Shown here: positions 1 through 64,000 of the stretch, one piece after another
How positions within the stretch are numbered: position 1 is the first letter of the stretch
Layout: every line of letters starts with the position of its first letter
Source of the DNA: Patescibacteria group bacterium
GTDB taxonomy: Bacteria > Patescibacteriota > Microgenomatia > UBA10105 > UBA927
Assembly: GCA_023379025.1 (NCBI GenBank)
Contig: JAMCTH010000003.1
Span: 169,259-233,258, forward strand
Length of the DNA: 64,000 nucleotides
Reading direction: 5' to 3'
Notes under the pieces: generated by a model
Seen by the model: the letters and a program-made list of their open reading frames with translations, nothing else
Told to the model about the DNA's origin: nothing
Database searches by the model: none
Program-made: the position numbers and the translations under genes

Positions 1-186
1 GAGCATAACCTCGGAGACCATGATCCGGTATGGATCGTGGGTATGCCGCCACGGCAGATCCCTCCTGTGGATCTTCCACCAGAAAAAAATCCTCTGCTGA
101 AAAGAGCGCACGTCGCTCTGCTTTAGTATCACGACGTTATTCTATCAAAACCTGCGGCCCTACGGCGTCTATAGTACAATACGCTC

Positions 187-1047
187 ATGAAAGCGGGAAC
201 GGTATGTCTCATCGGGCGCCCGAATGCGGGCAAGTCGACACTCGTCAATGCGATTGTCGGACACAAGGTTGCCATAACTTCTCCTAAGCCTCAGACCACC
301 CGCTTCCCGATCCGCGCCGTCTATGAAGACAACCGCGGCCAGATCCTCTTCACGGATACGCCCGGCATATTTGCCAAAGCCTCCGATACCCTCTCACGGA
401 AAATCAATCCGGAAGCCGAATCCGCGCTCAGGGACGGCGCCGATCTCATCCTCTATGTTATAGACCATACCCGCCAGAAAAGCTTCGAAGAAAACAGGGC
501 GCTCGGCATCGTCCGTAAATCCGGCATCCCGACCATCCTCGTCATCAATAAAACGGACATCCGGGAACCGACATATGAAGTGCAGTATAAATTCATGGAA
601 TCCGAATGCGCTGCGGTTGTCCGCCTGTCGGCGCAAAAACATACCCACATAAACACACTCCTTGAAGAAATTTTTGCCCGCCTGCCGGAGGGGGAACCTT
701 TCGTTGATACCTCCGCACTCGCCCAGCCGGCAATACATATGGACAGCAAAACGTACCTTGCGGAAATCATCCGCGAGAAGGCGTTCCTGTTTCTCCGTCG
801 TGAAGTACCGTATAGCCTGACCGCGGTCGTAGACGACATCGAGGAGCGGGATAACGGGGTACTCTACATCAAGGCACGCATACTCACTTCTGCGGACCGC
901 TATAAGTCCATGATCATCGGTGCCGGAGGACGGATGGTGAAAGAAATAAGCATGGCAGCACGGAAAGAACTGGAGACCGCAAGCGGGAAGAAAGTATTTG
1001 TGGACCTCTCGGTCGAGACGGATGGGCACTGGATGGACTTCATTTAG
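187..1047 (+). CDS. era: GTPase Era
   Basis: N-terminal G1 motif GRPNAGKST, then DTPG; C-terminal KH-like region; 286 aa. Confidence 0.9.
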   Translation: MKAGTVCLIGRPNAGKSTLVNAIVGHKVAITSPKPQTTRFPIRAVYEDNRGQILFTDTPGIFAKASDTLSRKINPEAESALRDGADLILYVIDHTRQKSFEENRALGIVRKSGIPTILVINKTDIREPTYEVQYKFMESECAAVVRLSAQKHTHINTLLEEIFARLPEGEPFVDTSALAQPAIHMDSKTYLAEIIREKAFLFLRREVPYSLTAVVDDIEERDNGVLYIKARILTSADRYKSMIIGAGGRMVKEISMAARKELETASGKKVFVDLSVETDGHWMDFI

Positions 1048-1101
1048 AAAACTGTTGATGGATAGTGGAAATTGGGAATAGAAATGGAGGTTCGAAATTG
1101 G

Positions 1102-1516
1102 TCAACCACCTCCCTGTTGCTTTGCATGATAATTTGTCCAATTCTGCTTAAGTTTAGTAAGTCTTTTACACGCTATATCATAATTTTTTATGGCGTGGTT
1201 ACATACAGCAACATCAACAAATTGCGGGTAAACATCAATACAGACTGACAGGTGATGTATCATTTCATTTGATTCACCAATCGTATCGTCAAGACTCTTT
1301 TTCCATTGACGCTTCTGATAACGCTTTGCGAATGCTTCTGCAATAAGTGCCGGGCCGGCCTTAGAAGCTCTTCGTATCTGATCCGCTAAGTCGTACTTTT
1401 CTTCTTTTTGGTAATGAAGGGACTATTTTTGTAATAACTAACACCATTAATGAATATAGATCCTGATAGACGACAAGGTCGCGAAAACCTCTTATTGAGT
1501 GTTGGCTATTCTCCAT
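1102..1516 (-). pseudogene. Four-helix-bundle protein (23S rRNA intervening-sequence protein family), frameshifted at a poly-A run
   Basis: Minus-strand translation gives MENSQHSIRGFRDLVVYQDLYSLMVLVITKIVPSLPK in one frame and EKYDLADQIRRASKAGPALIAEAFAKRYQ...IGESNEMIHHLSV in the adjacent frame. The two frames are joined by a 1-nt shift inside ccaaaaagaagaaaag. Both halves match the conserved 4HB pattern (FRDL.VWQ ... Q.RRAA.S...NIAEG ... IA.GS.EL). Confidence 0.5.
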
Positions 1517-1546
1517 TTTCTAATTTCCATTACCAATTTCCGTTTT

Positions 1547-2947
1547 CTATAAACCAATTTCTAATCTCTTAAGCGTTTCCTCTTTCCCCAAAATTTCCAG
1601 CGATTCGAGAAGTGGCGGTCCGACGGTTTTCCCCGTGACCGCAACCCTGATTTCCATAAAGAGATCCCTTGCCTTGATACCCGCCTTTTCCGAAGCGCTC
1701 CTCACTGCCCGCTCCATCGCTTCATGATCCCAATCCGTCATCTCCAGTGCCTTTTTCCCGATGCTCAGGACATCCGCTGCGAACGGCCGTTCAAATCCTT
1801 TCGGCCGCTCAAAGAAAAACCCTGCCAGAGAACGGTATTCCTTAAGCGTACTCATCCGCTCCTTCACGAGAGGGATGGTACGTGAAACCAGGGAGTGTTC
1901 GAGTGTTCCTATAGAAGCATCAAAAGCAACAAGCCGCTCATGCAGCTCTTTATCATCAAGAGCACGGATGTACTGGCCGTTCACCCAATCGAGCTTTTTA
2001 AGGTCAAACCTCGGAGCCTGTGAACCGATGGACCGGATATCGAAAAGCCGGATAAACTCGGCAAGCGGATATATCTCCTTCCCTTCCGGATGATGCCAGA
2101 CGATATTGGAAAGGTAGTTAAGAACCGCTTCCGGCAGGTAGCCGCCTTTCCGGTAATACTCGACGGATGCATGGCCGTGCCGTTTGGAGAGTTTCCCCTT
2201 CCCGTCTTCGTTGAGGATGAGGGGCAGATGCCCATGAACCGGCATATCCCATCCGAAGTACCGGTAAAGAAGGACATGTTTCGGCGTGGACGAGATCCAT
2301 TCCTTGCCGCGGAATACATGGCTTATCTCCATGAGGTGGTCATCGACAACCACCGCCAGATGGTACGTCGGATATCCGTCAGATTTTAAGATAACCTGGT
2401 GATCGATGACATCGCTGTCAAATTCAATATGGCCGGCGATCAGATCGTCAAATGCGATCGTTTCATGTTCAGGCACCTTCATCCGTATGACGTACGGTAT
2501 ACCGTCTTTAAGCCTGGCACGAACTTCGTCTGCCGTCAGCTTCAGACAGGTTTGGTCATACATCGGCGGCTGATGGTTTTTTTCCTGCGTTTTCCGCATC
2601 TCATCCAGGCGCCCGCGCGTACAAAAGCAGTGATAGGCATACCCTTTCCCTATCAGGGAGTCGACATATTTTCTATAAAGGGGAAGGCGCTCCGACTGAC
2701 GGTACGGCGCATACGGACCGCCCACTTTCGGACTCTCGTCCGGCGCGAGACCGAACCAGGCAAACGCATCGTAGATAATCCCTTCCGCGCCCTCCACAAA
2801 CCGTGCCCTGTCCGTATCCTCCAGCCGCATGACAAACTGTCCGTGGTTCTGGCGGGAAAAGGCAAAATCAACAAGCACCTGGTAAATCGTCCCGATATGC
2901 GGAAAACCTGTCGGAGAAGGAGCGATTCTTGTGCGGACGGTGTCCAT
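1547..2947 (-). CDS. gltX: Glutamyl-tRNA synthetase (class I)
   Basis: HIGH-type motif PTGFPHIGT and KMSKS-type motif KLSKRHG. Start trimmed to MDTVRTRIAPSPTG. The upstream part of the track ORF has no homology. Confidence 0.85.
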   Translation of the reverse strand: MDTVRTRIAPSPTGFPHIGTIYQVLVDFAFSRQNHGQFVMRLEDTDRARFVEGAEGIIYDAFAWFGLAPDESPKVGGPYAPYRQSERLPLYRKYVDSLIGKGYAYHCFCTRGRLDEMRKTQEKNHQPPMYDQTCLKLTADEVRARLKDGIPYVIRMKVPEHETIAFDDLIAGHIEFDSDVIDHQVILKSDGYPTYHLAVVVDDHLMEISHVFRGKEWISSTPKHVLLYRYFGWDMPVHGHLPLILNEDGKGKLSKRHGHASVEYYRKGGYLPEAVLNYLSNIVWHHPEGKEIYPLAEFIRLFDIRSIGSQAPRFDLKKLDWVNGQYIRALDDKELHERLVAFDASIGTLEHSLVSRTIPLVKERMSTLKEYRSLAGFFFERPKGFERPFAADVLSIGKKALEMTDWDHEAMERAVRSASEKAGIKARDLFMEIRVAVTGKTVGPPLLESLEILGKEETLKRLEIGL

Positions 2948-2992
2948 AGTTACATTGATTCTACCATCACCTTCTCCTATACTCAAAGAAGA

Positions 2993-4048
2993 ATGGCTTC
3001 TCTCACCGAAACTGCTTACTATACGAGACGCACCATCAACTGGCTGATCCTTGCCGTCATCGCGTATTTTCTCCTCAGGATCTTCTGGAGCATGTTTGTT
3101 GCCGCATGGCTTATCCTTTTTCCTCCGAAAGCCCCTCCCCCGAACCACAGGTTCGGGAAACTTCCCGCGCTCGTATTTCCGCCGGTGGCGTCAGGCTCGG
3201 CAAAACTGAAATTCTCCCTCCAGACGATCCAGGGAGACCTGCCTGCCGCATCGGCATCCGCCAATGTCTATCTCATGCCCAAGTCTCCGGCAAACCTACT
3301 CGCTATGCCCAATACCCAGGCCTTTGCCCAGCAGCTCAAATTCGACCCGACGCCCATACAGGACACCAAGGATATATTTCACTTCAATGATCCGGCGTTT
3401 CCGCTCCGGACGCTGACCTACAACATCGTATCGGATAATTTCCGGCTGTTTTATGACTTCACGAAAGAACCGAGCCTGTTTAACGACCATGCGCTCCCAT
3501 CGACCGATGAGGTGAAAACCGACGCCATAGCCCAAATGCAGAACCTCAGTATCTATGTTCCGGATCTGAAACTCGGCACCAGGAGCGTATCGTTTCTCCG
3601 CTATATCAACAGCCAGCTCATGCCCGCGACGAGTCTTTCCCAGGCGGACGCAGAACGCATAGACTTTTTCCGTCAGGAAGTCGGAGACACGAAAATTCTC
3701 CCTCCCGATCCGGATGAAGGTTCCGTATACCTCATATACTCGGGCTCTTTGACATCCCAAAAACAGCTTATTGATTTTACCTACCGCTTCTGGCCGATCG
3801 ATTATGAAACCTACGGCACGTATGCGCTCAAAACCAGTTCCCAGGCATGGCAGGATCTTCAGGGCGGCAGAGGATATATCGCGCGCTACCCCAACAACGG
3901 CTCAACGACCGTAACCGTCCGGAACATCTACCTTGCATACTACGACAGCTATGATCCGGAGACGTATCTCCAGCCGATCTTCGTCTTTGAAGGAGACTAT
4001 GGATTTATGGCTTATGTGCCGGCTGTGGATCCTGCCTGGACGGAATGA
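2993..4048 (+). CDS. Hypothetical membrane-anchored protein (N-terminal TM helix, large extracytoplasmic domain)
   Basis: Start chosen at MASLTETAYY... where the hydrophobic stretch INWLILAVIAYFLLRIFWSMFVAAWLILF begins. The first approx. 200 codons of the track ORF overlap gltX antisense and are discarded. No recognisable family. Confidence 0.45.
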   Translation: MASLTETAYYTRRTINWLILAVIAYFLLRIFWSMFVAAWLILFPPKAPPPNHRFGKLPALVFPPVASGSAKLKFSLQTIQGDLPAASASANVYLMPKSPANLLAMPNTQAFAQQLKFDPTPIQDTKDIFHFNDPAFPLRTLTYNIVSDNFRLFYDFTKEPSLFNDHALPSTDEVKTDAIAQMQNLSIYVPDLKLGTRSVSFLRYINSQLMPATSLSQADAERIDFFRQEVGDTKILPPDPDEGSVYLIYSGSLTSQKQLIDFTYRFWPIDYETYGTYALKTSSQAWQDLQGGRGYIARYPNNGSTTVTVRNIYLAYYDSYDPETYLQPIFVFEGDYGFMAYVPAVDPAWTE

Positions 4049-4062
4049 GGAATGAAGCAAAT

Positions 4063-4131
4063 CGTTAGTTCGTTAGTTCGCGAGACCGTTCATTCGTATA
4101 TAAAGAATTTTTATCGAAGTAACGAAGTAAC
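4063..4131. repeat. Inverted pair of tandem 8-mers (cgttagttcgttagttcg ... cgaagtaacgaagtaac) between convergent genes; bidirectional terminator candidate
   Basis: The arms are near reverse complements (one mismatch per 8-mer) and are separated by approx. 34 nt of AT-rich spacer. Lies between the stop codons of the 2993..4048 (+) and 4148..5140 (-) genes. Confidence 0.4.
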
Positions 4132-4147
4132 TTGTGTTGCGAACCAA

Positions 4148-5140
4148 CTATTCTCCTGTTCCATAAATTTGCCAGGCATAGTTTCCGAAGACCCAGTCAA
4201 TGAGTTTCGTCGTGTCTCCGAAGCGGTCCTGACTGTGAAGAACGACAAAAATCACCTGGTGCCCGCCCCGGTCCACAAGGGTTACGAGATTTTCTCCGGC
4301 TTCCTCCGTCCAGCCGGTCTTGATGCCGGCAACCCCCGGGATTTTCCCCAGAAGCTCATTGACGTTTTTGAGCGCATGGTAATACGTATGCGTCACGTCC
4401 GGCACGGTGATCTCCGGGATCGCCACCATTGTTGTGATCGTTTTGTTGGTCAGGGCATAGGCGGAAAGCCGGGCGAGGTCAAGCGGTGTCGTTTTATGTT
4501 CCGGATTGTCGTATCCCACCGGATTGGTAAAATGCGTATCTGTGAGGTGCAGCTCCTTCGCCTTCAGATTCATCGCGGTCACAAATGCCGGCTCGCCACC
4601 CGGGAAATGATCCGCAAGCGCCCGGGCGGCATCGTTTCCTGAGTAGATGAGCGCGCCGTACAGCAGATTTTCCACGGTCATCCGTTCTCCGGGAAACAAC
4701 CCCATGACCTGTCCGTCGTTGGCGATATTGTTTACCGTCACCACGTCATCGAGGTTATAATGCTCGAGCGCAACAAGCGCCGTCATAATCTTGGTCGTCG
4801 AGGCCGGGGCAAGACGCTCTTCTGCGTTGCGCTTATAGAGGTATACGCCGGATGCAACATCCAGAACGACAACGCCTTCTGCGGAGATTTCCGGACCCGG
4901 ATACACGCCGGTTCTGTTTTCCGGATACGGCGCGGGAGCCGGAACGTGCGGCAGGGCACTGCGCGGCGGTTCGGGCGTCTCTTCACGGAGGGCAACGGTG
5001 TAGACATTCTGGCCGGGATAGAAAAGGAAAAAGACCGCCAACACGGTAAGGAGTAACATCTTACTCCAGGAATGCATATACCACCTGCTGCCGGATGGCT
5101 TCTTCTGTTTCGGTTTGGGAAGAAGTTTCTGCGCTGACAT
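4148..5140 (-). CDS. D-alanyl-D-alanine carboxypeptidase (S11 family, PBP5/6-like)
   Basis: SxxK motif ASTTK, SGN motif YSGNDAA, and KTG-like motif. N-terminal signal/TM segment MHSWSKMLLLTVLAVFFLF. Start is uncertain (5140 or 5077). The upstream part of the track ORF overlaps aspS. Confidence 0.75.
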   Translation of the reverse strand: MSAQKLLPKPKQKKPSGSRWYMHSWSKMLLLTVLAVFFLFYPGQNVYTVALREETPEPPRSALPHVPAPAPYPENRTGVYPGPEISAEGVVVLDVASGVYLYKRNAEERLAPASTTKIMTALVALEHYNLDDVVTVNNIANDGQVMGLFPGERMTVENLLYGALIYSGNDAARALADHFPGGEPAFVTAMNLKAKELHLTDTHFTNPVGYDNPEHKTTPLDLARLSAYALTNKTITTMVAIPEITVPDVTHTYYHALKNVNELLGKIPGVAGIKTGWTEEAGENLVTLVDRGGHQVIFVVLHSQDRFGDTTKLIDWVFGNYAWQIYGTGE

Positions 5141-5183
5141 AACGTACGAGCCGTGTCGCCACGGGACAAAAGCTGGTAGCCGA

Positions 5184-7088
5184 TTACGCGGCTTCGCGGG
5201 AAAACGAACCGACAACGGGACGGGCGACGTTTTCGTAAGACTTCTCTGCCATGGAAACGGATTTGGTATGGAGACCCGCGTTAAAGACGATCGTATCGTT
5301 TTTCCGGACGGCATCATCCATATAGAGCGGCACGTCGAATATATGGCCGAACGGCGGTACGGCGCCGATTGGGACGGATGTAACCCGAAGCACCTCATCG
5401 GGTGTCGCCATACGGAGGTCTTTTATTCCGTAAAGTTTTTTGAACGCATGCATGTCTATTTTCCTGTCTCCGGGAAGTACGACCATGAGCGGCTTGCCGT
5501 CACCGTAAAGAAGAATCGCCTTGGCACCGGCAGAGAGAGACGTATGTCTCACGTCCGCCGCTTCCCGGGATGTCGTAACGGCTTTATGTTCATGCGTCTT
5601 GTATTCACTATGGCCCTCGTCCAGAAGCTGTGTGATCGTCCTATACACAGATTCCCCGCCGGTCTTCTTTTGGGAAACGACAGAAATTCCAAGCTCTTTA
5701 AGTTGCCCGTCCGACGCCTGACTCGGCGCATCCATGACGCTCGTCTGCCCTCCCGCTGAAGCGGGAAATGCCATAACCTCCCGAATGCTCGGTTCACCAA
5801 GAGCAGTAAAGAGAAAACGGTCTATCCCCGGCGCGATGCCGCCGTGCGGCGGGACTCCGTACGTAAACGCCGTCAGCATATGGTCAAACTGTGCTTTCTG
5901 CTCTTCGGTAAACCCGATAAGATCAAATACTTTTTCCTGGACGTGTCTCTCATGAATTCTTATGCTTCCCCCGCCGACTTCATAGCCGTTCAGGACCATG
6001 TCGTGCTGCAGTCCCCGGACCTTCATGGGATCGGTCTCAAGAAGCGGTATGTCATCCGGATGCGGAGCGGTAAACATATGATGCGACGGCGCAAACCTCG
6101 CTTTTCCCGATCCGTGATAGAAGTCTTCTTCTGATTGCTCGGTAAAGAGCGGAAAGTCGACTGTCCACGCAAATGCAAGCTCATTGGGGTCTTTTTTATC
6201 GCGCCGCAGGTCCGGCTTATCGGTGCCATAGCGGGCAATCGCTTCCTTATGAGGGATCCTGGGCCAGGGAGTCTCGGTAATGTGTTTTTCCGGAAAAAGT
6301 TCCCCGACAAGCTTCGTAAACAGATCTTCGGCCAGAGTTAAAATATCTTCCTGGGTGACAAACGACAGCTCCATATCCAGCTGCGTAAACTCTCCGTACG
6401 CCCGGTCTTTTCTGGGATCCTCATCGCGGAAACATCGCGCAAGCTGAAAGTAGCGCTCGAGTCCGGCAACCATCAGGAGCTGCTTGTACTGCTGGGGAGA
6501 CTGCGGAAGCGCATAAAATTTCCCTTTCTGGAGGCGCGAAGGCACGATGAAATCCCTGGCCCCTTCCGGCGTGGTTTTTGTCAGAATGGGCGTTTCCACC
6601 TCGACAAAATCACGCTCGGTGAGGTAATTGCGGATAAAGGTGGTCATGCGGGACTTGAGACGGAGGTTTCTTGTCATGCGGGCGCGCCGGATATCGAGAT
6701 ACCGGTATTTCATCCGGATTTCCTCGTTTACCTCATAGCCGTCGGTATCGATAGGAAACGGAAGCTCCCTGGCTTTGCTGATAACCGTAAGTTTTTCTAC
6801 TTCAACTTCCACCTGTCCCGTCGGGATCTTGGGATTTACCATGGAGGCCGGACGCTCCTTCACGACCCCGGTGACTTCGATGACTGCTTCCGGCCGGGCT
6901 TCCGACAGGGTCTGACCACGCTCGCTTTTAAGGTCTGACCCTGAATAAACAAGCTGGACGATCCCCGAGCGGTCACGGAGGTCAAGGAAGGTGATTTTCC
7001 CATGATCCCGGCGGGTAGTCACCCACCCCTTTAGGATAACTTCCTCACCGACCTTTTTGACTGTTTCAACCGCTAGCGTCCGCTTCAT
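5184..7088 (-). CDS. aspS: Aspartyl-tRNA synthetase (short archaeal/ND type, no GAD insertion) fused to a C-terminal YbaK/ProX-like aminoacyl-tRNA deacylase domain
   Basis: Class II motifs FRDEDPRKDRAYGEFTQLDMELSF and GGGSIRIHE...GIAPGIDRF. Canonical AspRS C-terminal end MAFP...QLKELGISV. A further approx. 165 aa (YRTITQLL...KAILLYGDGKPLMVVLPGDRKIDMHAFKKL...SVPIGAVPPFGH...IVFNAGLHTKSV) has a YbaK-like pattern. Confidence 0.8.
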   Translation of the reverse strand: MKRTLAVETVKKVGEEVILKGWVTTRRDHGKITFLDLRDRSGIVQLVYSGSDLKSERGQTLSEARPEAVIEVTGVVKERPASMVNPKIPTGQVEVEVEKLTVISKARELPFPIDTDGYEVNEEIRMKYRYLDIRRARMTRNLRLKSRMTTFIRNYLTERDFVEVETPILTKTTPEGARDFIVPSRLQKGKFYALPQSPQQYKQLLMVAGLERYFQLARCFRDEDPRKDRAYGEFTQLDMELSFVTQEDILTLAEDLFTKLVGELFPEKHITETPWPRIPHKEAIARYGTDKPDLRRDKKDPNELAFAWTVDFPLFTEQSEEDFYHGSGKARFAPSHHMFTAPHPDDIPLLETDPMKVRGLQHDMVLNGYEVGGGSIRIHERHVQEKVFDLIGFTEEQKAQFDHMLTAFTYGVPPHGGIAPGIDRFLFTALGEPSIREVMAFPASAGGQTSVMDAPSQASDGQLKELGISVVSQKKTGGESVYRTITQLLDEGHSEYKTHEHKAVTTSREAADVRHTSLSAGAKAILLYGDGKPLMVVLPGDRKIDMHAFKKLYGIKDLRMATPDEVLRVTSVPIGAVPPFGHIFDVPLYMDDAVRKNDTIVFNAGLHTKSVSMAEKSYENVARPVVGSFSREAA

Positions 7089-7268
7089 AATATTATCCTA
7101 AAGCACATCTCATAATTCGTCACTCTGGCTTGTCCAGAGTCACTAACCATTACTTTGATTCCGGATGCGCCTTCGGCTTACCAGAATGACGTAAACTACG
7201 TAGTTATGAAATACTTCCACTTATCATTTGTCATTTATCATTTAGCATTGTATCCGTCTTTCCACCCC

Positions 7269-7298
7269 TTGACAATAACTGAGGTTGTTTGATATAAA
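7269..7298 (+). promoter_or_regulatory. Sigma70-like promoter: -35 TTGACA, 18-nt spacer, extended -10 TGaTATAAA
   Basis: TTGACA at 7269-7274 and TG-n-TATAAA at 7290-7298. It sits in an otherwise gene-free 400-nt intergenic region. Confidence 0.45.
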
Positions 7299-7304
7299 TG
7301 TATG

Positions 7305-7459
7305 GTAGTTCACAATTAGACCTATGCAAAGCGCTTCCGTCCACTTTATTCAGACCCTTATGAGCCTCCGAATTGGAGAGAGGGTTTGTGTGGCGGCTGC
7401 GTAACGAATAAAAACAAAGTCATTCCAAAACAAACCCTCCAGAAGACGGAGGGTTTTTT
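7305..7459 (+). ncRNA. Candidate small RNA or 5' leader (approx. 155 nt) bounded by a consensus promoter and an intrinsic terminator
   Basis: Consensus promoter immediately upstream. Perfect terminator CCCTCC-agaagac-GGAGGG + TTTTTT at 7435-7459. No ORF over 26 aa. No match to SRP, 6S or tmRNA motifs that I can see. Confidence 0.3.
7432..7459 (+). terminator. Rho-independent terminator (6-bp GC stem, 7-nt loop, T6)
   Basis: aaaCCCTCCagaagacGGAGGGtttttt read directly. Confidence 0.6.
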
Positions 7460-7500
7460 GATGGATACCGCATACGTGCCGAAAGGAGGTGGTATGTATT

Positions 7501-7737
7501 ATGGAAGCAGATGTTGATACAGGAACAGGAAGTGGCTATCAGACAAGCGCTGCCTTTTTTTGCGCAGGCGAATCAATGCCTCTCCCAACGCAATATACAT
7601 CCGAAGATATATTCAGACAGGCAGAAACTCTTTTTGCTCTTGCCAGTTCAGGCATACTTGAAAATCCTGAAGAAGCATTGGAAAGGGCAGAAAGCTTATT
7701 AAACTATGCAGCAGGACTCAGCGCCGGCGGAAAGTGA
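7501..7737 (+). CDS. Hypothetical small acidic protein (78 aa)
   Basis: Start ATG at 7501, 9 nt after a GGAGGTG RBS; MEADVDTGTGSGYQ.... No family recognised. Sits just downstream of the terminator above. Confidence 0.35.
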   Translation: MEADVDTGTGSGYQTSAAFFCAGESMPLPTQYTSEDIFRQAETLFALASSGILENPEEALERAESLLNYAAGLSAGGK

Positions 7738-7759
7738 TCTCCTGAAAGCTATCTACCAA

Positions 7760-9469
7760 TCAATAATGGATATCCTTGATTTTGAGCTGGAGTTTCCGGC
7801 TGCCGTTCCAGACGTTCATGTCGATGGTATAGGCGACATCGATCTGCTGACCGGGCTCAAGCTTCCCATACAGGGAGCCGAAGGAAAACGCGATGGCATC
7901 GAAAGAAACATTACTCAATTGTTTCATTGTTACATCGTCAGAGGAAAGCCGTAGTTTAAGATGTTTCCCATCGTTCCCCACTAATCTTGTATCCAGCACT
8001 TTCACCTTCTTTGAAACGAATACCGGCTCCGGATTACCGAATCCGAACGGCGCAAGCGCCTGAAGTTCCTGCCAAAGCTCTGGCGTAACCAGGGACAGCG
8101 GTATCTCCATATCTATCCGGAGCGTCCGTCTGAGCATGTCTTCGTCTATAGTGCGTTCCGCAATATCCGTTAACCGTTTCTTCAATAGTTCAAGATTTTT
8201 TGTCTCTATGGTAAATCCCGCGGCCATCGGGTGTCCTCCGGCATCCACCAAAATATCACTGCATTGCCGGATGCTCTCGATGATGTTAAACCCGGGAATT
8301 GACCGTGCGGACGCTTTGGATACAAGTTCTCCCCGGGACACGACGACCGCGGGGCGCCAGTACTCTTCGGTAAGCCTGCCTGCGACAAGCCCGATAATCC
8401 CCTGGTTATACTCCCCGTGGGCAACAAAAATGAGCTTCCTGAGCGTCTTCGGTACCAAACCCCGCGCATGAAGCGTCGTATCCATGGTCATCTGCTGCCT
8501 CTCCCTGTTTGTCAGCCCGAGCTTTTTTGCAAGCAATTCCGATTTCTCAGCATTATGCGTACAAAGAAGCCGGAGCGCATCCAATGCGTGCTCTATCCTG
8601 CCGGCTGCATTAAGCCTAGGAGCAATCATATGCGATATCTCATACGTTCCTATTGATTTCTGATCTAATCCTGCTTCGGAAATAAGCGCGGCAAGCCCAA
8701 CTCTTCGAATGCTTCTTAGAGCTTCCAGTCCAAATTTTGCGATACTTCTATTCGGACCGGTAAGCGGGAGAAGATCCGCGATTGTCCCGATTGCCGAAAG
8801 TGCCAATAGTTCGTCTGTAAATTCCTTATCCGAAGTCAGGGTCAGACCTTTCTCTTTTAAGGTCTGACCCTGCAGAAGTTCGTGGCAAACAAACCAGGAG
8901 ACACCGGCTCCGGATAGTTTTGTCGTATGAACAATCGTACACTCCGGCAATGTTTTTGGTTTAACGTGATGGTCGGTAACGATAACATCTATTCCCTTCT
9001 CCTTTGCATAGGCAACCTTCTCCCGTGCCGTTATACCATGATCAACGGTAATGATGAGCGTCGGACGAAAGTTCTCGATTACCGAGTCTAGTCCCTTTAT
9101 CGATAATCCATATCCTTCCTCTACCCGATGAGGAATATACGGCATGACCCTTGCCCCGAGACTGTGGAGCGTTTCCCACATGACCGCACCTGCCGTGATA
9201 CCGTCAGCATCATAATCTGCGTACACCACGATAGATTCCTTGTTTTGTATAGCTTTTTCTATGCGCCTCATGGCGCCTGCTAATACCCGGGCATCGATAT
9301 CGACATCTTTTGCCGTAAGGCGGGAGGGATTCAGGGGACTCAGAAATGCTGCAGTGACTCTTGTCGTTTTGAGACCTCTATTGTTAAGTAAAATTCTGAT
9401 AACCTCTTTATTTGTGATTTGAGATTTGTGATTTATGATTTTCCCAACGACGTCCCACTTCCTATCCAT
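7760..9469 (-). CDS. recJ: Single-stranded-DNA-specific exonuclease RecJ (DHH/DHHA1)
   Basis: DHH motifs VYADYDADGITAG, TVDHG and VIVTDHH. Start set at MDRKWDVVGK.... The upstream 364 codons of the 933-aa track ORF are antisense to cca and are rejected. Confidence 0.8.
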   Translation of the reverse strand: MDRKWDVVGKIINHKSQITNKEVIRILLNNRGLKTTRVTAAFLSPLNPSRLTAKDVDIDARVLAGAMRRIEKAIQNKESIVVYADYDADGITAGAVMWETLHSLGARVMPYIPHRVEEGYGLSIKGLDSVIENFRPTLIITVDHGITAREKVAYAKEKGIDVIVTDHHVKPKTLPECTIVHTTKLSGAGVSWFVCHELLQGQTLKEKGLTLTSDKEFTDELLALSAIGTIADLLPLTGPNRSIAKFGLEALRSIRRVGLAALISEAGLDQKSIGTYEISHMIAPRLNAAGRIEHALDALRLLCTHNAEKSELLAKKLGLTNRERQQMTMDTTLHARGLVPKTLRKLIFVAHGEYNQGIIGLVAGRLTEEYWRPAVVVSRGELVSKASARSIPGFNIIESIRQCSDILVDAGGHPMAAGFTIETKNLELLKKRLTDIAERTIDEDMLRRTLRIDMEIPLSLVTPELWQELQALAPFGFGNPEPVFVSKKVKVLDTRLVGNDGKHLKLRLSSDDVTMKQLSNVSFDAIAFSFGSLYGKLEPGQQIDVAYTIDMNVWNGSRKLQLKIKDIHY

Positions 9470-9487
9470 ACAGGGTATAATACCAGT

Positions 9488-10858
9488 ATGCAACGCCTCC
9501 CTCAACCTGCCCAGAACATCATCGATACCCTCAAAAAAAAGGGCTATGAAGCCTACGCCGTCGGCGGCTCGGTCCGCGACCTTATCATGAAACGACCGAC
9601 GAAAGGCTGGGACTTTACGACCGACGCGACACCGGAACAAATACTGGAAGTTTTTCCTGACAGTTTTTATGACAACCAATTCGGTACCGTCGGCATCAAA
9701 CTCTATGAACCCGGTACCGATCCGAAGAACCCGGTGCTTAAGGATATCTATGAGATCACTACATTCCGGAGTGAAAAGGAGTATACGGACCACCGGCATC
9801 CGGATAACATCCTGTGGGGAACCTCGCTTACGGAAGATCTTTCGCGGCGGGACTTCACGATCAATGCCATCGCCTATGACGGCAAAACGGTTACAGACCC
9901 GTATGACGGACAACAAGATCTCGAAGGTCGGTTGATCCGGGCAGTCGGAGAACCTGACAAACGGATCGCGGAAGATGCCCTCCGCATGATGCGTGCGGTG
10001 AGGATCGCTACGGAACTCGGTTTCCTGATTGAGGACCAGACCTCGGCAGCTATCCGGAGCAATGCGAACCTCCTCTCCGGTATATCGGCCGAACGTATCC
10101 GGGATGAACTGCTGAGGATCCTGGGGGCCGAGCACGCCGCTGACGGGATACTGATTCTCAGAAATACCGGCATCCTCAAACAAATCCTTCCGGAGCTGGA
10201 CGCATGTTTCGCCGTACAGCAAAAAAGTCCGAAACGGCATCACATCTATGACGTAGGCACCCATTCCGTCATGGCTCTCAAGTTCTGCCCTTCCGCCGAT
10301 CCGGTCATCCGGCTCGCAACCCTTCTTCACGATATCGGAAAGGCAAAGACGTTCCATAAGGACGGAGAAGGCCTCGTCACCTTCTATAACCATGAAGTCG
10401 CCAGTACAAAACTTGCCCGGAATATTGTCACCCGGCTCAGGTTTTCTAAAAAAGACAGTGAGACCATCCTCACGCTTATCCGCTGGCATCAGTTCAGCGT
10501 CGATGAACGGCAGACAGACAGCGCGCTCCGGCGTTTCATCCGGAGAGTCGGAAAGGAACACCTCAAAGACATACTGGCCCTGCGCATCGGGGACCGCCTC
10601 GGCGGGGGTGCGCAGGAAACGTCATGGCGGCTCGAACTTTATAAAAAACGGCTCGAAGATGTCCAGAAGCAGCCCTTCACCGTTGCCGACCTTAAGGTAA
10701 ACGGCTTTGATGCCATGAAGATGTGTGACGACAAGCCCGGACCACGGATCGGCAAAATTCTGACGGCGTTATTTGGGGAAGTAGAAAAGGGAACTCTTGC
10801 CAATGAGCGGACTGCGCTTCTGTCGCGGATGAAAGATCTGGTTACGAGCATTCACTAA
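9488..10858 (+). CDS. cca: CCA-adding enzyme / tRNA nucleotidyltransferase (PolyA_pol head domain plus HD domain)
   Basis: GGSVRDL and RRDFTINA nucleotidyltransferase motifs. HD motif LLHDIGK. Start at MQRLPQPAQNIIDTL. Confidence 0.8.
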   Translation: MQRLPQPAQNIIDTLKKKGYEAYAVGGSVRDLIMKRPTKGWDFTTDATPEQILEVFPDSFYDNQFGTVGIKLYEPGTDPKNPVLKDIYEITTFRSEKEYTDHRHPDNILWGTSLTEDLSRRDFTINAIAYDGKTVTDPYDGQQDLEGRLIRAVGEPDKRIAEDALRMMRAVRIATELGFLIEDQTSAAIRSNANLLSGISAERIRDELLRILGAEHAADGILILRNTGILKQILPELDACFAVQQKSPKRHHIYDVGTHSVMALKFCPSADPVIRLATLLHDIGKAKTFHKDGEGLVTFYNHEVASTKLARNIVTRLRFSKKDSETILTLIRWHQFSVDERQTDSALRRFIRRVGKEHLKDILALRIGDRLGGGAQETSWRLELYKKRLEDVQKQPFTVADLKVNGFDAMKMCDDKPGPRIGKILTALFGEVEKGTLANERTALLSRMKDLVTSIH

Positions 10859-10878
10859 ACCATGCCTTTATACGGTTT

Positions 10879-11760
10879 TTAACTTTTCTTTTTTTGGTTT
10901 GCCCGGCGGTTCCAGACCAGAAGTACCGGGGTAGCGACAAACGGCGATGAGTAGGTGCCCGAAACCGTTCCGATAAGGAGCGCCACGACAAACCAGTAGG
11001 TCGTCGAGCCGCCGAGAAGAACGAGCGCGAGAAGCATGAAGATGATGGTAAGAGAGTTCGCAGTCGAGCGGCCGATGGTTTCGGTGAGCGCGCGGTCACA
11101 AAGGTCATCAAAAACCATTCTGTCCCCGTATTTCCGGTATTCCCGTATGCGATCGAAAACGACGATCGTATCATGTACGGAAAAGCTCATGGTTGTGAGA
11201 AATGCCGTCACGAACAATGTGTCTACTTCCACATGGAAGAAATGTCCGAACAGCGAAAAACAGCCGAGCACCACAAGAAGGTCATGGGCCAGTGCAACAA
11301 TCGCAGCGACGCCGAACCGGACGTTACGGAACGCATAGGCAACATAACTGAGGATGCCGATGATTGCCAGAAGTGCCGCCGCAAGGGCTTTTGTGAGAAG
11401 TTCTTTTCCAAGGACCGGACCGACCGTTTCATTCCTCAGGATTTTCGGTGCCGGTTTTGTAAGTGTGAGCAGCGTCTCCTCAAATGTCTTCAGTGACGAA
11501 TCCTGTTCCGGCTTAAGGCGCAGAAGATATGTCCCTCCCTGTGACTGCTGAATACTCGAGAGCGTAACTTTCGCATTTCCGGCCAGAATCATAAACATCT
11601 GATCCGTAACCGGTTTGGGAACACTCACTTCAAGGAGTGTGCCGCCGGTAAAATCTATGGCAGGCACGAGCCCCCAGCGTACGAGAGAGTACATTCCGGG
11701 CACCAAAACAAGTGCTGACAGCAGAAAATATATCCAGAGATATTTACTGAATCGGATCAT
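10879..11760 (-). CDS. secF: Protein translocase subunit SecF
   Basis: IDFTGGT motif, multiple TM helices. Immediately downstream of secD. Start at MIRFSKY. Confidence 0.85.
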   Translation of the reverse strand: MIRFSKYLWIYFLLSALVLVPGMYSLVRWGLVPAIDFTGGTLLEVSVPKPVTDQMFMILAGNAKVTLSSIQQSQGGTYLLRLKPEQDSSLKTFEETLLTLTKPAPKILRNETVGPVLGKELLTKALAAALLAIIGILSYVAYAFRNVRFGVAAIVALAHDLLVVLGCFSLFGHFFHVEVDTLFVTAFLTTMSFSVHDTIVVFDRIREYRKYGDRMVFDDLCDRALTETIGRSTANSLTIIFMLLALVLLGGSTTYWFVVALLIGTVSGTYSSPFVATPVLLVWNRRANQKKKS

Positions 11761-11807
11761 GGGTTCACCACTCCCTTCCGTCACAGGACATGCAATCCTC
11801 CCCGTTT

Positions 11808-13175
11808 TTACGTAGTTTTTTCATGATAGAGCACTCGGATAAATGTCCGGGTTACGATAATCCCGGTAAAAAGGCTCGTCACGACACCGATAAGAAGTGT
11901 TATGGCAAATCCCCGGACCAGTCCCGAATCAGGGAGGAGCGACCAGTTGCCGGGATTGTAGAGGATGATGCAGGTCAGGATGGTCGTAAGATTTGCGTCC
12001 CGGATACTGTCCCATGCCCGTCCAAAGCCGAGTTCCATCGCAATACCCGCTGACTTACCGCGCCTTTTTTCTTCGTGGTACCGCTCAAAGATCAGGATGT
12101 TGGCATCGACCGCCATACCGATAGACAGGATAAATCCTGCAATACCAGGCAACGTCAGTGTGACCGGAATAAGCCGGAATACCGCAAAGGTGATCAGACC
12201 GTAGAGGAAAAGGGCCATGTCTGCCAGAAATCCCAGCATGCCGTATTTGGCAATCATAAATGCCGCAACGATGAGAAGCCCTATGGCACCCGCACGGACG
12301 CTCTCTATCACCGACCGTGTTCCGAGTGTCGCACCGACCGTCCGTTTTTCTATGACGTGGACGGGAACGGGAAGTGCGCCTGCATTAAGCTGCAGCGCAA
12401 GCGTCTTTGCCTGATCCTGGGTAAATCCGCCGGTAATGACCGCCTGCCCGTCCGTAATCGGCGTGTTCACCCGCGGCCAGGTAAGCGGCTCATTATCCAG
12501 AAATATGGCAAGTTTTTTGTTGACCAGCCGGTTCGTGACCTCCCCGAATTTCCTGGCTCCGGAGGGGGTAAACGTGATCCCCACCTCCGGCTCGCCCGTC
12601 TGCGAGCTGAACTGGAGCTGAGCACTCTCGAGGTCTTTTCCTGTAATCCCCACGGATTCCGTATTGGTGAGAAGCGGAATGACAAATGCATCCGACGTAG
12701 CCTCTTTGGGATTGGTAAATTCACGGAACTCAAGCTTTGCCGTCTGCCCGATAAGGCCGATTGCCTGGTCCACATCCGATATGCCGGGAAGCTCTACAAT
12801 AATCCGGTAACTGCCGTTTTCATGCGCGGTCTGAACCACCGGCTCCGACACTCCGAACAGGTTTACCCGTCTTGAGATGACCTGGCTTGCGGAATCCAGA
12901 GCGCTCGTACGGTCTGCCGGATTGATGTCTTTCATATCCGCTTCAAGAACAATGTGCGTTCCACCCGACAGATCAAGACCCAAATGCGTACGGATCTCTT
13001 TTTGTACGGTAAGTCCGAAAAGGGAAAAAGATATATTCGGCGGATTGATGACGCGGTCTATTGTTATCGGTCCGGCCTGAAACTTCAGATGGTAATGCTC
13101 CGGCAGATCAATGACCGCACAGATGACGGCGAGAACGAGAAGCAGGATAAATACGCGTCTGGGATTTCGAAACAT
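11808..13175 (-). CDS. secD: Protein translocase subunit SecD
   Basis: N-terminal TM, periplasmic domain, C-terminal 6-TM bundle (GLDLSGGTHIVL motif). 455 aa. Confidence 0.85.
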   Translation of the reverse strand: MFRNPRRVFILLLVLAVICAVIDLPEHYHLKFQAGPITIDRVINPPNISFSLFGLTVQKEIRTHLGLDLSGGTHIVLEADMKDINPADRTSALDSASQVISRRVNLFGVSEPVVQTAHENGSYRIIVELPGISDVDQAIGLIGQTAKLEFREFTNPKEATSDAFVIPLLTNTESVGITGKDLESAQLQFSSQTGEPEVGITFTPSGARKFGEVTNRLVNKKLAIFLDNEPLTWPRVNTPITDGQAVITGGFTQDQAKTLALQLNAGALPVPVHVIEKRTVGATLGTRSVIESVRAGAIGLLIVAAFMIAKYGMLGFLADMALFLYGLITFAVFRLIPVTLTLPGIAGFILSIGMAVDANILIFERYHEEKRRGKSAGIAMELGFGRAWDSIRDANLTTILTCIILYNPGNWSLLPDSGLVRGFAITLLIGVVTSLFTGIIVTRTFIRVLYHEKTT

Positions 13176-13181
13176 GGGATA

Positions 13182-13760
13182 TCAGCTCACGAGATCTTCT
13201 TCATCTCCGATAATCATAACACGTGATCCCTCAAGGACGGAAAGGACAAACGGATCCCGGCGGCGCTTGCGGAACGCAAACTCTTCTTCCGTCATCACGG
13301 TGTAATTGATTTCGCGGTCGTGCCTGCCCTCCTCCGCCTTAACAAGAAGCGATAACTCAGGCAGGACAACGGTGCCGACGATCAGCAGATCAACATCGTT
13401 GGTTCCTTTTCTGGGGAGATGACGGAGATACCGTCCGGAAAGCATGGCAAACCTGAGTTTGCCGAGTTTTGATTTATTTTTTATGATATCCCTGCCAATA
13501 CCTGAAGACTTTGCCGTCAGTTCCAGAAGTTCCGGGTACAGCGGGTAGTCTTTGCGGAATGCATAAAACAAACGGTTTGCCCGCTGCTCCTTCGTGAGCA
13601 TGCCGGCTTTTTCCATATGCGCAAGTTCCCGCCGGACCGCATTGATCTCCTCGCCGACCTTGCGCACGATATCGCGGACATGAAAAATCTGGCCGGGATG
13701 GGAAAGGAAGAGGGTAAGAATTTTTACCCGGACCCTGGAAATAATGATGTCTTCCAGCAT
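13182..13760 (-). CDS. Hypothetical protein with N-terminal winged-helix-like domain (putative regulator)
   Basis: N-terminal approx. 70 aa resembles a wHTH (RVKILTLFLSHPGQIFHVRDIVRKVGEEINAVRRELAHMEKAGML). The C-terminal part is of unknown fold. First gene of the secDF transcription unit. Confidence 0.35.
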   Translation of the reverse strand: MLEDIIISRVRVKILTLFLSHPGQIFHVRDIVRKVGEEINAVRRELAHMEKAGMLTKEQRANRLFYAFRKDYPLYPELLELTAKSSGIGRDIIKNKSKLGKLRFAMLSGRYLRHLPRKGTNDVDLLIVGTVVLPELSLLVKAEEGRHDREINYTVMTEEEFAFRKRRRDPFVLSVLEGSRVMIIGDEEDLVS

Positions 13761-13793
13761 ATCTTCTTCATGGGGCAGGAGAATTTCAATACG

Positions 13794-14969
13794 TTAGTAA
13801 TGTATTTTCGTTCCGGTCGGCAGCATCTCTATCCAGATCTGCCCGCGGTTAAAACTGACCTCGCGTCCCGTGCCGTCATAAAAAAGCGTCCGGGCATTCC
13901 TGTCCGGCTTCTTCCAGGTCCCCTGGACGGTCTTTCCGTCTTCAAACACGACGGCATCACCGCTGCCGACATCCGCATAGAGAAGATGTCCGTGTCCGTC
14001 CACCGGACCCGTTTCTTTGGCGAAAAGGATAACGACATCTTTTGCCGTCAACTGCTGTTTCGTTTCGAGGTCCGTCTGCGGCTGTCCGCCGTTATACCGC
14101 TTGTACGTATTGGTTGCCCGGTCATACACCCATTGCACCCCGTACCCGCTCTCATACCCCGGCCAGGCGACAAAACTGGCGGAAAACGATGCGGGCCGGT
14201 CCGAAAGGGCTGCGTCATCTTTGAATTTCCACCCGGTGAAATGGGCATCCCAGGAAATGCCGCTCGCATCAACATTCGTCCATCCGCGCTCCGCGGCCAG
14301 GGAATAGAGTTTGTCCGAAACACACACCATCGTGTGCTCCGTTGCGACAGGGTGATCCAGACGATCGTAGTTACGGTAACAGGTCGGAAAGGAAATACCG
14401 AACTGATCCATGTTTTTGATTTTCCACTGCTGGATCTGGCAGAGTGCCTTGGCACGTTCGTCTACCGTCGGATCATCGCAGTTTCCTGCCCCTCCGACGT
14501 GGTTGTAGAGCGCGTCATACTCAAGTACCCAGGGAAGAAAGTAGGTCCTCGCGCTTCGGACCGGAGCCAGGTTTACACTCTTGGCAGCAGCGCCGCAGTA
14601 AAAAATGCCCATGAATCTGGTGATACCCCCTTCTGCAACCGCCTCATACACCACGTCGGCTGATGATAAACCCGACTGAGGCCGTGCGTCCTGGTGATTC
14701 TCTATCATGACCGCAAGAGGACGGCGCTTGCTCCAGATATCCTTTTCCTGCTGGGTAAAATACGCGCCGTTGATAGGGCATGCCGCCGTCTTGGGGGCGT
14801 TCGGATCTATAGTAAAATGACTCTGGGGTCCGGAACTTCCTGCGGGAGTCTGCACCTCAGCCACCGGCTTTTTGACGAAATAGCTGAATCCTGCAAACGA
14901 AAGTCCGGTTGCCACAAGGTAGAGGGCAAGACCGATGATCACCGAAGAGACGAATTTGGTTTTATTCAT
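13794..14969 (-). CDS. DUF3048-domain secreted protein (YerB-like)
   Basis: Signal/TM segment. The conserved stretch RPLAVMIENHQDARPQSGLSSADVVYEAVAEGGITRF resembles the DUF3048 N-terminal domain as I recall it. Confidence 0.55.
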   Translation of the reverse strand: MNKTKFVSSVIIGLALYLVATGLSFAGFSYFVKKPVAEVQTPAGSSGPQSHFTIDPNAPKTAACPINGAYFTQQEKDIWSKRRPLAVMIENHQDARPQSGLSSADVVYEAVAEGGITRFMGIFYCGAAAKSVNLAPVRSARTYFLPWVLEYDALYNHVGGAGNCDDPTVDERAKALCQIQQWKIKNMDQFGISFPTCYRNYDRLDHPVATEHTMVCVSDKLYSLAAERGWTNVDASGISWDAHFTGWKFKDDAALSDRPASFSASFVAWPGYESGYGVQWVYDRATNTYKRYNGGQPQTDLETKQQLTAKDVVILFAKETGPVDGHGHLLYADVGSGDAVVFEDGKTVQGTWKKPDRNARTLFYDGTGREVSFNRGQIWIEMLPTGTKIHY

Positions 14970-14981
14970 AGCATAGCCCTG

Positions 14982-15452
14982 TCATGAAACCGCCGATGCA
15001 TGTCTTATTGCCGACTGTTCTTCCTTTGATAATTCAAGCTCTTTCCCTTTCCCTCCGCTAATTTCTTTAATATACCACCGATTGCCGGTTCTGGCATAGA
15101 GGGAAGTGATCACAATCCCGTTATCATGCCCGTCCATGAGTGCAAGGGAAAAACTCTGCGACCCGCCGGTATCGGAAAACGGATTAAACCGGACGATACC
15201 GAGTTTCTGGATGTGGAAGGCATCGTTGTAGGCCAATTGCTTTATCATGCGGCTCAGGTCCAACATGCTTTTTTTGTGTGCCTCCTGGGTCGAGGTGAGT
15301 CTGTTCAGAACTTCCGTAAGACCCGTCCTGGTGACGCCACGGGTTAATCCGTTGTAGTGCGCTGCGATACGGAAAATCCAGACAGTCAATACCGCAAGCC
15401 ACACAAAGATACCGGCGATGAGAAGCGTAGTTTCCACGGCTGAAATGAACAC
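14982..15452 (-). CDS. Small membrane protein, possibly DUF4446 family
   Basis: N-terminal TM helix followed by a soluble domain (FNPFSDTGGSQSFSLALMDGHDNGIVITSLYAR). The family assignment is from memory. Confidence 0.4.
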   Translation of the reverse strand: MFISAVETTLLIAGIFVWLAVLTVWIFRIAAHYNGLTRGVTRTGLTEVLNRLTSTQEAHKKSMLDLSRMIKQLAYNDAFHIQKLGIVRFNPFSDTGGSQSFSLALMDGHDNGIVITSLYARTGNRWYIKEISGGKGKELELSKEEQSAIRHASAVS

Positions 15453-15597
15453 CTCTGGTATCCATCATACTACGATCCGGTATCCCGGTTGTCAATCGAA
15501 ATAATCTGCCGTTGGCCCTAGCGGATATTTGACAAGCTGCTTGAAGCTATGCTACGCTCAAGCGCACGGGGCCGGAAACAGAACATTTACTCTCCGT

Positions 15598-15906
15598 ATG
15601 CCGAAAAAAACAAAAAAAGAAAAAATAATTGCGGAGTATCGCCGTAAACTTCAACAGGTAGGGCATACAATGCAGTCTTCTCCGGTTACACCATCCGAAC
15701 GGCCCCTTCCTTCCAAACCCCAGGAGACAGACACCGGTCTGCATTTCAGGTTCCGGCAGCACCATACTTCTGCTCCGGGTGTTCAGGCAGCCCAAACGGA
15801 CATGACCGAACTCAGAAGTATAAAGCTCGATCTGCTCAAAACATGTATCCTGGCAGGAGCGGCTGTCGCGATCGAATTCATGCTGTACTGGAAACTTCGC
15901 GTCTGA
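15598..15906 (+). CDS. Hypothetical small protein with C-terminal TM helix
   Basis: Start at MPKKTKKEKIIAEYRRK. A TTGACA -35-like box at 15522-15527 upstream. C-terminal LLKTCILAGAAVAIEFMLYW. Confidence 0.3.
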   Translation: MPKKTKKEKIIAEYRRKLQQVGHTMQSSPVTPSERPLPSKPQETDTGLHFRFRQHHTSAPGVQAAQTDMTELRSIKLDLLKTCILAGAAVAIEFMLYWKLRV

Positions 15907-15956
15907 CCGGGGTATTGATTGGCAGTTCTGCTCATGAAGGGAGGTGAATAAACACT

Positions 15957-16097
15957 ATGGCATCCATGTACTGTGTGAAATGCCGCGCCAAACGGGATGA
16001 TCCCAATGCGGTAAAAGTCACCATGAAAAACGGTAAACCCGCAATGAAAGGCAAATGCCCGGTTTGCGGAACGGGAATGTATAAAATCGGTGGCTAA
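15957..16097 (+). CDS. 46-aa zinc-ribbon protein (CxxC...CxxC; DUF5679-like)
   Basis: Strong RBS GGGAGGTG 8 nt upstream of the ATG. MASMYCVKCRAKRD...KGKCPVCGTGMYKIGG. Below the 60-aa cutoff of the ORF track. Followed by a perfect terminator. Confidence 0.5.
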   Translation: MASMYCVKCRAKRDDPNAVKVTMKNGKPAMKGKCPVCGTGMYKIGG

Positions 16098-16131
16098 ATT
16101 TTTTTGCAAAAGAATTTTTCTGTCCGTAAAA

Positions 16132-16153
16132 CCCCGCTCGCGAGCGGGGTTTT
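16132..16153 (+). terminator. Rho-independent terminator CCCCGCTCG/CGAGCGGGG + TTTT
   Basis: Perfect 9-bp palindrome with no loop spacer, followed by ttttcc. Confidence 0.6.
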
Positions 16154-16194
16154 CCATGCCGCGCGGCGTTTGAAAACGATTTATAATAGATTCC

Positions 16195-17412
16195 GTGAAC
16201 CGGAAATTTCCCGCAGCAGTCCTTTCGGCCGCATTGTTTCTGGGGTTTTTCCTTTTTTACCGGTCGCGGATCACCGGCAACACCGTCCTCTTCTTTACGG
16301 ATGAAGCCTACTGGGTAAGTACCGCAAACATCGTACCGGTCCTCCTCCGGGGCCGGTTCAGCGACCGCTTCTGGAACGAGTATTACGGATTTACCAACTT
16401 CAACGGCGCCAAATTCATATTCGGCATAGCGCTCCGGATCCTTCCGCATGGCGACCCGTCCCTGGCCGGCACCGCTCCCATGACCTACTACAGATGGGTG
16501 CCGTACGATGGCCGGCCCTTCCCCCGCGGAAACCCGTTCTACGCTTCATTGACTGATGCGCGGCTCACAAGCGCGTGGTTTGCCGCCGGAGCGGTCGCGG
16601 CTTTGGCCGTACTCACGTACCTGGCAAGCGGATCGCTTTGGGCCATGGTACTTGCGGGAGCAATCCTTGGCATGCATCCGATTACGGCCTATGCCGCCGA
16701 ACACGCGTTTGCCGACAGTTTCCTCCTGTTTTTTGAGGTGCTGTTTCTCCTGTCGCTTGCCGTCCCGTTTCGCACGAACGGCAACGCACCGGAGGGCCGG
16801 TATGCGCTCATAAGCGGCATCCTCATCGGAATCCTCACGGCAATAAAGCTTAATGCCCTCCTCTTCCTTCCGGTTTACGGCGTATGGACGGGAACGGCCA
16901 TCGCGCTTTCGGACGGCGGCCGCAGCCCCGATACTTGGGGGATGAGGGTCTTCCGGGCGCTTTGCACTGCCGCGGCTGCTGCCGGATTCACGTTTCTCCT
17001 CCTTGAACCCAACCTCTTCTTTTACCCCGGGCTCCCGCTTGGGGCGATGATCGAAGGAAGACTGAGGATTACCCGGGAACATATCGCGTACTTCGGAAGA
17101 CTTACGCCTTCCCACGTACTCCTGACCGTTCCGGCGAGACTCCGTTCCCTGGCCGGACGGGTGTTTCCTCCGTGGATGCTGGTCCTGACGCTTGCCGGAG
17201 CCGGAGCGCTCACCGGCGCACTCCTGCGCCGGTCACGGAACATCCCCTTCCTCATCCTGTTTCTTGTGTCAGGAACCGTAACGGGCGGCATCATGCTTTC
17301 CTACATCGTCTTTGACGAACCGCGGTATTATCTGCCGATCCTGCCGTTTCTCATCGCCGCCTGCATCTGCGCTATCGCGGCGGCGGGCAAACCGCTACCC
17401 GAACGCGGCTGA
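16195..17412 (+). CDS. Polytopic membrane protein, GT-C-type glycosyltransferase-like (PMT/ArnT-like)
   Basis: 405 aa with approx. 10 predicted TM segments. N-terminal loop with a conserved acidic motif (FTDEAYW). Apparent GTG start. Confidence 0.45.
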   Translation: MNRKFPAAVLSAALFLGFFLFYRSRITGNTVLFFTDEAYWVSTANIVPVLLRGRFSDRFWNEYYGFTNFNGAKFIFGIALRILPHGDPSLAGTAPMTYYRWVPYDGRPFPRGNPFYASLTDARLTSAWFAAGAVAALAVLTYLASGSLWAMVLAGAILGMHPITAYAAEHAFADSFLLFFEVLFLLSLAVPFRTNGNAPEGRYALISGILIGILTAIKLNALLFLPVYGVWTGTAIALSDGGRSPDTWGMRVFRALCTAAAAAGFTFLLLEPNLFFYPGLPLGAMIEGRLRITREHIAYFGRLTPSHVLLTVPARLRSLAGRVFPPWMLVLTLAGAGALTGALLRRSRNIPFLILFLVSGTVTGGIMLSYIVFDEPRYYLPILPFLIAACICAIAAAGKPLPERG

Positions 17413-18939
17413 CCCTGTGCTTTCGCGCGGACGGTATTGGAGGGCTTCCGCAATATGAGGCAGCGCGATTGTTTCCGACCCCGTAAGATCGGCGATGGTT
17501 CTGCCCACCTTTATCACACGATAATAGGTACGCGCGGAAAGTCCGAGCCGTGTTACGGCCTGACGGAGAAACGAAAGGACTTCAGCCGACAGGGGGCATA
17601 ATTCTTTGACCATCCGGGAAGACATTTCTCCGTTTGAGGTAAGACCTGTGCCGGAGAGTCGCTCCAGCTGACGGTTCCTGGCTTTTTGCACCCTTCTGTG
17701 AACGGAGGAAGACGATTCTGCCTGCTCTCCCGGACTCACGAGCTTTTCGACCCGCACCGAGGGAACCTGCACATGGAGATCAATCCGGTCAATGATGGGA
17801 CCGGAAATCCTGCGCTGGTAGCGAAGTACGGTTCCCGGCAAACAGGTACACCGCTTGATATCCGACCCGTAGTTTCCGCACGGACAGGGATTGGAAGCAC
17901 CGATCAGGAGGAACTTAGCCGGATACCGGACCGTCCCAGCTGCACGCGATATGCTGACAACGCCGTCTTCCATGGGCTGCCGGAGTGCTTCCAGGACATG
18001 TCTCGGAAATTCCGGAAATTCGTCGAGGAACAGGACGCCGCGGTGGGCCAGGGATATTTCGCCCGGCATGGGATGCGTTCCTCCGCCGATGAGGCCGATA
18101 CGCGATGTGGTATGGTGCGGCGCACGGAAGGGGCGGTATTTGATAAGGGATTCGCCGGAGGGCAGATTGCCCGTGACGGAATATATTTTGGTCACTTCAA
18201 TCGCTTCCTCCTCCGTCAGTACAGGCAGAATCGAGGGGAGCGCACGGGCCAGCATGGTTTTCCCGGCACCCGGAGGACCGCTCAAAAAAATATTGTGTGT
18301 CCCTGCTGCCGCAATCTCAAGCGCCCGCTTCGTCTGTTCCTGCCCGTGAATTTCCGCCATATCAAAATCCGAAAGCGCCGGACCGGGAATGCTCTGAAAT
18401 GGCGTGTGCGCTATGGGTGTCAGAACCGAAATCTCCATAAGATGGTGGAACAATGCCAAAAGAGACGGCACCGGGATGACTCCTATCCCGTCTATGACGG
18501 ACGCTTCACCGGCATCAACGGACGGAAGATAGACGGACTTGATCCGTGACTGCCGGGCAAGGAGTGCCACGGGAAGGATGCCGTTGGTATGGCGGAGGCT
18601 CCCGTCAAGCGACATCTCCCCGAGAAAAAAACTTTCCGTCTTCGGCGCAATAATCTGCCCGGAAGCAATGAGAATACCCAATGCAATCGGCAGATCATAT
18701 GCCGGGCCGATTTTCGGAAGGTCAGCCGGCGCGAGGTTCACCGTAATGCGTTTCGGCGGAAAATCAGCACCGCTGTTTTTGATGGCGGCCCGGACCCGCT
18801 CCCTGCTCTCCTCAATGGCTTTATCCGGCAGACCGACGACCGTAAACGACGGCAGTCCCTGGGAGGCGATATCCACCTCGACCGTCACCGGCACGGCCTC
18901 AAGTCCCACGACGGCACCGGAGAGCACTTTTGCGAGCAT
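17395..18939 (-). CDS. YifB/ComM family Mg-chelatase-like AAA+ ATPase
   Basis: N-terminal Lon-like domain. Walker A GPPGAGKT, Walker B LFLDEFPEF, and C-terminal ChlI-like region. Start at MLAKVLSGAVVGLEAVPV. Confidence 0.85.
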   Translation of the reverse strand: MLAKVLSGAVVGLEAVPVTVEVDIASQGLPSFTVVGLPDKAIEESRERVRAAIKNSGADFPPKRITVNLAPADLPKIGPAYDLPIALGILIASGQIIAPKTESFFLGEMSLDGSLRHTNGILPVALLARQSRIKSVYLPSVDAGEASVIDGIGVIPVPSLLALFHHLMEISVLTPIAHTPFQSIPGPALSDFDMAEIHGQEQTKRALEIAAAGTHNIFLSGPPGAGKTMLARALPSILPVLTEEEAIEVTKIYSVTGNLPSGESLIKYRPFRAPHHTTSRIGLIGGGTHPMPGEISLAHRGVLFLDEFPEFPRHVLEALRQPMEDGVVSISRAAGTVRYPAKFLLIGASNPCPCGNYGSDIKRCTCLPGTVLRYQRRISGPIIDRIDLHVQVPSVRVEKLVSPGEQAESSSSVHRRVQKARNRQLERLSGTGLTSNGEMSSRMVKELCPLSAEVLSFLRQAVTRLGLSARTYYRVIKVGRTIADLTGSETIALPHIAEALQYRPRESTGSAAFG

Positions 18940-19025
18940 ATAGGAACAGCGTACCCCAAACCCGGCCGGAAAAACTATATAAAATCTCACAAATCCTGTG
19001 CTGCCGGGTGTCTAAACTGACCGAT

Positions 19026-19062
19026 AGTACCTGGATGTATGAAGGGTTTTGCGGTATAATAC
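19026..19062 (+). promoter_or_regulatory. Candidate promoter for rnpB (TATAAT -10 box at 19055-19060)
   Basis: gcggTATAATacgccggcac lies directly 5' of the P1 helix start. The -35 is weak. Confidence 0.35.
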
Positions 19063-19063
19063 G

Positions 19064-19536
19064 CCGGCACATTGATACCCGGATTCCCGCTCCGCCATCA
19101 GGCGGAGAGGAAAGTCCAGACAGCGGAATGCAGGGGACGGGGCGCAAGCCCCGACTCCCTCTTTCTCCCAAGAACGAGGGGGATGGTGATCCGATCCCGA
19201 AAGGGAAAAGAGACGATGCCTGAACCAAACAGGCTGAGAGAGTCACAGAGACGAGTTCTCTTCTGGAGCTTAAGACTCATCATAGCAATTGAATGATCAG
19301 TCTCCAGTATGGAGAGAGAGTGAAACGTTCACAATCCCACCTGCTGCAACCGGCGAACTGCTCGCAACTACCACGCACTCGGGAATTCGTGTACCCACCG
19401 GTACCGGATGCGAGCAAAAGCATACGGGCATCCCGACACCGGTCGGGATATGCCAAGTCTGACTTGGCATAAGAGAAATGGGAATCTCCGCCAGCCGGCG
19501 GAAAACAGAATCTGGCTTACGAGGCATCAGTGTGCA
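19064..19536 (+). ncRNA. rnpB: RNase P RNA (bacterial type A-like, with a large internal insertion)
   Basis: P3 hairpin CTCCGCC-atcag-GGCGGAG. P4 5' strand GAGGAAAGTCCAGAC. P4 3' strand ACAGAATCTGGCTTA, with compensatory changes relative to E. coli (CCGG/CCGG becomes CCAGA/TCTGG). P1 pairs gcacattgatacc with ggcatcagtgtgc. No ORF in the region. Confidence 0.7.
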
Positions 19537-19551
19537 CAAATAAATCTCCGG

Positions 19552-20529
19552 TCACCGGGGATTTTTTTGTTGGAGAAGGAGCTGCTTAAGGACGATTTGA
19601 AACACGAGGACGAGCGGAATTGCGAGTATCGCTCCGGCCACTCCCCCCAGGCGCCCTCCGACCAGAAGCGCCATAATGGTCCAGAGCGGCGAAAGCCCGA
19701 CGCTCCGCTTCATGACGATCGGCACGATGAGGTTATTTTCTGCCTGCTGGATGATGAAATACAGCGCGACGACGCTTAAGGCAAGAAGCGGTGACGTCGC
19801 AAGCGCCACAAGAATTGCAGGAACCGCGGAGAGCACCGGCCCGATCATGGGGACTGCCTCCAAAAGCCCGGCGAGGATGGCAAGCGGCAGCGCAAAATCC
19901 ACATGAAGAAGCGTCAGCCCCACAAAAGACAGGACGCCGATAACCGTCATCAGGAACACTTCTCCACCGACCCATGCCCCGAGCCGTTCTTCCACCTCGC
20001 GAAGTACCTGACTGAATTTTGCCGTAGATTCCCCGCCGACGATGCTGACGAGAAATCCGTCCGTTTTTTTGCGCTCGAGAAGAAAATAAAACGTAAACAT
20101 AAGGATCGTAAGAAGAGCGAGGATATTGGAGAATATGCCGACCGTCAGACGGACGAGATTCTCCCCGATCGGCGTGATTTGCTGGGTAAGCGACTGGATA
20201 TCAATACTCCAGTTGGGAGACAACCGGGACACATAATACGGGAGACTCTGCAGGAATCGGGAAAACTGACCGATCAGGACGGGGACGACGCTCGCGAAGG
20301 AATAGCTGATGCCGCCGAGAACCACGGCGTAAATAAGGAGGATGGCGAGTGGCCTCGGAATCCTCCAGCCTTCTATGCGGTCAACCAGCGGCCTGAGCGC
20401 GGACATAAGGACAAAGGAAATAAAGAGGAGGAACAGGATATCCTTTATCTGGAGCACGAGCCAGATCCCCGCAAGAAGCAGGACTGTAAAGATAATCGTC
20501 CGATGCGATATTTCGATCTTTGAAGTCAT
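19552..20529 (-). CDS. AI-2E family transporter (PerM/UPF0118 permease)
   Basis: 325 aa, 8 TM helices, typical AI-2E topology and conserved central loop. Confidence 0.7.
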   Translation of the reverse strand: MTSKIEISHRTIIFTVLLLAGIWLVLQIKDILFLLFISFVLMSALRPLVDRIEGWRIPRPLAILLIYAVVLGGISYSFASVVPVLIGQFSRFLQSLPYYVSRLSPNWSIDIQSLTQQITPIGENLVRLTVGIFSNILALLTILMFTFYFLLERKKTDGFLVSIVGGESTAKFSQVLREVEERLGAWVGGEVFLMTVIGVLSFVGLTLLHVDFALPLAILAGLLEAVPMIGPVLSAVPAILVALATSPLLALSVVALYFIIQQAENNLIVPIVMKRSVGLSPLWTIMALLVGGRLGGVAGAILAIPLVLVFQIVLKQLLLQQKNPR

Positions 20530-21509
20530 CTAGCGCCAGTATACCATGAACCGATCATCCGCATCACTTCTGTTGCCGCATCATTTTTTGCCATGTCGAC
20601 CCATCGGATCCCCGGCACGCGGGCAAACCAGGTCCGCTGGCGCTGGGCGTAGCGGAACTCGGCAGAACTCCATTGTTCGATAAGTTCTTCTCTCGTACAA
20701 TTCCCGGCAAGGTATGAGCGGATCATGGATATTCCAAGCGAAGTAGATATTGGTAGCTGTGAAGCTGTGAGTAACGCCGGAAGTTTTTTCACCTCCTGGA
20801 TAGCATCTTCGAGCCGGGCAAGGACCCTCTGCCGGATACGCTCGCGCAGCAGTGTATCTTCAAGGTCTAATCCAATAGATAATACATCATACGCGGGCGG
20901 GCTCTCCGCCGCGTGATATCCGTGCCTGTTCTGCCAGCGTGCCACCTCTATAGCGCGCACTAAGCGTCTTGGATTGTGCCTATCCGACGTATTCATCGCA
21001 TCATACTTTTTCCGGTCTATGTTCACGAGCTCGGTCATAAGATGGTCGGTTGTCGCACCATGAAGCCGTCTCCGGAGCCGCATGTCCGGAGGAATGTGCA
21101 GTGTATCCAACTCGTGAAGGATTGATGTGATATAGAGGCCGGTACCCCCGACGAGGATGGGCAGTTTCCCCCGCGCAAGGATAGAGGCTATGACCGCCCT
21201 GCCCAGCACCTGATACTGTGAAGTGCTGAATATGGTCTCCGGGCGTGCAACATCATACATCCAAAGACGGAGATCATCTATTCCGTAATACCAGAGCCGC
21301 CACGGTTTTTTCCGAAACCGGACCATGACATCGCTTTTGTGTAGAATTGCATGAGCCGGCAAATCCTTACCCGTAAGGACGGACAAACCTTTGTATACCT
21401 GCCGCGAATCCGCACTGACGAGTTCACCGTTATATTGCGCGGCAATCCCGAGTGCGAGCTTCGTTTTGCCGGTCGCTGTCGGTCCGCAAAGGACGAGAAG
21501 CTTATTCAT
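20526..21509 (-). CDS. miaA: tRNA dimethylallyltransferase
   Basis: P-loop LLVLCGPTATGKT plus DSRQVYKGL motif. Start at MNKLLVL. Confidence 0.85.
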   Translation of the reverse strand: MNKLLVLCGPTATGKTKLALGIAAQYNGELVSADSRQVYKGLSVLTGKDLPAHAILHKSDVMVRFRKKPWRLWYYGIDDLRLWMYDVARPETIFSTSQYQVLGRAVIASILARGKLPILVGGTGLYITSILHELDTLHIPPDMRLRRRLHGATTDHLMTELVNIDRKKYDAMNTSDRHNPRRLVRAIEVARWQNRHGYHAAESPPAYDVLSIGLDLEDTLLRERIRQRVLARLEDAIQEVKKLPALLTASQLPISTSLGISMIRSYLAGNCTREELIEQWSSAEFRYAQRQRTWFARVPGIRWVDMAKNDAATEVMRMIGSWYTGAR

Positions 21510-21682
21510 AGTCAGTGTCTTTACACTGATATATCGATACATCAGTGTAAAGATAAACGGGAAGAATATACATAGTGCGCTACTGATGTTCTACGGTACG
21601 CCTTGTTCGGATCCGTCGTTGTACAGTTCCCCTTGCGGCAAACAGGTCTCTCCCGGCCCGGCGGAGGCAGCCCGGAATAGGT

Positions 21683-22903
21683 TTATGGCGAGTTCCTCCG
21701 GTACGGCTTTGCGCGTGTGTAGGTCCCCTCCTCTAAATTTTTCTTATTGATCATTTCTTCCAACAGCTTCCACCTCCGCTTCTTTTCCCGGTACGGGACG
21801 TCATCTCTGTACGCTGTATGAGCCGCGGTCATCGGCCGGTCCGAATACATCGCCACATATGCTTTGGAGAATCCGGCTTTTTTGGCCAGATCAACGGTGT
21901 TTTGAAATTGTTCGTCCGTCTCTCCGCAAAAACCGACAATGATGTCCGTACCTATGGTCACGTCCGAAATGTGCGCCTTGAGTTTTGAAATCAATTTCAG
22001 ATACTCTTCCCTGGTATACCAGCGGTTCATTTTCCGAAGCACCTCATTATCGCCGGACTGAACGGGCAGATGAATATGTCTGGAAATTTTGCGGTTCCGG
22101 GCGATGACACGGATCAGGTCATCGGAAAAATCCCAGGGGTTGCTCGAGATAAAATCAAGCAGCTCAATCCCGTCAATCTTGCAGATTTCTTCCAATAGCT
22201 GAGGGAATAACGTCGGGATCCTAAACCGTCCCAGATGTTTGACATACGTAATCTTCAAATCCCCGCCATTTTGATCTTTAACTTGTAATTTTGAGTGTTG
22301 ATGTTTGAATGTTGATTTTAGAATGTCCGCTCCGTATGAATTGACATTCTGCCCGATAAGGGTGATCTGCGTATACCCCTGATGGGCCAGGGCGTGACAC
22401 TCAAGCAGTATGTCGTCAAACGGCCGGCTCACTTCCCTCCCGCGGGTAAAAGGGACGACACAGAACGTACAGAAATTATTGCAGCCATTGGAGACCGGAA
22501 CGAGCGCGCGGGATTTGTCCCCGCGGACCGGCGCATGGTCAAACCCCACTTCTTCCGTCGGCAGAAACTCATCAACAGACGGCATCTTTTTGCGGAGAAG
22601 TTCCATCATTTTGCCTGTTTTTTCCCTTGCGGCCATCCCCACCATGCATCCGGTGACGACAATTTTTACTGTTCTGCCGCTCTGTCTGGCGAGATCGAGA
22701 TTATGCACAAGCCCGTATACCCTGTCCTCTGCCATCTGGCGGATCATACACGTGTTGATCACCACATCATCCGCTTCATCCGGTGACCGCGCCTCAACAT
22801 ACCCCCTGGCCCGATAAAACGAGGCAATCCGTTCGCTATCCGCTTCGTTGGCCGCACAACCGAATGTTTGTATATAGTATGTTTTTGATCCGGAAGAACC
22901 CAT
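21683..22903 (-). CDS. miaB: tRNA-i6A37 methylthiotransferase (radical SAM, MiaB-like)
   Basis: N-terminal MTTase domain YIQTFGCAANEADSE. Radical SAM cysteine motif CNNFCTFC. C-terminal TRAM-like region. Confidence 0.85.
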   Translation of the reverse strand: MGSSGSKTYYIQTFGCAANEADSERIASFYRARGYVEARSPDEADDVVINTCMIRQMAEDRVYGLVHNLDLARQSGRTVKIVVTGCMVGMAAREKTGKMMELLRKKMPSVDEFLPTEEVGFDHAPVRGDKSRALVPVSNGCNNFCTFCVVPFTRGREVSRPFDDILLECHALAHQGYTQITLIGQNVNSYGADILKSTFKHQHSKLQVKDQNGGDLKITYVKHLGRFRIPTLFPQLLEEICKIDGIELLDFISSNPWDFSDDLIRVIARNRKISRHIHLPVQSGDNEVLRKMNRWYTREEYLKLISKLKAHISDVTIGTDIIVGFCGETDEQFQNTVDLAKKAGFSKAYVAMYSDRPMTAAHTAYRDDVPYREKKRRWKLLEEMINKKNLEEGTYTRAKPYRRNSP

Positions 22904-23007
22904 ATAAACGCGTATAAAAGCCTATCCGTCCGGAGTTACATCAAAAGACGCACCCGTACGGTAGGACATGATTTTTCATGGGTGTATTGTAGCAGAGCCT
23001 CAATACA

Positions 23008-23781
23008 TTATCGACGCCGGCGGTTTACCGGATGACTCCCCCTGACATACCGTTCCAGCACCCAGGCCACTCCGTCTTCCTCAACCGGCGGAGCAATGAC
23101 GTCGGCGATGGCTTTAAGCTCGGCAACGGCGTTGCCCATGGCGACTTTCAGTCCGCAGGCGGACAAAAGCGGATAGTCATTGTATCCGTCTCCGATGCCG
23201 ATGATCTCTTCCGGACGTATACGATAATACTCGGCAATTGAGATTACCGTATGGAGTTTCGTAGCCCGGGCATCCGTGACCGCAAGCCAAAGAAGACCTT
23301 CTTTGTAGGAAGGGCACTTCACAGCGGCGATATCCGATATGCCGGACAGCTTACCGATAAGCCGATCCGCTTTATCCCCGGTAATCTCCGGGACAAGCAG
23401 GGCGCAGATCTGTCTGGTCTCTGCCCTTCCGTCTGCCATATACTCATCCGATCCGACATTCACCATATAGGGAATACGAGAACTATTCAGAATATCCCGG
23501 ACATGAGCCGCTGCACTCTCCGAGAGATGAATCGATGCAATCACACGGTCTTTCAGGGGATCGTATAGATCCGTCGCGTCATTCACCGAGCAGAGATCCC
23601 TGAGTCCGAGCTCGACAATCGGTCGCCTGGCAAACGATGCGGGCCTGCTCGTCGAAGCAGAGATCCGTACAAGCGGCTGGGCTCTAGCAATGGCACGGAT
23701 GACGCCGTGACTGGGGTGTGCATCTATAGCATGGGGTATGGCTGTGCCGTCAAGGTCAAAAATGACCGCTTTGTAACGCAT
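23008..23781 (-). CDS. HAD-superfamily hydrolase (Cof-like, HAD-IIB)
   Basis: Motif I FDLDGT at the N-terminus. C-terminal GDGYND motif. Confidence 0.65.
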   Translation of the reverse strand: MRYKAVIFDLDGTAIPHAIDAHPSHGVIRAIARAQPLVRISASTSRPASFARRPIVELGLRDLCSVNDATDLYDPLKDRVIASIHLSESAAAHVRDILNSSRIPYMVNVGSDEYMADGRAETRQICALLVPEITGDKADRLIGKLSGISDIAAVKCPSYKEGLLWLAVTDARATKLHTVISIAEYYRIRPEEIIGIGDGYNDYPLLSACGLKVAMGNAVAELKAIADVIAPPVEEDGVAWVLERYVRGSHPVNRRRR

Positions 23782-23789
23782 GGGGCGCG

Positions 23790-24650
23790 TTATTCTTTGC
23801 CGACGATCACCTGGGCATCGTAGGATGCGCCGGAAGAGAGTGTAGCTGCCGCCGTTCCTATGGTGTAGCTTCCCTCAAGATCGCTTTTGAGAAGCGGAAG
23901 ATAGGATGCCTTCTCCGGTTTCACGAGAATTGCCGTTTTATCATACGTATAGGAATCCGTATTTCCGACGCCGGAAACGGTATACCCTTTGGCTTCAAGA
24001 AAACTCTTCATCTTCGAAGCGGCTCCCGGCACTCCGCCTCCGTTCAGCACCTGGAGGCTGATATCGCTGCGGACGGGGGGCGCGGGTGTAGGTGTCGGAG
24101 TCGGCGGCGCGGGTGTAGGTGTCGGAGTCGGTCGTAGCGCAATGGACGGCATCTTCGGCAATCCCCGGACGGCGCCGATCAACACCGTACCCGTAAGCGC
24201 GGCGACACCGATGACAATCACCACCCACAGAAGCATCCGCTTACCCTGCTTTCGCTCGTACATATCAAGCTCCGGCATCATGGGCTTGCGTGCCGGCTTA
24301 AAGAGCTCCTCCACGACTTCGCTCGGCCGCTCTTTTTCTTCCGCGGTTTCAGACTTATCCGGTTCGGTTTCAGGTTCTGCCGGAGGCGCTGTTTCTTCGG
24401 ATTTTGGGGCGGTCTCCCGGGCAACGGCCGGCGCGGCGATGTCCTTTTCCAGTTCCTCTATGGATTTCTCCAATTTTTTGGCCTGGTCTTCCATATCATG
24501 CAGTACTTCTTCGCCGGCGCTCCCGTCGGCCGAAACCTCTTCCACGACTTCCGTGACCACCATCGCAGGCTGCTCTTCCCGTTTCGGAGCCTCTTCCCTC
24601 TCAGCCTCGGCAGGCTTCTTTGTTCTGGCTGGTTTTTTCTTCACCGGCAT
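23790..24650 (-). CDS. Membrane-anchored protein with PT-rich linker and C-terminal LytR_C (LCP C-terminal) domain
   Basis: Acidic N-terminus, one TM (LLWVVIVIGVAALTGTVLIGAV), linker PTPTPTPAPPTPTPTPAPP, and a C-terminal approx. 90 aa matching the LytR_C pattern (LQVLNGGGVPGAASK...VGN...IL). Confidence 0.55.
   Translation of the reverse strand: MPVKKKPARTKKPAEAEREEAPKREEQPAMVVTEVVEEVSADGSAGEEVLHDMEDQAKKLEKSIEELEKDIAAPAVARETAPKSEETAPPAEPETEPDKSETAEEKERPSEVVEELFKPARKPMMPELDMYERKQGKRMLLWVVIVIGVAALTGTVLIGAVRGLPKMPSIALRPTPTPTPAPPTPTPTPAPPVRSDISLQVLNGGGVPGAASKMKSFLEAKGYTVSGVGNTDSYTYDKTAILVKPEKASYLPLLKSDLEGSYTIGTAAATLSSGASYDAQVIVGKE
24078..24131. repeat. Tandem 27-bp direct repeat (2 copies), coding for PT/PA-rich linker
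   Basis: ggcgcgggtgtaggtgtcggagtcggc repeated twice inside the CDS above. Confidence 0.6.
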
Positions 24651-24706
24651 ATAGTTTTGTTATACCATACTGGGGCAAGTTTCACTAGTCATTCCGGGAG
24701 GCTCCG

Positions 24707-25498
24707 TCAACTGGAAGCAGACGCATATTGTCCCAGTGCAAAGCGCCATACCCTGAGCGATACGGCGATACTGACCGCGCCGATCACAAGAGACAGAACG
24801 ATACCTCCCGGCGTAAGAAACCCCATGAGGGCCTTTGCCGGAAAGGTCATCATGACGCCGACAGGCAGGACAAACGTAATGATGCTGCGGAGCGGTTCCC
24901 GATAGATATCAACCGGCAGCCTGCCCATGTTCGTCAGGTCTCGATACATCATGACCATATGATCGACCTCCGTCGTCAGTATGGCCAGGGCAAGGACGAC
25001 AATATGAAACGCCGATGCGATGACAAACGCATTGATAAGAAGCGCTATATAGAGCACCACGCCCACGGGATCGACCGCAGGGAGCGAACGGGCGACAACG
25101 ACCAGCGCCGCGACATAGGGAAGGAGCATGAAAAGATCAAGCGGATCAGCGCCGCCCGCAAGCGCCCGGAAGAGGGCGTTCATGGGTTTTGTGAGCACGA
25201 GATCAAAGTCACCGGTGACGATCAGTTGACGGAACCGGTAGACTTCACGGAACACAAGCTGTGTGACCGTATCAATGAGATTGAATGTGAGGTAAAAAAA
25301 CAGGGCCTCGGTAAGAGAATAGTGCGCTATACTCTCGGTTTTTCTGAAGAGTGCCCAGAGAAATACGCTAAAAAGTAAAAACCTGGCCATCTTTCCCACG
25401 AGGAATATCGCGGCACTCAGCCGGGACGAGAGCACCGAGATAAAGGAATGAACGGTCAGTATCTCCCAAAGCTTGAAATAGCGTTGTATCGTCCGCAT
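24707..25498 (-). CDS. ABC-2 family transporter permease (paralog B')
   Basis: 6 TM helices. C-terminal ...VWRFALGQYASASS mirrors 29838..30623 (...WRFALRFYTSASN). Start at MRTIQRYF. Confidence 0.6.
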   Translation of the reverse strand: MRTIQRYFKLWEILTVHSFISVLSSRLSAAIFLVGKMARFLLFSVFLWALFRKTESIAHYSLTEALFFYLTFNLIDTVTQLVFREVYRFRQLIVTGDFDLVLTKPMNALFRALAGGADPLDLFMLLPYVAALVVVARSLPAVDPVGVVLYIALLINAFVIASAFHIVVLALAILTTEVDHMVMMYRDLTNMGRLPVDIYREPLRSIITFVLPVGVMMTFPAKALMGFLTPGGIVLSLVIGAVSIAVSLRVWRFALGQYASASS

Positions 25499-25503
25499 AA
25501 TGG

Positions 25504-26295
25504 TCACCGTCCCTCCGCTGTATAGACCCGCAGTCCCCGCCTCCACAGGGTGTCGGCGGCCAACCGAAATACGGCGACCCAGACAATCCCGACCAGAAAT
25601 GCCGAAGCGACTGACTGCCACGGGATAGCGCCGAGATATACCCGGAGAGGAACATAAATAAAATAGGAAAACGGCATGGCAGTGGTCAACAGATAGAGAG
25701 GTTTCGGAAGAATATCGAGAGGGAAAAGCATCCCGGCAAAAAACTCCGTGATGACGAGAGTAAGAAACCGCGGCGCCCAAACATCAGGAGTCCAAAAACC
25801 GAGAAGCGACAGAATGAGGCTGAAATGAAAAAAGAGCACCATACCAAGAAGAAGCAACAGAAACGAGGTAACAAGGATGATCGGATTTGTCTGGATAAAC
25901 ACCTCCGGCCGGAGAAGGAAGACGAGGAGCGTAATTTCGACAACCGCACATCCTGCATTAAGGAGCTTGTCTGCCGCATCCCGGCAGGCAATATACCGGA
26001 AAAACCCGAGAGGTTTGGTGAGATAGTTAGACAGGGTTCCGTCGTTTATCATCACCCCTACCTCCTGGGTTCTCGTCCCCATGACAAACGGACGCACGAA
26101 TGAAGAGAGCAATACATAGGTAAGCATCATGCCCTCACTGTATCCGAACAACGTCGTTCGGCCGGAGAAAATCGCCCACCAGAGAAAATAAGTGACCAGA
26201 AGCTGGATGTTGACCCGTACCCGCCAGAGGAAAAAGCTCAGCCGGTAGGCCATATATTCCGCCATAGTTCCTTTGATTATCTGCAAAAACTTCAT
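25504..26295 (-). CDS. ABC-2 family transporter permease (paralog A')
   Basis: 6 TM helices. N-terminal MKFLQIIKGTMAEYMAYRLSFFLW is similar to 30627..31439 (MKYVRMFLLHFEQAFEYRSRNLVWFL). Confidence 0.6.
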   Translation of the reverse strand: MKFLQIIKGTMAEYMAYRLSFFLWRVRVNIQLLVTYFLWWAIFSGRTTLFGYSEGMMLTYVLLSSFVRPFVMGTRTQEVGVMINDGTLSNYLTKPLGFFRYIACRDAADKLLNAGCAVVEITLLVFLLRPEVFIQTNPIILVTSFLLLLLGMVLFFHFSLILSLLGFWTPDVWAPRFLTLVITEFFAGMLFPLDILPKPLYLLTTAMPFSYFIYVPLRVYLGAIPWQSVASAFLVGIVWVAVFRLAADTLWRRGLRVYTAEGR

Positions 26296-26427
26296 ACCTC
26301 TTTTCCTGACGCGTCCCGGAGTTTTCTGAGACGGCAATCATCTGATACCAAGTTTAGCAAAAAATATCAATCGCCGGGGTGAATCGCTATGAGCGTCTAT
26401 CAGTCAAATAGTATACAATGAAAACAC

Positions 26428-28608
26428 ATGATCTCACCTGTGGTTCTGCATATTAAAGTCCCCAGGGAAAACACAAAAGGCCCGGTAGCCATGGAGGGCG
26501 TCTATGACGGCCTTGATGAACTGTTTCGCCACGAACAGACACCAGTCGCTTTTGAAATAGTTCTCAAAAACGGATTTCTGTATTTTATTGTTGTTTGCGA
26601 GCGCAGGGTAGTTGATCTGGTACGTGGACAATTATATTCCCAGTACCAAAATCTTGAGCTTGAAGAAATTTCTGATTACTCTGGCACATTCTTTGCCTGG
26701 CCAAGCATTACAACACTCACCCTCAAACGACCCCATGCTTATCCGCTCCGCACCTACCGGAACCTCCCGAACGATTTTCTGACGAATCTCTCGGGGATGG
26801 CCACTTCCGTCGGCAAAAACGAATCTGCAGCAATACAGATTATTCTCCGAGCAATAGATGCCGATTCCTTGTCCTTTAAATCGGAACGGTTTTTGGAGAC
26901 TTCGTGGAGATCAGCACTCAGAAAAAATTCATCACTCCGTGAACTTCTGGAAGAGGAGGAAAGGAAAAAATTGCAAAAATCTTTATTTCGCGCAACTATA
27001 CGCATTGCAACGGCTACAGGATCTAAATCCGATGCACTAGGCGCCTCGATCGCATCGTTATTTAAAATACTTGATAACGAACACTTAAACGAACTGAAAA
27101 TCTGGAATGTGTCCCATCGCACACAGACGGCGGAGGAGTATAAAAGCCGCGTCATGACCAAGAATCTTCTCCTGTCTTCCGAAGAACTGGCAACAATCTA
27201 CCACTTTCCCTATTCCGGAGCAAATATATCGCAGGTCGCCGTCTCAAAAACTAAAATGGCAGAGCCTCCGACTAATCTTCCGGTATCACCTGAGGCCATC
27301 CCATTTGCGGTCACAAACTTCCGCGGCAGCGCTACTCAGTTCGGCATAAAACGTGAAGACAGAAGAAAACATCTGTATATCATCGGGAAGACCGGTGTCG
27401 GCAAAAGTAAACTCATAGAACTTCTGGCTCTTGCTGACATCCGTGAAGGCAAAGGATGCGTCATCATGGATCCGCACGGCGACTTGGCAGAGGAGCTCCT
27501 CCGTTACATCCCGCGGGAACGGCTGTATGACATCATCTATTTTAACCCGGCAGACCGCGAGTATCCCATGGGATTTAATCCGCTGGAGAGTGTCGGATCG
27601 TTCGAATACAGACAAAATGTGGTTGCCGGATTCATCGCGATATTCAAAAAACTTTTTGGCTTCACCTGGAATCAGCGGCTCGAACATGTCCTACGGTTCA
27701 CTACACTCGCACTTCTCGATGTACCCGGTACGACCGTACTCGGAATTACCAAAATGCTTTCTGAAACGGATTACAGGCAGGAAATTGTCGCACAAATTCA
27801 GGATCCTCTGATCAAAAAATTCTGGACAACAGAATTTTCGTCCTGGAATGAGCAGTACGCCGGTGAAGCCATAACGCCGGTCATCAATAAAGTCGGACAA
27901 TTCGTCGCGAATCCGCTCATCAGAAATATTGTTGGACAGGGAAAGAGTACCGTAAAAATCGACGAGCTGATCAATAATGAAAAAATTGTCATTGCAAATT
28001 TTGCGATCGGAAAACTCGGAGAGGAAAACAGTGCACTTCTCGGCGCCATGTTCATAACGAAACTCTGGCAGGCGGCAGTGGCCAGGGCATCTCTCCCCGA
28101 AGGGGAACGAAAAGACACGTTCCTCTATGTCGACGAATTTCAAAACTTTGCAACCAGCGCCTTTGCCAATATCCTTTCAGAAGCAAGAAAATACAAACTG
28201 AACCTTACGGTCGCTCATCAGTATATGATGCAACTGCCCGAAGAAGTGCGGTCTACCGTCTTCGGAAATGTCGGATCGATTATTGCCTTCCGAGTCGGCG
28301 GCGAAGATGCTTCCGTACTTGAAAAAGAATACAGTCCGACATTCTCATCTCAGGATTTTATGAATCTCGATATGAGAAATTTCTATATCAAGATGACCAT
28401 CGACGGTCAGACAGCGCTCCCGTTTTCCGGAAAAACACTCGATTTCCCCAAACCTGACGCAGATCTCCTGACGGATGTCGTACGGATCTCGCGGGAACGC
28501 TGGGCACACCCAAGAAGCGACGTTGAACGCGAACTTATGTCTGATACGGAAACTCCTTCTCCGGCACCTGAAGCAAAGGCGCAAACATTCTCCGAACCTA
28601 TTATCTAA
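26428..28608 (+). CDS. FtsK/HerA-superfamily P-loop ATPase (VirB4/VirD4/TraG-like coupling-type ATPase), 726 aa
   Basis: Approx. 300-aa N-terminal domain with no TM. Walker A HLYIIGKTGVGKSKL followed by DPHGD. Walker B FLYVDEFQNF. ARKYKLNLTVAHQYMMQL motif (RKYG-like) typical of TraG/VirD4/HerA ATPases. Confidence 0.6.
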   Translation: MISPVVLHIKVPRENTKGPVAMEGVYDGLDELFRHEQTPVAFEIVLKNGFLYFIVVCERRVVDLVRGQLYSQYQNLELEEISDYSGTFFAWPSITTLTLKRPHAYPLRTYRNLPNDFLTNLSGMATSVGKNESAAIQIILRAIDADSLSFKSERFLETSWRSALRKNSSLRELLEEEERKKLQKSLFRATIRIATATGSKSDALGASIASLFKILDNEHLNELKIWNVSHRTQTAEEYKSRVMTKNLLLSSEELATIYHFPYSGANISQVAVSKTKMAEPPTNLPVSPEAIPFAVTNFRGSATQFGIKREDRRKHLYIIGKTGVGKSKLIELLALADIREGKGCVIMDPHGDLAEELLRYIPRERLYDIIYFNPADREYPMGFNPLESVGSFEYRQNVVAGFIAIFKKLFGFTWNQRLEHVLRFTTLALLDVPGTTVLGITKMLSETDYRQEIVAQIQDPLIKKFWTTEFSSWNEQYAGEAITPVINKVGQFVANPLIRNIVGQGKSTVKIDELINNEKIVIANFAIGKLGEENSALLGAMFITKLWQAAVARASLPEGERKDTFLYVDEFQNFATSAFANILSEARKYKLNLTVAHQYMMQLPEEVRSTVFGNVGSIIAFRVGGEDASVLEKEYSPTFSSQDFMNLDMRNFYIKMTIDGQTALPFSGKTLDFPKPDADLLTDVVRISRERWAHPRSDVERELMSDTETPSPAPEAKAQTFSEPII

Positions 28609-29513
28609 TTCAGGTACTGAAAACCCGGATAAAACGACGTCATCACTTCTGATACCGTTCTCGTATATTCCTCCGGCGTATACTGCCTGTTCAAAATACA
28701 GTTCTTTGCGTGGGAAAGTTCCGCACATCCGAAACAATTGTGACAGTCAACGCAATTAGCAAGAAACGCGCTGTCATAACAATTACTCGACCAGTCCGCG
28801 AACCTGCAATTGTAGAGCTTTGAAGAGTCGCGACACTCATAACATAGTTCGACCTGGGCGCATTGCGTCAGATCGTAGGAGTTTTTACAATAAAAACTGT
28901 CGTATAGGTAGCCGCAGTCTTCGTCATGGGCCGCGTCGTAACAGAGATAGAGGTTTAATGCGTAGTGGACATGATTCCCGTAGCTGCTGTTCTCCGAATG
29001 GGTGACATTGGACGGTCCAAAGGGATATGTTCTAATGAGATTTTTAAGATCGAGAAGATTCTGATCGGAAGGACGGGCAAGAAGCCCGGCAAGCCGTCTC
29101 TTATATTCTTCCTGGGTATATTGCCTGTTACATATACAATACTGCTTCTGCCTGAGATGCGTGCACCCGAAGAGATCATGGCTGTCTATACAATCCCAAC
29201 AAAAATGGCTGTCATATATCCTGGCACAGTAGTCGAGATATGTACTGTTGTATGCTCTAAGACAATCAACACACCCGTAAAGCTTCTCGCAATCCACATC
29301 ATAATCGCCGTCAACACAGTCAACACACCGTACGCTGTCGAAAAGATACAGGCACCGTTTATTATATGCGCAGTCAAAGGTATAGTAGCAGTCCGCAGAA
29401 TGATAGGTGTATCCGGTATAATCGCAATTTTCGTTATCGATATTCCCGGTCGGAGGCCGTGGGAGCGATCGCCGAAGCATGCTATATGCTGAAAGAAAAT
29501 CGGTGAACGTCAT
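28605..29513 (-). CDS. Cysteine-periodic repeat protein (approx. 36 Cys in 303 aa, C-x8-C / C-x2-C register, two half-repeats)
   Basis: Start at MTFTDF, 4-nt overlap with the upstream zinc-ribbon gene. Repeated units such as CGYLYDSFY/CKNSYDLTQ/CRDSSKLYN/CRFADWSSN/CYDSAFLAN/CVDCHNCFG. Both halves end in LRQKQYCICNRQYTQEEY / NCILNRQYTPEEY. No signal peptide. No family recognised. Confidence 0.55.
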   Translation of the reverse strand: MTFTDFLSAYSMLRRSLPRPPTGNIDNENCDYTGYTYHSADCYYTFDCAYNKRCLYLFDSVRCVDCVDGDYDVDCEKLYGCVDCLRAYNSTYLDYCARIYDSHFCWDCIDSHDLFGCTHLRQKQYCICNRQYTQEEYKRRLAGLLARPSDQNLLDLKNLIRTYPFGPSNVTHSENSSYGNHVHYALNLYLCYDAAHDEDCGYLYDSFYCKNSYDLTQCAQVELCYECRDSSKLYNCRFADWSSNCYDSAFLANCVDCHNCFGCAELSHAKNCILNRQYTPEEYTRTVSEVMTSFYPGFQYLN

Positions 29514-29800
29514 TTTTGGAGAATATCCGTCGTATCGTAATACTGCCGGTAACACGTCTGGCAGAGGATTTTTGCCGAAACCGTTGCAGGATCGTACGTC
29601 GTCACCATGGCCGCACCGCACTGTTGACAGGTCGTCCGGAATAATTTACGCTCCCCCCGTCCCCGCAGACGCCGGAGCTGCCGGTCTGATGGACACAGTG
29701 TCGGCATTGGCAAATTCATTTTTTTAAGAAATTCCTCCTCCTGGGATATCACAAGAAATTTCTGACCGCAGGACGCACACACGTGGGTAGTATCTGCCAT
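29510..29800 (-). CDS. Small zinc-ribbon protein (three CxxC pairs)
   Basis: Start at MADTTHVCASCGQKF. Further CxxC at TCQQCG and LCQTCY. 96 aa. Directly downstream of the permease gene, translationally coupled to the next gene. Confidence 0.45.
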   Translation of the reverse strand: MADTTHVCASCGQKFLVISQEEEFLKKMNLPMPTLCPSDRQLRRLRGRGERKLFRTTCQQCGAAMVTTYDPATVSAKILCQTCYRQYYDTTDILQK

Positions 29801-29837
29801 ATATACCCATGGTATCACAATTTTCTCTTGACAACCC

Positions 29838-30623
29838 TTAATTGCTGGCGCTTGTGTAGAACCTGAGCGCAAAACGCCAGAACTTCCGGGAAACAAGAAA
29901 CAGACCGACCGCTACCCCCATAAGAAGCGCCGCATCCTGCCAGCGCGCATGGGAAAGAAAAATTTTTGCCGGAATATTGATGATAAGCGTAAAGGGAAGG
30001 AAAAAAACGAAGATATAACTTGCCAGCTGATGCAGCATTTCCGCCGGATACCTTGCCGCACCCGTTACGGAAAACATGAGCTCCGTCAGATTCGAGAGTC
30101 TCGTATGCCAGATCGTAACGGTAATGACAATAAACCAGAGCGAGTAAAGGGTCAGGAGACTAAAGATCATGATCCCGGCAATCGGAAGAATATTCCATAC
30201 GGTCGGAATGATATGGAGAATCCCGGCAATATACCAGGTGTACGCCAAAGCGATAAGGACGCGGGAAAATGTGGCGTATCCGACAAGCCAGAACGTCAGG
30301 AGGAACTGCGAATCGATCGGTTTCACGAGGATGCTGTCAAGCTGCCCGAAATGAATAATTGTAGAAAATCGCTCGAAATTTCGAGAAAAAAATACATGGT
30401 AACAACCGATTATGATACCGTAAAGACCATTGAGAAGCAGCAGCTCATCACGACTCCACCCGAAAACAACCGTTATTTTTGATGTCAGCAATACAATGGA
30501 AAAAAGGGAAAACAATCCCCACGCCACGCTAGACACAAGACTGTTTAAAAAATGAGCGCGGTAGATAAGAAGTGCCGAAAAATTCAGCTCCAGAAGTTTT
30601 TTGTATACACGGATATATCTCAT
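29838..30623 (-). CDS. ABC-2 family transporter permease (B)
   Basis: 261 aa, 6 TM. 4-nt spacing from the upstream permease. C-terminal RFYTSASN. Confidence 0.6.
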   Translation of the reverse strand: MRYIRVYKKLLELNFSALLIYRAHFLNSLVSSVAWGLFSLFSIVLLTSKITVVFGWSRDELLLLNGLYGIIIGCYHVFFSRNFERFSTIIHFGQLDSILVKPIDSQFLLTFWLVGYATFSRVLIALAYTWYIAGILHIIPTVWNILPIAGIMIFSLLTLYSLWFIVITVTIWHTRLSNLTELMFSVTGAARYPAEMLHQLASYIFVFFLPFTLIINIPAKIFLSHARWQDAALLMGVAVGLFLVSRKFWRFALRFYTSASN

Positions 30624-30626
30624 ACG

Positions 30627-31439
30627 TTACTGACCGATGCCGGTAAAGAGCCGGAGTCCGGTAACCCAGAGTTTTTTGTAACAGAGTAACAGGGTAATCA
30701 GCCATACGATCTGTATCGCGATCACCCTTACGGCATCCCAGCCCAAAAGATTGCCTTCAAGCGCCATCACGGGATAATAGATCATATAGGCAAACGGCAG
30801 TATCTCGGCAAGTGTCCTGAGCAGGGGGTGAAAAAACTGTACAGGTATCACGAACCCGGCAAAAACCATGAATATGACGGTCACGAGCTGCTCGAAACCG
30901 CTGTAATCGGTCATCCAGAGGGCAGACAAACCGACGATCATCTTAAACACAAACGAAAGGAAATACGCGATCACACCGGAAATCCCGGCGACCACGAGGG
31001 CAGCCGGAGCCGAAGCCACATGCAGAAACGAACCGAACGACACAAGAAACCCCGCAAGGATTACAACTCCGAATGCACCCTGGATCACCCGCCACGGAAG
31101 TTCTTCATAAAACTTGATCCAGAAATAGGAAAAGGGACGGAGCAGATATTTCACGAGACCCCCTTCCTGGATATCGTGCCGTGCGACGTCTTCCTCAACA
31201 TGCACGGTAAGGAACGCCCCGGCAAAAATCAGGAGAAAATAGTAAGAGGTAATCTCCGAAAATGAGAGCGGCATCCCCGTAAGCTTTCCGCCCGCATACG
31301 CCGCCCGCCAAAACAGAAGGTAGAGAAGCGGGTTAAGAAGCTCCACGAGAAACCAGACGAGGTTTCTGCTCCGGTACTCAAATGCCTGCTCGAAATGGAG
31401 AAGAAACATGCGGACATATTTCATACAATGAAATCGCAA
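30627..31439 (-). CDS. ABC-2 family transporter permease (A)
   Basis: 270 aa, 6 TM. Follows the ABC ATPase. Confidence 0.6.
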   Translation of the reverse strand: MRFHCMKYVRMFLLHFEQAFEYRSRNLVWFLVELLNPLLYLLFWRAAYAGGKLTGMPLSFSEITSYYFLLIFAGAFLTVHVEEDVARHDIQEGGLVKYLLRPFSYFWIKFYEELPWRVIQGAFGVVILAGFLVSFGSFLHVASAPAALVVAGISGVIAYFLSFVFKMIVGLSALWMTDYSGFEQLVTVIFMVFAGFVIPVQFFHPLLRTLAEILPFAYMIYYPVMALEGNLLGWDAVRVIAIQIVWLITLLLCYKKLWVTGLRLFTGIGQ

Positions 31440-31607
31440 AACTCAAATCCCAAATCTAAAAGTTATCTCAAATCTCGAAAAGATATTGTTCGAACGCACG
31501 TGAGAACTTCTCGCGAAGTTTACCTCGAGACTTCTCGCCGAGAGGCTCGAAGAATAGGCTTGGAGATGGCTTCTCAATTTGTCGGAAGATAGGAATATAT
31601 CCATTGG

Positions 31608-32609
31608 TCATTGGTCCGCCGGTTGGCGGATGAGATTTGAAGCTTTCAAAAAAACATCCCTGATAATGTCTTCGATATCCGGTTCTTCGATATTGAGGTC
31701 CTCTACGGGAAAATCCTGCAATAGCTCCGCTGCCGCGACGTTGCTTGCGCTTCTCGGCACACGGATGACGGCATGGGGAAAATTGTACTCCGCAAGCTCT
31801 CCTATGGATCTGAATTTATCCGGCGCGATATAGGTATCGAGGACTACGGACAATACCTTATATTTGGCAAATTTCCGGACGAGCTGATCGAGTTTTCCGT
31901 CATAAAGGATCTTGCCGTGATCAATGATGATCACGCGACGCGCCAATTGACGTACGTCTTCCATATAGTGGGACGTCAGAAGAATCGTTGACTTGTGGAG
32001 TTCGTTATATGACTGTATGAAGTCACGCATCTTTTTCTGCATGACCACATCAAGTCCGATGGTCGGCTCGTCGAGAAACAAAACCTTCGGGGCATGGATG
32101 AGCGCCGCGATCAGTTCCATCTTCATCCGTTCACCGAGGGAAAGCTTCCGCACCTGAACTTTAAGGAGCGGCTCAACGTCCAGAAGTTCGACGAGTTCCC
32201 GGAGTGTCTTTTTGTAAGCATCATCCGGAATTTCGTATATCTCCTTATTGAGAAGGAAAGTCTCGAGAGCCGGCAGGTCCCACCAGAGCTGATTCTTCTG
32301 CCCCATGACCAGGGCGATCTGCCTGAGGTAGGCATTTTTGCGCTCATACGGGGTGTATCCGAGCACCCGGACCGCACCGCTTGTGGGGTACAGTAAGCCC
32401 GAAAGACACTTGAGAGTCGTCGTTTTTCCTGCGCCGTTCGGACCGATAAAACCAACCAATTCCCCTTCACCGATAGTAAACGAGATATCATTGACCGCCT
32501 GCACGGTCTCATACTGCCGTGCGACCAGCGACCGGACGGATCCCAAAAATCCGGGTTCCTTCCGGTGCACCTGATAATACTTTTTGAGATGAGCAAGAGA
32601 TATAACCAT
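31608..32609 (-). CDS. ABC transporter ATP-binding protein
   Basis: Walker A GPNGAGKTT, signature LSLGERMK, Walker B LFLDEPT, H-loop. 333 aa with a C-terminal extension. Confidence 0.85.
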   Translation of the reverse strand: MVISLAHLKKYYQVHRKEPGFLGSVRSLVARQYETVQAVNDISFTIGEGELVGFIGPNGAGKTTTLKCLSGLLYPTSGAVRVLGYTPYERKNAYLRQIALVMGQKNQLWWDLPALETFLLNKEIYEIPDDAYKKTLRELVELLDVEPLLKVQVRKLSLGERMKMELIAALIHAPKVLFLDEPTIGLDVVMQKKMRDFIQSYNELHKSTILLTSHYMEDVRQLARRVIIIDHGKILYDGKLDQLVRKFAKYKVLSVVLDTYIAPDKFRSIGELAEYNFPHAVIRVPRSASNVAAAELLQDFPVEDLNIEEPDIEDIIRDVFLKASNLIRQPADQ

Positions 32610-32740
32610 AGGAAATGAGATATTCGCTTTTTGAAATCAGAAATCCGAAATCGATATTCGGCTTTCTATTTTCTATTACGAATTTCTATTTTCTTTACAA
32701 CTATGTTCAATTTTCTAACCTCAGTATACCAAAAAGGAAA

Positions 32741-32771
32741 GCCCTCCATGATGCTCGGAGCGAAGCTTTCC
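32741..32771 (-). terminator. Rho-independent terminator downstream of hup (minus strand)
   Basis: GGAAAGC...GCTTTCC stem with nested CTCC/GGAG, followed by T5 on the minus strand. Confidence 0.5.
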
Positions 32772-32790
32772 TCTTTGTGCCGTCAGGCTG

Positions 32791-33063
32791 TTACCGGACG
32801 ACTTTTTTAAGCGCTTTTCCTGCCGTGAACCCTGGGGTTTTGCGGGCCGGAATGTTAATCGCTGCGCCTGTCTGGGGGTTTCGGCCGGTTCGTGCTTTGC
32901 GGGAACGGACCATGAACGTACCGAAGCCGGTAACGACGACTTTGTCTCCTTTTTTAAGGGCATCGGTGACGGCACCGAAGACTGCCTGAACTGCTTCACG
33001 GGAAGCTTTTGCCGTGAGACTCGCCTTTTTGGCAACGACTTCAACAAGATCTGCTTTGGTCAT
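32791..33063 (-). CDS. hup: DNA-binding protein HU
   Basis: MTKADLVEVVAKKASLTAKASREAV...GFGTF...RNPQTG; 90 aa. RBS GGAGGTG. Confidence 0.85.
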   Translation of the reverse strand: MTKADLVEVVAKKASLTAKASREAVQAVFGAVTDALKKGDKVVVTGFGTFMVRSRKARTGRNPQTGAAINIPARKTPGFTAGKALKKVVR

Positions 33064-33312
33064 ATGGATAGTTCACCTCCTCTCGCCCTCCGAAGATGAA
33101 GCGATGGAGGGTATCGCTCTCAGTAATACTTTTTTTCTGCGCGCCGCACTGAGATAGGCTTGCGGGGCAGAAATAATTCGGGCAGAAGGCTAGAACAAGA
33201 AAAAAAATTTTTTGTCCCGTTACGGCGGGATCTATGAGGCACTGTAAAGAATTTGGAGTGTCCTGTCAAGATATCAAAACGAAGAAGCTGTCAGGAGGTA
33301 CGATGTGTTCTA

Positions 33313-34848
33313 TTACTTGGCCGTTTCGACCGCCCGCAGCTCACGGATTACGGTGATCTTTACCGTACCCGGGAAGGTCATCTTTTCCTCAACCTCGTCT
33401 TTGATATCCCGTGCCATAATCACCGCCGCCGCATCATCTACTGTCCCGGGATCAACGATAACCCGGAGCTCCCTGCCCGCCTGAAATGCATAGACCTCTT
33501 TCACCCCTTTGTGAGTTTTTGCGACATTTTCAAGGTCCGTAAGCCGCTTGATATATTCCTCATAATTTTCGTATCGTGCCCCGGGGCGGCTGCCGGAAAT
33601 GGCATCAGCGATATAGACGAGCGTGGATTCTACGGAGGAAAACGGCGTGTCCTCGTGGTGCTGTGCAACACAATCGATGACGCGCTGCGGCATGCCGTAT
33701 TTTTTGAGCATCTGAATTCCCAACTCAACGTGGGACCCTTCCTGATCGGCGACGACTTTCCCGATATCATGAAGAAGGCATCCGAGCCGGACGATATTGA
33801 CGTCCGCATGCACCTCCTCGGCAAGAGCGATGCCGATTTTCGTCTCCTCAAGGGTATGGGCGATCATGTTCTGCCCGTAGGAAAACCGGTATTTGAACCG
33901 CCCAAGAAGCGCAACCAGCGGCATCGGGAGGTTATACACGCCGACGGCGTGACACAGTTTCTGCCCTTCCTCAAGCATAATCCGCTCGATTTCCTTCTTT
34001 ACCTGCTCTATGACTTCCTCGATGCGACCCGGCTGGACCCGGCCATCGCGAAGAAGCCGCTCAAGCGCCACCCTCGCTATCTCGCGGCGTACCGGATCGA
34101 AGCAGGAAAGCCGGATAACCCCCTCTTCGTCCAGGTCCACATCTACGCCGCTTGCCGTTTCAAAAGCGCGGATGTTCCTTCCCTCTTTCCCGATAATTCT
34201 GCCTTTTACGTCCTCGTCCGCGATTTTTATAACCGACACGGTATATTCCGGCACATAGTCCGTAGCTCCGTGACGCATGGCATCGACAAGAATCTGTTTA
34301 GCTTTTTCTTCTGCCTCTTCTTCTGCTTTGACGGTCGCCTCCCGGATTTCCTTGGCGACTTCTTCCCGCAGTTTTTCGCGCAGCGCCGTAAGAATGAAAT
34401 TTTTAGCCTCGTCCCTCGTAAGATGAGCGGCGCGCTCCAGTTTCTCGAGCTGTTCCGCTTTGATCTTTTCCATGTCGGAAAGCCGTTTTTGTATGTCAGC
34501 CTCCGCTTCCCGGATCCTCCCGTCCCGCTCGTCCAGTGCTCCTTCGCGGCGGTCTATGGCCTCAAGTTTCCGGCGCAGATCTTCTTCTGCCTCCCGCCGG
34601 ATACGGTGCGCCTCATCCTTTGCCTCAATGACCAGTTCCCTTGCCTGGGTTTCTGCCTGTTTCAGCACGCCGGCGAGATCCTGCGTCTCGGGGGGATTTT
34701 CTTTGTGGGTTTCTTTTTGCTCAGCCTGCGGCGGGCGGGAAACCTGAGGCTGCACCGGGTGCTTTCCGGATGCGGATTCCTTTTTCGTTTTAGGAAGCGG
34801 TTTTTTCGGATTGACAAGTCCTGACAACGTCTTGAGTACGTCAAACAT
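33313..34848 (-). CDS. rny: Ribonuclease Y (KH + HD domains)
   Basis: Coiled-coil region; KH motif IIGKEGRNIR; HD motif LLHDIGK. 511 aa. The N-terminus lacks an obvious TM anchor. Confidence 0.85.
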   Translation of the reverse strand: MFDVLKTLSGLVNPKKPLPKTKKESASGKHPVQPQVSRPPQAEQKETHKENPPETQDLAGVLKQAETQARELVIEAKDEAHRIRREAEEDLRRKLEAIDRREGALDERDGRIREAEADIQKRLSDMEKIKAEQLEKLERAAHLTRDEAKNFILTALREKLREEVAKEIREATVKAEEEAEEKAKQILVDAMRHGATDYVPEYTVSVIKIADEDVKGRIIGKEGRNIRAFETASGVDVDLDEEGVIRLSCFDPVRREIARVALERLLRDGRVQPGRIEEVIEQVKKEIERIMLEEGQKLCHAVGVYNLPMPLVALLGRFKYRFSYGQNMIAHTLEETKIGIALAEEVHADVNIVRLGCLLHDIGKVVADQEGSHVELGIQMLKKYGMPQRVIDCVAQHHEDTPFSSVESTLVYIADAISGSRPGARYENYEEYIKRLTDLENVAKTHKGVKEVYAFQAGRELRVIVDPGTVDDAAAVIMARDIKDEVEEKMTFPGTVKITVIRELRAVETAK

Positions 34849-34977
34849 GATGGTAATGCGAACCGGAGATGATGAAGGAACGCCAAAAATCCGCCCGTTA
34901 TGCGGCTTCGTGCGTCGGAGAAAGAAATGAAACGTCGTTATTCATATTCCGATACGCCTTCGGCATCCGATCTTCAC

Positions 34978-35487
34978 CTACAATTCAGCTTCTCTATTGT
35001 ATGCTTTTCCGGCATATTCGTCAATGATACGGTGCACCGTCGCCGGAGCAAAACCGCGGCTCCCGAGATACGCATAAATCTTCCGTCTCCGCGCCAATAC
35101 GGGCAATTTCTGCCAAACGGGCAGTTTTTTTGTCACGAGTTTTCTCGCGTCCTGAAGCTCATCCTGGGGTTGATGCACCGAAGTGATGATCTCGTCGACA
35201 ATCTTCCGTTCTATCCCTTTGTTGAGAAGCTCCCGCCGGAGAAGCGCCGTTCCTTTTGGCCGGAAGGTGCTGCGCTGTTCAATCCACCAGGAAACAAATT
35301 TTGCATCATTTATATATCCCAATTCCCGTAGTCTTTCTGATACCAAAGAAATAATCGTAGGGGCAAACGTTTTAGATCGTTTTTGTTTTTTTTCGAGAAA
35401 ATCATGTATCTCTTTTTCGGATCTGGGTCGGTAGGACAAAAAATTGAAGGCCGCATTGAGAAGGCGCTCGTACAAATAGTCATCCAT
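34978..35487 (-). CDS. recX: Regulatory protein RecX
   Basis: Three-helix repeat pattern of RecX (YINDAKFVSWWIEQRS ... ). Near recA. Confidence 0.75.
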   Translation of the reverse strand: MDDYLYERLLNAAFNFLSYRPRSEKEIHDFLEKKQKRSKTFAPTIISLVSERLRELGYINDAKFVSWWIEQRSTFRPKGTALLRRELLNKGIERKIVDEIITSVHQPQDELQDARKLVTKKLPVWQKLPVLARRRKIYAYLGSRGFAPATVHRIIDEYAGKAYNREAEL

Positions 35488-35491
35488 GAAT

Positions 35492-35914
35492 CTATCTCCA
35501 CAAGGAAAACTTCCGAGTCATCTGACTGAGCTTTATACGATTACCGAAAGCCGAGATACCATAATATTCAAGTTCTGCCTCATGAGCCTGTTTTGTTCGT
35601 TCTTTCTGTTCGAGATACGTCCCGACGGTCATAGTACTCGTGAAATCAACGAAATGAATACCCTCTGCCAAAAACTCAAATCTGAGCGTTCTGATCTGAT
35701 TGGAATTATCAGCGGCGAGGATGATAAACGGATGGTCCGAGATGCTTTTGTGTTTCCCCCGGTCGAAATCCTGGTAGTCATCAAAGCGCATATCCGCAAT
35801 CGTCGGATAACTTACCGAGAGCCCCGCTGCCATATGGGCAAGAGCGTTCATGAGTAAGCCCACCGGAACTTTTTTATTGAGAACTGCAATAAATTTGTTC
35901 TCTAGTCCGTCCAT
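35492..35914 (-). CDS. Hypothetical protein (possibly DUF2000-like)
   Basis: Start trimmed to MDGLENKFIAVLNKK to avoid overlap with the divergent gene. The family guess is weak. Confidence 0.35.
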   Translation of the reverse strand: MDGLENKFIAVLNKKVPVGLLMNALAHMAAGLSVSYPTIADMRFDDYQDFDRGKHKSISDHPFIILAADNSNQIRTLRFEFLAEGIHFVDFTSTMTVGTYLEQKERTKQAHEAELEYYGISAFGNRIKLSQMTRKFSLWR

Positions 35915-35942
35915 ACGCTCTGATAGTATATAATATTCCTCT

Positions 35943-36530
35943 ATGGAACGCACACGGACCTATTTGACGGCTCTATCCCATCTAGAAGGCCTAAATCTTA
36001 ACCTGGATAACGAAAAATACTTCAAAAGCAAAGAGATGGTAATTTGGAGGGATGGAGCTCTTAGAGCAAGTAGGTATTATCCATTCTGTAATCTCTCCAA
36101 TACAAGAGAACTTGTGTTTTCTATCGTGGACGGTTACGGAAGAGAATATTTTCCGTTACCTGGGGCGTTAGTTAACAGATTGGCAGCCTTCTTAAGGGGA
36201 GAAGGTTATGACCCATCAACAGCTGACTGCAAACGTTTCGCTTACTATTTAACTGGATTACCCTATTATGATAGATTCGATACGAATCAATGGGATAGCA
36301 CAGCATATCTGAACGACAGTTATCTATCTCCTGGAAACGCAATACTCATTTCAAATCGACAAGAGAACGATATCTATCCGAAACACATGGCAATCTACCT
36401 TACTGACGGATTATATATTTCAAAATTCGGCGTTGGAATAGGGAATAATCTTATCGTTGCAACGCTTGACGAAATGTGCAAAGGGTTTGAGGGCAATTAT
36501 GTATCGATTCTCGAACCAAAGAGAGAATAA
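35943..36530 (+). CDS. Hypothetical protein (low-GC island gene)
   Basis: 195 aa, AT-rich codon usage different from its neighbours. No family recognised. Confidence 0.4.
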   Translation: MERTRTYLTALSHLEGLNLNLDNEKYFKSKEMVIWRDGALRASRYYPFCNLSNTRELVFSIVDGYGREYFPLPGALVNRLAAFLRGEGYDPSTADCKRFAYYLTGLPYYDRFDTNQWDSTAYLNDSYLSPGNAILISNRQENDIYPKHMAIYLTDGLYISKFGVGIGNNLIVATLDEMCKGFEGNYVSILEPKRE

Positions 36531-36561
36531 GAAAACCAAGCAGAATGAGGCAAAGTATGCA

Positions 36562-37098
36562 TTAATGACATTTTCGATATTCAATCCGTCTTCTGTACAT
36601 TTTCTCCGTTAATCCACCTTCTTTTTCATGTTTCTCCATTAAAGAAGCAACGAGTCTCTTAAGCAAATACCCATCAAGATTACAAAAGGTAAGAAGCATA
36701 TTAGCTGCTTCTGCAGGAGAACTAGGAAGCATTGGGGTATTTAGGGATGTTTGGGTTACCCAAACTACCCAAAATTCCCTAAACCGTTTAATTCTTTCAT
36801 CATTTTTATCCCAAATCGGTAAATTTCTCTGTCTCAAAAAATCCTGGTAGTCTTTCGTTAGTTCTTCGTTTGAGCCGTACGCAATCCCCGCAAGCTTGAT
36901 ATATGCTTTCAGAGACGGGTTGGAATATCCTTCTGCAACATTTTGACAATTCGACCGGGCGGCTTGAACCATTTGATCGTGTGTTCTGGATTTTTTATCT
37001 ATATAGAGGTCGCAAAACTTGGCCGTTAAATCATGAATAACTTTTCCGAGCATAAATGCAGCCAAATATTCGTATCCTGGGCGGGTTATATTTTTCAT
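36562..37098 (-). CDS. Four-helix-bundle protein (23S rRNA intervening-sequence protein family; Avd-like fold) with C-terminal extension
   Basis: QMVQAARSNCQNVAEGYSNPSLKAYIKLAGIAYGSNEELTKDY matches the family signature Q.RRAA.S...NIAEGY...S.KE...L.IA.GS..EL. Confidence 0.65.
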   Translation of the reverse strand: MKNITRPGYEYLAAFMLGKVIHDLTAKFCDLYIDKKSRTHDQMVQAARSNCQNVAEGYSNPSLKAYIKLAGIAYGSNEELTKDYQDFLRQRNLPIWDKNDERIKRFREFWVVWVTQTSLNTPMLPSSPAEAANMLLTFCNLDGYLLKRLVASLMEKHEKEGGLTEKMYRRRIEYRKCH

Positions 37099-37135
37099 CT
37101 ATCGCCTGAATCCAACTTGGATTATTCATTCAGGC

Positions 37136-37166
37136 ACTCAGAACATTGCAATGCAATGTTCTGAGT
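37136..37166. repeat. Perfect 15-bp inverted repeat (actcagaacattgca a tgcaatgttctgagt); hairpin between the tRNA-Pro 3' end and the 4HB gene
   Basis: Read directly. Could terminate the tRNA transcript. Confidence 0.45.
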
Positions 37167-37187
37167 AGACCTTTACACCAAAATTAG

Positions 37188-37261
37188 TCGGGGTGACTCG
37201 ACTTGAACGAGCAACCTTTCGCACCCCATGCGAATGCGCTAGCCAATTGCGCCACACCCCG
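37188..37261 (-). tRNA. tRNA-Pro (anticodon GGG), 74 nt, CCA not encoded
   Basis: Manual fold: acceptor CGGGGTG/CACCCCG, D-arm GCGC-AATTGGCTA-GCGC, anticodon stem TTCGC/GCGAA with loop AT-GGG-GT, T-loop TTCAAGT, discriminator A. Confidence 0.75.
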
Positions 37262-37338
37262 CCGGGCAGAGCCCTCTGGGGCGGCGCCCTGCCGGAATAC
37301 TATATCTCTATATTAGATTATCTTAAAACTTCCGTTCT

Positions 37339-37591
37339 TTATTGCTCTATCCAAGCTATCATGGCTTTTCTTATATTTTTTCTCTCATTCTCCCGCCTCT
37401 TCAATTGAAGGAGTTATCTGATATCCTATCAATTTTAACGGTCTTCTAAATTTTGTTGATGGAACCTGGCCTTTATTATGTTGTTGCAGTCTTTTTACTA
37501 CATGTATCGTCGAACCAATATATTTTTTACCGTCTTTCAAACTTCTTAAAACGTAGACACAATTCATTTTTGTTCTCTTGTATTTTAGCAT
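37339..37591 (-). pseudogene. GIY-YIG nuclease-family gene with frameshift at a poly-A run
   Basis: MNCVYVLRSLKDGKKYIGST...KGQVPSTKFRRPLKL... (GIY-YIG core). It stops at TGA. The expected C-terminal helix (ENERKNIRKAMIAWIEQ) is in the +1 frame across ggagaatgagagaaaaaat. Confidence 0.45.
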
Positions 37592-37648
37592 GTATTATGT
37601 GAGAATGGCATAAATCGGCCCTCTCCCCTGCCACAGGAAGGAACGCCT

Positions 37649-38686
37649 ATGCCAGCTGATGCAAAACTCCAGGCTATACGCCTCGCGATGGACCAGATCG
37701 AAAAACAGTACGGCAAGGGCTCGATCATGAAACTCGGAGAAAAAACGGCAGGCCGGATGGCGATAGACGTCATCCCGACCGGTATCCTGCCGCTCGATCT
37801 GGCCCTCGGCGTCGGCGGACTTCCGCGCGGCCGCATCATCGAGATTTACGGCCCGGAAGCATCAGGGAAAACCACGGTCTGTCTTTCCACGATAGCGGAA
37901 GCGCAAAAAGGCGGCGGCGTTGCCGCGTTTATCGATGCCGAACATGCACTCGACCCGCAATGGGCGGAAATACTCGGCGTAAAACTTGATGATCTCCTTA
38001 TCTCCCAGCCCGATACCGGAGAGCAGGCGCTTGAAATAGCCGAAACACTTATCCGAAGCGGCGGCGTCGATATCATCGTCATCGACTCCGTCGCGGCACT
38101 CGTCCCGAGGGCGGAGCTTGAGGGGGAAATGGGTGACAGCATGATGGGCGTCCAGGCACGCCTCATGTCCCAGGCGCTCCGGAAACTGACCGCCGTCATT
38201 TCCAAATCGCGCGCGGTCGTCGTATTCACGAACCAGCTGCGGCAGAAAATCGGCGTCATGTTCGGAAACCCTGAGGTAACTCCCGGAGGGCTTGCTCTCA
38301 AGTTTTACTCGAGTATCCGCATGGACTCCCGCAAAATCGAAACCTTAAAAGACGGCGAACGCGTGATCGGGAGCCGGCACCGGATACGTGTCGTGAAAAA
38401 TAAGGTTGCACCCCCCTTCCGGATCGCGGAGTTTGACGTAATGCACGACGGCATATCCAGGGAGGGCGGGCTTATTGACGTAGGGCTTGAGTTCAACGTC
38501 CTGTCCAAATCCGGCGCGTTCCTCAAATACCAGGCGCAGATGCTCGGCCAGGGACGGGAGGCTGCCAAGATGTTCCTCCGGGAAAACCCGAAACTCACGA
38601 AGGAAGTGACCGAAGCGGTCTGGAAAGTCGTCAAGTCCGGCCAGACGCAGACAAAAGTCGCGATGGGTGTCGAGGAGGAAGAATAA
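37649..38686 (+). CDS. recA: Recombinase RecA
   Basis: GPEASGKTT Walker A, full-length similarity pattern ([17 protein letters not shown]). 345 aa. Confidence 0.9.
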
Positions 38687-38687
38687 C

Positions 38688-38873
38688 CTACTTTTTCTCT
38701 ACGCGAAATCCCACCATACCGATTACGACACTTGCCAGGATATTGAGTTTGACCATAGTGAGGATAGGAAGCGACGGATCACGGAGAACCATTACCCCGC
38801 TCCCGACCCAGATCGTTCCGATGATACCGGCTACAGACGGATACTTAACGTAAAGCAGGAGATTTTTAAACAT
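38688..38873 (-). CDS. Hypothetical small membrane protein (61 aa)
   Basis: Two hydrophobic helices. Start trimmed to MFKNLLLY. Overlaps the end of the upstream kinase gene by 8 nt. Confidence 0.3.
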   Translation of the reverse strand: MFKNLLLYVKYPSVAGIIGTIWVGSGVMVLRDPSLPILTMVKLNILASVVIGMVGFRVEKK

Positions 38874-40359
38874 ACGATACCTCTTTGAGCGTCCGCGAGA
38901 TTTTGCGGTAAAGCGGCATATCGCGTTCGGCAACCGTCCCCATCCAGTCCATAACCTGTTCTATCGCTTCTTCCACGGTGACCTCTTTCTGATGGATGGC
39001 ACCGGCATTGATGAGCGTGTCGGCGTCGAGAACATCAAGGATTTTTCTGTACGTCTCGCGCATGTGGTGAAAGTCCGGTTCGAGAAAGGTAACCCACGAC
39101 TTGTAGATCGCGACCGTTTTCATGGTCGCAAGCATCCCTTCCGGCACTCGTACGTTCAGAAACTGGCCGGTTTTGATGATGTCGAGATACATGGCGACGA
39201 AGTTCTCTTTTTCCGTCTGCTCGATCTCCCTGAACCGCTCGCGCTTTTCGTTGAGCAGACGGTGATAGTTCTCGGTCAGGAGGTCTGCCATACGGATTTT
39301 GCCGTCGGAAAAATGGTCGTCGAGAACCCGGATATAGCGGTAAAATTTCCCCGCCCCCCATTCAAGGAATTCGCGTCCAATGCCCTGCATGTCCATGCTG
39401 TCCGCGCGGTCAAGCATGAGACGGACGATATTGTAGTAATTCCTTCTGTTTCTCGGGGATTGCCCTACAATGCCGAAATCTATGAGCGCGTACCGGTTAT
39501 CCGGAAGAATTTTTATGTTTCCGGGATGGGGATCGGCGTAGAAAAGTTCATGGACAAATCCCTGAATCCCCAGGTCAAACGCGATCCGGCGGATGATCGT
39601 ATAAATATCCGTCCGGTATGTCTGCCGGAGCCAAGCTTTGTAATCGAACCCGGGATGTCCGCTCCGCATGCGGATAAGGTCGGTAAGCGCGATGCCGCCG
39701 ACATACTCCTGCACGAGGATACGGTTTGTCGACAATCCCGGGAACGTCCGCGGGATAAGGACCTCCGGCACGGATTTGTAGATATCATAAAAATACGCGG
39801 CGTGTTCGGCCTCTCTCCGGTAGTCCAGCTCTTCAAGGGTCGACTGCTCAAATTCGCAAATAAGCGCATTCACGTCAAGAATGCGCTGGTCATAGATGAA
39901 GGAAGCAAACCGCCCGAATGCCTTAAGGAGCAGAAAGTCAAACCGGAGCGCCCTGACCAGATTCGGGCGTTTTACCTTGATAATGACATCCGTCCCGTCC
40001 GTAAGCGTCGCACGGTACACCTGGCCGAAGGTACCGGACGCGAACGGTATTCTGTCTATGGAACGGAACGTTTCGGAAGCGGCAGCACCCAATTCTTTGT
40101 TGAGGATATCGGAAATAGGTAAGGGGACAAACGGCACGGCGTCATAAAAACTCAGATACCGCATCTTCTCCGAATCGGGAAAAACATCCGTCCTGAGGCA
40201 CATGAACTGGATGAGTTTGACGTAGACACCGCCGAGCGTCGTGATCCCGTCATAGAGTACGTCTGACCATGCCGGACTCCGCTCTATGCTTTTCCGATAC
40301 CAAAGGAGCAAAGAATATTTTAAAACCAGAAAAAGACGCGGCATCATGCATTTCTCCAA
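38866..40359 (-). CDS. ABC1/UbiB-family atypical protein kinase
   Basis: ASGTFGQVYRAT..G..V.IKVKRP (ATP-binding), catalytic HADPHPGNI and IDFG motifs. 497 aa. Confidence 0.75.
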   Translation of the reverse strand: MEKCMMPRLFLVLKYSLLLWYRKSIERSPAWSDVLYDGITTLGGVYVKLIQFMCLRTDVFPDSEKMRYLSFYDAVPFVPLPISDILNKELGAAASETFRSIDRIPFASGTFGQVYRATLTDGTDVIIKVKRPNLVRALRFDFLLLKAFGRFASFIYDQRILDVNALICEFEQSTLEELDYRREAEHAAYFYDIYKSVPEVLIPRTFPGLSTNRILVQEYVGGIALTDLIRMRSGHPGFDYKAWLRQTYRTDIYTIIRRIAFDLGIQGFVHELFYADPHPGNIKILPDNRYALIDFGIVGQSPRNRRNYYNIVRLMLDRADSMDMQGIGREFLEWGAGKFYRYIRVLDDHFSDGKIRMADLLTENYHRLLNEKRERFREIEQTEKENFVAMYLDIIKTGQFLNVRVPEGMLATMKTVAIYKSWVTFLEPDFHHMRETYRKILDVLDADTLINAGAIHQKEVTVEEAIEQVMDWMGTVAERDMPLYRKISRTLKEVSYV

Positions 40360-40552
40360 AACCCTATGAAAAACAGGACGACGGAAAAGACAAGGGTTGC
40401 CAGGTAGAGGTCAAAAGCGAGCTTCGTATCCCTGAAGGCGAAACTGATGCATAGCACCACTATCCAGGAAAACAGGATTGCAAGAAATACCGACGGATAT
40501 TTCATCGGGATAAGTATAGCACGGATGCGGCATGCGGGCCGCGTGAGCATTC

Positions 40553-41035
40553 TTATCTCTTCGGGGACTGTTTCCTGGCTCTCGCTTTTCCGGCATAGCC
40601 GGCTTTTCTTCGTTGTTTTGCCCTGGGATCGCGGGTGAGAAAGCCCCGTTTTTTGAGGATAGGACGGAACTTTTCGCTGTCTACCTTCAGAAGGGCCCGG
40701 GAAATGCCATGGATGACCGCACCAAGTTGCCCGGATGATCCGCCGCCTTCCACACGGATGCTTGTCGCGAAACGGCTGATTGTATTCGTAGTCCGGAATG
40801 GTTCAAGATACATTTTTTTGCTGACCTCACCGGGAAAATATGATTCCGCGGGCCTGCCATTCACGATGATGCTTCCTTTTTCCATTGTCTTCCCACCGAG
40901 AGACACTGTGGCGTCTTTGACCACGTAGAGCCGCACCCGTGCATTGCTTTCTTTTCTCCTGCCGAGCGCTTCGTAATAAGACACTGGAGACTCCTTGACA
41001 GAAGGCACCTCCAGAGCCTGATGTTTTGCTTCCAT
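40553..41035 (-). CDS. rpsI: 30S ribosomal protein S9 (N-terminal extension)
   Basis: YYEALGRRKESNARV ... C-terminal RRKAGYAGKARARKQSPKR. Confidence 0.85.
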   Translation of the reverse strand: MEAKHQALEVPSVKESPVSYYEALGRRKESNARVRLYVVKDATVSLGGKTMEKGSIIVNGRPAESYFPGEVSKKMYLEPFRTTNTISRFATSIRVEGGGSSGQLGAVIHGISRALLKVDSEKFRPILKKRGFLTRDPRAKQRRKAGYAGKARARKQSPKR

Positions 41036-41043
41036 GGTATCTG

Positions 41044-41478
41044 TTATGACGTTTTTTCCGTTACAAATTTATCCCCGTAGGTGTGCTCGTTTCCGGCAAA
41101 TACATACAGCCGTGTTATGAGACGGTCCCGCAGTTTATTTTTGGGGAGCATCCCGAATACTGCGTTCCGGATAAGCTTCGTCGGCTTTTCCTTCCGGACC
41201 TGCCGGAGAGCTTTTTGCTTGAGTCCGCCCGGATATCCCGAATACGTTCCATAGAGTTTCTGCTCTTCCTTTTTCCCGGTAACCGCAACTTCGGCTCCGT
41301 TTATGACGACCACATAATCGCCGCAGTCCAGGTGGCGTACAAAGTACGGCTTGCTTTTGCCCATAAGTTTAAGCGCTGCTTCGGAAGCGATGCGTCCCAG
41401 AATTTTCCCTTTTGCATCCAATAAATGCCAGGATCGCTTGACGTCGCTGATTTTTGTCGGTCGTGTAGCTTTCTTCAT
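41044..41478 (-). CDS. rplM: 50S ribosomal protein L13
   Basis: WHLLDAKGKILGRIAS... typical L13. Confidence 0.9.
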   Translation of the reverse strand: MKKATRPTKISDVKRSWHLLDAKGKILGRIASEAALKLMGKSKPYFVRHLDCGDYVVVINGAEVAVTGKKEEQKLYGTYSGYPGGLKQKALRQVRKEKPTKLIRNAVFGMLPKNKLRDRLITRLYVFAGNEHTYGDKFVTEKTS

Positions 41479-41492
41479 ATCCTCTACCCTGT

Positions 41493-41975
41493 TTATTTCG
41501 ACTTCTCGGATTTTTTCGCGACACTCCGTTTTTTTGGTATTTTCGTTGCGTTTCTTTCCGGTGTCCTGGATTCTTCCCCGCCTTTTGTTGCATCGGGCGC
41601 AATGACATCCGTTACAACGCGTTCGTCAATAAACCGCAGAAGCACGACTTCCGCATTATCTCCCGCTCTTGCACCAAGACGGTGGAGAGAAGTAAAACCG
41701 CTCGATCTTCCGGCAAAACGGGTCTTCCCGTCCGATACCAAAAGATCCGTCAGCTTTTCATCGGCAAGCACTTTCAGAATGCCGTTTCGATCACTGCGCG
41801 AACCTCCCTTGGCTTTCGTCACCAGTTTTTCCGCTAAAGGACGGACTGCCCGTGCTTTTGCAGCCGTGGTTTTTATCTGACCGTGAATGATAAGCGAACG
41901 CACAAGATTTCGGAACAGGCCTGTCCGTTCGTTTTTGGTCCTTGATAATTTCCTGCCGAAATATCCGTGCCTCAT
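41493..41975 (-). CDS. rplQ: 50S ribosomal protein L17 (Lys-rich C-terminal extension)
   Basis: MRHGYFGRKLSRTKNER...; 160 aa. Confidence 0.85.
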   Translation of the reverse strand: MRHGYFGRKLSRTKNERTGLFRNLVRSLIIHGQIKTTAAKARAVRPLAEKLVTKAKGGSRSDRNGILKVLADEKLTDLLVSDGKTRFAGRSSGFTSLHRLGARAGDNAEVVLLRFIDERVVTDVIAPDATKGGEESRTPERNATKIPKKRSVAKKSEKSK

Positions 41976-42892
41976 ACCGTAAGTGCAACTCCCTTTTCCC
42001 TAAGCTTCTCTTCGACAACGGAGAGCGACTTCACGCCAAGATTTTTTATCTTTATAAGCTCACTTCTCTGCGTTCCGAGAAGCTGGCCGACCGTCTCGAT
42101 TCCTCCGTTTGCGAACGCATTGACGATCCTGGTCGGAATATCGAGTTCTTCGATGCGCATCTTAAGAATTTCATCCGAAACCGCCGGAGAGACGGCCACG
42201 GCTTCATCACCCGATGCGGCCTTTGGCTCATACATCTGCAGAAAATACGAAACAAGTATTTTCGCAGCCTGCTTGATGGCATCACCCGCACCGATCGTTC
42301 CGTCGGTCCAGACTTCAAGAACCAGCCGGTCCAGATTGGTCATGCGTCCGACCCTGGTTGCTTCTACCCGGTAGTTCACCCGTAACACCGGAGAGAATAT
42401 TCCGGGCACCGGAATGACCCCTATTTCATCGCTCTTTTTTTCTTCGCTGACGATAAATCCGTACCCGGTATTTACCGTCAGTTCCATCTCAAGCGATGCC
42501 TTTTTATCCGCAAGATGCCCAAGTACCAGATCCGGATTGACCACGGTCACACCGGCCGGAACATCGATATCGCCGGCAGTGACCACTCCCGGCCCGCTTT
42601 TCACGAGATGAAGCGTCGCCGTATCCGTTCCTTCAAGGCGGACGCGCACTTTTTTGAGGCCGAGAACCAGTTCCACGACATCCTCCTTGAGTCCCTGAAG
42701 CGTCGAAAACTGATGGGTGACGCCATTGATTTTGACTGACGTAATCGCGCTTCCCGGAAGTGAGGTCAGAAGCACGCGCCGCAGTGCATTGCCGAGCGTT
42801 TGCCCGTACCCCTGTTCCAAGGGTTCAATGACGTATAATCCGTAATCCTGACGGTCGGTATCTGCTTTCAGGGTAAAAGTCGGTTCAAACAT
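41972..42892 (-). CDS. rpoA: DNA-directed RNA polymerase alpha subunit
   Basis: N-terminal dimerisation domain plus C-terminal CTD (DIPTRIVNAFANGGIETVGQL). Confidence 0.9.
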   Translation of the reverse strand: MFEPTFTLKADTDRQDYGLYVIEPLEQGYGQTLGNALRRVLLTSLPGSAITSVKINGVTHQFSTLQGLKEDVVELVLGLKKVRVRLEGTDTATLHLVKSGPGVVTAGDIDVPAGVTVVNPDLVLGHLADKKASLEMELTVNTGYGFIVSEEKKSDEIGVIPVPGIFSPVLRVNYRVEATRVGRMTNLDRLVLEVWTDGTIGAGDAIKQAAKILVSYFLQMYEPKAASGDEAVAVSPAVSDEILKMRIEELDIPTRIVNAFANGGIETVGQLLGTQRSELIKIKNLGVKSLSVVEEKLREKGVALTV

Positions 42893-42980
42893 AGTATCCT
42901 ATGCTTCTGACGCCGGGGGCGAAAACGTTGCACGCCGTGCTGCGACGATGTCCGCTCCGGACCGCAGAGCATATCCTTTC

Positions 42981-43601
42981 TTAACGTGAATAAAACTCTA
43001 CTATAAGCTGTACATTGATGTCTTCCGTTATATCCGTACGCACCGGGAGCCGGACGATCTTTCCGACCGGCCCCTTCCGCATGATCCATTCAGGAATCTT
43101 CACCGTATCGGTTGCCAGAAGCGTTTTGACGGCCGGAATCTCCATGGCTTTGGTTGTCAGGGTCACCACATCTTCCGGTTTTGTCATATAGGAGGCTATA
43201 GTAAGCTTTTGCCCGTTTACCAGCACATGCCCATGCGATACGAGCTGACGCGCTGCTGCACGGGTCGGGGCAAGACCGAGGCGGTATATGGTGTTATCGA
43301 GCCTCCGTTCCATAAACTCAAGAAGTTTCTCTCCGGTATTCCCTTTCCATGTTCTGGCCCGTTCGAAATTTTTCCGGAATTGCCGTTCGAGCACGCCGTA
43401 CATACGTTTGGCCTTCTGTTTCTCCCTGAGTTGATCGCCATACCCCGAACTCTTCCGTCTTCCGTGCGGGCCATGCATGCCCGGGGGCACATTGAGACGC
43501 CTGAGAAGCGATGCGTGCGCGCGGCTCCCGGCGGTCTTGGCTCCGAGATCTTCTCCTTCGCGTCTGCTTAAACGATTTTTCGGTCCTGTATAGCGAGCCA
43601 T
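42981..43601 (-). CDS. rpsD: 30S ribosomal protein S4
   Basis: MARYTGPKNRLSRREG...; S4 domain RLDN.IYRLG. Confidence 0.85.
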   Translation of the reverse strand: MARYTGPKNRLSRREGEDLGAKTAGSRAHASLLRRLNVPPGMHGPHGRRKSSGYGDQLREKQKAKRMYGVLERQFRKNFERARTWKGNTGEKLLEFMERRLDNTIYRLGLAPTRAAARQLVSHGHVLVNGQKLTIASYMTKPEDVVTLTTKAMEIPAVKTLLATDTVKIPEWIMRKGPVGKIVRLPVRTDITEDINVQLIVEFYSR

Positions 43602-43694
43602 ATAAAAACAAGTTTCAAAACGCAAATCCCAATGTCCGGTCAATACTCCTCTTCCGCATTGGGTATTGTGATTTGAGATTTGAGATTTGCATTG

Positions 43695-44078
43695 TTATAC
43701 TCTCCGCTTTTTCTTCGCGCGGACGCCGTTATGCGGTATGGGCGTCACGTCGGCGATAAGACTGATCGCAAGCCCCACCGCCTTAAGACCCCGGAGTGCG
43801 GCATCGCGCCCGGCGCCCGGTCCTTTGATATACACCTCAACTTCCCGCATGCCCTGCATCTGTGCCTTGCGGGCGACTGCTTCGACTGCGGTTGTCGCCG
43901 CATACGGCGTGGATTTCCGCGCCCCTTTAAATCCGGCCATGCCGGAAGATCCCCAGCAAACCGTATTCCCCTCGCGGTCCGTGATCGTCACCAACGTATT
44001 GTTGAATGTCGCCGTGATATAGACTTTTCCCTTTTCTACCGTCCGTTTTGCTTTCATCTGCGCCATAGGATACCTCAC
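43695..44078 (-). CDS. rpsK: 30S ribosomal protein S11
   Basis: [18 protein letters not shown]... Confidence 0.9.
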
Positions 44079-44080
44079 CG

Positions 44081-44494
44081 TCAGCTTTTGGTACCGGCAG
44101 GAGCCGGCGCCATCTTTGCTTTATCGTCCTTTTTCATAGCACCGATCGTTATTCGCTTCCCGCGCTTGGTTCTTGCATTGGATCTGGTCCGTTGCCCCCG
44201 CGCCGGCAGACTTTTGGCATGCCGCATCCCGCGGTATGATCCGATCTCCCTGAGGCGCTTGATATTTTCCATGACCTGCCGCCTGAGATCTCCGGACACC
44301 AGATAATTTTTTTCTATAATTTTTGCGAGCCGGTTGGTTTCCTCGTCCGTCAGGGTCTTCACCCGCCGGTCGCCCGGTATCCCGGCTTCCCTGAGAATCC
44401 CCACGACATTGGATCTGCCTACCCCGTAAATGTAGGTCAGGCCGATATCCAGGCGTTTTTCTGCCGGTAAATCGATTCCTGCGATGCGTGCCAT
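44081..44494 (-). CDS. rpsM: 30S ribosomal protein S13
   Basis: [11 protein letters not shown]...GLTYIYGVG. Confidence 0.9.
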
Positions 44495-44559
44495 ATAAAA
44501 ATAAGAATCCGTTAGTTCGTTAATTCGTTCGTTCGTTCGAAAAACGATTCATCTTCTCA

Positions 44560-44673
44560 TTATCCCTGCCGTTGTTTATGTTTCGGATTGTCGCAGATCA
44601 CGTACACCTTTCCGCGCCTGCGGACAATCTTGCATTTCTTACACATGAGTTTGACGCTTGCACGAACTTTCAT
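44560..44673 (-). CDS. rpmJ: 50S ribosomal protein L36
   Basis: [37 protein letters not shown] (37 aa), embedded in a longer track ORF. Confidence 0.8.
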
Positions 44674-44675
44674 AC

Positions 44676-44894
44676 CTATTTCATTCTGTACGTAATCCTG
44701 CCTTTTGTCGCATCGTAGGGAGTCATTTCCATCTTCACCCGGTCGCCCGGCATAATGCGGATAAAATGAATCCGCATCTTCCCTGATAAATGACAAAGTA
44801 CTATCCTGCCGTTCGGCAGTTTCACCCGGAACAGCGTGTTCGGCAGACATTCGATCACTTCACCTTCCACTTCAATGCTTCCCTGGTGGGCCAT
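44676..44894 (-). CDS. infA: Translation initiation factor IF-1
   Basis: [41 protein letters not shown]... S1-like fold, 72 aa. Confidence 0.85.
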
Positions 44895-45012
44895 ACCGTA
44901 AATATATAACCACGACAAACCCGTCGCCCTCAAAAAAACGTGCGCGGGGTAAAAAATATCGGGCGTTCCCGAGTAAAGCCGGGACACCCGACTCTGGATT
45001 TTCTATTGTACC

Positions 45013-45792
45013 TCACGAACCGCGTTTGGTCAATATGATGGGCTCTGCATTCGTAACTGCGATGGTGTGCTCAAAAACAGCCGACAGGCTCCGGTCTACT
45101 GTTGCCAGCGTCCAGCCGTCGTCATTGTCGTAGACGATCTCCCCTTTGCCCATCGCGTAGATCACTTCGATGGCAATGGTCATGTCCGGACAAAGCCGCG
45201 GCGTTGCTTCGACCGGTCCGCGCAAAAAACCCGGTATTTGCGGCGCCTCGTGAAGGGTTTTCCCGACACCATGACCGACAAGCGTTTTGACAATGCTATA
45301 TCCCGCCCCTGTGATTTCCTTTTCAATAGCCTCTGAAATATGCCCTATATGGTTTCCTGCCCGCGCCGCGGCGATGGCATTGCGGAGCGCGGTTTCACCG
45401 GCATTCAAAAAACGGGCGTTCCGGTTGTCCGGAGAAGAACGCTTTCCGTCGGACAACACAAGCTCCGACCATGCCGTATCGGTATGGTATCCTTTATAGA
45501 GCATGCCGATATCAATGGTCAGAAGATCTCCTTCCGCAAGAGAATATCCCGTCGGAATACCATGAACCACCGCTTCATTGACGCAGAGACAGGTAGCCCA
45601 CCGGTACCCGCGGACTGTTTTAAAGGATGGTGTTCCGCCGGCCGCGAGTATTGCCGCGTTTCCCCTGTCTTCTATCTCGGAAAGCCGTATACCGGGTCTG
45701 GCAAAACCCAGAAGATCCTGAAGAATTGTTCCCAGCGCTTTTCCTCCTTCATGCATTGCATGAAGCGCTTCTTCCGTTTTCGTATAGTTCAT
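45013..45792 (-). CDS. map: Methionine aminopeptidase type I
   Basis: Metal-binding residues in the DIGM...HGVG...E pattern. 259 aa. Confidence 0.85.
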   Translation of the reverse strand: MNYTKTEEALHAMHEGGKALGTILQDLLGFARPGIRLSEIEDRGNAAILAAGGTPSFKTVRGYRWATCLCVNEAVVHGIPTGYSLAEGDLLTIDIGMLYKGYHTDTAWSELVLSDGKRSSPDNRNARFLNAGETALRNAIAAARAGNHIGHISEAIEKEITGAGYSIVKTLVGHGVGKTLHEAPQIPGFLRGPVEATPRLCPDMTIAIEVIYAMGKGEIVYDNDDGWTLATVDRSLSAVFEHTIAVTNAEPIILTKRGS

Positions 45793-46475
45793 AACAATTG
45801 ACGTTTATGGAGCTCGGTCTTGACCGCATTGACCACCTGTTCCTGTGTCATCCCCGTCGAGTCCAGGAGCCAGGCATCCGGAAGCTTCTGCAACGGATCC
45901 GTCGACCTGCCCATATCCTGGGCATCCCGGTCTTTTGTCTCCTCATACACCTCATCGAACGGCTTCGTAATCCCTTTGGCCTGCCACTGGAGCTGACGCC
46001 GTTTTACCCGCTCTTCAAGGCTTGCCGTTAAGTAAATTTTCAGCCGGGCGTCCGGCAGAACCCGCAGGCCGATATCCCGGCCTTCCATGACAACCCGTTT
46101 CCCCCGGGCTATCTCCTGCTGGCGCTTGACCATTTCCTGACGCACTTCCGGAATGGTGCTCACGTCAGAAGCTCCCATGGAAACATCCGGGTCGGAGATC
46201 CGGTCCGTTACATCGGTTCCGCCCAAAAGCACCTTATACGGGAAAGCGCTGTCCTTATCCGGTTCCACCAGATCTATGTCCGTATCCCCAAGGACCGCAA
46301 GCACCCTGTCGGCTTCTTTTCTCGGGACGGACCGGGTGATGCAGGCAAGGGCAAGCGCACGGTACATCGCTCCCGTATAGATATAGACGAGCCCTATCTC
46401 ACGCGCGAGCCGCGCAGAAATATCCCCTTTTCCGGCTGCAACAGGTCCGTCAATGGCAATCTGCAACGGCTTCAT
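45789..46475 (-). CDS. cmk: Cytidylate kinase
   Basis: IAIDGPVAAGKG P-loop, YIYTGAMYRA. Confidence 0.8.
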   Translation of the reverse strand: MKPLQIAIDGPVAAGKGDISARLAREIGLVYIYTGAMYRALALACITRSVPRKEADRVLAVLGDTDIDLVEPDKDSAFPYKVLLGGTDVTDRISDPDVSMGASDVSTIPEVRQEMVKRQQEIARGKRVVMEGRDIGLRVLPDARLKIYLTASLEERVKRRQLQWQAKGITKPFDEVYEETKDRDAQDMGRSTDPLQKLPDAWLLDSTGMTQEQVVNAVKTELHKRQLL

Positions 46476-46483
46476 AGCGTATA

Positions 46484-47086
46484 CTATCCCGAATTCTCCC
46501 CTGTTTTCTCAAGACCTAATTGCAGGAGAATTTCGGAAGTTACTGCTTCCACTGCCTGGTTTGCATTGATATCAACCAGAACACCTTTCTCACGGTAGTA
46601 TGCAAGCACGTCCTTTTCACTTTCTTTATAAATATTCAGCCTGCTCTGGATGCGTTCCGGTGAATCGTGCAGTTCGCTGCTTCCGGGATGGAGCGGCCTG
46701 GCCCGTTTGAGCAAACGTTTGAGCGATTCATCCTCCGGGAGCCGGAGGTAGACTACTTTTTCCACCTTATATCCGTATTTATCGATCTTGTCGTCCAGAA
46801 ATTTGGCCTGCTCAACGTTTCTCGGAAATCCGTCCATGATCCATCCACCCTTTGCGTCTTCTTCTTTAAGTCTCCATTTCCAGAGAACAAACATCTCGCT
46901 GTCAGCCACATACTTACCCTCCGAAAGTGCCTGGCGGCACACTTCTCCGATAATTCCCTTGTCGTTGGCTGCCGCATCCCGGACCAGATCGCCGGACGTA
47001 AGAACCGGCAAATGCAGCCGATCGGATAGTATTTTCGCCTGCGTACCTTTGCCTGACCCTTCAGGGCCGTAAAAAACAATATGCAT
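46484..47086 (-). CDS. adk: Adenylate kinase
   Basis: MHIVFYGPEGSGKGTQA...; short LID. Confidence 0.9.
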   Translation of the reverse strand: MHIVFYGPEGSGKGTQAKILSDRLHLPVLTSGDLVRDAAANDKGIIGEVCRQALSEGKYVADSEMFVLWKWRLKEEDAKGGWIMDGFPRNVEQAKFLDDKIDKYGYKVEKVVYLRLPEDESLKRLLKRARPLHPGSSELHDSPERIQSRLNIYKESEKDVLAYYREKGVLVDINANQAVEAVTSEILLQLGLEKTGENSG

Positions 47087-47178
47087 AAAATTAAGAAATC
47101 ACAAGTCTCAAATCCCAAATCCTTACGCCCGGCACGATCACCGCGGACACCGGATAGTGTGATCGGAGTCTTGTGATT

Positions 47179-48468
47179 TTACTCCTTTAAAAAACCTTCA
47201 TAATTTCTCATGACGAGCTGCGCCTCCAGAGCCTTGACCGTCTCCAGTACAACGGCCACGATAATGAGGACCCCTGTTCCGCCGATAAGAAGTGATGCAA
47301 CGCCGGTCGATCCCCGCGCAAGGGAAGGAAGAATTGCTATAAGTCCTAAGAATATCGCTCCAGCGAGGGTGATCCTCGTAAGAATATGATTGAGGTAATG
47401 CGCGGTCGGTGCACCCGGGCGGATACCGGGAATAAATCCGCCGTGTTTCTGGATTTCTTCGGCGATTTTTGTCGGATTGAAGGTGATAGCAGTATAGAAA
47501 TAGGTAAATCCGATCACCAGAAGGAAATACATGAGATTGTAGGAAAGACCGCTGGGATTAAAGAGATTGGTCAGCAATTTTCCGAAACTTACAATTGCGG
47601 GATTTCTGATCTGCGCCAGAAACCCGCCGACCAGCGAAGGGATAAGCACAAGCGATACGGCAAAAATTATCGGGATGACGCCGGCCTGGTTAACCCTGAG
47701 CGGAAGATAGGATGTCGCCCCGCCGTAAATTTTATTTCCGCGGATTCTTCTTGCATATTGCACGGTGATGCGCCGTACCGCTTCGTTGACAAAGACGGTG
47801 GCGGCGATAACGACGAGCGCCAACACGGCAAACATGATGGCATTTGAAAATCCTTCCGGGGTAAGCGTATTAACCGACTGCCCGAAGACCACGGGGAGCC
47901 GCCCGACGATACCGGCAAAAATCAGAAGTGATATCCCGTTTCCGATACCGTATTCCGTGATAAGTTCCCCGATCCACATGACAAATATAGTGCCTGCCGT
48001 CATCGTCACGATGAGAGAAAGAAGCGTCAGGGGATCGGTAACCGAAACAATGCCCTGATTTTTGAGGAGCGCAAACATTCCTATCGCCTGCACCATCGCA
48101 AGCGGGACCGTCAGAAAGCGGGTGTACTGATTAATTTTTTCCCTGCCGTATTCGCCTTCCTTCGAGAGCTCTTCCAGCTTGGGGAAAACGATGGTAAGAA
48201 GCTGCAGAATGATGGAGGCGTTGATATAGGGATTGAGTCCGAGTGCCATGACGGAAAAATTCACGAGCGTTCCTCCGGAGAAAATATCCAGAAGGCCCAG
48301 AAACTGATTTTGTGCAAACAACGTCGCAAGCTTAGCGGTGTTGACTCCCGGAATCGGAATATGGGCAAAGACGCGGAATACGACAAAAAGCGCCCCGGTG
48401 AGGAGGATTTTCCGCCGGAGCTCGGGCGTTTTCCAACTGTTGATAATCGGAGATAAGAGATTATTCAT
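47179..48468 (-). CDS. secY: Preprotein translocase subunit SecY
   Basis: 10 TM. Start at [13 protein letters not shown]. Overlaps the rplO end as usual. Confidence 0.85.
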
Positions 48469-48901
48469 GGAGTGGCACAACCCGACCGCCGGCACGCTCT
48501 ATGGCTTTCTGGGCGCTCCTCGAGCAGGGAACGGAAACGGTAAGTGCCACGGACAGCGTTCCGCCTCCAAGTACCTTTACGCTCTCTACCCGCTCTTCTA
48601 TTATATGCGCTTTTTTGAGAAGATCGAGCGTCACGTCCGACTTCGGGGGAAAAACACCCAACTTTGAAACCGTTACCGGATACACCTCTTTTTTGTATGA
48701 TCTGTTTTTTGCTTTACCCCGAAGAAAGGGTAACCGCCTGATAAGCGGTAATTGCCCTCCTTCGAACCCGATCCGCACCGTTTCCCTGGCTTTCTGTCCT
48801 TTGGTTCCCCGGCCAGACGTCTTCACCTTCCCGGAACCATGGCCCCTGCCTAGGCGTTTTTTTCTCTTATGGACGACTTTCGGTAATGTATGGAGATTCA
48901 T
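48461..48901 (-). CDS. rplO: 50S ribosomal protein L15
   Basis: [36 protein letters not shown]. Follows rpsE directly, with no L30 gene. Confidence 0.85.
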
Positions 48902-48911
48902 AGCAATGATA

Positions 48912-49394
48912 TTACGGTGTGGGCACTGCCCTCCGCGTTTTGAATTGTTTGAGTGCTTCCATGGTGGCATACACATTGGATGCCTGGTTTTTGCTTCCCA
49001 GGATTTTTGACACGATATCCCGGATACCGACCGCTTCAACTACCGCACGTACCGCTCCGCCGGCGATAACGCCGGTTCCGGGAGGAGCCGGCCGCAAAAG
49101 TACCTGGGCGGCACCGCGTTTAACGCGTACCTCATGCGGGATAGTCGTTCCTTTCAGGGGCACGGTGAACAGGTGTTTCTTGGCGTAACTTACCGCTTTC
49201 CGGACTGCGCTGGAAACATCCGGAGCGCCGCCAAGGCCTACTCCCACCCTGCCTTTTTTGTCGCCGACGACAACGAGAACGGAAAACCCGATTTTATTGC
49301 CGCCTTTTGTCTTCTTTGAAACCCTGTTGATCTGGACGATCTTCTCGTCAAATTCTTTGGGTTCATTTTGTGAACGGTTAAAGTCTCTTCTCAT
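48912..49394 (-). CDS. rpsE: 30S ribosomal protein S5
   Basis: dsRBD plus S5 C-terminal domain ([15 protein letters not shown]). Confidence 0.9.
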
Positions 49395-49398
49395 ATAT

Positions 49399-49731
49399 TT
49401 ATAGCGTCAAACCCGCTTCCCTGGCCGCATCTGCTAAGGCCGCGATAACGCCGTGATAACGATATCCCCCCCGGTCGAACACAACAGCCTGTATATGATG
49501 CTCCTTGACGGCGCGCCGGGCAACTTCCGCGCCCAGAAGTTTCGCCTGCTCCTCGGTTTTGCCTCCGCGGGCAGAAAGTATGGTAACTCCCTTGTCGTCA
49601 TCAACAAGCTGAACGGAGAGGGCCGTATTTGAACGGAATACGCTCATCCGCGGCCGCTTGGCTGTTCCGGAAATCACAGCCCTAATCCGTCGCTTCCGCA
49701 GGATTCTCATGGATGACCTGGTTTTTTTCAT
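49399..49731 (-). CDS. rplR: 50S ribosomal protein L18
   Basis: [24 protein letters not shown]...[10 protein letters not shown]. Confidence 0.85.
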
Positions 49732-50297
49732 TTTGCACCTCCGGCTCCCGGCGCGCCGCCCACTGCCTTGGCGGATTTGCCTGCCTTTTTCCTGATATAT
49801 TCCCCCTGATAGCGGATGCCCTTTCCCTTATATGGCTCGGGTTTTTTTACTGCACGTATGGACGCAGCAACCTGACCGACCGACTGCTTTTCCGTACCGG
49901 ATACGACGATTTTACCTTCTTTTATGACAAATGTAATCCCTTCCGGCGGCTCAATCCTGACCGGATGGGAGAATCCGACGGTCAGCACCAGAGATGTTCC
50001 TTCGGTACTTGCCCGGTATCCTACTCCGGACAGCTCAAGCGTCTTCGTCCATCCCCGGCTGACCCCGACAATCGCGTTAGAGAGTGAGGCGCGGAAAAAA
50101 CCGTGAAGAGCACGTACGTTCCCTCCGTCTCCCTTGCGCCCCACTCCTACCTCCTGTCCGTCCGCCCGGACGGTAATCCCTTTGGGCACGGACAAGGTCA
50201 GAACTCCTAGTGGGCCGGAGACCTCGACGACTGCTCCCTCCGTCCGGAGGGTAACACCGGGGGGCAACGATATGGGTAAGTTTCCGATTCTTGACAT
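49728..50297 (-). CDS. rplF: 50S ribosomal protein L6
   Basis: [15 protein letters not shown]... two alpha/beta domains. Confidence 0.9.
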
Positions 50298-50303
50298 AGG
50301 TGA

Positions 50304-50696
50304 TTACCAGACTTCGCACAAAAATTCACCGCCGATACCGAGATTTTTTGCATCCTTCCCGGTCATAACACCCCTCGATGTCGAAAGAATTGCGATACCC
50401 ATGCCGCCGACAACATGGGGAATCTTATCCTTAGCAATATAGATGCGCATGCCGGGTTTGCTTTTCCGCTTGATATCCGTAATTACCGATGTGTTGTCGT
50501 GATACTGCAGGGTAATGTTTAACCGGAATTTCGGCGCGACGCCTGTCTTCTCCGCCGCGGCGATGTATCCCTCTTTTGCCAATACGGAAGCAACCGCCAT
50601 TTTCATATTGGAATACGGCAGTGTTATAACCCGCCTATCCGCAAGAACGGCGTTTTTGATCTGGACAAGCATGTCTCCGATCGGATCGTTTACCAT
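50304..50696 (-). CDS. rpsH: 30S ribosomal protein S8
   Basis: MVNDPIGDMLVQIKNA... Confidence 0.9.
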   Translation of the reverse strand: MVNDPIGDMLVQIKNAVLADRRVITLPYSNMKMAVASVLAKEGYIAAAEKTGVAPKFRLNITLQYHDNTSVITDIKRKSKPGMRIYIAKDKIPHVVGGMGIAILSTSRGVMTGKDAKNLGIGGEFLCEVW

Positions 50697-50839
50697 AGAT
50701 ATAGAGGTATATACCGGGTTTCCGGATTATTTTCCTCCGTTCCTTTTCCCGGTATTCTCATAACTTTTGACGGTTTACTGGTCACGATGACCAATTGCTA
50801 AGGACCTTTCTTGAGTACCCTGCGTTCTCCCCCGTCTCC

Positions 50840-51025
50840 TTACCATGATGCTTTTGTCACTCCCGGCAACTCGCCGTTATGAGCGAGTTTTCTGAAACAC
50901 AACCGGCAAATGCCGAAAGTGCGCATGTATGCCCTCGATCTGCCGCAGAGAGAACATCTGTTCCGGTGGCGGACGGCAAACTTTTGTTTTTTCTGAAATT
51001 TTACTACGTCTGATGTTTTTGCCAT
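50840..51025 (-). CDS. rpsN: 30S ribosomal protein S14 type Z (zinc-binding)
   Basis: 61 aa, CSLCGR...CRLCFR. Confidence 0.85.
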
Positions 51026-51028
51026 AGG

Positions 51029-51571
51029 TTACTTCTCCTTCTCAAACGGCATACCGAGCTTCGTAAGAAGCGCGCGTGCCGAGGGGTCATCCGCTGCCGA
51101 AGTGACAAAGGTTACTTCAAAACCGCGTACTTTGTCAACCATGGAAAACTCAAGTTCCGGAAAAATCGTCTGCTCCGTAACGCCCATCGTATAGTTGCCC
51201 TGATGATCAAATCCGTGAAGCGGGACGCCATGAAAGTCACGGACACGCGGTAAAGCGATACCGATAAATTTTACCAGAAAATCATACATGCGTTTACCCC
51301 GCAATGTTACTTTCAGGCCTATGGCATCCCCCGCACGGAGTTTAAAGGTGGAAATGGCGCGTTTGGCCCGGGTAACTTGCGGCTTCTGACCCGTAATGGC
51401 GGCAAGCTGGGCTGACATAGCATCAAGCGCCTTTTTATCCGCAAGGGCCTCCCCTAAGCCACAGTTTATGACAATCCGCAAAAGCCGCGGAACTGCCATG
51501 ATATTCCCGATACCGAGTTCTTTCTCAAGTTCGGACCGAATAGTTTTCTGATCTGATATCTGTGTGTTCAT
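51029..51571 (-). CDS. rplE: 50S ribosomal protein L5
   Basis: Start at MNTQISDQK..NIMAVPRLLRIVINCGLGEA. Confidence 0.85.
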   Translation of the reverse strand: MNTQISDQKTIRSELEKELGIGNIMAVPRLLRIVINCGLGEALADKKALDAMSAQLAAITGQKPQVTRAKRAISTFKLRAGDAIGLKVTLRGKRMYDFLVKFIGIALPRVRDFHGVPLHGFDHQGNYTMGVTEQTIFPELEFSMVDKVRGFEVTFVTSAADDPSARALLTKLGMPFEKEK

Positions 51572-51594
51572 AGGTATGATCGTGCCTTGCATTG

Positions 51595-51912
51595 TCAGAG
51601 CTTGCGTTCACATTTTCTGCAGATTCTGATCTTTTCGTCTCGGGTTATCAAAAATCCGATCCGTGTCGGCTTGCCGCACGAAGGACAAAGGACCATCACG
51701 CTTCCGGTGCTCAATGGCCGGTTCCGCTCGACTATCCCTCCCGGATTTTGCTCGTCACGGCGTTTCATATGCCGCTTATAGGTGTTGATACCTTCAACCA
51801 GAAGGGCGTTTCTGCGGGGAAAAACCTTCTGGATTTTTCCCTTTCGTCCTTTATCCTTGCCGGCAATGACAACTACCGTATCTCCTTTGTTGAATTTGCT
51901 GTGTTTTGACAT
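51595..51912 (-). CDS. rplX: 50S ribosomal protein L24
   Basis: KOW motif KGDTVVVIAGKDKGRKGKI. Start at MSKHSKF. Confidence 0.85.
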   Translation of the reverse strand: MSKHSKFNKGDTVVVIAGKDKGRKGKIQKVFPRRNALLVEGINTYKRHMKRRDEQNPGGIVERNRPLSTGSVMVLCPSCGKPTRIGFLITRDEKIRICRKCERKL

Positions 51913-51922
51913 AGGTGTTCCG

Positions 51923-52297
51923 TTAGTATACTTCAGCGGCCATACTGACGATTTTATGAAATCCGAGATCCCGGAGTTCCCGTGCAATCGGCCCGAATAT
52001 CCTCGTACCTCTCGGATTTTTGTCATCCGGGTTATCGATCACGACTCCTGCGTTGTCGTCAAACCGTATGTAGGAGCCGTCCTTCCTGTGAAGTTCTTTG
52101 TGCGTCCGGACGATCACGACTTTCACGAGTTCGTCATCCTTGACCGTTCCTGTCGGGATGGCTTTCCTGACCACGCACTGCACGATATCCCCGATACGGG
52201 CGAATTTCCGCTTGGAAGAACCGTAAATATGCGTCACGGTCATCTCCTGCACTCCGCTGTTATCTGCTGCAACTAAAGCTGTTCGCCGCTGAATCAT
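51923..52297 (-). CDS. rplN: 50S ribosomal protein L14
   Basis: [15 protein letters not shown]... Confidence 0.9.
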
Positions 52298-52572
52298 AGC
52301 AAGACTCCTGTAACAATATAGTGTTTCCGTTTGCTGATAGGCCTCGAGTGTTCTATGCGAACACGCTGACCCGGACGAAGACTCTCACCCGGGTTATGGA
52401 CGGAAAGCCGCCTGATTTTTTTGAGCGCCTTTTTATAGACCGGATGCTGATACGTATGGATGACCTCGACAATGACGGTCTGCTGCCCCCTCGAAGAAAC
52501 AACGGTACCGATCAGCTGCCGGCGGCTGACATGTACGGACTTTTCCGGTTTCGTCGATTGTGTCCCGGTCAT
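52294..52572 (-). CDS. rpsQ: 30S ribosomal protein S17
   Basis: [18 protein letters not shown]... Confidence 0.85.
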
Positions 52573-52793
52573 ACGAGGCCTTCCTTCCTGGAAACTTCAA
52601 GCTGCATCTCACGGTCAAAGGTTTTTAGGACTGCAAGCATTTTCCTCTTTTCTCTGGCTTCCCGGTGGTTTTTGATCTGTTTGGTCGACCTGTCCCGCCG
52701 CCATGCAAGAATTTCCGCCTCAAGTTCATCTCTTCGTTTATGACGTTCTTCGGCGTTCAATGCCCGTAAAGACTGTTTTTCTTTCTGTCTCAT
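52569..52793 (-). CDS. rpmC: 50S ribosomal protein L29
   Basis: 74 aa, helical, [10 protein letters not shown]. Confidence 0.8.
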
Positions 52794-53203
52794 AGTTCCT
52801 CCTTGACGACAAACTTCGTTCTGACCGGAAGTTTTGCCGCGGCCAGGCGCATGGCTTCCTTCGCGTCCTCCCCGGCGACACCGCCCATTTCAAACAGAAT
52901 ACGGCCCGGACGGACGACCGCCACATACTCATAGACATCCCCCTTCCCGCTTCCCATTCTGGTTTCCGGCGGTTTTTTGGTAATCGGCTTGTCCGGAAAA
53001 ATGCGGATCCATACCCGCCCGCCGCGCCGGGTGTAGTGCGTCAGCGCTCTCCTGGCCGCTTCTATCTGACGGCTTCCGACCCACCCGACGGTCAGCGCTT
53101 TGAGTCCGCAGTTGCCGAAATTCAGCTCACTGCCGCGTACGGATATACCGCGCCGTTTTCCCCTGAATGATTTTCTGTGTTTTGCCCGTTTTGGTGCTAA
53201 CAT
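52790..53203 (-). CDS. rplP: 50S ribosomal protein L16
   Basis: [19 protein letters not shown]... Confidence 0.9.
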
Positions 53204-53286
53204 ATTGGTTACAGTTATTTCGTTAATTGGTTACTTCGTGATTCGCGTATTCAATATATTGCCATTGCGTCGAACGCTGTAACAAA

Positions 53287-53961
53287 CTAACTTTTTCTGC
53301 ATATCCATACTTTTACCCCGATATATCCCGATTTTGTAAGTGCAGGTACCGCACTGAAGTCCACATCCTCCCGCAGCGTTGAAAGCGGAATCGTGCCGGA
53401 TTGGTACTTTTCGCGCCGGGCAATTTCCGCTCCGGCGATGCGTCCGGAAAGAAGAATCTTTACCCCTTTGACGCTTCCGGAAGACATGATTCTGTTGAGC
53501 GCCTGGTTGCACACCCGTTTGTGCGGGAGGCGGCGGACCAGTTGGTCGGCGATTGATGTCGCGACGAGAAACGCATCGGCGTTGGGCTCCTTCACCGGCT
53601 CCACGGACACGTCTACCTTGATTTTCGCGCTGTCCGGCCCGGCGTGCCCCTTGGTTCTTGCCCGTTCCCGTTCACGGAGAAACGATTCGATAAACTTTTT
53701 CAGTTCTTCCATGCCGGAACCGCCGCGGCCGATGACCATGCCGGGCTTCGTAACATGAAGCGTCACGGCAATTTTGTTGATCGACCGCTCGATCTCAACC
53801 CGGGAAAGCCCCGCGCTTTTTAATTTCGCGTGAAGCGATTCCCGGAGTTTCACATCATCCAGTAATAGCGACCGGTACCGCTTTTTGTCCGCAAACCAGC
53901 GTGACTCCCAGCTGAAGCCCTGTCCGAGTCTGAATCCTTTTGGATGTATTTTTTGCCCCAT
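53287..53961 (-). CDS. rpsC: 30S ribosomal protein S3
   Basis: MGQKIHPKGFRLG... KH domain. Confidence 0.9.
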   Translation of the reverse strand: MGQKIHPKGFRLGQGFSWESRWFADKKRYRSLLLDDVKLRESLHAKLKSAGLSRVEIERSINKIAVTLHVTKPGMVIGRGGSGMEELKKFIESFLRERERARTKGHAGPDSAKIKVDVSVEPVKEPNADAFLVATSIADQLVRRLPHKRVCNQALNRIMSSGSVKGVKILLSGRIAGAEIARREKYQSGTIPLSTLREDVDFSAVPALTKSGYIGVKVWICRKS

Positions 53962-54004
53962 ATGTATAAAATTTTAAATCCTTATTTCGGAAACCAAACT
54001 AAAT

Positions 54005-54358
54005 TCAAGCATGAATCTCAGGTTTTTCATCCGTCAACACCACTCTCACATGCGTCGTCCGTTTTTTGTACGGGTGCGCCTGTCCCCGGGAAACGGCATG
54101 CCACCGTTTCATACCCGTTCCCCCCATAATTTCTATTGTCTTAAACCGCAATACTCCCGGGTCCGCCTTTTTTGCGGCTGCATTTGCAAGAGCGGACTGG
54201 ATCGCCTTCCGGAGCGGCCCGGCACCGGACTTCGGCGTCTCATACAATATGTCGACCGCACGGCCGGGCGCCAATGCCCGGATACTGTCCGCCACAAGAC
54301 GGACCTTTCTCGTACTGACGCGGACATGCTTTGCCGTTGCCTGATATTCCATATTCAT
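54005..54358 (-). CDS. rplV: 50S ribosomal protein L22
   Basis: AKHVRVSTRKVRLVADSIR... Confidence 0.85.
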   Translation of the reverse strand: MNMEYQATAKHVRVSTRKVRLVADSIRALAPGRAVDILYETPKSGAGPLRKAIQSALANAAAKKADPGVLRFKTIEIMGGTGMKRWHAVSRGQAHPYKKRTTHVRVVLTDEKPEIHA

Positions 54359-54360
54359 GC

Positions 54361-54645
54361 TTATGTCTTTTCAAGTACCCGTTTGGTAACCTGACCGTGT
54401 CCCCGGAACATCCTCGTCGGGGAAAATTCCCCGAGCCGGTGCCCGACCATGGATTCATTCACAAAAATTTCGATAAATGCCCTGCCGTTATGGACGGCAA
54501 ACCGGTGTCCGACAAATTCCGGCGGTATCTGACACGCCCGCGACCAGGTCCGGATGGGCGACCGTTCACCGCCGGCTTTCTGTTTGTTGACTTTCGCCAA
54601 CAGTTTTTTATCTATATATGGTCCTTTTTTGGTACTGCGTGCCAT
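54361..54645 (-). CDS. rpsS: 30S ribosomal protein S19
   Basis: MARSTKKGPYIDKKLL...HNGR. Confidence 0.9.
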   Translation of the reverse strand: MARSTKKGPYIDKKLLAKVNKQKAGGERSPIRTWSRACQIPPEFVGHRFAVHNGRAFIEIFVNESMVGHRLGEFSPTRMFRGHGQVTKRVLEKT

Positions 54646-54674
54646 AGCGTTGTATTAGAGTTCGCGCAACTCCT

Positions 54675-55436
54675 TCATCTGGATTTCCTTCTTTCAAGAA
54701 TACGGCTGTCACTGTATTTTCTCCGCTTTCTTGTGCGTTTCCCGAGCGTCCGTTTCCCCCACGGACTTTTGGGCGACACCAGTCCGATCCCGCTTCTTCC
54801 CTCCCCGCCGCCGTGCGGATGGGACCTCGGATTCTGCGCAACCCCACGAACAGTCGGGCGTCTCCCCATGTGACGGCTTCTGCCTGCTTTTCCTATGGTT
54901 TCATTTTTGTGGTCCGGATTACTGACCTGCCCGACGGTCGCACGGCAACCGACACGAAACGCGCGGATTTCGCTTGAGGGCATTTTGAGCTGTGCCCAGA
55001 TTCCGTCGTTCGAAAGAACGGTAGCAACGCTCCCTGCACTCCTGACGATCTGTCCGCCGCGGCCCGGCACGAGTTCGACATTATGCACCGGCGTTCCGAC
55101 CGGCATCCGTCCCAAGGGAAGCGTGTTGCCGACACGGACATCCGCTGTCTCACCGCTTTCCACCCTGGTACCCACATCAAGTCCTTCCGGGGCGATGATA
55201 TATCGTTTTTCCCCGTCCCGGTAGTGAAGGAGCGCAATCTCTGCCGTCCTGTTCGGATCGTACTCGATGGAAACCACCCGTGCAGGAATACCTATTTTAT
55301 CACGCCGCCAGTCAATGATCCGGTAAAAGCGCTTATGACGACCACCCTGATGCCGTGTCGAAATATGTCCGAACATATCCCTGCCGGAGTGTTTCGACAG
55401 TATGGTATGAAGCTGTTTAATACGATATTGTTTCAT
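54675..55436 (-). CDS. rplB: 50S ribosomal protein L2
   Basis: ...GRNN.G.IT.RH.GGGHKR-like core [23 protein letters not shown]. Confidence 0.9.
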
Positions 55437-55442
55437 AGTGCG

Positions 55443-55754
55443 TTATTTCTTTTTCGGTTCCTCCTGCGTCTGCGACACTTCAAAAGCTGAAATGGTCTGG
55501 CCCTTCCCGAGCCGCACGATTGCTTTTTTCCACTGGGGTTTTGCGATAGTACGCATTTTTCTGCCTACCCTTCGTTTTTTCCCTTCGACCCGGAGGGTCC
55601 GGGCAGAGGTAACCGTAACACGGTACAACCTGGCAACTTCCCGGCTGATGGCTCCTTTGTCCGCATCGGGATCCACAACAAACGTATACCAGCCTTGAGC
55701 GGCGTCCGTAAGGGATTTTTCCGTTATATACGGTCTTTGGATAATCTGTTTCAT
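55443..55754 (-). CDS. rplW: 50S ribosomal protein L23
   Basis: IIQRPYITEKS... Confidence 0.85.
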   Translation of the reverse strand: MKQIIQRPYITEKSLTDAAQGWYTFVVDPDADKGAISREVARLYRVTVTSARTLRVEGKKRRVGRKMRTIAKPQWKKAIVRLGKGQTISAFEVSQTQEEPKKK

Positions 55755-56521
55755 AGATGTAGCGGGATAAGCTCGTCAATCGCCTGTTTCATAATAAGAA
55801 TATGATGATGGGCAAGAACGTCATAGGCATTCAAATTTTTTGCGGGAAGAATGGTCAACCCGCCGATATTCCCGGCACCGCGCCTGATTGCCGGCGCTTT
55901 CATGCCGGTGATAAGCAGTGTCTTTCCCGATACCAGGTACGTTGAGAGCGCCTGGGCCATCAGCTTCGTTTTCGGTTCCAGCTCCTCCAGTCCGGCAATG
56001 ACCGTCACAGCATGATCTCTCAGTTTTTGTGTCAGAGCTACGGCGAGCGCTTTCCGGCGCATCTGTTTCGTCATTTCCAGGTGATAATTTCTCGGACGCG
56101 GACCGAACACAATGCCGCCTCCCACGAAAATGGGCGCCCGGATAGCACCGTGTCGTGCCCTGCCCGTACCCTTCTGGCGGAAGAGCTTTCGGGTGGAGCC
56201 TTCAACCTCTGAGCGTGTTTTTGTCGATGCACCCCCGATCCGTGTGTTTGTGCGGTAAACACGGACCGCCTGAGCAAGAAGCATCATGTTCAGCTTGGCA
56301 TCAAAAAGTTCTTCGGGAAGCGCCGTGGTGCCGCCTGCTTTCCCGTCTGTTCCCACAACCGGTACCGATACTCCTTCTCCCGCCTTTTTCTTGGATGCCT
56401 TCCTGACACGCGGCGCCGCCTGTTTATCGGCAGCAGGGGCCGGAGGTGCGTTCCGTTTCGCTTTCAGAGACGGTTTTCCGGAATGTATTCGCCTTGCATT
56501 TTTATTACGGGCATCTTCCAT
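55751..56521 (-). CDS. rplD: 50S ribosomal protein L4 (approx. 45-aa basic N-terminal extension)
   Basis: ...RQKGTGRARHGAIRAPIFVGGG... Confidence 0.85.
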   Translation of the reverse strand: MEDARNKNARRIHSGKPSLKAKRNAPPAPAADKQAAPRVRKASKKKAGEGVSVPVVGTDGKAGGTTALPEELFDAKLNMMLLAQAVRVYRTNTRIGGASTKTRSEVEGSTRKLFRQKGTGRARHGAIRAPIFVGGGIVFGPRPRNYHLEMTKQMRRKALAVALTQKLRDHAVTVIAGLEELEPKTKLMAQALSTYLVSGKTLLITGMKAPAIRRGAGNIGGLTILPAKNLNAYDVLAHHHILIMKQAIDELIPLHL

Positions 56522-56523
56522 AG

Positions 56524-57147
56524 TCAGCGCTCTTTCCTGATAATCAGAAAACTCTCCCTCGGACCGGGCACAAGTCCTTGTACCGTAATTGTGTGTGTAT
56601 TACTATCGACAGCAACGACGGAAAGCCCGCGTACCGTGACGCGGTCATTCCCCATCCGGCCGGCCATCCGTTTGCCGCGGTATACCCGGCCCGGGGTCGT
56701 CGTTTGCCCGATGGATCCCGGCGCACGCTCCCGGTCGGATTGGCCGTGCGTCCTCGGACCTCCTGCAAAACCATGGCGTTTCACTCCTCCCGCAAACCCC
56801 TTCCCTTTGGAAATTCCCGACACCATGATGCGGTCTCCCGGCGAAAAAATATCCGCGATGTGCACTTCAGTACCCGGTTTATCCTGTTCACCGATCTCTG
56901 ATACCTTGACAGACCGTAAAAAACGGAGCTTTTGTGGAAGCCCCGCCTTTTTTTGGTGTCCCTCCTGCGCTTTCGTGAGGTGTTTTGCAATGCCGAACCC
57001 GATCTCGATACGTTTGAGGGACGGCGTATGCTCTACCCGGGTAATCCAAGAGGGACCTGCAACGATCGTCGTGACGGGTATCCTCCGGCCGTCGCCGGTA
57101 AATCGTTGTCCCTGTTCTTTCTTATATCCGAGAAGTGATGTAAGCAT
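56524..57147 (-). CDS. rplC: 50S ribosomal protein L3
   Basis: Start at MLTSLLGYKKEQGQRFTGDGRRIPVTTIVAGP. A terminator-like hairpin upstream lies inside the longer track ORF. Confidence 0.85.
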   Translation of the reverse strand: MLTSLLGYKKEQGQRFTGDGRRIPVTTIVAGPSWITRVEHTPSLKRIEIGFGIAKHLTKAQEGHQKKAGLPQKLRFLRSVKVSEIGEQDKPGTEVHIADIFSPGDRIMVSGISKGKGFAGGVKRHGFAGGPRTHGQSDRERAPGSIGQTTTPGRVYRGKRMAGRMGNDRVTVRGLSVVAVDSNTHTITVQGLVPGPRESFLIIRKER

Positions 57148-57184
57148 AGTATGTATTGGAATATGTATGACCCGTCCATGTTCA

Positions 57185-57209
57185 CAAAAAAGCGACCTCG
57201 GCTGAGGTC
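57185..57209 (-). terminator. Attenuator/terminator-like hairpin between rpsJ and rplC (CGACCTC-agcc-GAGGTCG + U6 on the minus strand)
   Basis: 7-bp GC-rich stem followed by TTTTTT in the transcript sense, located in the 180-nt rpsJ-rplC spacer. Confidence 0.4.
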
Positions 57210-57326
57210 GTTCCAAACCCATCCGAGACTTTTGGCGTACCCTAGAATATGACGTGTCCGACGGTCATACAGGCGATAGAAGTATACCAAAGTATCTGCG
57301 AAAACTCCAATGACTGCCTCTGCATC

Positions 57327-57635
57327 TCACATTTTAATCTCTACATCCACCCCCGCGGGCAGATCCAGATGCATGAGCTGGTCTATGGTTTTATCTGTCG
57401 GTTCTATAATATCAATAAGCCGCTTATGCGTTTTAATCATAAAGTCCTCACGGCTGTTCCGGTCGATAAACGGGCTCCGGGCAACATTAAAATGTGCCGT
57501 ATCCGTCGGAAGCGGAATCGGCCCCACGACACGGGCACCCGTCCGTACGGCGGTATCCAATATCCGCTGACAGCAGTCATCAATGACGCGGCTGTCATAC
57601 GCTTTTAAACGTACACGTATTCTTCCTTTTGGCAT
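57327..57635 (-). CDS. rpsJ: 30S ribosomal protein S10
   Basis: [15 protein letters not shown]... Confidence 0.9.
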
Positions 57636-57689
57636 GGCGTAAGACTGTCCTCGACAGGTACACGACAGGATGTAACGGATCTCTCAGAT

Positions 57690-58877
57690 TCAGGCGATAA
57701 TTTTCGTCACGACGCCGGCGCCTACCGTATGCCCGCCTTCACGGACAGCAAACCGGACGCCTTCTTCAAGGGCAACCGGTACGATAAGCTTGACCGTCAT
57801 CTTCGTACTGTCTCCGGGCATCACCATCTCGACTCCCTGGGGAAGGGCAACCTCTCCGGTGACATCCGTCGTCCGTATGTAGAACTGCGGGCGGTACCCC
57901 GTAAAGAAGGGCGTGTGTCGTCCGCCTTCTTCTTTGGCGAGAATGTAGACTTCCGCTTCAAACTCCGTATGGGGCTTGACCGTGCCGGGAGCCGCCAATA
58001 CCTGACCGCGCTCCACCTGGTCTTTCTCTATCCCCCGGAGGAGGACGCCGATATTGTCTCCCGCCTGGCCTTCGTCCAGAAGCTTCCGGAACATCTCAAC
58101 GCCGGTGACGACGGTCGACTGCGTCGGCCGGATGCCGACTATTTCCATCGTGTCATTCACCTTTACCTTCCCGCGCTCAACCCGGCCGGTCACAACCGTA
58201 CCCCTTCCTTTGATGGAAAATACATCTTCTATCGGCATAAGGAACGGTTTGTCGAGGTCGCGGATAGGCGTCGGTATATACTCATCTACCGCCTTCATGA
58301 GATCAAGGATCGCTTTTTCCGCTTCCGGGTCTCCCTGAATTGCCTTCAGAGCGCTGCCCCGGATGACGGGGACCTTGTCGCCCGGGAACTTGTACTTGGT
58401 CAGAAGCTCGCGCACTTCCATCTCCACGAGATCGAGAAGTTCTTTGTCCTGCACCATGTCGCACTTGTTCATGAAGACGACGATGGCCGGCACGTTCACC
58501 TGACGCGCAAGGAGGATGTGCTCCCTGGTTTGCGGCATGGGGCCGTCCGGCGCGGATACGACGAGGATCGCCCCGTCCATCTGAGCGGCACCCGTAATCA
58601 TGTTTTTGATATAATCCGCGTGACCCGGGGCATCAATGTGCGCATAATGGCGCGTATCCGTTTCGTATTCGGAATGGTGGATATTGATCGTGACGCCGCG
58701 CGCTTTTTCTTCCGGCGCGTTATCTATTTCTTCGTATTTGAGGGCTTTGGCCTTTCCCTGTTTGGCCAATACGTGGGTAATTGCCGAGGTCAGGGTGGTT
58801 TTCCCGTGGTCAACATGACCGATGGTACCGATATTGAGATGCGGTTTGCTGCGCGCGTACTTTTGTTGATCTGCCAT
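57690..58877 (-). CDS. tuf: Elongation factor Tu
   Basis: [22 protein letters not shown]; 395 aa. Confidence 0.95.
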
Positions 58878-58943
58878 AGTCCTCCTTTTTACAAAAAATC
58901 ACTCCGCCCTATGGAAAGAGCGTATGATGCATTCTACCATAGG

Positions 58944-61049
58944 CTATACGTGTTTGGCAATAATCTTCTCCGCGATGTTTCTCGGGACTTCTTCGTAATG
59001 GCTTGGTTCCATGTAATACGTCGCTCTGCCTTTGGACATACTCCGCAGAGTCGTCGCATAGCCGGATAGCTCCGCAAGCGGTACCATAGCCATAATAACG
59101 GTGACGGTCCCACGCTTTTGCGTTCCGAGAATCTGCGCGCGTTTGGCGCCGAGGTCGCCGATCACATCGCCCATAAATTCATCGGGTGTCGTCACCTCGG
59201 TCTTCATGATCGGTTCGAGAAGCACGGGTTGCGCCTGCTTTACCGCGCTCTGAAGCGCCATACTCCCCGCTATTTTAAAGGCTATTTCCGAACTGTCGAC
59301 ATCGTGATAGGTGCCGTCATAGAGCGTCACCGTCATATCGACCATGGTGTACCCTGCCAGGACGCCGTTTTCCATCGATTCCTTAACGCCTTTCTCAACG
59401 GCAGGGATGAACTCGTTGGGAATCGCGCCTCCTTTTATGGCATCGACAAATTCATACCCCTCCCCGCGGTTCTTCGGTTCAACCCGGAGGAAACAGTGCC
59501 CGTATTGGCCCCGTCCGCCGGACTGGCGGATGTATTTTCCCTCCCCCTCAGCCGTGGCTTTGATGGTTTCCTTGTACGCAACCTGCGGCGCGCCGACATT
59601 GGCATCCACCTTAAACTCCCGTTTCATCCGGTCCACGAGGATCTCGAGGTGCAGCTCTCCCATGCCCCAGATAATCGTCTGGTTCGTTTCCAGATTGGAT
59701 TTGATTTTGAACGTCGGATCTTCTTCCGCAAGCCGCTGAAGGGCGTATCCCATTTTTTCCTGGTCGTTTTTGGTTTTGGGCTCAATGGCGAGCGAAATGA
59801 CCGGATCGGGGAAGGAAATTTTTTCGAGGATAATGGGGCGGCCGGCGGCGCAAATGGTATCACCCGTAATCGTGTCCTTGAACCCGACCACTGCCACGAT
59901 TTCCCCCGCATATGCTTCTTTAATTTCCTCGCGCTGGTTTGCGTGCATAAGAAGCAGTCTGCCGACCCGTTCCTGCACACCTTTGGTGGAATTATACGTG
60001 TAGGAACCGGAGGCAAGCGTGCCTGAATAGATGCGCACGTAGGTAAGTTTTCCGACATGGGGGTCAATCTGGATCTTAAACGCAAGTCCGGAAAGCGCCT
60101 CTTCGTTGACCCGTTTTCTCGTTTCTTTCTCTCCGGTTTTGGGGTGTGTCCCTTCAACCGGCGGCAAATCCAAGGGGGACGGCAGGTAATCAATAACCGC
60201 GTCCAGAAGCGGCTGGACGCCTTTGTTCCGGAGGCTCGAGCCGGCATAGACCGGAACGAGTTTGTATGCAATGACGGCGCGACGGAGCGCTGCCTTGAGT
60301 TCATCGACTGACGGCTCAACACCGTCAAGATACTTCGCAAGAAGCGTATCATCCGTTTCCGATATGCGTTCTATCAGGTCGTGCCTGCTTTTCCCGACCG
60401 CTGCCTTGAGTTTTTCCGGGATAGTGTCCGATACCTCAAATTGTGCGCCCAATGCATCACTGCCCCAGACATACACTTTTCCCCCCAGAAGATCCACGAT
60501 TCCCTTAAAGTCATGCTCTTTCCCTATGGGCTCCACCATAACGGCAGTTCTTGCTCCGAGACGTTCTTCGATGGATGCGATGGTGCTTCTGAAATCCGCG
60601 CCGATCTTATCCATCTTATTGATGAAACAGAGCCGCGGGACCTTGTATTTATCCGCCTGATGCCAGACGGTTTCGGACTGGGACTGAACCCCCTCCTCCG
60701 CATCCAGGACCGTAATGCCGCCGTCCAATACGCGCAGACTGCGCTCAACTTCCGCGGTAAAGTCCACGTGTCCGGGTGTGTCGATGATGTTAAAGCGGTA
60801 ATTTTTCCAGAAGGTGGTGGTGGCCGCAGAAACGATGGTAATCCCGCGCTCGCGCTCCTGTTCCATCCAGTCCATGACCGTCGTCCCCTCATCGATATCC
60901 CCGATTTTGTAACTTCTGCCGGTATAAAAGAGGATGCGTTCGGTGGTTGTTGTTTTTCCCGCGTCAATATGCGCAATAATGCCGATATTGCGCACTTTAT
61001 CCAGAGGAACATCGCGGTTGAGCGTGAGCTGTGTTTGCGGTTGGGCCAT
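58944..61049 (-). CDS. fusA: Elongation factor G
   Basis: [24 protein letters not shown]. Start at MAQPQTQL. Confidence 0.9.
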
Positions 61050-61133
61050 AGAGTGACAGAAAACAAAAAACTGCCTCCGCCGGAAGCAGTTCTGCTTCAA
61101 TCATTGCATTGTACCGGATTGCCGGCGGTTTGT

Positions 61134-61865
61134 CTAGGTAAGATTGCCCCGAAGGAGGATGGAAATATCGTCCTTCTGGGTCTTTTTTTCATCAATCGCA
61201 AGATATAGATTCTCTAGAAACTGTTGTTGCGACCGGGGTTGTTGCGCTATGCTTGCAATCCGATTGATTTCTTCAAGAGAGAGAACATCTCGCATGCCGT
61301 CGGTGATGAACAACACCGGGGTTGCAGACGATAGAATCAGCATGTCCGGGGTACAACTGTAAGGATCTCCTTCCTGTTTTAATGATGAATTACCGAAAAA
61401 CCGTGCGACATTGCTGTTATAAACCGCCGGGTCAAGCCTATGGTCAGATATTTCCTCGGGTTGTAGCCATTGCCCTCCATTCCAGGTATAGGTCGACACA
61501 TCGCCGACGGAAACCACCAGATCCTGGGCTGCAGTATGTATGAAAAACACGCCGACGGCTGTCGCGTAATTCGGAAATTGTTCAAATACCAGTCTGTCCA
61601 TTTCCCCTGTTGCGTATGTGGCTTTCTCCTGCGGTGATTCCTGGGTTGCTGCACGGTAAAGCTTGGGAAATGTTGCGGCCACGAGTTCGGCGACCTGACG
61701 TCCGGGCTGATCACCGGGAAGATATGCCGTATCATTCCATCCGTCGACAATTGCAGCTGCATACTCCCCTTTTCCCGTCCAATGCAGCCGCATGACATCC
61801 TGGTTGCGGACGGCGGGAATCTGCACATACGCAAGCTGGTATTCAGGGATAAACTGAGCGACCAT
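61134..61865 (-). CDS. PP2C-family (SpoIIE-like) Ser/Thr phosphatase-like protein
   Basis: AIVDGWND... and LFITDGMRD motifs consistent with the PP2C metal-binding aspartates. Weak. Confidence 0.45.
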   Translation of the reverse strand: MVAQFIPEYQLAYVQIPAVRNQDVMRLHWTGKGEYAAAIVDGWNDTAYLPGDQPGRQVAELVAATFPKLYRAATQESPQEKATYATGEMDRLVFEQFPNYATAVGVFFIHTAAQDLVVSVGDVSTYTWNGGQWLQPEEISDHRLDPAVYNSNVARFFGNSSLKQEGDPYSCTPDMLILSSATPVLFITDGMRDVLSLEEINRIASIAQQPRSQQQFLENLYLAIDEKKTQKDDISILLRGNLT

Positions 61866-62011
61866 ACGGGTGTTGATCCATTATACTCATTTCGCTTGGC
61901 TTTTTTTACGTACCTCTTTTGAGTACCATGCGCGGTCACCGGCACGCCTCAGCCGTATTATTGTATGATATCGTACAGATCGCCGGACGGAAAAACGGCT
62001 ATGATGGATCC

Positions 62012-62461
62012 ATGAAAAACAAAACAGCCCTGACATCCGGTGTAGCGCTCAATCGGGCACTCTTTCTCCTCTCGCTTCTTGGTATCGCGATAGCCGTCTA
62101 TGTCCTCGAAGGGTGGCTGCGGAAAAGTTCCCTGATCTGTCTGACCGGCGGCGGGTGCGCCCTTGTCCAAAAAAGCCCGTACAGCTACCCGTTCGGCATA
62201 CCCGTTCCCGCAATCGGGCTTCTCGGCTACAGCATCCTTGCAGTTCTGTCGCTTCTTCACACGCTGGGTACGAAACGCTGGATACTCTCCGGGCTCTTGG
62301 GAATGGCAGGCTTCGGCGTTGTGTTTGTCTCCTGGTTTACGTTCATGGAAGTATTTTACATCCGTGGACTCTGTACATGGTGCATCCTTTCCGCCCTCAA
62401 CATGATCATCATATTTATGATCGTGCTCCGTCTCTATCGCCTTGACAAAGGTATACAATAG
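62012..62461 (+). CDS. Vitamin K epoxide reductase (VKOR) family protein
   Basis: CLTGGGCALV...FGIPVPAIGL plus active-site CTWC in the last TM. Start at MKNKTALTSG. Confidence 0.65.
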   Translation: MKNKTALTSGVALNRALFLLSLLGIAIAVYVLEGWLRKSSLICLTGGGCALVQKSPYSYPFGIPVPAIGLLGYSILAVLSLLHTLGTKRWILSGLLGMAGFGVVFVSWFTFMEVFYIRGLCTWCILSALNMIIIFMIVLRLYRLDKGIQ

Positions 62462-62535
62462 AAGAAAAGACACGGGGTCGGGGCAGGGCACTACCTCTTG
62501 CGGGTTTTGTACCGTCCCAGAACAGAGGAGGGACT

Positions 62536-63282
62536 ATGTTTGATTTAACCGGAAAGGTTGCTTTGGTCACCGGAGCCTCAAGCGGCATCGGCCGGGGCAT
62601 CGCATTTGCACTTGCCAGCCAAGGCGCGAAAGTTTCCGTTGCCGCAAGGCGTTTGGACAGACTGGAAGCATTATCGGCAGAACTGAAAGGCAGGAACCAC
62701 GATGTCCTACCCCTCAAAATGGATGTAACGGTACGGACGGAGGTGGATGCCGCTGTTGCGAAAACCATAGAAACATACGGTCACTTGGATATTCTGGTCA
62801 ATAACGCAGGAGCGCTCGATTATTCGCCGTTTCTCGAAATGACGGAAGAAAAATGGGACCTCATCCTCGACACCAACCTCAAGGGCTATTTCTTCATGGC
62901 CCAGGCGGCGGCCCGGGAAATGGCCAAACGGAACTCCGGCCGGATCATCAATATTGCCTCCGTTGCATCCGGCGGGGTCGGAATCGGGTTCCCACAGCTC
63001 GTGCATTACTGCGCAAGCAAGGGCGGGGTTGTCGCCATGACGGAGGCTCTGGCTGCAGAACTCGGTCAATACAATATCCTGGTCAATGCCGTCGGCCCGG
63101 GCGGCATAGAGTCGGAAATGACCAGGGACATGGACGCAGGCTCGATTGCCGGACGGCTCTCGGTCAAGCGGTTGGGGAAACCCGCCGAAATCGCTGCCGC
63201 CGTGGTATACCTTGCGTCGGACGAAGCAAGCTATACAACCGGTGCGACACTCTATGTGGACGGCGGATGGCTCGCGCAATAA
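62536..63282 (+). CDS. SDR-family oxidoreductase (FabG-like)
   Basis: TGASSGIGRGIA Rossmann motif, NNAG, S...YxxxK catalytic pattern (YCASKGG). RBS GAGGAGGG. Confidence 0.8.
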   Translation: MFDLTGKVALVTGASSGIGRGIAFALASQGAKVSVAARRLDRLEALSAELKGRNHDVLPLKMDVTVRTEVDAAVAKTIETYGHLDILVNNAGALDYSPFLEMTEEKWDLILDTNLKGYFFMAQAAAREMAKRNSGRIINIASVASGGVGIGFPQLVHYCASKGGVVAMTEALAAELGQYNILVNAVGPGGIESEMTRDMDAGSIAGRLSVKRLGKPAEIAAAVVYLASDEASYTTGATLYVDGGWLAQ

Positions 63283-63324
63283 AGCCCACCACAGAGGAAA
63301 AAGCTGCCCGCGGGATCCTGAGCT

Positions 63325-63633
63325 TCACGGTGTCCAGAGGCAGGTATGCAAATCTACTTTGTAGGTCCTTACCGTAACTCCCTCGGACCGAAGTTTTTGT
63401 GCCTGGGCGTTCATTCCTCCAAAGGCATACCCCCGGGCTACGTATCCCAGACGATTCACTACCCGGTGACAGGGAATATGTTCGGGATCCGGGTTACGAT
63501 GGAGTATTTGTCCTACAGTGCGGGGGTTTTTGACCCTTGCAAGCAGGGCTACCCCTTTGTATGTGAGAACGTGACCCCGCGGAATCTGCCTCACAACGGT
63601 AAATACCCGCTCTCTGGGACGCCTTGTATTCAT
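63325..63633 (-). CDS. MGMT-family (O6-alkylguanine-DNA alkyltransferase C-terminal domain) protein
   Basis: Active-site signature IPCHRVV within a 102-aa winged-helix-sized protein. Confidence 0.6.
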   Translation of the reverse strand: MNTRRPRERVFTVVRQIPRGHVLTYKGVALLARVKNPRTVGQILHRNPDPEHIPCHRVVNRLGYVARGYAFGGMNAQAQKLRSEGVTVRTYKVDLHTCLWTP

Positions 63634-64000
63634 TTGTATGCTATATTACATTGTACCATAGGAGACCGTAGCATCACGCCCCGGGTTGACGGTGCAGAGA
63701 CCGAACTCTCTGCGTTTACCCCCGGCTGACGGGAGGTGCGACAGCACTTCAGTAGGTCAGGTCCGGAAAATTGCGGCACCGGCCGTTATGCCCTGCTTTC
63801 AGTTCCGGAACGGGCGGGGCGCCTTCTTCAAGAAACGCCGTGATATCCAGAAGAAACGGTGCAGTCAGCGCATCTATCCGTGACCCGGGCGTAAGCGGTG
63901 CAAGACAGTGGTCCAGATCGTCTATAGTATAGAGGTCTGCTTCGCATATCTGTTCATCAGTCCATCCCCGTGCTTTGGCATAAAAGCTATTCCTGTCGGC

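What the first reader, a model, noticed from the sequence alone, without database searches (positions are those of the whole stretch)
5184..7088. AspRS with a fused C-terminal YbaK/ProX-type deacylase domain
The AspRS catalytic core (motifs 2/3, QLDME, GIAPGIDRF) is the short form without a GAD insertion, typical of non-discriminating archaeal-type enzymes. After the normal C-terminal end (QLKELGISV) there are about 165 extra residues with a YbaK-like pattern (LLYGDGKPLMVVLPGDRKIDMHAFKKL...SVPIGAVPPFGH...IVFNAGLHTKSV). A cis-acting editing domain on AspRS is unusual, because AspRS is not known to need editing. It may be a freestanding trans-editing factor (Cys-tRNA(Pro), Ala-tRNA(Pro) or other mischarged tRNA) that was captured by fusion in a reduced genome.
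Basis: partly seen in the sequence, partly recalled or inferred. Interest (0 to 1): 0.55.

Follow-up and report, generated by a model that had tools for sequence, protein, structure and literature searches.

The report
AspRS fused to tRNA deacylase domain
This gene really does join the enzyme that loads aspartate onto tRNA to a proofreading-type domain that strips wrong amino acids off tRNAs; the combination is conserved in hundreds of ultra-small bacteria and archaea but apparently undescribed, and aspartyl-tRNA synthetase is not known to proofread.

Summary
Window 5184-7088 (-) is one uninterrupted 634-aa ORF: OB anticodon-binding domain, class II AspRS core, a roughly 34-residue flexible linker, then a 157-residue YbaK/ProX-fold (INS-superfamily) domain (Pfam PF04073, E 1.5e-29; model pLDDT 94). 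It is not a sequencing artefact. An independent assembly gives the identical 634-aa protein, and 119 of the 120 closest homologs share the architecture. NCBI's separate 154-aa "hypothetical protein" is a gene-calling artefact.

- The AspRS is bacterial-type with the GAD insertion cleanly deleted, not archaeal-type.
- It carries His29, the residue found in non-discriminating mycobacterial AspRS.
- The deacylase is not YbaK proper. It belongs to an uncharacterised clade typified by Legionella lpg1207 (PDB 3OP6), with ProXp-x the next closest. The catalytic Lys and GXXXP loop are invariant.

The fusion is widespread in CPR bacteria. A GAD-containing version occurs in Woesearchaeota-labelled MAGs, in one case next to gatCAB. 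In the closest relatives the domain is also found split off or lost.

Most likely it is a tethered aminoacyl-tRNA deacylase acting on products of a non-discriminating AspRS. The substrate is unknown. Novelty: new variant of a known kind. Interest about 0.6.

The parts
5184..7088 (-). Complete fused gene: AspRS (GAD-less, bacterial type) plus a C-terminal INS-superfamily deacylase. 634 codons plus the stop codon at 5184-5186.
   Evidence: ORF list; Pfam; 100% identical protein from an independent assembly; coordinates checked.
6780..7040 (-). N-terminal OB-fold anticodon-binding domain (aa 17-103).
   Evidence: PF01336, E 9e-16.
7002..7004 (-). His29 codon in the motif 'RRDHGK', a candidate marker of non-discriminating (tRNAAsp plus tRNAAsn) specificity.
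   Evidence: Non-discriminating mycobacterial AspRS (4rmf, 4o2d) have RRDHGG; discriminating T. thermophilus AspRS1 has RRDLGG. All 12 fused CPR enzymes have His. All 10 loci with a neighbouring asnS have Leu or Met. All 107 GAD-containing fusions have His.
5760..6728 (-). Class II (IIb) catalytic core, aa 121-443, including motif 2 (FRDEDPR...) and motif 3 (GGIAPGIDRF).
   Evidence: PF00152, E 2e-108; NF001750 bacterial aspS, 610 bits against a cutoff of 443.
6189..6212 (-). Site where the bacterial GAD insertion is missing (aa 293-300, DLRRDKKD).
   Evidence: Pairwise alignment with the GAD-containing fused homolog P0272: about 128 residues are absent. No GAD hit in Pfam.
5658..5759 (-). Connector, aa 444-477: the AspRS C-terminal tail (with a short helix at QLKELG) plus a variable linker. 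Predicted to be flexible.
   Evidence: pLDDT 48-60 in the full-length model, pTM 0.63. This region varies in length and sequence among homologs.
5187..5657 (-). YbaK/ProX-fold aminoacyl-tRNA deacylase domain (aa 478-634). The Pfam tRNA_edit match covers aa 501-615, nt 5244-5588.
   Evidence: PF04073, E 1.5e-29; AF2 pLDDT 94.3; Foldseek hits 2cx5, 1wdv, 3op6 and 1dbu at TM 0.74-0.80; family profile against 3op6, E 4e-34.
5520..5522 (-). Lys523 codon, aligned with the lysine in the K(S/T)L motif of solved ProX and YbaK proteins and taken to be the catalytic lysine of the INS superfamily.
   Evidence: Invariant in 68/68 and 52/52 sequences, and 106/107 in the DPANN-type fusions. Aligned to solved ProX/YbaK proteins. 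The importance of the YbaK lysine (K46) is cited in PMC3532385.
5352..5366 (-). GAVPP, the GXXXP loop of the INS superfamily (aa 575-579).
   Evidence: G575 is invariant and P579 near-invariant.
5547..5549 (-). Arg514 codon, a clade-specific basic residue nine positions before the catalytic Lys. Together with invariant His501 and Thr506 it distinguishes 'type A' deacylases.
   Evidence: R in 44/52 sequences, 107/107 and every fused form. It is replaced by Q, L or T in the 'type B' adjacent genes.

Best explanation
A genuine single gene encodes a bifunctional protein.

The N-terminal 443 residues are a bacterial-type aspartyl-tRNA synthetase that has lost the GAD insertion, a state shared by all 80 CPR/Patescibacteria-type relatives sampled. 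It carries the His29 marker of non-discriminating enzymes. It is therefore expected to charge both tRNAAsp and tRNAAsn with aspartate, with GatCAB converting Asp-tRNAAsn to Asn-tRNAAsn.

A flexible connector of about 34 residues tethers a 157-residue INS-superfamily (YbaK/ProX-fold) domain with an intact catalytic lysine and GXXXP loop.

The most likely mechanism is that this domain is an active aminoacyl-tRNA deacylase. Tethering keeps it at one copy per synthetase subunit and close to the 3' end of tRNAs bound or just released by AspRS. There it hydrolyses a wrongly acylated species linked to AspRS activity, meaning a non-cognate or non-protein amino acid on tRNAAsp or tRNAAsn, or Asp on a tRNA where it should not persist. 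Class II synthetases release product quickly, so the editing is probably re-sampling in trans rather than strict cis translocation.

Shown: the gene is real, the fold, conservation of the catalytic residues, the wide distribution, the linkage to ND-type AspRS, and the neighbourhood with gatCAB in one relative.

Inferred: catalytic activity, the non-discriminating specificity of this particular enzyme, and that the substrate is made by AspRS.

Unknown: the identity of the substrate.
For: Integrity of the fusion.

Conservation: 119/120 closest homologs are fused; 10 of 80 species-representative CPR loci are fused; the best-listed hits to P0272 include 107 full-length GAD-containing fusions in Woesearchaeota/Nanoarchaeota-labelled MAGs.

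Catalytic competence: K523, G575 and G605 are invariant, and H501, T506 and P579 are near-invariant, down to about 35% identity. The fold is confirmed.

Link to AspRS rather than chance. The same 'type A' deacylase is found:
- fused to GAD-less AspRS;
- fused to GAD-containing AspRS;
- free-standing beside an archaeal-type 'aspartate--tRNA(Asn) ligase' (L002).
A second INS-like subfamily ('type B') sits immediately downstream of aspS in four further CPR-type loci, including two Doudnabacteria, and within 1-3 kb in two more. Free-standing homologs outside this group show no aaRS linkage.

ND-type AspRS: His29 against the PDB enzymes; a perfect split of His versus Leu/Met with adjacent asnS; gatC-gatA directly downstream of aspS in L031, with gatB about 3 kb further on; gatC, an amidase-family gene in the gatA position and gatB 2.5-7 kb from the fused gene in L088.

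Flexible tether.

Precedent: in established knowledge, aaRS-fused editing domains (ProRS-INS, ProXp-ala-ProRS, ThrRS, AlaRS, PheRS) correct errors of the synthetase they are fused to. Fast product release and trans-editing by class II fusions is discussed in PMC11286415.
Against: No substrate is identified. AspRS is not known to need editing, and characterised INS-superfamily enzymes remove small neutral residues (Ala, Cys, Abu, Ser, Thr; PMC11295145), not Asp.

The domain is dispensable in close relatives. It is absent in L001, whose AspRS is 84% identical. In L089/L090 it is cut off by a single in-frame TAA in the linker with no Shine-Dalgarno sequence before the next ATG. Most CPR AspRS (64 of 80 loci) have no deacylase nearby.

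Type A free-standing homologs are common in other phyla in unrelated contexts, which suits a general trans-editing factor.

Neither asnS nor gatCAB lies in the surveyed part of this window or in the flanks of the CPR fused loci, so the ND assignment for this genome rests on one residue marker.

The AF2 model gives no confident docking of the domain on the synthetase (pTM 0.63).
Confidence: 0.55

Rival explanations
1. The domain is a general trans-editing factor that merely rides on AspRS. It would be a broad-specificity deacylase like ProXp-x or ProXp-ST, for example acting on Ala- or Abu-tRNAPro or on Ser/Thr-tRNAs made by other synthetases. On this view the gene happened to lie downstream of aspS and became fused by loss of a stop codon. 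Fusion would give co-expression and proximity to tRNA traffic, but the substrates would not be AspRS products.
For: The closest characterised relative is ProXp-x (2cx5), which has broad tRNA specificity and prefers A73 (PMC11295145). The window's tRNAPro(GGG) has C1:G72 and A73. Type A free-standing homologs are widespread with no aaRS linkage. The domain is easily lost or split with no visible change in the AspRS. JGI automatically labels many homologs 'Ala-tRNA(Pro) deacylase'. The same deacylase is also seen joined to its other neighbour, Peptidase_S11, in P0302 and P0305, which suggests neighbour fusions can be incidental.
Against: The association with AspRS recurs in three different AspRS architectures and in two deacylase subfamilies, across CPR and DPANN. 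That is hard to explain by chance adjacency. Every well-studied aaRS-editing-domain fusion edits that synthetase's own errors. The clade scores far better against uncharacterised lpg1207 (121 bits) than against ProXp-x (65 bits), and it has its own invariant His501, Thr506 and Arg514.
Confidence: 0.28
2. The domain is a non-catalytic appended tRNA-binding or retention module. It would have been co-opted to hold the acceptor end of Asp-tRNAAsn for hand-off to GatCAB, or to compensate structurally for the lost GAD domain, and would not hydrolyse anything.
For: GAD lies beside the active site, where ThrRS has its editing domain, and has been proposed to help retain Asp-tRNAAsn (PMC3367201). In this protein GAD is missing and a new domain is present. 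AspRS C-terminal fusions to a transamidation component exist as an NCBIfam family (AspRS-GatC, NF009460).
Against: The catalytic Lys and GXXXP loop are invariant across hundreds of sequences, which a pure binding module would not need. Fusion and GAD loss are uncoupled. GAD-containing fusions are abundant, and GAD-less unfused AspRS is the norm in CPR.
Confidence: 0.07
3. The fusion is an artefact: two genes (aspS plus an independent ybaK-like gene) joined by a sequencing or assembly error in this window.
For: The NCBI annotation of what appears to be the same genome lists only a separate 154-aa protein, P0121 (MCL4359852.1), identical to residues 481-634 apart from the GTG-to-Met start. A real split exists in a close relative (L089/L090).
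Against: There is no stop or frame change in the window. A Logan assembly gives the identical 634-aa product. 119/120 homologs are fused. The same annotation pattern occurs at L003, where the DNA plainly holds an intact 630-aa ORF, so the split is a gene-caller artefact. The internal GTG is not a conserved start: other fused loci have GTC, GTA, GTT, CTT, CTA, TCT or ATT at that codon and no shared Shine-Dalgarno sequence.
Confidence: 0.01

Closest known systems
INS editing domain of bacterial prolyl-tRNA synthetase, and the N-terminal ProXp-ala-ProRS fusions of Plasmodium and Trypanosoma
   Same: Same fold and superfamily (PF04073), and a lysine and GXXXP loop at the aligned positions. In both cases the domain is covalently joined to a class II synthetase to hydrolyse mischarged tRNA (PMC11295145 and PMC11286415).
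   Different: The partner synthetase here is AspRS, not ProRS. The domain is appended at the C-terminus through a flexible linker, not inserted between motifs 2 and 3 or placed at the N-terminus. The sequence clade is different and the substrate is unknown.
Free-standing INS-superfamily deacylases: Legionella lpg1207 (PDB 3OP6, uncharacterised) and ProXp-x (T. thermophilus TTHA1699, PDB 2CX5/2Z0K)
   Same: Closest in sequence and structure. The family profile scores 121 bits against 3op6 and 65 bits against 2cx5, with TM about 0.8. Length and secondary structure are the same.
   Different: Those are single-domain proteins. The 2024 review says INS-superfamily members apart from ProRS-INS are single-domain. 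lpg1207 has no assigned activity and has His where this clade has Arg514. ProXp-x removes Abu or Ala and lacks His501 and Arg514.
YbaK (Cys-tRNAPro deacylase)
   Same: Same fold and catalytic lysine.
   Different: Fails both YbaK equivalog models by a wide margin: 50 bits against a cutoff of 153, and 24 against 243. It should not be named YbaK.
Bacterial non-discriminating AspRS of the transamidosome pathway (P. aeruginosa, H. pylori, mycobacteria)
   Same: Bacterial-type sequence and the His at the anticodon-domain position shared with mycobacterial ND enzymes. Relatives sit next to gatCAB.
   Different: Lacks the GAD insertion that characterises bacterial-type AspRS and that contacts or retains tRNA in those systems. 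Carries an extra deacylase domain.
Other C-terminal add-ons to synthetases of the indirect pathways: the AspRS-GatC bifunctional protein (NCBIfam NF009460) and Deinococcus GlnRS-YqeY
   Same: A module related to handling of aminoacyl-tRNA is appended to the C-terminus of the synthetase (PMC1865053 abstract).
   Different: Those modules promote amidation or tRNA binding. This one has a hydrolase fold and hydrolase catalytic residues.

Membership tests
Bacterial-type aspartyl-tRNA synthetase (class IIb) | Passes the curated bacterial aspS equivalog models | tested here: met
   NF001750 scores 609.8 bits against a cutoff of 443. TIGR00459 scores 534.8 against 373.85.
Bacterial-type aspartyl-tRNA synthetase (class IIb) | N-terminal OB anticodon-binding domain plus class II core with motifs 1-3 | tested here: met
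   PF01336 and PF00152. Motifs 2 and 3 are visible in the alignment.
Bacterial-type aspartyl-tRNA synthetase (class IIb) | GAD insertion domain between motifs 2 and 3 | tested here: not met
   No PF02938 hit. There is a 128-residue gap relative to GAD-containing P0272. The same holds in all 80 CPR-type loci. This is a GAD-less variant of the bacterial type.
   NF003483 scores 229 bits against a cutoff of 353. TIGR00458 scores 204 against 368. By contrast the L002 enzyme passes at 496 bits.
Non-discriminating AspRS (functional class) | Anticodon-domain residue pattern of ND enzymes (His at the position of window residue 29) | tested here: met
   The window has RRDHGK. ND mycobacterial enzymes have RRDHGG, and discriminating T. 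thermophilus AspRS1 has RRDLGG. His versus Leu/Met separates perfectly with adjacent asnS. That P. aeruginosa H31 is this determinant is recalled from memory and was not verified here.
Non-discriminating AspRS (functional class) | The same genome has GatCAB and lacks AsnRS | not testable with these tools
   Only 64 kb of the genome is available, and none of these genes was found in it. Relatives L031 and L088 have gatCAB beside His-type aspS.
Non-discriminating AspRS (functional class) | Aspartylates tRNAAsn in vitro | not testable with these tools
   Biochemical assay required.
INS superfamily / YbaK-ProX fold (PF04073) | Significant match to the family model | tested here: met
   PF04073, 103 bits against a cutoff of 25.5, E 1.5e-29, covering model positions 1-117 of 123.
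INS superfamily / YbaK-ProX fold (PF04073) | YbaK-like three-dimensional fold | tested here: met
   AF2 pLDDT 94.3. Foldseek matches 2cx5, 1wdv, 3op6, 1dbu and 2dxa at probability 1.00 and TM 0.74-0.80.
INS superfamily / YbaK-ProX fold (PF04073) | Conserved catalytic lysine and GXXXP loop | tested here: met
   K523 and G575xxxP579 are invariant or near-invariant, and align to the corresponding positions of solved ProX/YbaK proteins.
INS superfamily / YbaK-ProX fold (PF04073) | Hydrolyses aminoacyl-tRNA | not testable with these tools
   Requires deacylation assays.
YbaK proper (Cys-tRNAPro deacylase) | Passes the YbaK/EbsC equivalog models | tested here: not met
   TIGR00011 scores 50.5 bits (54.5 for the domain alone) against a cutoff of 153.25. 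NF007951 scores 23.8-27.3 against 243.
ProXp-x (TTHA1699-like) | Closest sequence relationship to the characterised ProXp-x representative | tested here: inconclusive
   2cx5 is the best characterised hit (65 bits), but uncharacterised 3op6 scores 121 bits. No curated ProXp-x model is available, and the clade-specific His501 and Arg514 are absent from TTHA1699 (alignment).
ProXp-ala (PrdX; Ala-tRNAPro deacylase) | Close similarity to C. crescentus ProXp-ala | tested here: not met
   5vxb/1vjf give E 0.22-0.26 with the single sequence and only 39 bits with the family profile. The JGI labels 'Ala-tRNA(Pro) deacylase' are automatic.

The most novel reading that the evidence does not exclude
AspRS would join the editing synthetases. 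The appended domain would be a dedicated proofreader of the indirect asparagine pathway. It would hydrolyse Asp-tRNAAsn that escapes GatCAB, or Asp placed on other GUN-anticodon tRNAs by an enzyme with relaxed reading of position 36. That would protect Asn codons from aspartate in ultra-small CPR and DPANN cells, whose GAD-less or horizontally acquired AspRS may channel poorly to the amidotransferase. This would be the first deacylase found to target the obligatory mischarged intermediate of a tRNA-dependent amino-acid pathway, and the first INS-family enzyme to accept an acidic residue. The clade-specific invariant Arg514 and His501 would be candidate carboxylate binders.
Probability: 0.15. 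Interest if true: 0.85.

Novelty: new variant of a known kind. Interest (0 to 1): 0.6.

Why it matters
AspRS is a textbook example of a synthetase that does not proofread, and current reviews list INS-type deacylases as single-domain proteins except when joined to ProRS. Here the same deacylase clade is tied to non-discriminating-type AspRS in three different synthetase architectures and in two domains of life. That implies an unrecognised fidelity problem around aspartate/asparagine decoding, or a new use of an editing fold, in the organisms with the smallest known genomes.

The question is directly testable with one recombinant protein and a K523A control. It would also assign a function to an uncharacterised INS-superfamily clade (lpg1207/3OP6-like) that has thousands of members.

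There is a practical point as well. NCBI's pipeline sometimes annotates these genes as a lone 'hypothetical protein' or 'aminoacyl-tRNA deacylase' and calls no AspRS protein. That can make CPR genomes look as if they lack aspS.

Tried and rejected
(1) Frameshift or missed stop at the junction. Rejected: the alignment is colinear, an independent assembly is identical, and homologs are fused.

(2) P0121 as evidence of a truly separate gene. Rejected: the same annotation pattern at L003 overlies an intact 630-aa ORF.

(3) Internal translation start at Val481 (GTG) giving a free deacylase from the same mRNA. Rejected: the codon is GTG only in the window and L007, and there is no conserved Shine-Dalgarno sequence.

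(4) Archaeal-type AspRS. Rejected by the NCBIfam scores.

(5) The deacylase as a structural replacement for GAD. Rejected: GAD-containing fusions are abundant, and GAD-less unfused AspRS is the CPR norm.

(6) A single origin of the fusion. Not resolved. In a neighbour-joining tree of the AspRS core, fused forms fall in at least four places among unfused ones. The deacylase tree is too noisy to decide.

(7) Arg514 as a marker tracking ND versus discriminating AspRS. It only separates deacylase types A and B, and is also present in free-standing homologs of other phyla.

(8) T-box or other leader RNA upstream of aspS. None found; the weak Phe_leader hits reflect only a terminator-like hairpin.

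(9) Finding asnS, gatCAB, proS or dtd in the window. None found in the 30 ORFs scanned or by tblastn for asnS and gatCAB.

(10) Literature. Nine full-text searches and several papers gave no description of an AspRS-INS fusion. Assignment to ProXp-7, -8 or -9, and the published ND determinants, therefore could not be checked.

(11) The genome-contig scan did not recover the window's own genome; the best hit was 72% identical.
Full report
**1. The observation**

The minus strand of the window holds an uninterrupted ATG-initiated ORF from 7088 to 5184, 634 codons long. Pfam finds three domains:
- an OB-fold anticodon-binding domain, aa 17-103;
- the class II D/K/N catalytic core, aa 121-443, E 2e-108;
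- the aminoacyl-tRNA editing domain PF04073, aa 501-615, E 1.5e-29, 103 bits against a gathering score of 25.5.

**2. Is the fusion real?**

Three lines of evidence say yes.
- The protein aligns colinearly with 12 fused homologs straight through the junction. Only a short variable linker separates '...QLKELGISV' from the first helix of the deacylase.
- Of the 120 best hits among 5.8 billion proteins, 119 have the same three Pfam domains. They are 61-75% identical and come from NCBI, JGI, ENA and Logan assemblies, named Gottesmanbacteria, Woesebacteria or Patescibacteria where named at all.
- A Logan assembly of a public run encodes a protein 100% identical over all 634 residues.

One apparent contradiction was resolved. 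NCBI holds a 154-aa 'hypothetical protein M1555_01165 [Patescibacteria group bacterium]' that equals residues 481-634 with the internal GTG read as the start. The same pattern appears at locus L003. There the DNA holds an intact 630-aa fused ORF, yet the NCBI annotation lists only the last 166 aa as 'aminoacyl-tRNA deacylase'. This is a gene-calling artefact. The internal GTG is not a conserved start, because the other fused loci have GTC, GTA, GTT, CTT, CTA, TCT or ATT at that codon and no shared Shine-Dalgarno sequence.

**3. Anatomy of the synthetase half**

It is not. It passes the bacterial aspS equivalog (610 bits against a cutoff of 443), matched in two stretches, and fails the archaeal-type model (229 bits against 353). 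Comparison with a GAD-containing fused homolog shows a clean loss of about 128 residues: window 1-295 aligns to P0272 1-292, and 298-631 to 421-744.

A scan of one genome per species returned 80 loci, nearly all labelled Patescibacteria or CPR (a few carry other labels; see section 6). Every one of their AspRS genes is GAD-less. GAD loss is therefore a lineage trait and is not connected with the fusion.

**4. Discriminating or not?**

Alignment of the anticodon-binding domain to solved structures gives the following:
- window: 'RRDHGK';
- non-discriminating mycobacterial enzymes (4rmf, 4o2d): 'RRDHGG';
- discriminating T. thermophilus AspRS1: 'RRDLGG'.

From memory, this is the position of P. 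aeruginosa H31, a published ND determinant. I could not access that paper, so this is a lead, not a test.

Across the CPR loci the position behaves as a marker:
- all 10 loci with a bona fide asnS gene beside aspS have Leu or Met;
- none of the other 73 sequences has Leu or Met;
- all 12 fused enzymes have His.

His-type aspS is followed by gatC-gatA, with gatB about 3 kb further on, in L031, and by a GatA that passes the equivalog cutoff about 3 kb downstream in L049. The window enzyme is therefore predicted to be non-discriminating. This rests on inference, because neither asnS nor gatCAB lies in the surveyed part of the 64-kb window.

**5. Anatomy of the deacylase half**

Modelled alone with a 68-sequence alignment, the domain reaches pLDDT 94.3 and pTM 0.87. 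It matches T. thermophilus ProX, APE2540, Legionella lpg1207 and H. influenzae and E. coli YbaK at TM 0.74-0.80.

It is not YbaK proper (50 bits against a cutoff of 153). It is far from ProXp-ala. The family profile scores:
- 121 bits against lpg1207 (3OP6, a structural-genomics protein with no assigned function);
- 65 bits against ProXp-x;
- 55-57 bits against YbaK.

The residues invariant down to about 35% identity are His501, Thr506, Arg514, Lys523, Gly575...Pro579 (the GXXXP loop), Phe602 and Gly605. Lys523 aligns with the lysine of the K(S/T)L motif in solved ProX and YbaK proteins and is taken to be the catalytic lysine. This conservation argues for a catalytically active hydrolase.

In the full-length model both modules are confident. 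Residues 444-477 are not (pLDDT 48-60) and pTM is 0.63, so the connection looks like a flexible tether with no predicted fixed docking.

**6. Distribution and evolution**

An exhaustive search of 1.84 billion cluster representatives with the domain found 3,499 relatives, 903 of them at E < 1e-10. Most are free-standing proteins of 150-170 aa.

Among the 80 species-representative loci:
- 10 carry the fusion: Gottesmanbacteria-like, Dojkabacteria, Torokbacteria, a Microgenomates genome and others;
- 4 have a deacylase as a separate gene immediately downstream of aspS;
- 2 have one within 1-3 kb.

Those six unfused genes belong to a different INS-like subfamily, which I call 'type B'. It lacks Arg514 and has a 'TAyDlA' motif. 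Every fused domain is 'type A'.

Type A is also fused to GAD-containing AspRS. That variant is a large family of about 744 aa. NCBI labels it mostly Woesearchaeota or Nanoarchaeota. All 107 full-length members have His29, Arg514, Gly575 and Pro579, and 106 have Lys523. In one such MAG the fused gene lies 2.5-7 kb from gatC, an amidase-family gene in the gatA position, and gatB.

In L002 a type A deacylase is free-standing, in the same slot upstream of the Peptidase_S11 gene. It sits beside a 430-aa archaeal-type 'aspartate--tRNA(Asn) ligase' on the other strand.

By contrast, four free-standing type A homologs (one Roizmanbacteria, one Rokubacteria, two unnamed) sit in unrelated contexts.

The closest relatives of the window gene show a decay series:
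- fused: the window and L004-L006;
- split by a single in-frame TAA in the linker, with no Shine-Dalgarno sequence before the next ATG: L089/L090, identical in two samples;
- domain gone, with Peptidase_S11 following 10 nt after aspS: L001, whose AspRS is 84% identical.

A neighbour-joining tree places fused forms in at least four positions among unfused ones. The deacylase tree is unresolved.

**7. Mechanism**

What is shown:
- a real bifunctional gene;
- a hydrolase fold with its catalytic residues under long-term conservation;
- a flexible tether;
- recurrent genetic linkage of INS-type deacylases to aspS, specifically to ND-type AspRS of three architectures.

What follows from established knowledge:
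- Every studied synthetase-editing-domain fusion corrects that synthetase's own errors.
- Free-standing INS enzymes lack tRNA-body recognition and gain specificity from partners.
- Class II synthetases release product quickly and so edit largely in trans (PMC11295145, PMC11286415).

My best reading (confidence 0.55) is a tethered aminoacyl-tRNA deacylase that re-samples tRNAs charged by the non-discriminating AspRS.

The substrate is not established. Candidates are a non-cognate or non-protein amino acid (including D-Asp) on tRNAAsp or tRNAAsn, or misplaced Asp.

The main rival (0.28) is a general ProXp-x-like trans-editing factor that is fused only because of where its gene lies. Supporting that rival are the domain's dispensability, the wide free-standing distribution of type A, and the small neutral substrates of all characterised relatives.

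A non-catalytic retention module (0.07) is disfavoured by the invariant catalytic residues and by the existence of GAD-containing fusions. An artefact (0.01) is excluded.

**8. Comparison with what is known, and novelty**

The fold and chemistry are those of the INS superfamily. The new feature is the partner: AspRS, a synthetase with no known editing. Also new are the position of the domain (a C-terminal tether) and the clade, which is uncharacterised.

Nine full-text searches found no description of this architecture. A 2024 review states that INS-superfamily members other than ProRS-INS are single-domain proteins. The proteins are present in public databases under routine names, such as 'aspartate--tRNA ligase' and, in UniRef, 'Aspartate--tRNA(Asp/Asn) ligase'. 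The architecture is therefore visible but apparently unexamined.

I rate it a new variant of a known kind, with interest 0.6. It would surprise aaRS specialists and can be tested directly. However, the function is unproven and the domain can evidently be lost.

Noticed in passing
window 5184-5648 (P0121) and L003 6001-6501 (P0145): NCBI annotations of two Patescibacteria MAGs list only the C-terminal deacylase part of an intact fused ORF as a separate small protein, and no AspRS protein is on record for the rest. Automated annotation may under-report aspS in CPR genomes and inflate the number of 'free-standing' deacylases.
   Followed up: yes
L088 10001-19247 and proteins P0389-P0507: A large family of about 744-aa AspRS (bacterial type, with GAD) plus deacylase fusions is attributed to Woesearchaeota/Nanoarchaeota (DPANN archaea). 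In L088 bacterial-type gatC, an amidase-family gene in the gatA position, and gatB lie nearby. This suggests transfer of the whole Asn-pathway module between CPR-like bacteria and DPANN, or mis-binning.
   Followed up: partly
L089 2978-3022 and L090 (identical): In a close relative the fusion is interrupted by a single in-frame TAA in the linker, followed 39 nt later by an ATG with no Shine-Dalgarno sequence. In L001 the domain is gone altogether. This looks like a snapshot of domain loss.
   Followed up: yes
L002 4399-6552: The bacterial-type aspS slot is occupied by a 430-aa archaeal-type 'aspartate--tRNA(Asn) ligase' on the opposite strand, while the type A deacylase stays as a free gene before Peptidase_S11. 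This appears to be in-situ replacement of the synthetase.
   Followed up: partly
L011, L023, L046, L048 (immediately downstream of aspS); L030, L078 (1-3 kb away): A second, distinct INS-like deacylase subfamily ('type B': no Arg514, 'TAyDlA' motif) is encoded next to aspS in Doudnabacteria and Parcubacteria-type genomes. In four of these loci the AspRS is Leu/Met-type and AsnRS is adjacent.
   Followed up: partly
CPR loci L004-L083, AspRS residue equivalent to window His29: His versus Leu/Met at this anticodon-domain position separates perfectly with an adjacent asnS gene: 10/10 against 0/73. It could serve as a simple predictor of discriminating versus non-discriminating AspRS in CPR.
   Followed up: partly
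proteins P0302, P0305, P0242, P0251, P0352: Other architectures of the same deacylase subfamily: tRNA_edit plus Peptidase_S11 (a fusion with the downstream neighbour, possibly an artefact), three tandem tRNA_edit domains (448-491 aa), and Usp plus tRNA_edit.
   Followed up: no
window 7501-7737 (+): A small divergent ORF of about 78 aa (MEADVDTGTGSG...) with a strong AAGGAGG Shine-Dalgarno sequence lies between recJ and aspS. A bidirectional terminator-like hairpin (CCCTCC...GGAGGG flanked by T and A runs) lies at about 7425-7455. A small opposite-strand gene occupies the same gap in L003.
   Followed up: partly
window 37187-37261 (-): ARAGORN finds a well-formed tRNA-Pro(GGG) with C1:G72, A73 and no encoded CCA. 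The Rfam scan returns nothing there even at E <= 1, which is probably a quirk of the tool. Directly beside it, at 36562-37098 (-), is a '23S rRNA-intervening sequence protein' homolog.
   Followed up: partly
window 2399-4048 (+), 16195-17412 (+), 28605-29621 (-), 33253-34824 (+), 57729-59069 (+): Long ORFs with no Pfam match. A gene of about 350 aa with no Pfam hit, on the strand opposite Peptidase_S11, occupies the same position as 2399-4048 in L001, L002 and L003; sequence similarity between them was not checked. 57729-59069 overlaps the EF-G gene on the other strand and may be spurious.
   Followed up: no
window 26428-28608 (+): A 726-aa protein with weak TrwB/VirD4-type coupling-protein and HerA/DUF87 ATPase matches, flanked by ABC-2 transporter genes. 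It could be a remnant of a conjugation or DNA-translocation system.
   Followed up: no
L005, L007, L009, L012, L031, L049 and other loci: Many TPA MAG records that carry typical CPR-type aspS loci are titled 'uncultured Gammaproteobacteria', 'Pseudomonadales', 'Methanosarcinales' or 'Woesearchaeota'. Some of these taxonomic labels are probably wrong, so organism names in these records should be treated with caution.
   Followed up: no

Follow-up and report, generated by a model that had tools for sequence, protein, structure and literature searches.

Type IV coupling proteins (T4CPs) such as TraD, DotL, and Cag-beta bind TraM, DotN/IcmSW, and CagZ through C-terminal regions. No role has been assigned to the thousands of orphan VirD4-like ATPase genes in members of the Patescibacteria; a count over 2,918 genomes gave 5,713 VirD4-type T4CP homologs, of which only 148 lie near virB4, and the type IV secretion system (T4SS) itself is essential for the epibiotic lifestyle (Microb Genom 2025, PMC12102498). 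In the sections of that study cited here, the authors regard exaptation of these homologs as possible. We describe an ATPase family that, as far as those sections characterize the orphan homologs, probably represents the same gene population, together with two partner proteins. The analyzed 64-kb stretch of DNA (the window) belongs to the core chromosome of a CPR/Patescibacteria bacterium of the Microgenomates type. It is highly probable that, within this core chromosome, an ABC-A-B-A'-B' operon holds a 3.5-kb block and that this block is a conserved three-gene module.

Results

The identities and coordinates of all eight genes that an earlier note had called in this locus were confirmed by Pfam and NCBIfam scans. 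On the minus strand, a gene for an ABC-2-type (DrrA-like) ABC ATP-binding protein (31608-32609; ABC_tran, E 6e-27; TIGR01188, E 2e-61) is followed by the genes for permease A (30627-31424; ABC2_membrane, E 2e-05, below the gathering threshold at 24.8 versus 26.9) and permease B (29838-30623; ABC2_membrane_6, E 7e-40). Permeases A' (25504-26295; ABC2_membrane_6, E 2e-22) and B' (24707-25498; ABC2_membrane_6, E 7e-36) are encoded farther along the same strand. An ABC_tran nucleotide-binding domain (NBD) and ABC-2 membrane proteins, three of them above the ABC2_membrane_6 threshold, belong to one operon, as in an ABC-2 exporter, and the permeases have the C-terminal motifs described earlier (B-type, RFYTSASN / QYASASS). 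Between B and A', in the window's sublineage, lies the three-gene block (29837..26296): a zinc-finger gene (29510-29800, minus strand; 96 aa), a Cys-rich gene (28605-29513, minus strand; 302 aa), and a P-loop ATPase gene (26428-28608, plus strand; 726 aa), hereafter the trio. The ATPase and Cys-rich genes are convergent and share 4 nt (28605-28608), as had been noted. The description of the minus-strand genes as separated by 4-nt overlaps or short gaps holds for the zinc-finger stop and Cys-rich start, joined by a 4-nt overlap (ATGA), and for the 37 nt between the permease B stop and the zinc-finger start (29801..29837), but not for the stretch from the ABC ATPase gene to permease A, which spans 183 nt. 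The 37-nt gap forms one edge of the insertion; at the other edge, permease A' and the ATPase gene diverge from 132 nt of intergenic DNA (26296..26427).

The bracketed layout is explained by the position of the trio within an ABC-A-B-A'-B' operon that predates it. In a syntenic relative, L022, the five genes are uninterrupted in the same chromosomal context and without the trio (RecA-RecX-RNaseY-HU-ABC-A-B-A'-B'-LytR_C-HAD-MiaB-MiaA-AI2E-ComM-DUF3048); the operon lies between HU and the LytR_C gene, and only 9 nt separate B from A'. Another relative, L023, has the same gene order with an operon of three genes (ABC-A'-B') and again no trio. The ABC ATP-binding protein is 85% identical to its L022 ortholog, and permeases A and B share 48% and 46% identity with theirs; orthologs of A' (60-63% identity, within uninterrupted operons) and B' (66-67%) are present in both L022 and L023. 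Judged by sequence similarity, A and A' (23% identity; E 2.5e-16) and B and B' (24% identity; E 4.5e-12) are true but old paralogs. The paralogy of the two pairs had been recognized correctly in the earlier note, but the second pair is not an orphan duplicate lacking its own ATPase, since in L022 it makes up the downstream end of the single five-gene operon. Of the proposed insertion or duplication that bracketed a cargo module, the insertion stands as the event that made the layout, but the permease pair is no fresh duplicate, and a role of the trio as cargo of the transporter is not supported. The window's arrangement recurs in a single other genome, that of its closest relative, L104, where the inserted layout is visible on one side. 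A repeat search found no target-site or inverted repeats flanking the insertion. The trio now separates permeases A' and B' from the ABC ATPase gene, and the pair is probably transcribed from the new divergent region (26296..26427), where a weak promoter-like site occurs on the minus strand (26437..26410). The ABC-2 transporter is probably still functional after its interruption, and we infer that it is functionally unrelated to the trio.

What is conserved across the ultra-small CPR bacteria is a set of three proteins: a zf_Tbcl protein, a Cys/Ser-ladder solenoid protein, and a DUF8128-VirD4/VirB4/HerA-type ATPase. Their genes occur together on 20 of 20 contigs with usable flanks (~15 genomes), which establishes as a real unit the co-localization of the Cys-rich protein, the VirD4/HerA-like ATPase, and the zinc-ribbon gene that had been seen at one locus. 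A neighborhood survey of Cys-rich homologs thus bore out the co-occurrence with the ATPase but not with ABC-2 genes; outside the window and L104, no ABC-2 ATPase or permease was found within 8-10 kb of the trio in ~17 other genomes with the Cys-rich gene. In Microgenomates the partner is single-copy and strictly syntenic, at 32-70% identity. In distant lineages the ATPase gene adjoins zf-solenoid-zf genes in other orders and copy numbers, with three tandem paralogs in each of two loci and at least eight in another. Such tandem expansion is better known from families of cargo, effector, or sensor proteins, and it counts against the idea of an invariable component of repair machinery. Elsewhere, fusion joins the finger either with the solenoid (zf-solenoid-zf, ~550-600 aa) or with the ATPase at its C terminus, the latter in 20 of 80 ATPase-seeded loci. 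Among 158 scanned proteins (the 150 profile matches listed plus 8 cluster members), 71 are finger-solenoid-finger, 14 finger-solenoid, 7 solenoid-finger, and 55 solenoid alone. We regard the three genes as linked because the neighborhood is conserved in different orders, because the domains are fused, and because an ATPase tail motif tracks the presence of the solenoid.

The zinc-finger protein (hypothetical protein MCL4359874.1 at NCBI) is basic (pI 8.9) and contains two treble-clef zinc fingers, zf_Tbcl and zf_Tbcl_2, with predicted metal binding. PF13451 scores 28.2 bits against a cutoff of 24, and PF23477 falls slightly below its cutoff (23.7 versus 27); in the ortholog alignment, finger 1 reads CxxC...CxxD in the window's clade. 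The Cys-rich protein is acidic (pI 5.0; net charge, -15). Its cysteine periodicity, reported previously, is real (Cys-Cys spacing is a multiple of 3 in 26 of 27 cases, most commonly 9), but there are 28 cysteines in 302 aa rather than about 36. The protein consists of two ~146-aa modules produced by tandem duplication, which is still seen in the DNA as 47-nt direct repeats (28659-28705 and 29097-29143; family D1 of the repeat search; 79% identity) spaced 438 nt, or 146 codons, apart. Conservation reaches at least 86% at only ~12 of the 28 Cys positions; the others swap freely with Ser, Thr, and Ala, which fits small core residues of a beta-solenoid and leaves the suggested role in metal handling or peptide maturation/export unsupported. 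A beta-solenoid with a Cys/Ser ladder is predicted by a structure model of moderate confidence (pLDDT 69). There was no significant profile or fold match to hexapeptide/left-handed beta-helix or pentapeptide repeat families. Transmembrane (TM) or signal sequences are nearly absent from the family, with a borderline hydrophobic stretch in 2 of 158 members. The solenoid matches phrog_15341 (E 7e-10); no homolog was found on viral contigs. The family comprises ~3,900 50%-identity clusters; we found no Pfam or NCBIfam model for it, no paper describing it, and no annotation or description of the zinc-finger and solenoid partner set.

The ATPase matches TrwB_AAD_bind (28.8 bits; cutoff, 20.5), DUF87, T4SS-DNA_transf, and TraG-D_C; the first three had been anticipated in the earlier note, as had ABC2_membrane_6 for the permeases. 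Scores against NCBIfam conjugation models are far below their cutoffs: conju_CD1115, 58.5 bits (250); SXT_TraD, 42.8 (366); and TOL_TraD, 34.2 (648). A DUF8128-type N-domain (residues ~1-290) precedes an FtsK/HerA-type NBD, in which Walker A (GKTGVGKS, 320-327) and Walker B (DEFQ, 569-572) are invariant in homologs and an all-alpha insertion (~392-502) appears as helices in the AF2 model. In hmmscan the window ATPase itself has an E value above 0.01 for PF26449 (DUF8128); most homologs at 44-73% identity have a precomputed PF26449 match, and residues 5-150 of the window protein can be aligned with a separately encoded TM-DUF8128 protein (E 4e-11). In a related ATPase subfamily, a membrane-anchored DUF8128 protein is encoded upstream. 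The ATPase has no convincing TM segment, as previously stated; the one segment above threshold in the hydropathy scan (39-57; 1.68) is a beta-hairpin in the AF2 model. Phage-related matches include phrog_5156 (E 1.5e-68) and the homologs phage G gp156 and SPO1 gp27.4, and PADLOC models for HerA and mad8 match at E 3e-14 to 1e-3.

Homolog alignment and a motif count define a C-terminal tail, F-S-E-P-I-I (residues 721-726; 28588..28605, plus strand), that follows a variable, low-confidence linker; no substitution of F721 or P724 occurs among 50 homologs. Of 29 ATPases with a solenoid neighbor, 23 end in F-x-E-P-I-I; the tail is absent both from 58 ATPases without one and from 20 zinc-finger-fused ATPases (0 of 78 combined), a correlation partly confounded by the common ancestry of tail-bearing ATPases. 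The tail is a candidate docking peptide for the zinc-finger/solenoid partner.

In relatives, recA-recX flank the trio in four loci, and four others have RmuC and an AddA-like helicase-nuclease close by; TrmB regulators also adjoin in four loci. Genes found upstream elsewhere in the ATPase family include those for TopA (6 loci) and a sigma70_r4/HARE-HTH protein (32 loci). Because the DNA-repair neighbors trace back to only two or three syntenic contexts that are independent of one another, their association with the trio is weak evidence of function. No T4SS or relaxase genes were found among the Pfam-scanned genes of the window or of ~20 related loci.

Discussion

We propose that the ATPase acts as a soluble FtsK/HerA-type hexameric motor whose flexible C-terminal FxEPII tail would recruit the basic zinc-finger and acidic solenoid proteins as adaptor or regulator. 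This proposal is modeled on the C-terminal partner binding of TraD, DotL, and Cag-beta. DNA would be the substrate of the complex, whether in recombination, the processing of incoming DNA, or chromosome handling. We put forward such a coupling-protein-like motor-adaptor complex tentatively, and we assign the whole explanation (module, insertion, and DNA-acting motor-adaptor) a probability of roughly 45%.

A doubtful alternative is that the ATPase is the T4CP of a chromosomal Patescibacterial T4SS or serves another envelope conduit, the zinc-finger and solenoid proteins being substrates or adaptors read via the tail and exported without a Sec signal. The all-alpha insertion is of the T4CP type, the partner family has undergone lineage-specific tandem expansion, and the DUF8128 protein upstream in the related subfamily is membrane anchored, all of which suit this alternative. 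So does the near absence of TM and signal sequences from the family, although Cys-rich solenoids are usually extracellular. However, the ATPase lacks a TM anchor, no T4SS gene accompanies it among the Pfam-scanned genes, and the single-copy, syntenic partner of Microgenomates is subunit-like; zinc-stabilized fingers and rigid solenoids would also make poor T4SS substrates. In its cited sections, the survey of T4CP homologs points both ways: CPR T4SS substrates are unknown and most T4CP homologs lie far from virB4, but in "Ca. Southlakia epibionticum" the T4CP homolog, which may fall outside the DUF8128 family, is nonessential while other T4SS genes are essential (PMC12102498). A broader and rather unlikely possibility is that the tail-bearing DUF8128 ATPase works with the zinc-finger/solenoid proteins as a CPR-specific, ATP-driven recruitment and translocation system, in which the acidic solenoids would serve the essential T4SS of Patescibacteria as its long-sought cargo or as adaptors, or else act as DNA-mimicking regulators of a DNA motor. 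If true, this would add a very large protein family not described before and, with it, coupling-protein partners of a new kind.

That the locus is a HerA-type defense or conflict system, with the ATPase as an antiphage motor or sensor and the zinc-finger/solenoid proteins as diversifying sensors or decoys, seems improbable. The PADLOC and PHROG matches, the phage homologs of the ATPase, and the paralog arrays of zf-solenoid-zf speak for such a system, but the mad8 match reflects generic P-loop similarity, because the ABC ATPase gene matches mad8 too (E 2e-11), and viral contigs yielded no solenoid homolog. No effector domain (nuclease, Sir2, TIR, or other) occurs in the trio, which lies in core-genome synteny (recA-recX-rny-hup) with housekeeping evolutionary rates. 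The degenerate T4SS-related conflict system envisaged in the earlier note is disfavored by this single-copy, syntenic conservation on the core chromosome in Microgenomates and by the lack of an effector-type enzyme domain. Finally, the idea raised there of a single metal-handling or peptide maturation/export system, with the trio as transporter cargo, is very improbable: the physical bracketing, the 37-nt gap that would allow co-transcription, and the one-sided layout in L104 are outweighed by the ~17 genomes with the trio and no nearby ABC-2 gene, the intact, syntenic, trio-free operons of L022 and L023, the replaceable cysteines, and the absence of a maturation enzyme.

The host operon resembles uncharacterized ABC-2 transporters with ABC2_membrane_6 permeases, in which a DrrA-like ATPase gene is followed by pairs of ~260-aa six-TM permeases in syntenic, conserved Microgenomates operons of three or five genes; it differs in being split by the trio and in its 183-nt spacer. 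Recognizing the ABC-2 bracketing as a rearrangement artifact avoids a wrong system annotation.

Among the known systems close to the proposed motor-adaptor complex are T4CPs (VirD4/TrwB/TraD/DotL/Cag-beta), with which the ATPase shares the NBD and the all-alpha insertion. In contrast to these, it has the ~290-aa DUF8128-type N-domain in place of an N-terminal TM anchor, no T4SS or relaxase genes nearby, and conjugation-model scores far below cutoffs (58 versus 250 bits); to our knowledge, a treble-clef zinc-finger protein and a Cys/Ser-ladder solenoid are partners of no described T4CP. In comparison with VirB4 and the archaeal CedB-CedD ATPases, it has no match to the CagE_TrbE_VirB N-domain, a CedD score of 37 bits (cutoff, 600), and no VirB3, VirB6, or CedA-like membrane partner in its neighborhood. 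Compared with HerA-partner systems (HerA-NurA, Sir2-HerA/Nezha, HerA-DUF4297, and DptH of Dnd), the trio partners lack nuclease and NADase domains, and in place of a HAS-barrel and a defense island there are an N-domain that is alpha/beta in the model and a housekeeping context. The nearest known kinds of solenoid are left-handed beta-helix acyltransferases, curli CsgA, the RTX beta-roll, Tenebrio antifreeze protein, and pentapeptide-repeat DNA mimics, and the family merits a Pfam entry. The DUF8128 N-domain, the zinc-finger and solenoid partners, the fusions, and the tail motif go unmentioned in the cited sections of the account of orphan Patescibacterial T4CP homologs (PMC12102498). One large subfamily of these orphan ATPases is now tied to a dedicated partner set, a treble-clef zinc finger and a Cys/Ser-ladder solenoid.

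Gene content and chromosomal setting

All eight genes proposed from the first reading of the sequence were recovered by ORF listing and family scans, including HMM searches, with probable start codons chosen by RBS context and orthologue lengths. The minus strand carries an ABC ATPase (31608-32609; ABC_tran, DrrA-like), permease A (30627-31424; ABC2_membrane, slightly under the gathering cutoff), permease B (29838-30623; ABC2_membrane_6), a 96-aa zinc-finger protein (29510-29800; zf_Tbcl and zf_Tbcl_2), a 302-aa Cys-rich protein (28605-29513), and permeases A' (25504-26295) and B' (24707-25498), both ABC2_membrane_6. Between the Cys-rich gene and A' lies a plus-strand gene for a 726-aa P-loop ATPase (26428-28608; TrwB_AAD_bind, DUF87, T4SS-DNA_transf, and TraG-D_C) in which no credible TM helix was found, as anticipated; we refer to the zinc-finger, Cys-rich, and ATPase genes as the trio. 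The convergent Cys-rich and ATPase genes overlap by 4 nt. The short gaps and overlaps described earlier hold for the zinc-finger stop and Cys-rich start, which form an ATGA overlap, but not for the ABC ATPase stop and permease A start, which are separated by a 183-nt noncoding spacer (31425-31607). Short inverted repeats occur in this spacer, for which Rfam gave no match; in L022, a 1.07-Mb relative contig, the orthologues are separated by 1 nt.

The window is ordinary core chromosome, encoding aminoacyl-tRNA synthetases, RecJ, SecDF, ComM, an AI-2E transporter, MiaA, MiaB, a HAD hydrolase, a LytR_C protein, HU, RNase Y, RecX, RecA, and a tRNA-Pro, the sole RNA found; an Rfam scan of the window gave no RNA family. 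Short minus-strand ORFs at ~41-61 kb look like a ribosomal-protein operon, and no T4SS genes occur among the window genes scanned outside that run. The ATPase and zinc-finger proteins have exact NCBI matches from a "Patescibacteria group bacterium" MAG, in which the latter is annotated "hypothetical protein." Elsewhere in the window, a class II Asp/Asn/Lys-type tRNA synthetase (5184-7088, minus strand) carries a C-terminal fused tRNA_edit (YbaK/ProX-type) editing domain, a pairing that, as a general impression, appears unusual. The 933-aa RecJ (7760-10561, minus strand) has a DHH domain starting only at residue 444, preceded by an N-terminal extension of ~440 aa with no Pfam match at an E value of ≤1e-4.

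Conservation of the trio and interruption of an ABC-2 operon

Close homologues of the Cys-rich protein number 60, are ~295 to 310 aa long, and carry no Pfam domain. Homologue contigs were fetched and GTDB genomes scanned with a nine-sequence alignment, followed by tblastn with the window proteins. The three trio genes occurred together on 20 of 20 contigs from ~15 distinct genomes (Woese-, Gottesman-, Roizman-, and Levybacteria-like MAGs), the zinc-finger gene lying ~3 kb off in contig L009 and not being seen in the short contig L010. An adjacent, convergent ATPase gene with an overlapping 3' end is the usual layout; in three contigs (L004, L009, and L010) this gene is codirectional with the other trio genes. 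Two loci seeded with the ATPase (L019 and L020; 44 to 45% identity) again contained the trio. The neighborhood survey thus upheld one half of the association proposed in the earlier note, colocalization of the Cys-rich protein with the ATPase, but not the other: no ABC-2 ATPase or permease was detected by tblastn within 8 to 10 kb of the trio on these 20 contigs.

Gene order in relatives indicates that the ABC-2 genes are host genes outside the trio system. Orthologues of permease A' sit in syntenic regions of two relatives, L022 and the Gottesmanbacteria MAG L023. In L022, where the ABC ATPase and HU are 85% and 92% identical to those of the window, the order is RecA-RecX-RNaseY-HU-ABC-A-B-A'-B'-LytR_C-HAD-MiaB-MiaA-AI2E...ComM-DUF3048, a gene-for-gene match except that the trio is absent and B and A' are spaced by 9 nt. 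The order in L023 is the same, but the operon consists only of ABC-A'-B'. As both operons are uninterrupted, the ancestral state was a three- or five-gene ABC-2 operon, which in the window is interrupted by a 3.5-kb block (29837..26296). In L104, the nearest relative available (its ATPase is 73% and its Cys-rich protein 70% identical), A' is likewise divergent from the ATPase gene, and the insertion is therefore common to a sublineage. Target-site duplications and terminal inverted repeats were sought at the trio junctions with nothing convincing found; the only strong repeat in this search was an internal duplication of the Cys-rich gene. Because the operon is interrupted, A'-B' need a promoter of their own, and the new 132-nt spacer between the divergent A' and ATPase genes contains a weak sigma-70-like match. 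With identities of 23% (A/A') and 24% (B/B'), the permeases are old paralogs, and recent duplication of the pairs was rejected on this ground. The bracketing is an insertion artefact, a point found in neither Pfam, NCBIfam, PADLOC, nor the searchable literature. The earlier note's single system of exporter, Cys-rich protein, and ATPase, with duplicated permeases bracketing a cargo, is thus very improbable, given trios elsewhere without ABC-2 genes and ABC-2 operons in L022 and L023 without the trio.

A full-profile search with the solenoid, as we call the Cys-rich repeat protein, returned 3,859 cluster representatives at an E value of ≤1e-3 and 1,250 at ≤1e-30. Among 150 listed matches and eight cluster members, the commonest architecture was zinc finger-solenoid-zinc finger (71 proteins of ~550 to 600 aa), followed by solenoid alone (55), zinc finger-solenoid (14), solenoid-zinc finger (7), and zinc finger-solenoid-solenoid-zinc finger (6); a borderline hydrophobic stretch was seen in only 2 of these scanned proteins. 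Of 80 metagenome loci surveyed with the ATPase as seed (33 to 55% identity), 8 had one to three solenoid genes beside the ATPase gene, in varied orders, and 20 had a zf_Tbcl_2-type finger fused to the ATPase C terminus. About 50 loci had neither, and the association is therefore limited to some ATPase subfamilies. In the partner-less ATPase subfamily (L026 to L058; e.g., L034, 122-1474, and L043, 3476-4525), other neighbors recur upstream, one of them a sigma70_r4 and HARE-HTH protein of ~350 aa, and TopA often lies farther upstream.

Several loci showed individual peculiarities. On the 32% GC contig L021 (2800-16050), at least eight tandem zinc finger-solenoid-zinc finger paralogs lie by a TrmB regulator, with the ATPase gene absent from the 16 kb. 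There, tblastn scores rise with genetic code 25, and under code 11 the called gene failed to translate to the query, so the contig probably belongs to a recoded lineage of the Gracilibacteria or Absconditabacteria type. In the NCBI MAG L007, the ATPase gene (10926-13101) is split among at least three ORFs, via frameshifts or pseudogenization, whereas the zinc-finger and Cys-rich genes are intact; a YafQ toxin gene and a UvrD/PDDEXK helicase with an intein are nearby. Three trio-bearing GTDB representative MAGs (L013, L015, and L016) are titled "uncultured Gammaproteobacteria" or "Pseudomonadales," labels that are probably wrong; the L015 trio adjoins RecA and RecX, 65% and 28% identical to those of the window.

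Features of the trio proteins

The Cys-rich protein contains 28 cysteines rather than the ~36 first counted, and their proposed periodicity is real, since the distance from one cysteine to the next is a multiple of three in 26 of 27 cases. It is built of two modules of ~146 aa that share 35% identity, a duplication still visible in the DNA. The family is acidic (median pI 5.1, median net charge -14), and the protein has no PADLOC, Pfam, or NCBIfam match. An AF2 model (pLDDT 69) has two beta-rich lobes with helices after each, and a profile search of PDB sequences yielded nothing beyond a weak match to a left-handed beta-helix. Conservation of 86% or more is reached by only ~12 of the 28 Cys columns, the rest alternating with Ser, Thr, or Ala, a pattern that inward-pointing small residues would fit better than metal ligands. 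With most columns this variable, metal clusters were rejected as the main explanation; a conserved subset (C105, C108, C117, C126, C254, C263, and C272) could bind metal. A viral origin was also rejected, an IMG/VR scan and phage tblastn with the Cys-rich protein having found nothing. The zinc-finger protein, with a pI of 8.9, is basic and contains two fingers. In finger 1, the second pair of ligands (residues 36 to 39; 29695-29706) reads C-P-[STA]-D, not C-P-x-C, and this Cys-to-Asp replacement (CxxC...CxxD) is conserved in the window's clade (L007, L011, L012, and L013).

The ATPase model (AF2 pLDDT 86) has an alpha/beta N-domain, classified as DUF8128 in homologues, and an all-alpha insertion at ~392 to 502; sequence-profile matches were to TrwB only, weakly. 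In a related subfamily DUF8128 is a separate membrane-anchored protein. Upstream in 22 loci of the partner-less subfamily is an ORF of ~450 aa encoding N-terminal TM helices plus a DUF8128 domain, either as a separate gene or as a split N terminus of the ATPase gene. Phage homologues are distant only, being soluble ATPases of large Bacillus phages: SPO1 gp27.4 and phage G gp156 (91564-93093), the latter aligning with 66% of the query at 26% identity (E value, 4e-42), beginning at residue 187, within the N-domain.

At the C terminus, a variable low-pLDDT linker precedes the motif F-x-E-P-[IL]-[IV], of which F721 and P724 are invariant across 50 homologues. Across all fetched loci, the motif ends 23 of 29 ATPases with a solenoid neighbor (plus three near variants), 0 of 58 without one, and 0 of 20 zinc-finger-fused ATPases, a contrast inflated by shared ancestry. 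Even so, this is the pattern expected of a candidate partner-docking peptide, and TraD, DotL, and Cag-beta offer a parallel in the C-terminal regions that they use for recruitment. A different ending, roughly P-G-E-x-[IV]-[KR]-F-[ND], recurs at the C termini of zinc-finger-fused and some partner-less ATPases (loci include L052, L062, L065, L072, L086, and L087).

Possible functions

Trio neighbors recurrently belong to DNA metabolism. recA and recX flank the trio in four loci (L005, L006, L014, and L015) and in the window are both found at a distance of 5 to 9 kb. Four other loci (L007, L009, L012, and L013) have RmuC and an AddA-like helicase-nuclease close to the trio. TrmB regulators are adjacent in four loci, and upstream neighbors across the wider ATPase family include a sigma70_r4/HARE-HTH protein (32 loci) and TopA (6 loci). 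These neighbors, together with the ATPase fold, favor a DNA-acting motor, with the zinc-finger and solenoid proteins as its putative adaptor or regulator, a tentative reading to which we give a probability of about 40%. The main rival, in which a coupling protein would serve cargo or adaptors that are secreted, is less likely; it is suggested by tandem expansions of the partner (three copies each in L025 and L055, at least eight in L021) and by published data on VirD4-type homologues of Patescibacteria. PMC12102498 reports 5,713 such homologues, just 148 of them near virB4, with exaptation kept as possible by its authors. A defence system, ranking below both the DNA motor and secretion, is improbable.

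Relation to known systems

Nothing relevant emerged from literature searches on DUF8128, PF13451/zf_Tbcl, or Cys-rich beta-helix proteins in Patescibacteria. The partner family, its fusions, and the tail motif were found in none of Pfam, NCBIfam, PADLOC, or the searchable literature, whereas the ATPase is a member of a known superfamily whose orphan status in the CPR has been noted before.

Follow-up and report, generated by a model that had tools for sequence, protein, structure and literature searches.

Introduction

To our knowledge, the thinnest type of beta-helix among solved structures occurs only in beetle antifreeze proteins, the named hyperactive members of which come from Tenebrio molitor (TmAFP, PDB 1EZG), Dendroides and Dorcus. 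Pentapeptide-repeat proteins consist of tandem A(D/N)LXX units with 20-residue coils, five residues to each side, around a core of Leu and Phe, and some are DNA mimics, while the copper storage proteins Csp1 and Csp3 are all-alpha four-helix bundles in which conserved cysteines line the core and bind Cu(I). The 12-residue coil of TmAFP is made of tripeptides arranged out-in-out, with a small residue (Cys, Ser or Ala) turned inward at every third position (PMC8038014), and PMC8145042 describes the pentapeptide-repeat proteins MfpA, Qnr and AlbG as right-handed quadrilateral beta-helices. Cysteine-repeat proteins of unknown function are also present in Campylobacter phages (CPt10_1641; the "CaiB/BaiF family protein" H6SUK4 of IBB35; phrog_15341). 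Separately, the role of many "orphan" VirD4-like ATPases in Patescibacteria is an open question (PMC12102498). Here we describe a gene in a stretch of 64,000 nucleotides from a Patescibacteria group bacterium (GCA_023379025.1, JAMCTH010000003.1:169259-233258; hereafter the window), which a first-pass annotation had singled out for its periodic cysteines, together with the family to which its product belongs.

Results

The gene and its family

The target gene exists as called. The open reading frame beginning MTFTDF, reported in the first-pass annotation with its periodic cysteines and without a strand, is on the minus strand, with its ATG at 29513 and its stop codon at 28605-28607, and encodes a protein with 28 cysteines among 302 aa (Table 1). 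A frame error, which that annotation had considered, can be dismissed because 60 close homologs (E 5e-210 to 4e-21) have matching lengths of 292-311 aa and the arrangement of start and stop is repeated in independent MAGs. Successive cysteines are 12, 6, 6, 9, 3, 9, 6, 3, 12, 9, 3, 9, 9, 2, 63, 9, 9, 9, 6, 3, 9, 9, 9, 3, 3, 3 and 9 residues apart, and the 3n spacing noticed earlier is genuine: a single mod-3 register holds 14 of the 15 cysteines of the first half (P ~6.5e-6) and 13 of the 13 in the second (P ~1.9e-6), where the ten successive positions 191+9k (191 to 272), all within the second predicted solenoid, each hold a cysteine. The two internal half-repeats, each ending in the NRQYT(Q/P)EEY motif, were likewise confirmed, the halves aligning by hhalign with a probability of 100% over 125 columns ungapped (E value in Table 1), and a module of ~140 aa, duplicated in tandem, makes up the core. 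No N-terminal hydrophobic stretch is present (GRAVY -0.50; pI 4.96), the N-terminus MTFTDFLSAYSMLRRSLPRPP appearing from its residues to have no hydrophobic core, and relatives bear N-terminal zinc ribbons; the earlier suggestions of a protein without a signal peptide and with a cytoplasmic look are consistent with this. Nor does it look like a multihaem cytochrome, as had also been said, with one CxxCH (CVDCH, residues 254-258) and no signal peptide. TxT occurs in the target only at residues 2-4 and 284-286, both outside the solenoids, and TCT does not occur.

The target is a member of a very large, so far unnamed family of CPR (Patescibacteria) proteins. A search for CPR homologs, suggested with the first-pass annotation, yielded at least 3,668 representatives at 50% identity (E<=1e-3) and at least 586 loci, almost all under CPR lineage names, the genes often standing in tandem arrays, with as many as 7 paralogs in 13 kb in genomes of ~1 megabase. 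Against the family profile, which was built with the target included, the target scores 461.8 bits, and it carries both half-modules, both FGC...C...N-x-Q-Y-x-x-E-E-Y caps and the invariant N129/N275 and C117/C263. It could have proved to belong to a known cysteine-rich family, but no Pfam or NCBIfam model matched it at E<=1 or E<=10, including the Pfam zinc-finger, Pentapeptide and PF02420 models (the last at E<=10), and PADLOC gave none. Sequence searches of the PDB with the family profile returned 0 matches at E<=10, and a literature search on the family, PF13451/zf-trcl and the phage protein found nothing. The target had no match by tblastn in phage and plasmid collections, and thus showed no sign of gene mobility.

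Table 1. Positions of the target gene, its predicted parts and its neighbours, counted from the first letter of the window.
Feature	Position	Strand	Basis
VirD4/T4CP-like P-loop ATPase, 726 aa, convergent	26428..28608	plus	Pfam TrwB_AAD_bind, DUF87, T4SS-DNA_transf; NCBIfam conju_CD1115 5e-16
Target CDS (302 aa + stop)	28605..29513	minus	ORF list, translation; core domain of unnamed CPR protein family
N-terminal segment (res 1-27)	29433..29513	minus	F6, L13, P18 conserved in alignments A1-A4
Predicted solenoid 1 (res 28-129), ~8.5 coils x 12 residues	29127..29432	minus	pLDDT 87-95, 12-periodic DSSP
Cap motif 1, NRQYTQEEY (res 129-137)	29103..29129	minus	N129 invariant; preceded by conserved FGC117...C126
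Linker between solenoids (res 130-173)	28995..29126	minus	Low confidence in better model; P164 conserved
Predicted solenoid 2 (res 174-275), duplicate of solenoid 1	28689..28994	minus	hhalign E 5.2e-49
Cap motif 2, NRQYTPEEY (res 275-283)	28665..28691	minus	N275 invariant; preceded by FGC263...C272
ATGA overlap, zinc-ribbon stop / target start	29510..29513	minus	Direct sequence reading
Upstream partner ORF, 96 aa, basic zinc ribbon (zf_Tbcl + zf_Tbcl_2)	29510..29800	minus	PF13451 29.7 bits (cut-off 24); PF23477 E 2.3e-5

Genomic neighbours

The zinc-ribbon ORF upstream encodes a product of pI 8.9, and the ATGA that it shares with the target suggests translational coupling of the two. Its product aligns end to end with residues 1-96 of the fused protein P0063 (43% identity, E 4e-26), and the target aligns with residues 106-398 of the same protein (E 5e-71). 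In most relatives both ends of the core carry fused zf_Tbcl zinc ribbons; zinc ribbon and core are two genes also in L001-L010 and L023, adjacent or overlapping in L001, L003-L010 and L023. The relation between zinc ribbon and core is one of split and fusion.

On the other side, the 3' end of the ATPase gene and the stop of the target overlap by 4 nt; since the genes are convergent they are not co-transcribed. Of the 12 loci in the split subfamily, counting the window, 11 have a convergent and adjacent ATPase gene and one, L009, ends at the core gene, and this linkage spans several CPR classes with differing other neighbours. Across the wider family 26 of 80 loci had a T4CP-like gene no more than 6 kb away. 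In the reverse test, family genes were contained in 7 of 80 loci picked by ATPase similarity and in 4 of the 37 whose flanks reach at least 1.5 kb in both directions, and the link between family and ATPase is partial. An N-terminal membrane anchor seen in other ATPases is missing from those of the window and L001, and no virB4 or channel genes were found among the window genes scanned. Scanning the window with Rfam and for tRNAs gave nothing relevant. A conserved link to the upstream ABC-2 transporter genes was also considered and was not seen in related loci.

Predicted fold

Mean-field DCA of 420 family sequences placed 56 of the top 150 couplings at a separation of exactly 12, where mean coupling by separation is also highest (0.82 in solenoid 1 and 0.61 in solenoid 2), with minor peaks at 3, 6, 9, 11 and 24; couplings at the repeat period may partly be register shifts in repeat proteins, though family length is tightly conserved. 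A second, deeper AlphaFold2 model had pLDDT 80.5 and pTM 0.71, with 87-95 in the repeat blocks, all-beta cysteine regions and 12-periodic DSSP beta-bridges (in solenoid 2, "E-- EEE EEE E--" four times over residues 198-245); model and DCA draw on one co-evolution signal and are not independent. A first model, from 59 sequences and with pLDDT 52-65 in the repeats, was discarded. The 3/12 periodicity is present in covariation and in the model. Each half is predicted to form a solenoid of ~8.5 coils and four sides, with three residues on each side, and every third residue probably faces inward, which in solenoid 1 would be the multiples of 3 from 30 to 126, where cysteine-rich columns recur at every third position. 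Fixed i/i+12 couplings along the whole repeat indicate parallel stacking rather than the anti-diagonals of hairpins.

The resemblance to the beta-solenoid of insect antifreeze proteins proposed in the first-pass annotation gained support, covariation and model both giving a 12-residue coil as in Tenebrio AFP, and the fold check proposed with it, by Foldseek on an AlphaFold model, matched only parallel beta-helix proteins in the PDB, at TM-scores of ~0.1, which means that no solved structure superposes on the model. Against BFVD, Foldseek found a phage protein with period-3 cysteines (probability 1.0). The proposed 9-residue ladder did not survive: coupling is maximal at 12 and not at 9, and although the 9-spacing is a true sequence feature of the split subfamily, the structural repeat is three residues per side and 12 per coil, so that cysteines 9 apart would form a spiral inside the coil rather than a ladder. 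A 9-residue coil and an RTX-like 18-residue roll were rejected on the same coupling maximum, and a left-handed hexapeptide helix and a polyproline-II bundle were rejected because the inward positions follow a rhythm of 3 instead of 4/2 and the residues there are not Gly. Outside the solenoids, the N-terminal segment has a short helix (H3-7) in the model and weak couplings 6-262 and 19-252, and is probably a cap or packing element. The linker formed helices H134-145 and H149-160 in the first model and is a block of pLDDT 61-72 with no helix there in the second; its P164 is invariant in alignments A1/A2.

The columns predicted to face inward hold 95% of the cysteines of the family and are composed of C.38, S.18, L.11, V.06, G.05, A.05 and I.05, with His not among their 12 commonest residues. 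Core domains have a median of 26-27 cysteines (range 12-39 across the family). Single cysteine positions are poorly conserved, being replaced by Ser, Ala, Leu, Val, Ile or Gly rather than His or Asp, and Cys/Ser exchange occurs even among orthologs 55-69% identical. Near-invariant cysteines are found only at the coil ends (C117/C263, C108/C254 and C126/C272, the last pair with some His), and no conserved CxxC...CxxC four-ligand set was detected per unit. The variance of core volume per turn is 0.63 of that in shuffled sequences, and in 92% of half-domains it lies below the shuffled value. In 100% of family members the net charge of the solenoids is negative, with a median of -11.

Discussion

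Patterns in the family fit a CPR core of duplicated, narrow, 12-residue beta-solenoids with a cysteine core and a zinc-ribbon partner, a reading that we hold with slightly more belief than doubt. Each module of ~140 aa would fold as a very narrow parallel beta-solenoid, with the third residue of each tripeptide pointing into a bore that admits small side chains only and is filled mainly with Cys and Ser, with Leu, Val, Ile, Ala and Gly spaced between. Cysteines would keep to strict 3n spacing because the inward residue is every third one and the bore is small and filled with Cys and Ser, and a cysteine every 9 residues on a 12-residue coil would step back one side each time, so that the thiols would wind up the bore like a spiral staircase. 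Within the tripeptide the middle residue, often Asp or Asn, probably sits at the corners, and the outer surface would be acidic, with many aromatic side chains. Most likely the thiols serve for packing and the protein is cytoplasmic and reduced, with possibly one Zn site at each conserved solenoid end (C105/C108/C117/C126 and C254/C263/C272). Core and zinc ribbon from the overlapping ORF may work together as a two-chain version of the fused protein, and, more tentatively, the acidic double rod might serve as a rigid binding scaffold that the zinc ribbon or ribbons present to a macromolecular partner, for which the neighbouring VirD4-like ATPase would be the leading candidate in the split subfamily.

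An alternative explanation could be that metal ions (Cu(I), Zn, Cd or Fe/S) are bound in a row along the cysteine-lined bore and are stored, detoxified or used in electron transfer there, the protein being a beta-solenoid counterpart of the cysteine-lined four-helix copper storage proteins; we think this unlikely, but the number of cysteines turned toward one bore is high, stacked (i/i+12) and neighbouring (i/i+3, i/i+9) cysteines co-occur positively, the set 99/102/111/114 co-varies with a CxxC-x8-CxxC geometry in distant members, Cys exchanges with His at positions 126 and 272, and phage CPt10_1641 has cysteines at nearly all inward positions, which packing alone hardly explains. Maintenance of the median cysteine number in the family, seemingly above what packing alone needs, similarly hints at thiol chemistry. 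A dense metal-thiolate array, as the first-pass annotation had favoured, is nevertheless not supported by the weak conservation and the nature of the substitutes described above. In 62 nearly gap-free sequences 57% of coils have 0-1 cysteines and 9% have 3-4, discrete Zn(Cys)4 sites tested as corner, layer, spiral and ladder quartets showed enrichment that was mild or subfamily-driven (median observed/expected for four-Cys candidate sets 1.3), and, judging by TmAFP, a 12-residue coil would probably leave too little room for metal clusters. Still more doubtful is a bore that acts as a functional thiol channel, either through a continuous metal chain or through a thiol/thiolate spiral with redox activity, of which the ten 9-spaced cysteines would be an example; if true, beta-solenoid metalloproteins or redox proteins would form a new class, with this family as its massive expansion in CPR. 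The disulfide ladder also named at first, taken here as a beetle-like ladder in an exported or oxidised protein, is very improbable: coil length and in/out pattern do match TmAFP (PMC8038014), and the GenBank record of a related Campylobacter phage protein has weak PF02420 "insect antifreeze" matches, but disulfide pairing was rejected on a gap-6 test, in which cysteines at i/i+6 co-occur less than expected (mean phi -0.10; observed/expected 0.81), and a parity test, in which 45% of 138 proteins have an even number of cysteines (p = 0.27 against 50%). There is also no signal peptide or TM segment and no TxT face in the solenoids, and zinc ribbons stand at both ends of most relatives. Free cysteine swaps, avoidance at i/i+6 and odd/even parity together argue against both an antifreeze-type disulfide ladder and fixed metal sites, coil ends possibly excepted.

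The core might instead be no solenoid and consist of a string of small zinc knuckles or ribbons (CxxC...CxxC), each with its Zn. CxxC is indeed frequent, the pairs 111-114 and 257-260 co-vary (phi 0.57 and 0.54), the core is fused to true zinc ribbons and the shallow AlphaFold2 model was poor in the repeats; we judge the idea improbable because the second cysteine of most "knuckles" is Ser in the target and many relatives, no CxxC quartet outside the caps is conserved, the i/i+12 couplings imply parallel stacking, the deeper model is confident and Pfam zinc-finger models have no match in the core. Equally dubious is that the proteins are cargo or effectors of a type-IV-like export, the tandem divergent paralogs forming a variable arsenal that the VirD4-like coupling ATPase passes to host cells. 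The frequency of T4CP-like genes near the family, their recurrence in the split subfamily across CPR classes and the tandem arrays are what such an arsenal would lead one to see, but few ATPase-selected loci hold a family gene, the anchor and the virB4 or channel genes are missing as described, and a tightly folded, zinc-ribbon-capped rod would be an unlikely substrate for translocation.

If the predicted solenoid is correct, beta-helices of the thinnest type would cease to be a peculiarity of beetles and would be the fold of one of the larger uncharacterised families of CPR/Patescibacteria, where they would do without the disulfides believed to stabilise the insect protein and offer a test case for the stability of a 12-residue coil in a reducing cytoplasm. 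For CPR biologists the combination of zinc ribbon and double Cys-solenoid would make the family recognisable, and it would provide a concrete partner candidate for some of the "orphan" VirD4-like ATPases of Patescibacteria (PMC12102498).

Compared with known systems, the family has in common with Csp1 and Csp3 only the idea of many cysteines facing the bore of an elongated cytoplasmic protein; it is predicted to be all-beta, its cysteine positions are fluid, and no sequence or fold match to them was found. It resembles pentapeptide-repeat proteins in its predicted four-sided beta-helix, very short repeat, Asp/Asn beside the inward residue and cytoplasmic acidic rod, but has periods of 3 and 12 rather than 5 and 20, a Cys/Ser core and no Pfam Pentapeptide match. 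The Campylobacter phage proteins share the period-3 cysteine repeat, with Asp, Asn or Lys preceding Cys. The target matches phrog_15341 at E 6.7e-10 (residues 186-290 against profile positions 40-145 of 276) and P0101 does so at E 5.8e-6, scores that shared cysteine periodicity may inflate, and Foldseek pairs the target with the phage protein at probability 1.0 with 22% identity over 85 columns, a match that may be partly compositional. The phage protein differs in having 141 aa, one repeat run, cysteines at nearly all inward positions, and no duplication, NxQYxxEEY cap or zinc-ribbon partner. With TmAFP the target would share a thin rod of ~6-9 coils, the 12-residue coil and a small inward residue at every third position. 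TmAFP, however, is a beetle protein of 8-12 kDa that has a signal peptide, binds ice through a TCT face and in every coil joins the strictly conserved Cys2 and Cys8 (i/i+6) by a disulfide, whereas the CPR family is bacterial and by its features cytoplasmic, avoids i/i+6 cysteines, is devoid of a TxT face, signal peptide and PF02420 match, and has two predicted solenoids in each chain, a surface that is acidic and aromatic, zinc-ribbon partners and a mean core volume of 461 A^3 per turn, against ~395 A^3 computed for a C+S+C+A turn. Finally, the fused CPR proteins, arranged zf_Tbcl - core - (linker) - zf_Tbcl, ~420 or ~555 aa long and called "hypothetical protein" in all sources, differ from the subfamily of the window, which has two genes and is without the C-terminal extension of ~150 aa that bears a second zinc-ribbon pair, but the core domain is common to both, the alignment runs end to end and the two ORFs of the window are collinear with the fused form.

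Gene and family

The gene under study is real and conserved and is built of two duplicated modules. Its product is rich in cysteine (28 residues, 9.3%) and also abundant in Tyr (33), Asp (28), Leu (28), and Asn (20), with a pI of 4.96 and a net charge of about -15. Every gap between successive cysteines is a multiple of three with the sole exception of 126 to 128, with 14 of 15 cysteines in half 1 (P ~6.5e-6) and 13 of 13 in half 2 (P ~1.9e-6) each within one mod-3 register. Positions 191, 200, ..., 272 hold an unbroken run of ten cysteines at nine-residue spacing, and the motif NRQYT(Q/P)EEY terminates each half. The first-pass annotation had described this register, spacing, and end motif accurately, without mention of the strand, and the two internal half-repeats it had recognized proved to be homologous modules, residues 20-145 aligning with 160-290 in a profile-to-profile comparison with probability 100% and E 5.2e-49 over 125 gap-free columns.

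A database search returned 60 relatives, of which 55 had 292-311 aa. Identity was 32-69% over ~97% of length, and no relative had a Pfam domain or informative name. Of 1.84 billion cluster representatives searched with a profile, 3,668 matched at E<=1e-3, and 1,132 still did so at E<=1e-30. No model in Pfam, NCBIfam, or PADLOC matched the target protein even at E<=10, nor did the family profile retrieve any PDB sequence. The homologs that the annotation had proposed seeking in CPR metagenomes are there: of 79 genome loci inspected, almost all belonged to MAGs with CPR lineage names, including Peri-/Peregrinibacteria, Gracilibacteria, Saccharibacteria, Microgenomates, and Parcubacteria groups, the closest match being a Gottesmanbacteria MAG (62% identity). 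The family is large, undescribed, and CPR-wide.

Features of the window discussed in the text
Feature	Position	Strand	Remarks
Target CDS	28605-29513	minus	302 aa, N-terminus MTFTDF; ATG at 29513, stop 28605-28607
Zinc-ribbon ORF	29510-29800	minus	96 aa; PF13451, 29.7 bits (cut-off 24)
VirD4/T4CP-like ATPase	26428-28608	plus	convergent with target, 4-nt overlap
ABC-2-type permease set (ABC2_membrane_6), upstream	29838-32609	minus	
ABC ATPase of upstream set	31608-32609		
ABC-2-type permease set (ABC2_membrane_6), second	24707-26337	minus	
Class II Asp/Asn/Lys-type aminoacyl-tRNA synthetase	5184-7088	minus	Pfam tRNA-synt_2 + tRNA_edit
Long ORF	2399-4048	plus	549 aa; no Pfam match at E<=1e-5
Long ORF	1547-3148	minus	

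Predicted fold

In the family alignment, Cys-rich columns recur at each third position throughout both repeat regions. Mean-field direct-coupling analysis of 420 non-redundant family sequences (<80% identity) placed 56 of the 150 strongest couplings at a separation of exactly 12, for example 41-53, 52-64, 64-76, 89-101, 100-112, and 112-124 in half 1 and 172-184, 186-198, 201-213, 226-238, 247-259, and 258-270 in half 2. Mean coupling plotted against separation had a sharp maximum at 12 (0.82 in half 1, 0.61 in half 2) and lesser peaks at 3, 6, 9, 11, and 24. An initial AlphaFold2 model built on 59 sequences was weak in the repeats (pLDDT 52-65); a second, from a 100-sequence alignment including distant members, had pLDDT 80.5 and pTM 0.71, with 87-95 in the repeats, and its DSSP string was regular in rows of 12 ('E-- EEE EEE E--' four times over residues 198-245). 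Together the couplings and the regular model indicate that each half is probably a parallel beta-solenoid with a coil of 12 residues. Each coil would have four sides of three residues, the third residue of every tripeptide would face the bore, and each half would contain ~8.5 coils. The antifreeze-type solenoid that the annotation had suggested from periodic cysteines is thus retained as a prediction, but its nine-residue ladder is not: a nine-residue structural repeat is ruled out by the coupling maximum, and the periods are 3 and 12. Foldseek against the PDB returned exclusively right-handed parallel beta-helix proteins, weakly (best E 3.5e-4, probability <=0.3, TM ~0.1), and no solved structure in it superposes on the model.

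Zinc-ribbon partner and gene neighborhood

Most of the distant relatives are ~420 or ~555 aa long, with an N-terminal domain of ~105 aa matching Pfam zf_Tbcl (PF13451) and zf_Tbcl_2 (PF23477) and often a ~150-aa C-terminal extension bearing a second such pair. In the window the zinc ribbon is a separate ORF whose stop overlaps the target start as ATGA. Its product matched residues 1-96 of a fused relative, P0063, end to end (43% identity, E 4e-26), and the target matched residues 106-398 of the same chain (E 5e-71). The same split arrangement occurs at 11 further loci (L001-L010 and L023) in several CPR classes, which excludes a sequencing error as well as the frame error that had initially been considered; the split is therefore a genuine gene fission, unless the fused forms are fusions.

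A VirD4/T4CP-like ATPase was present in 26/80 family loci. It is convergent with and adjoins the core gene in 11 of 12 split-subfamily loci, the window included, while the twelfth (L009) stops at the core gene. In a reverse test, 80 metagenome loci picked by ATPase similarity alone contained a family gene in 7, and of the 37 with flanks of 1.5 kb or more on each side only 4 did so. The ATPase link is therefore real for the split subfamily and not general. The neighboring ATPase belongs to a conserved CPR group with the C-terminal tail F-x-E-P-[ILM]-[IVM] (window, L001, L003-L008, L010, L023, and others); an N-terminal membrane helix is common in this group but absent from the window and L001 copies. 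The window copy matches phrog_5156 (E 1.5e-68), and its relatives include the functionally unannotated Bacillus phage G gp156 and SPO1 gp27.4.

Tandem same-strand arrays are common in the family, with up to seven divergent paralogs in ~13 kb (L060, L064, L072); other array or multi-locus cases are L058, L057, L043, L031, L011, and L012, and at least five separate family loci occur in one MAG, MFD09206.bin.2.20, which is a considerable outlay for such small genomes. A TrmB-family transcription regulator, which may control these arrays, was found in 23/80 family loci, usually divergent from the array. It is ~250 aa long, and its gene lies on the other strand, either just ahead of the arrays or within them (L027-L031, L049, L052-L054, L057, L059, L061, L065, L071, L073). 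The window has one family copy, surrounded by housekeeping genes (SecY, EF-G, RecJ, SecD, RNase Y), and is chromosomal for that reason. Two separate ABC-2-type permease sets flank the target, and the upstream transporter genes were not conserved beside the family at related loci in other genomes. Elsewhere in the window, a synthetase has a YbaK-like tRNA_edit domain at its C-terminus, apparently an unusual fusion, and two long ORFs overlap on opposite strands, either of which could be coding.

Role of the cysteines and proposed function

In the family core domain 95% of cysteines lie at inward columns, whose composition is C 0.38, S 0.18, L 0.11, V 0.06, G 0.05, A 0.05, I 0.05, and T 0.04, with His not among the 12 commonest residues. 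A metal-thiolate bore, one form of the dense metal binding that the annotation had proposed, is unlikely: cysteine numbers per core do stay high (median 26-27, range 12-39), but at these columns Cys swaps with Ser, Ala, Leu, Val, Ile, Gly, and Thr, and its positions shift even between orthologs of 55-69% identity. Co-occurrence of cysteines is positive at gap 12, i.e. stacked positions (mean phi +0.12), weakly positive on neighboring sides (gap 9 +0.07, gap 3 +0.05), and negative at gap 6, on opposite sides of the same coil (-0.10). Together with the even cysteine count seen in just 45% of the 138 core-only proteins, this last value argues against the disulfide ladder also offered initially, which we regard as extremely improbable. 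Side-chain volume summed per turn had a variance 0.63 of that in shuffled controls and was lower in 92% of half-domains, so large residues are spaced out, as a tight core predicts. We conclude that most family cysteines are small hydrophobic core residues. Cysteines at each ninth residue of a 12-residue coil would move one side backward per step, from which we infer a spiral staircase of thiols in place of a ladder. The best-conserved cysteines lie in the last coils of each half (C117/C263, about invariant; C108/C254; and C126/C272, replaced by His in some members), and one candidate Zn site at that end of each solenoid is plausible. In distant members, columns 99, 102, 111, and 114 co-vary as cysteines in a CxxC-x8-CxxC geometry, and the window protein has I, S, S, and L there; the set looks like a site in some lineages, apparently replaced by packing in that of the window protein. 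A string of zinc knuckles in place of the solenoid is very unlikely beside the 12-residue couplings.

Our preferred reading, held with slightly better than even confidence that attaches mostly to its structural part, is that a rigid, acidic, aromatic-surfaced double rod and its basic zinc-ribbon partner would act jointly as a binding scaffold. Acidity of the solenoids is universal in the family (100%, median -11), and the zinc-ribbon product is basic (pI 8.9). In the split subfamily the leading candidate partner would be the neighboring VirD4-like ATPase. The protein might instead be type-IV-dependent cargo, which is very doubtful. Among Patescibacteria, 5,713 VirD4-like genes were reported in 2,918 genomes, only 148 of them near virB4, and exaptation for other functions was left open by the authors (PMC12102498).

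Comparison with known systems

A second cysteine-repeat protein, CPt10_1641 of Campylobacter phage CPt10 (L080 1387-1812), differs in being only 141 aa of nearly pure CxxC period-3 repeats (CKDCLNCFNCVDCYKCIDCIDC...). The window protein matched its profile, phrog_15341, at E 6.7e-10, a very simple repeat for which homology and convergence are both possible, and in Foldseek the target model matched the homolog from phage IBB35 with probability 1.0. CPt10_1641 is the founding type of phrog_15341 and is mislabelled 'CaiB/BaiF family' in IBB35; it is flanked by a helicase-like gene and a metallophosphoesterase, and the GenBank record of CPt10 gives it weak 'insect antifreeze' Pfam matches.

The closest structural analogue of the predicted solenoid is the Tenebrio molitor antifreeze protein TmAFP (1EZG), a right-handed beta-helix with a coil of the 12-residue repeat TCTxSxNCxxAx, inward residues C2, S5, C8, and A11, and a C2-C8 disulfide per coil (PMC8038014). 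Antifreeze proteins from fish, plants, fungi, or bacteria are reported to have yielded no such 12-residue sequence (PMC8038014). The predicted fold variant of the present family would be new for bacteria. Coil length and in/out rhythm are predicted to be alike, whereas TmAFP pairs cysteines i/i+6 in disulfides and these positions are anti-correlated here, and its TxT face, signal peptide, and Pfam match are absent from the family. With coil and rhythm shared and the other defining features failing, the family therefore resembles the TmAFP-type solenoid in architecture while standing outside the TmAFP family.
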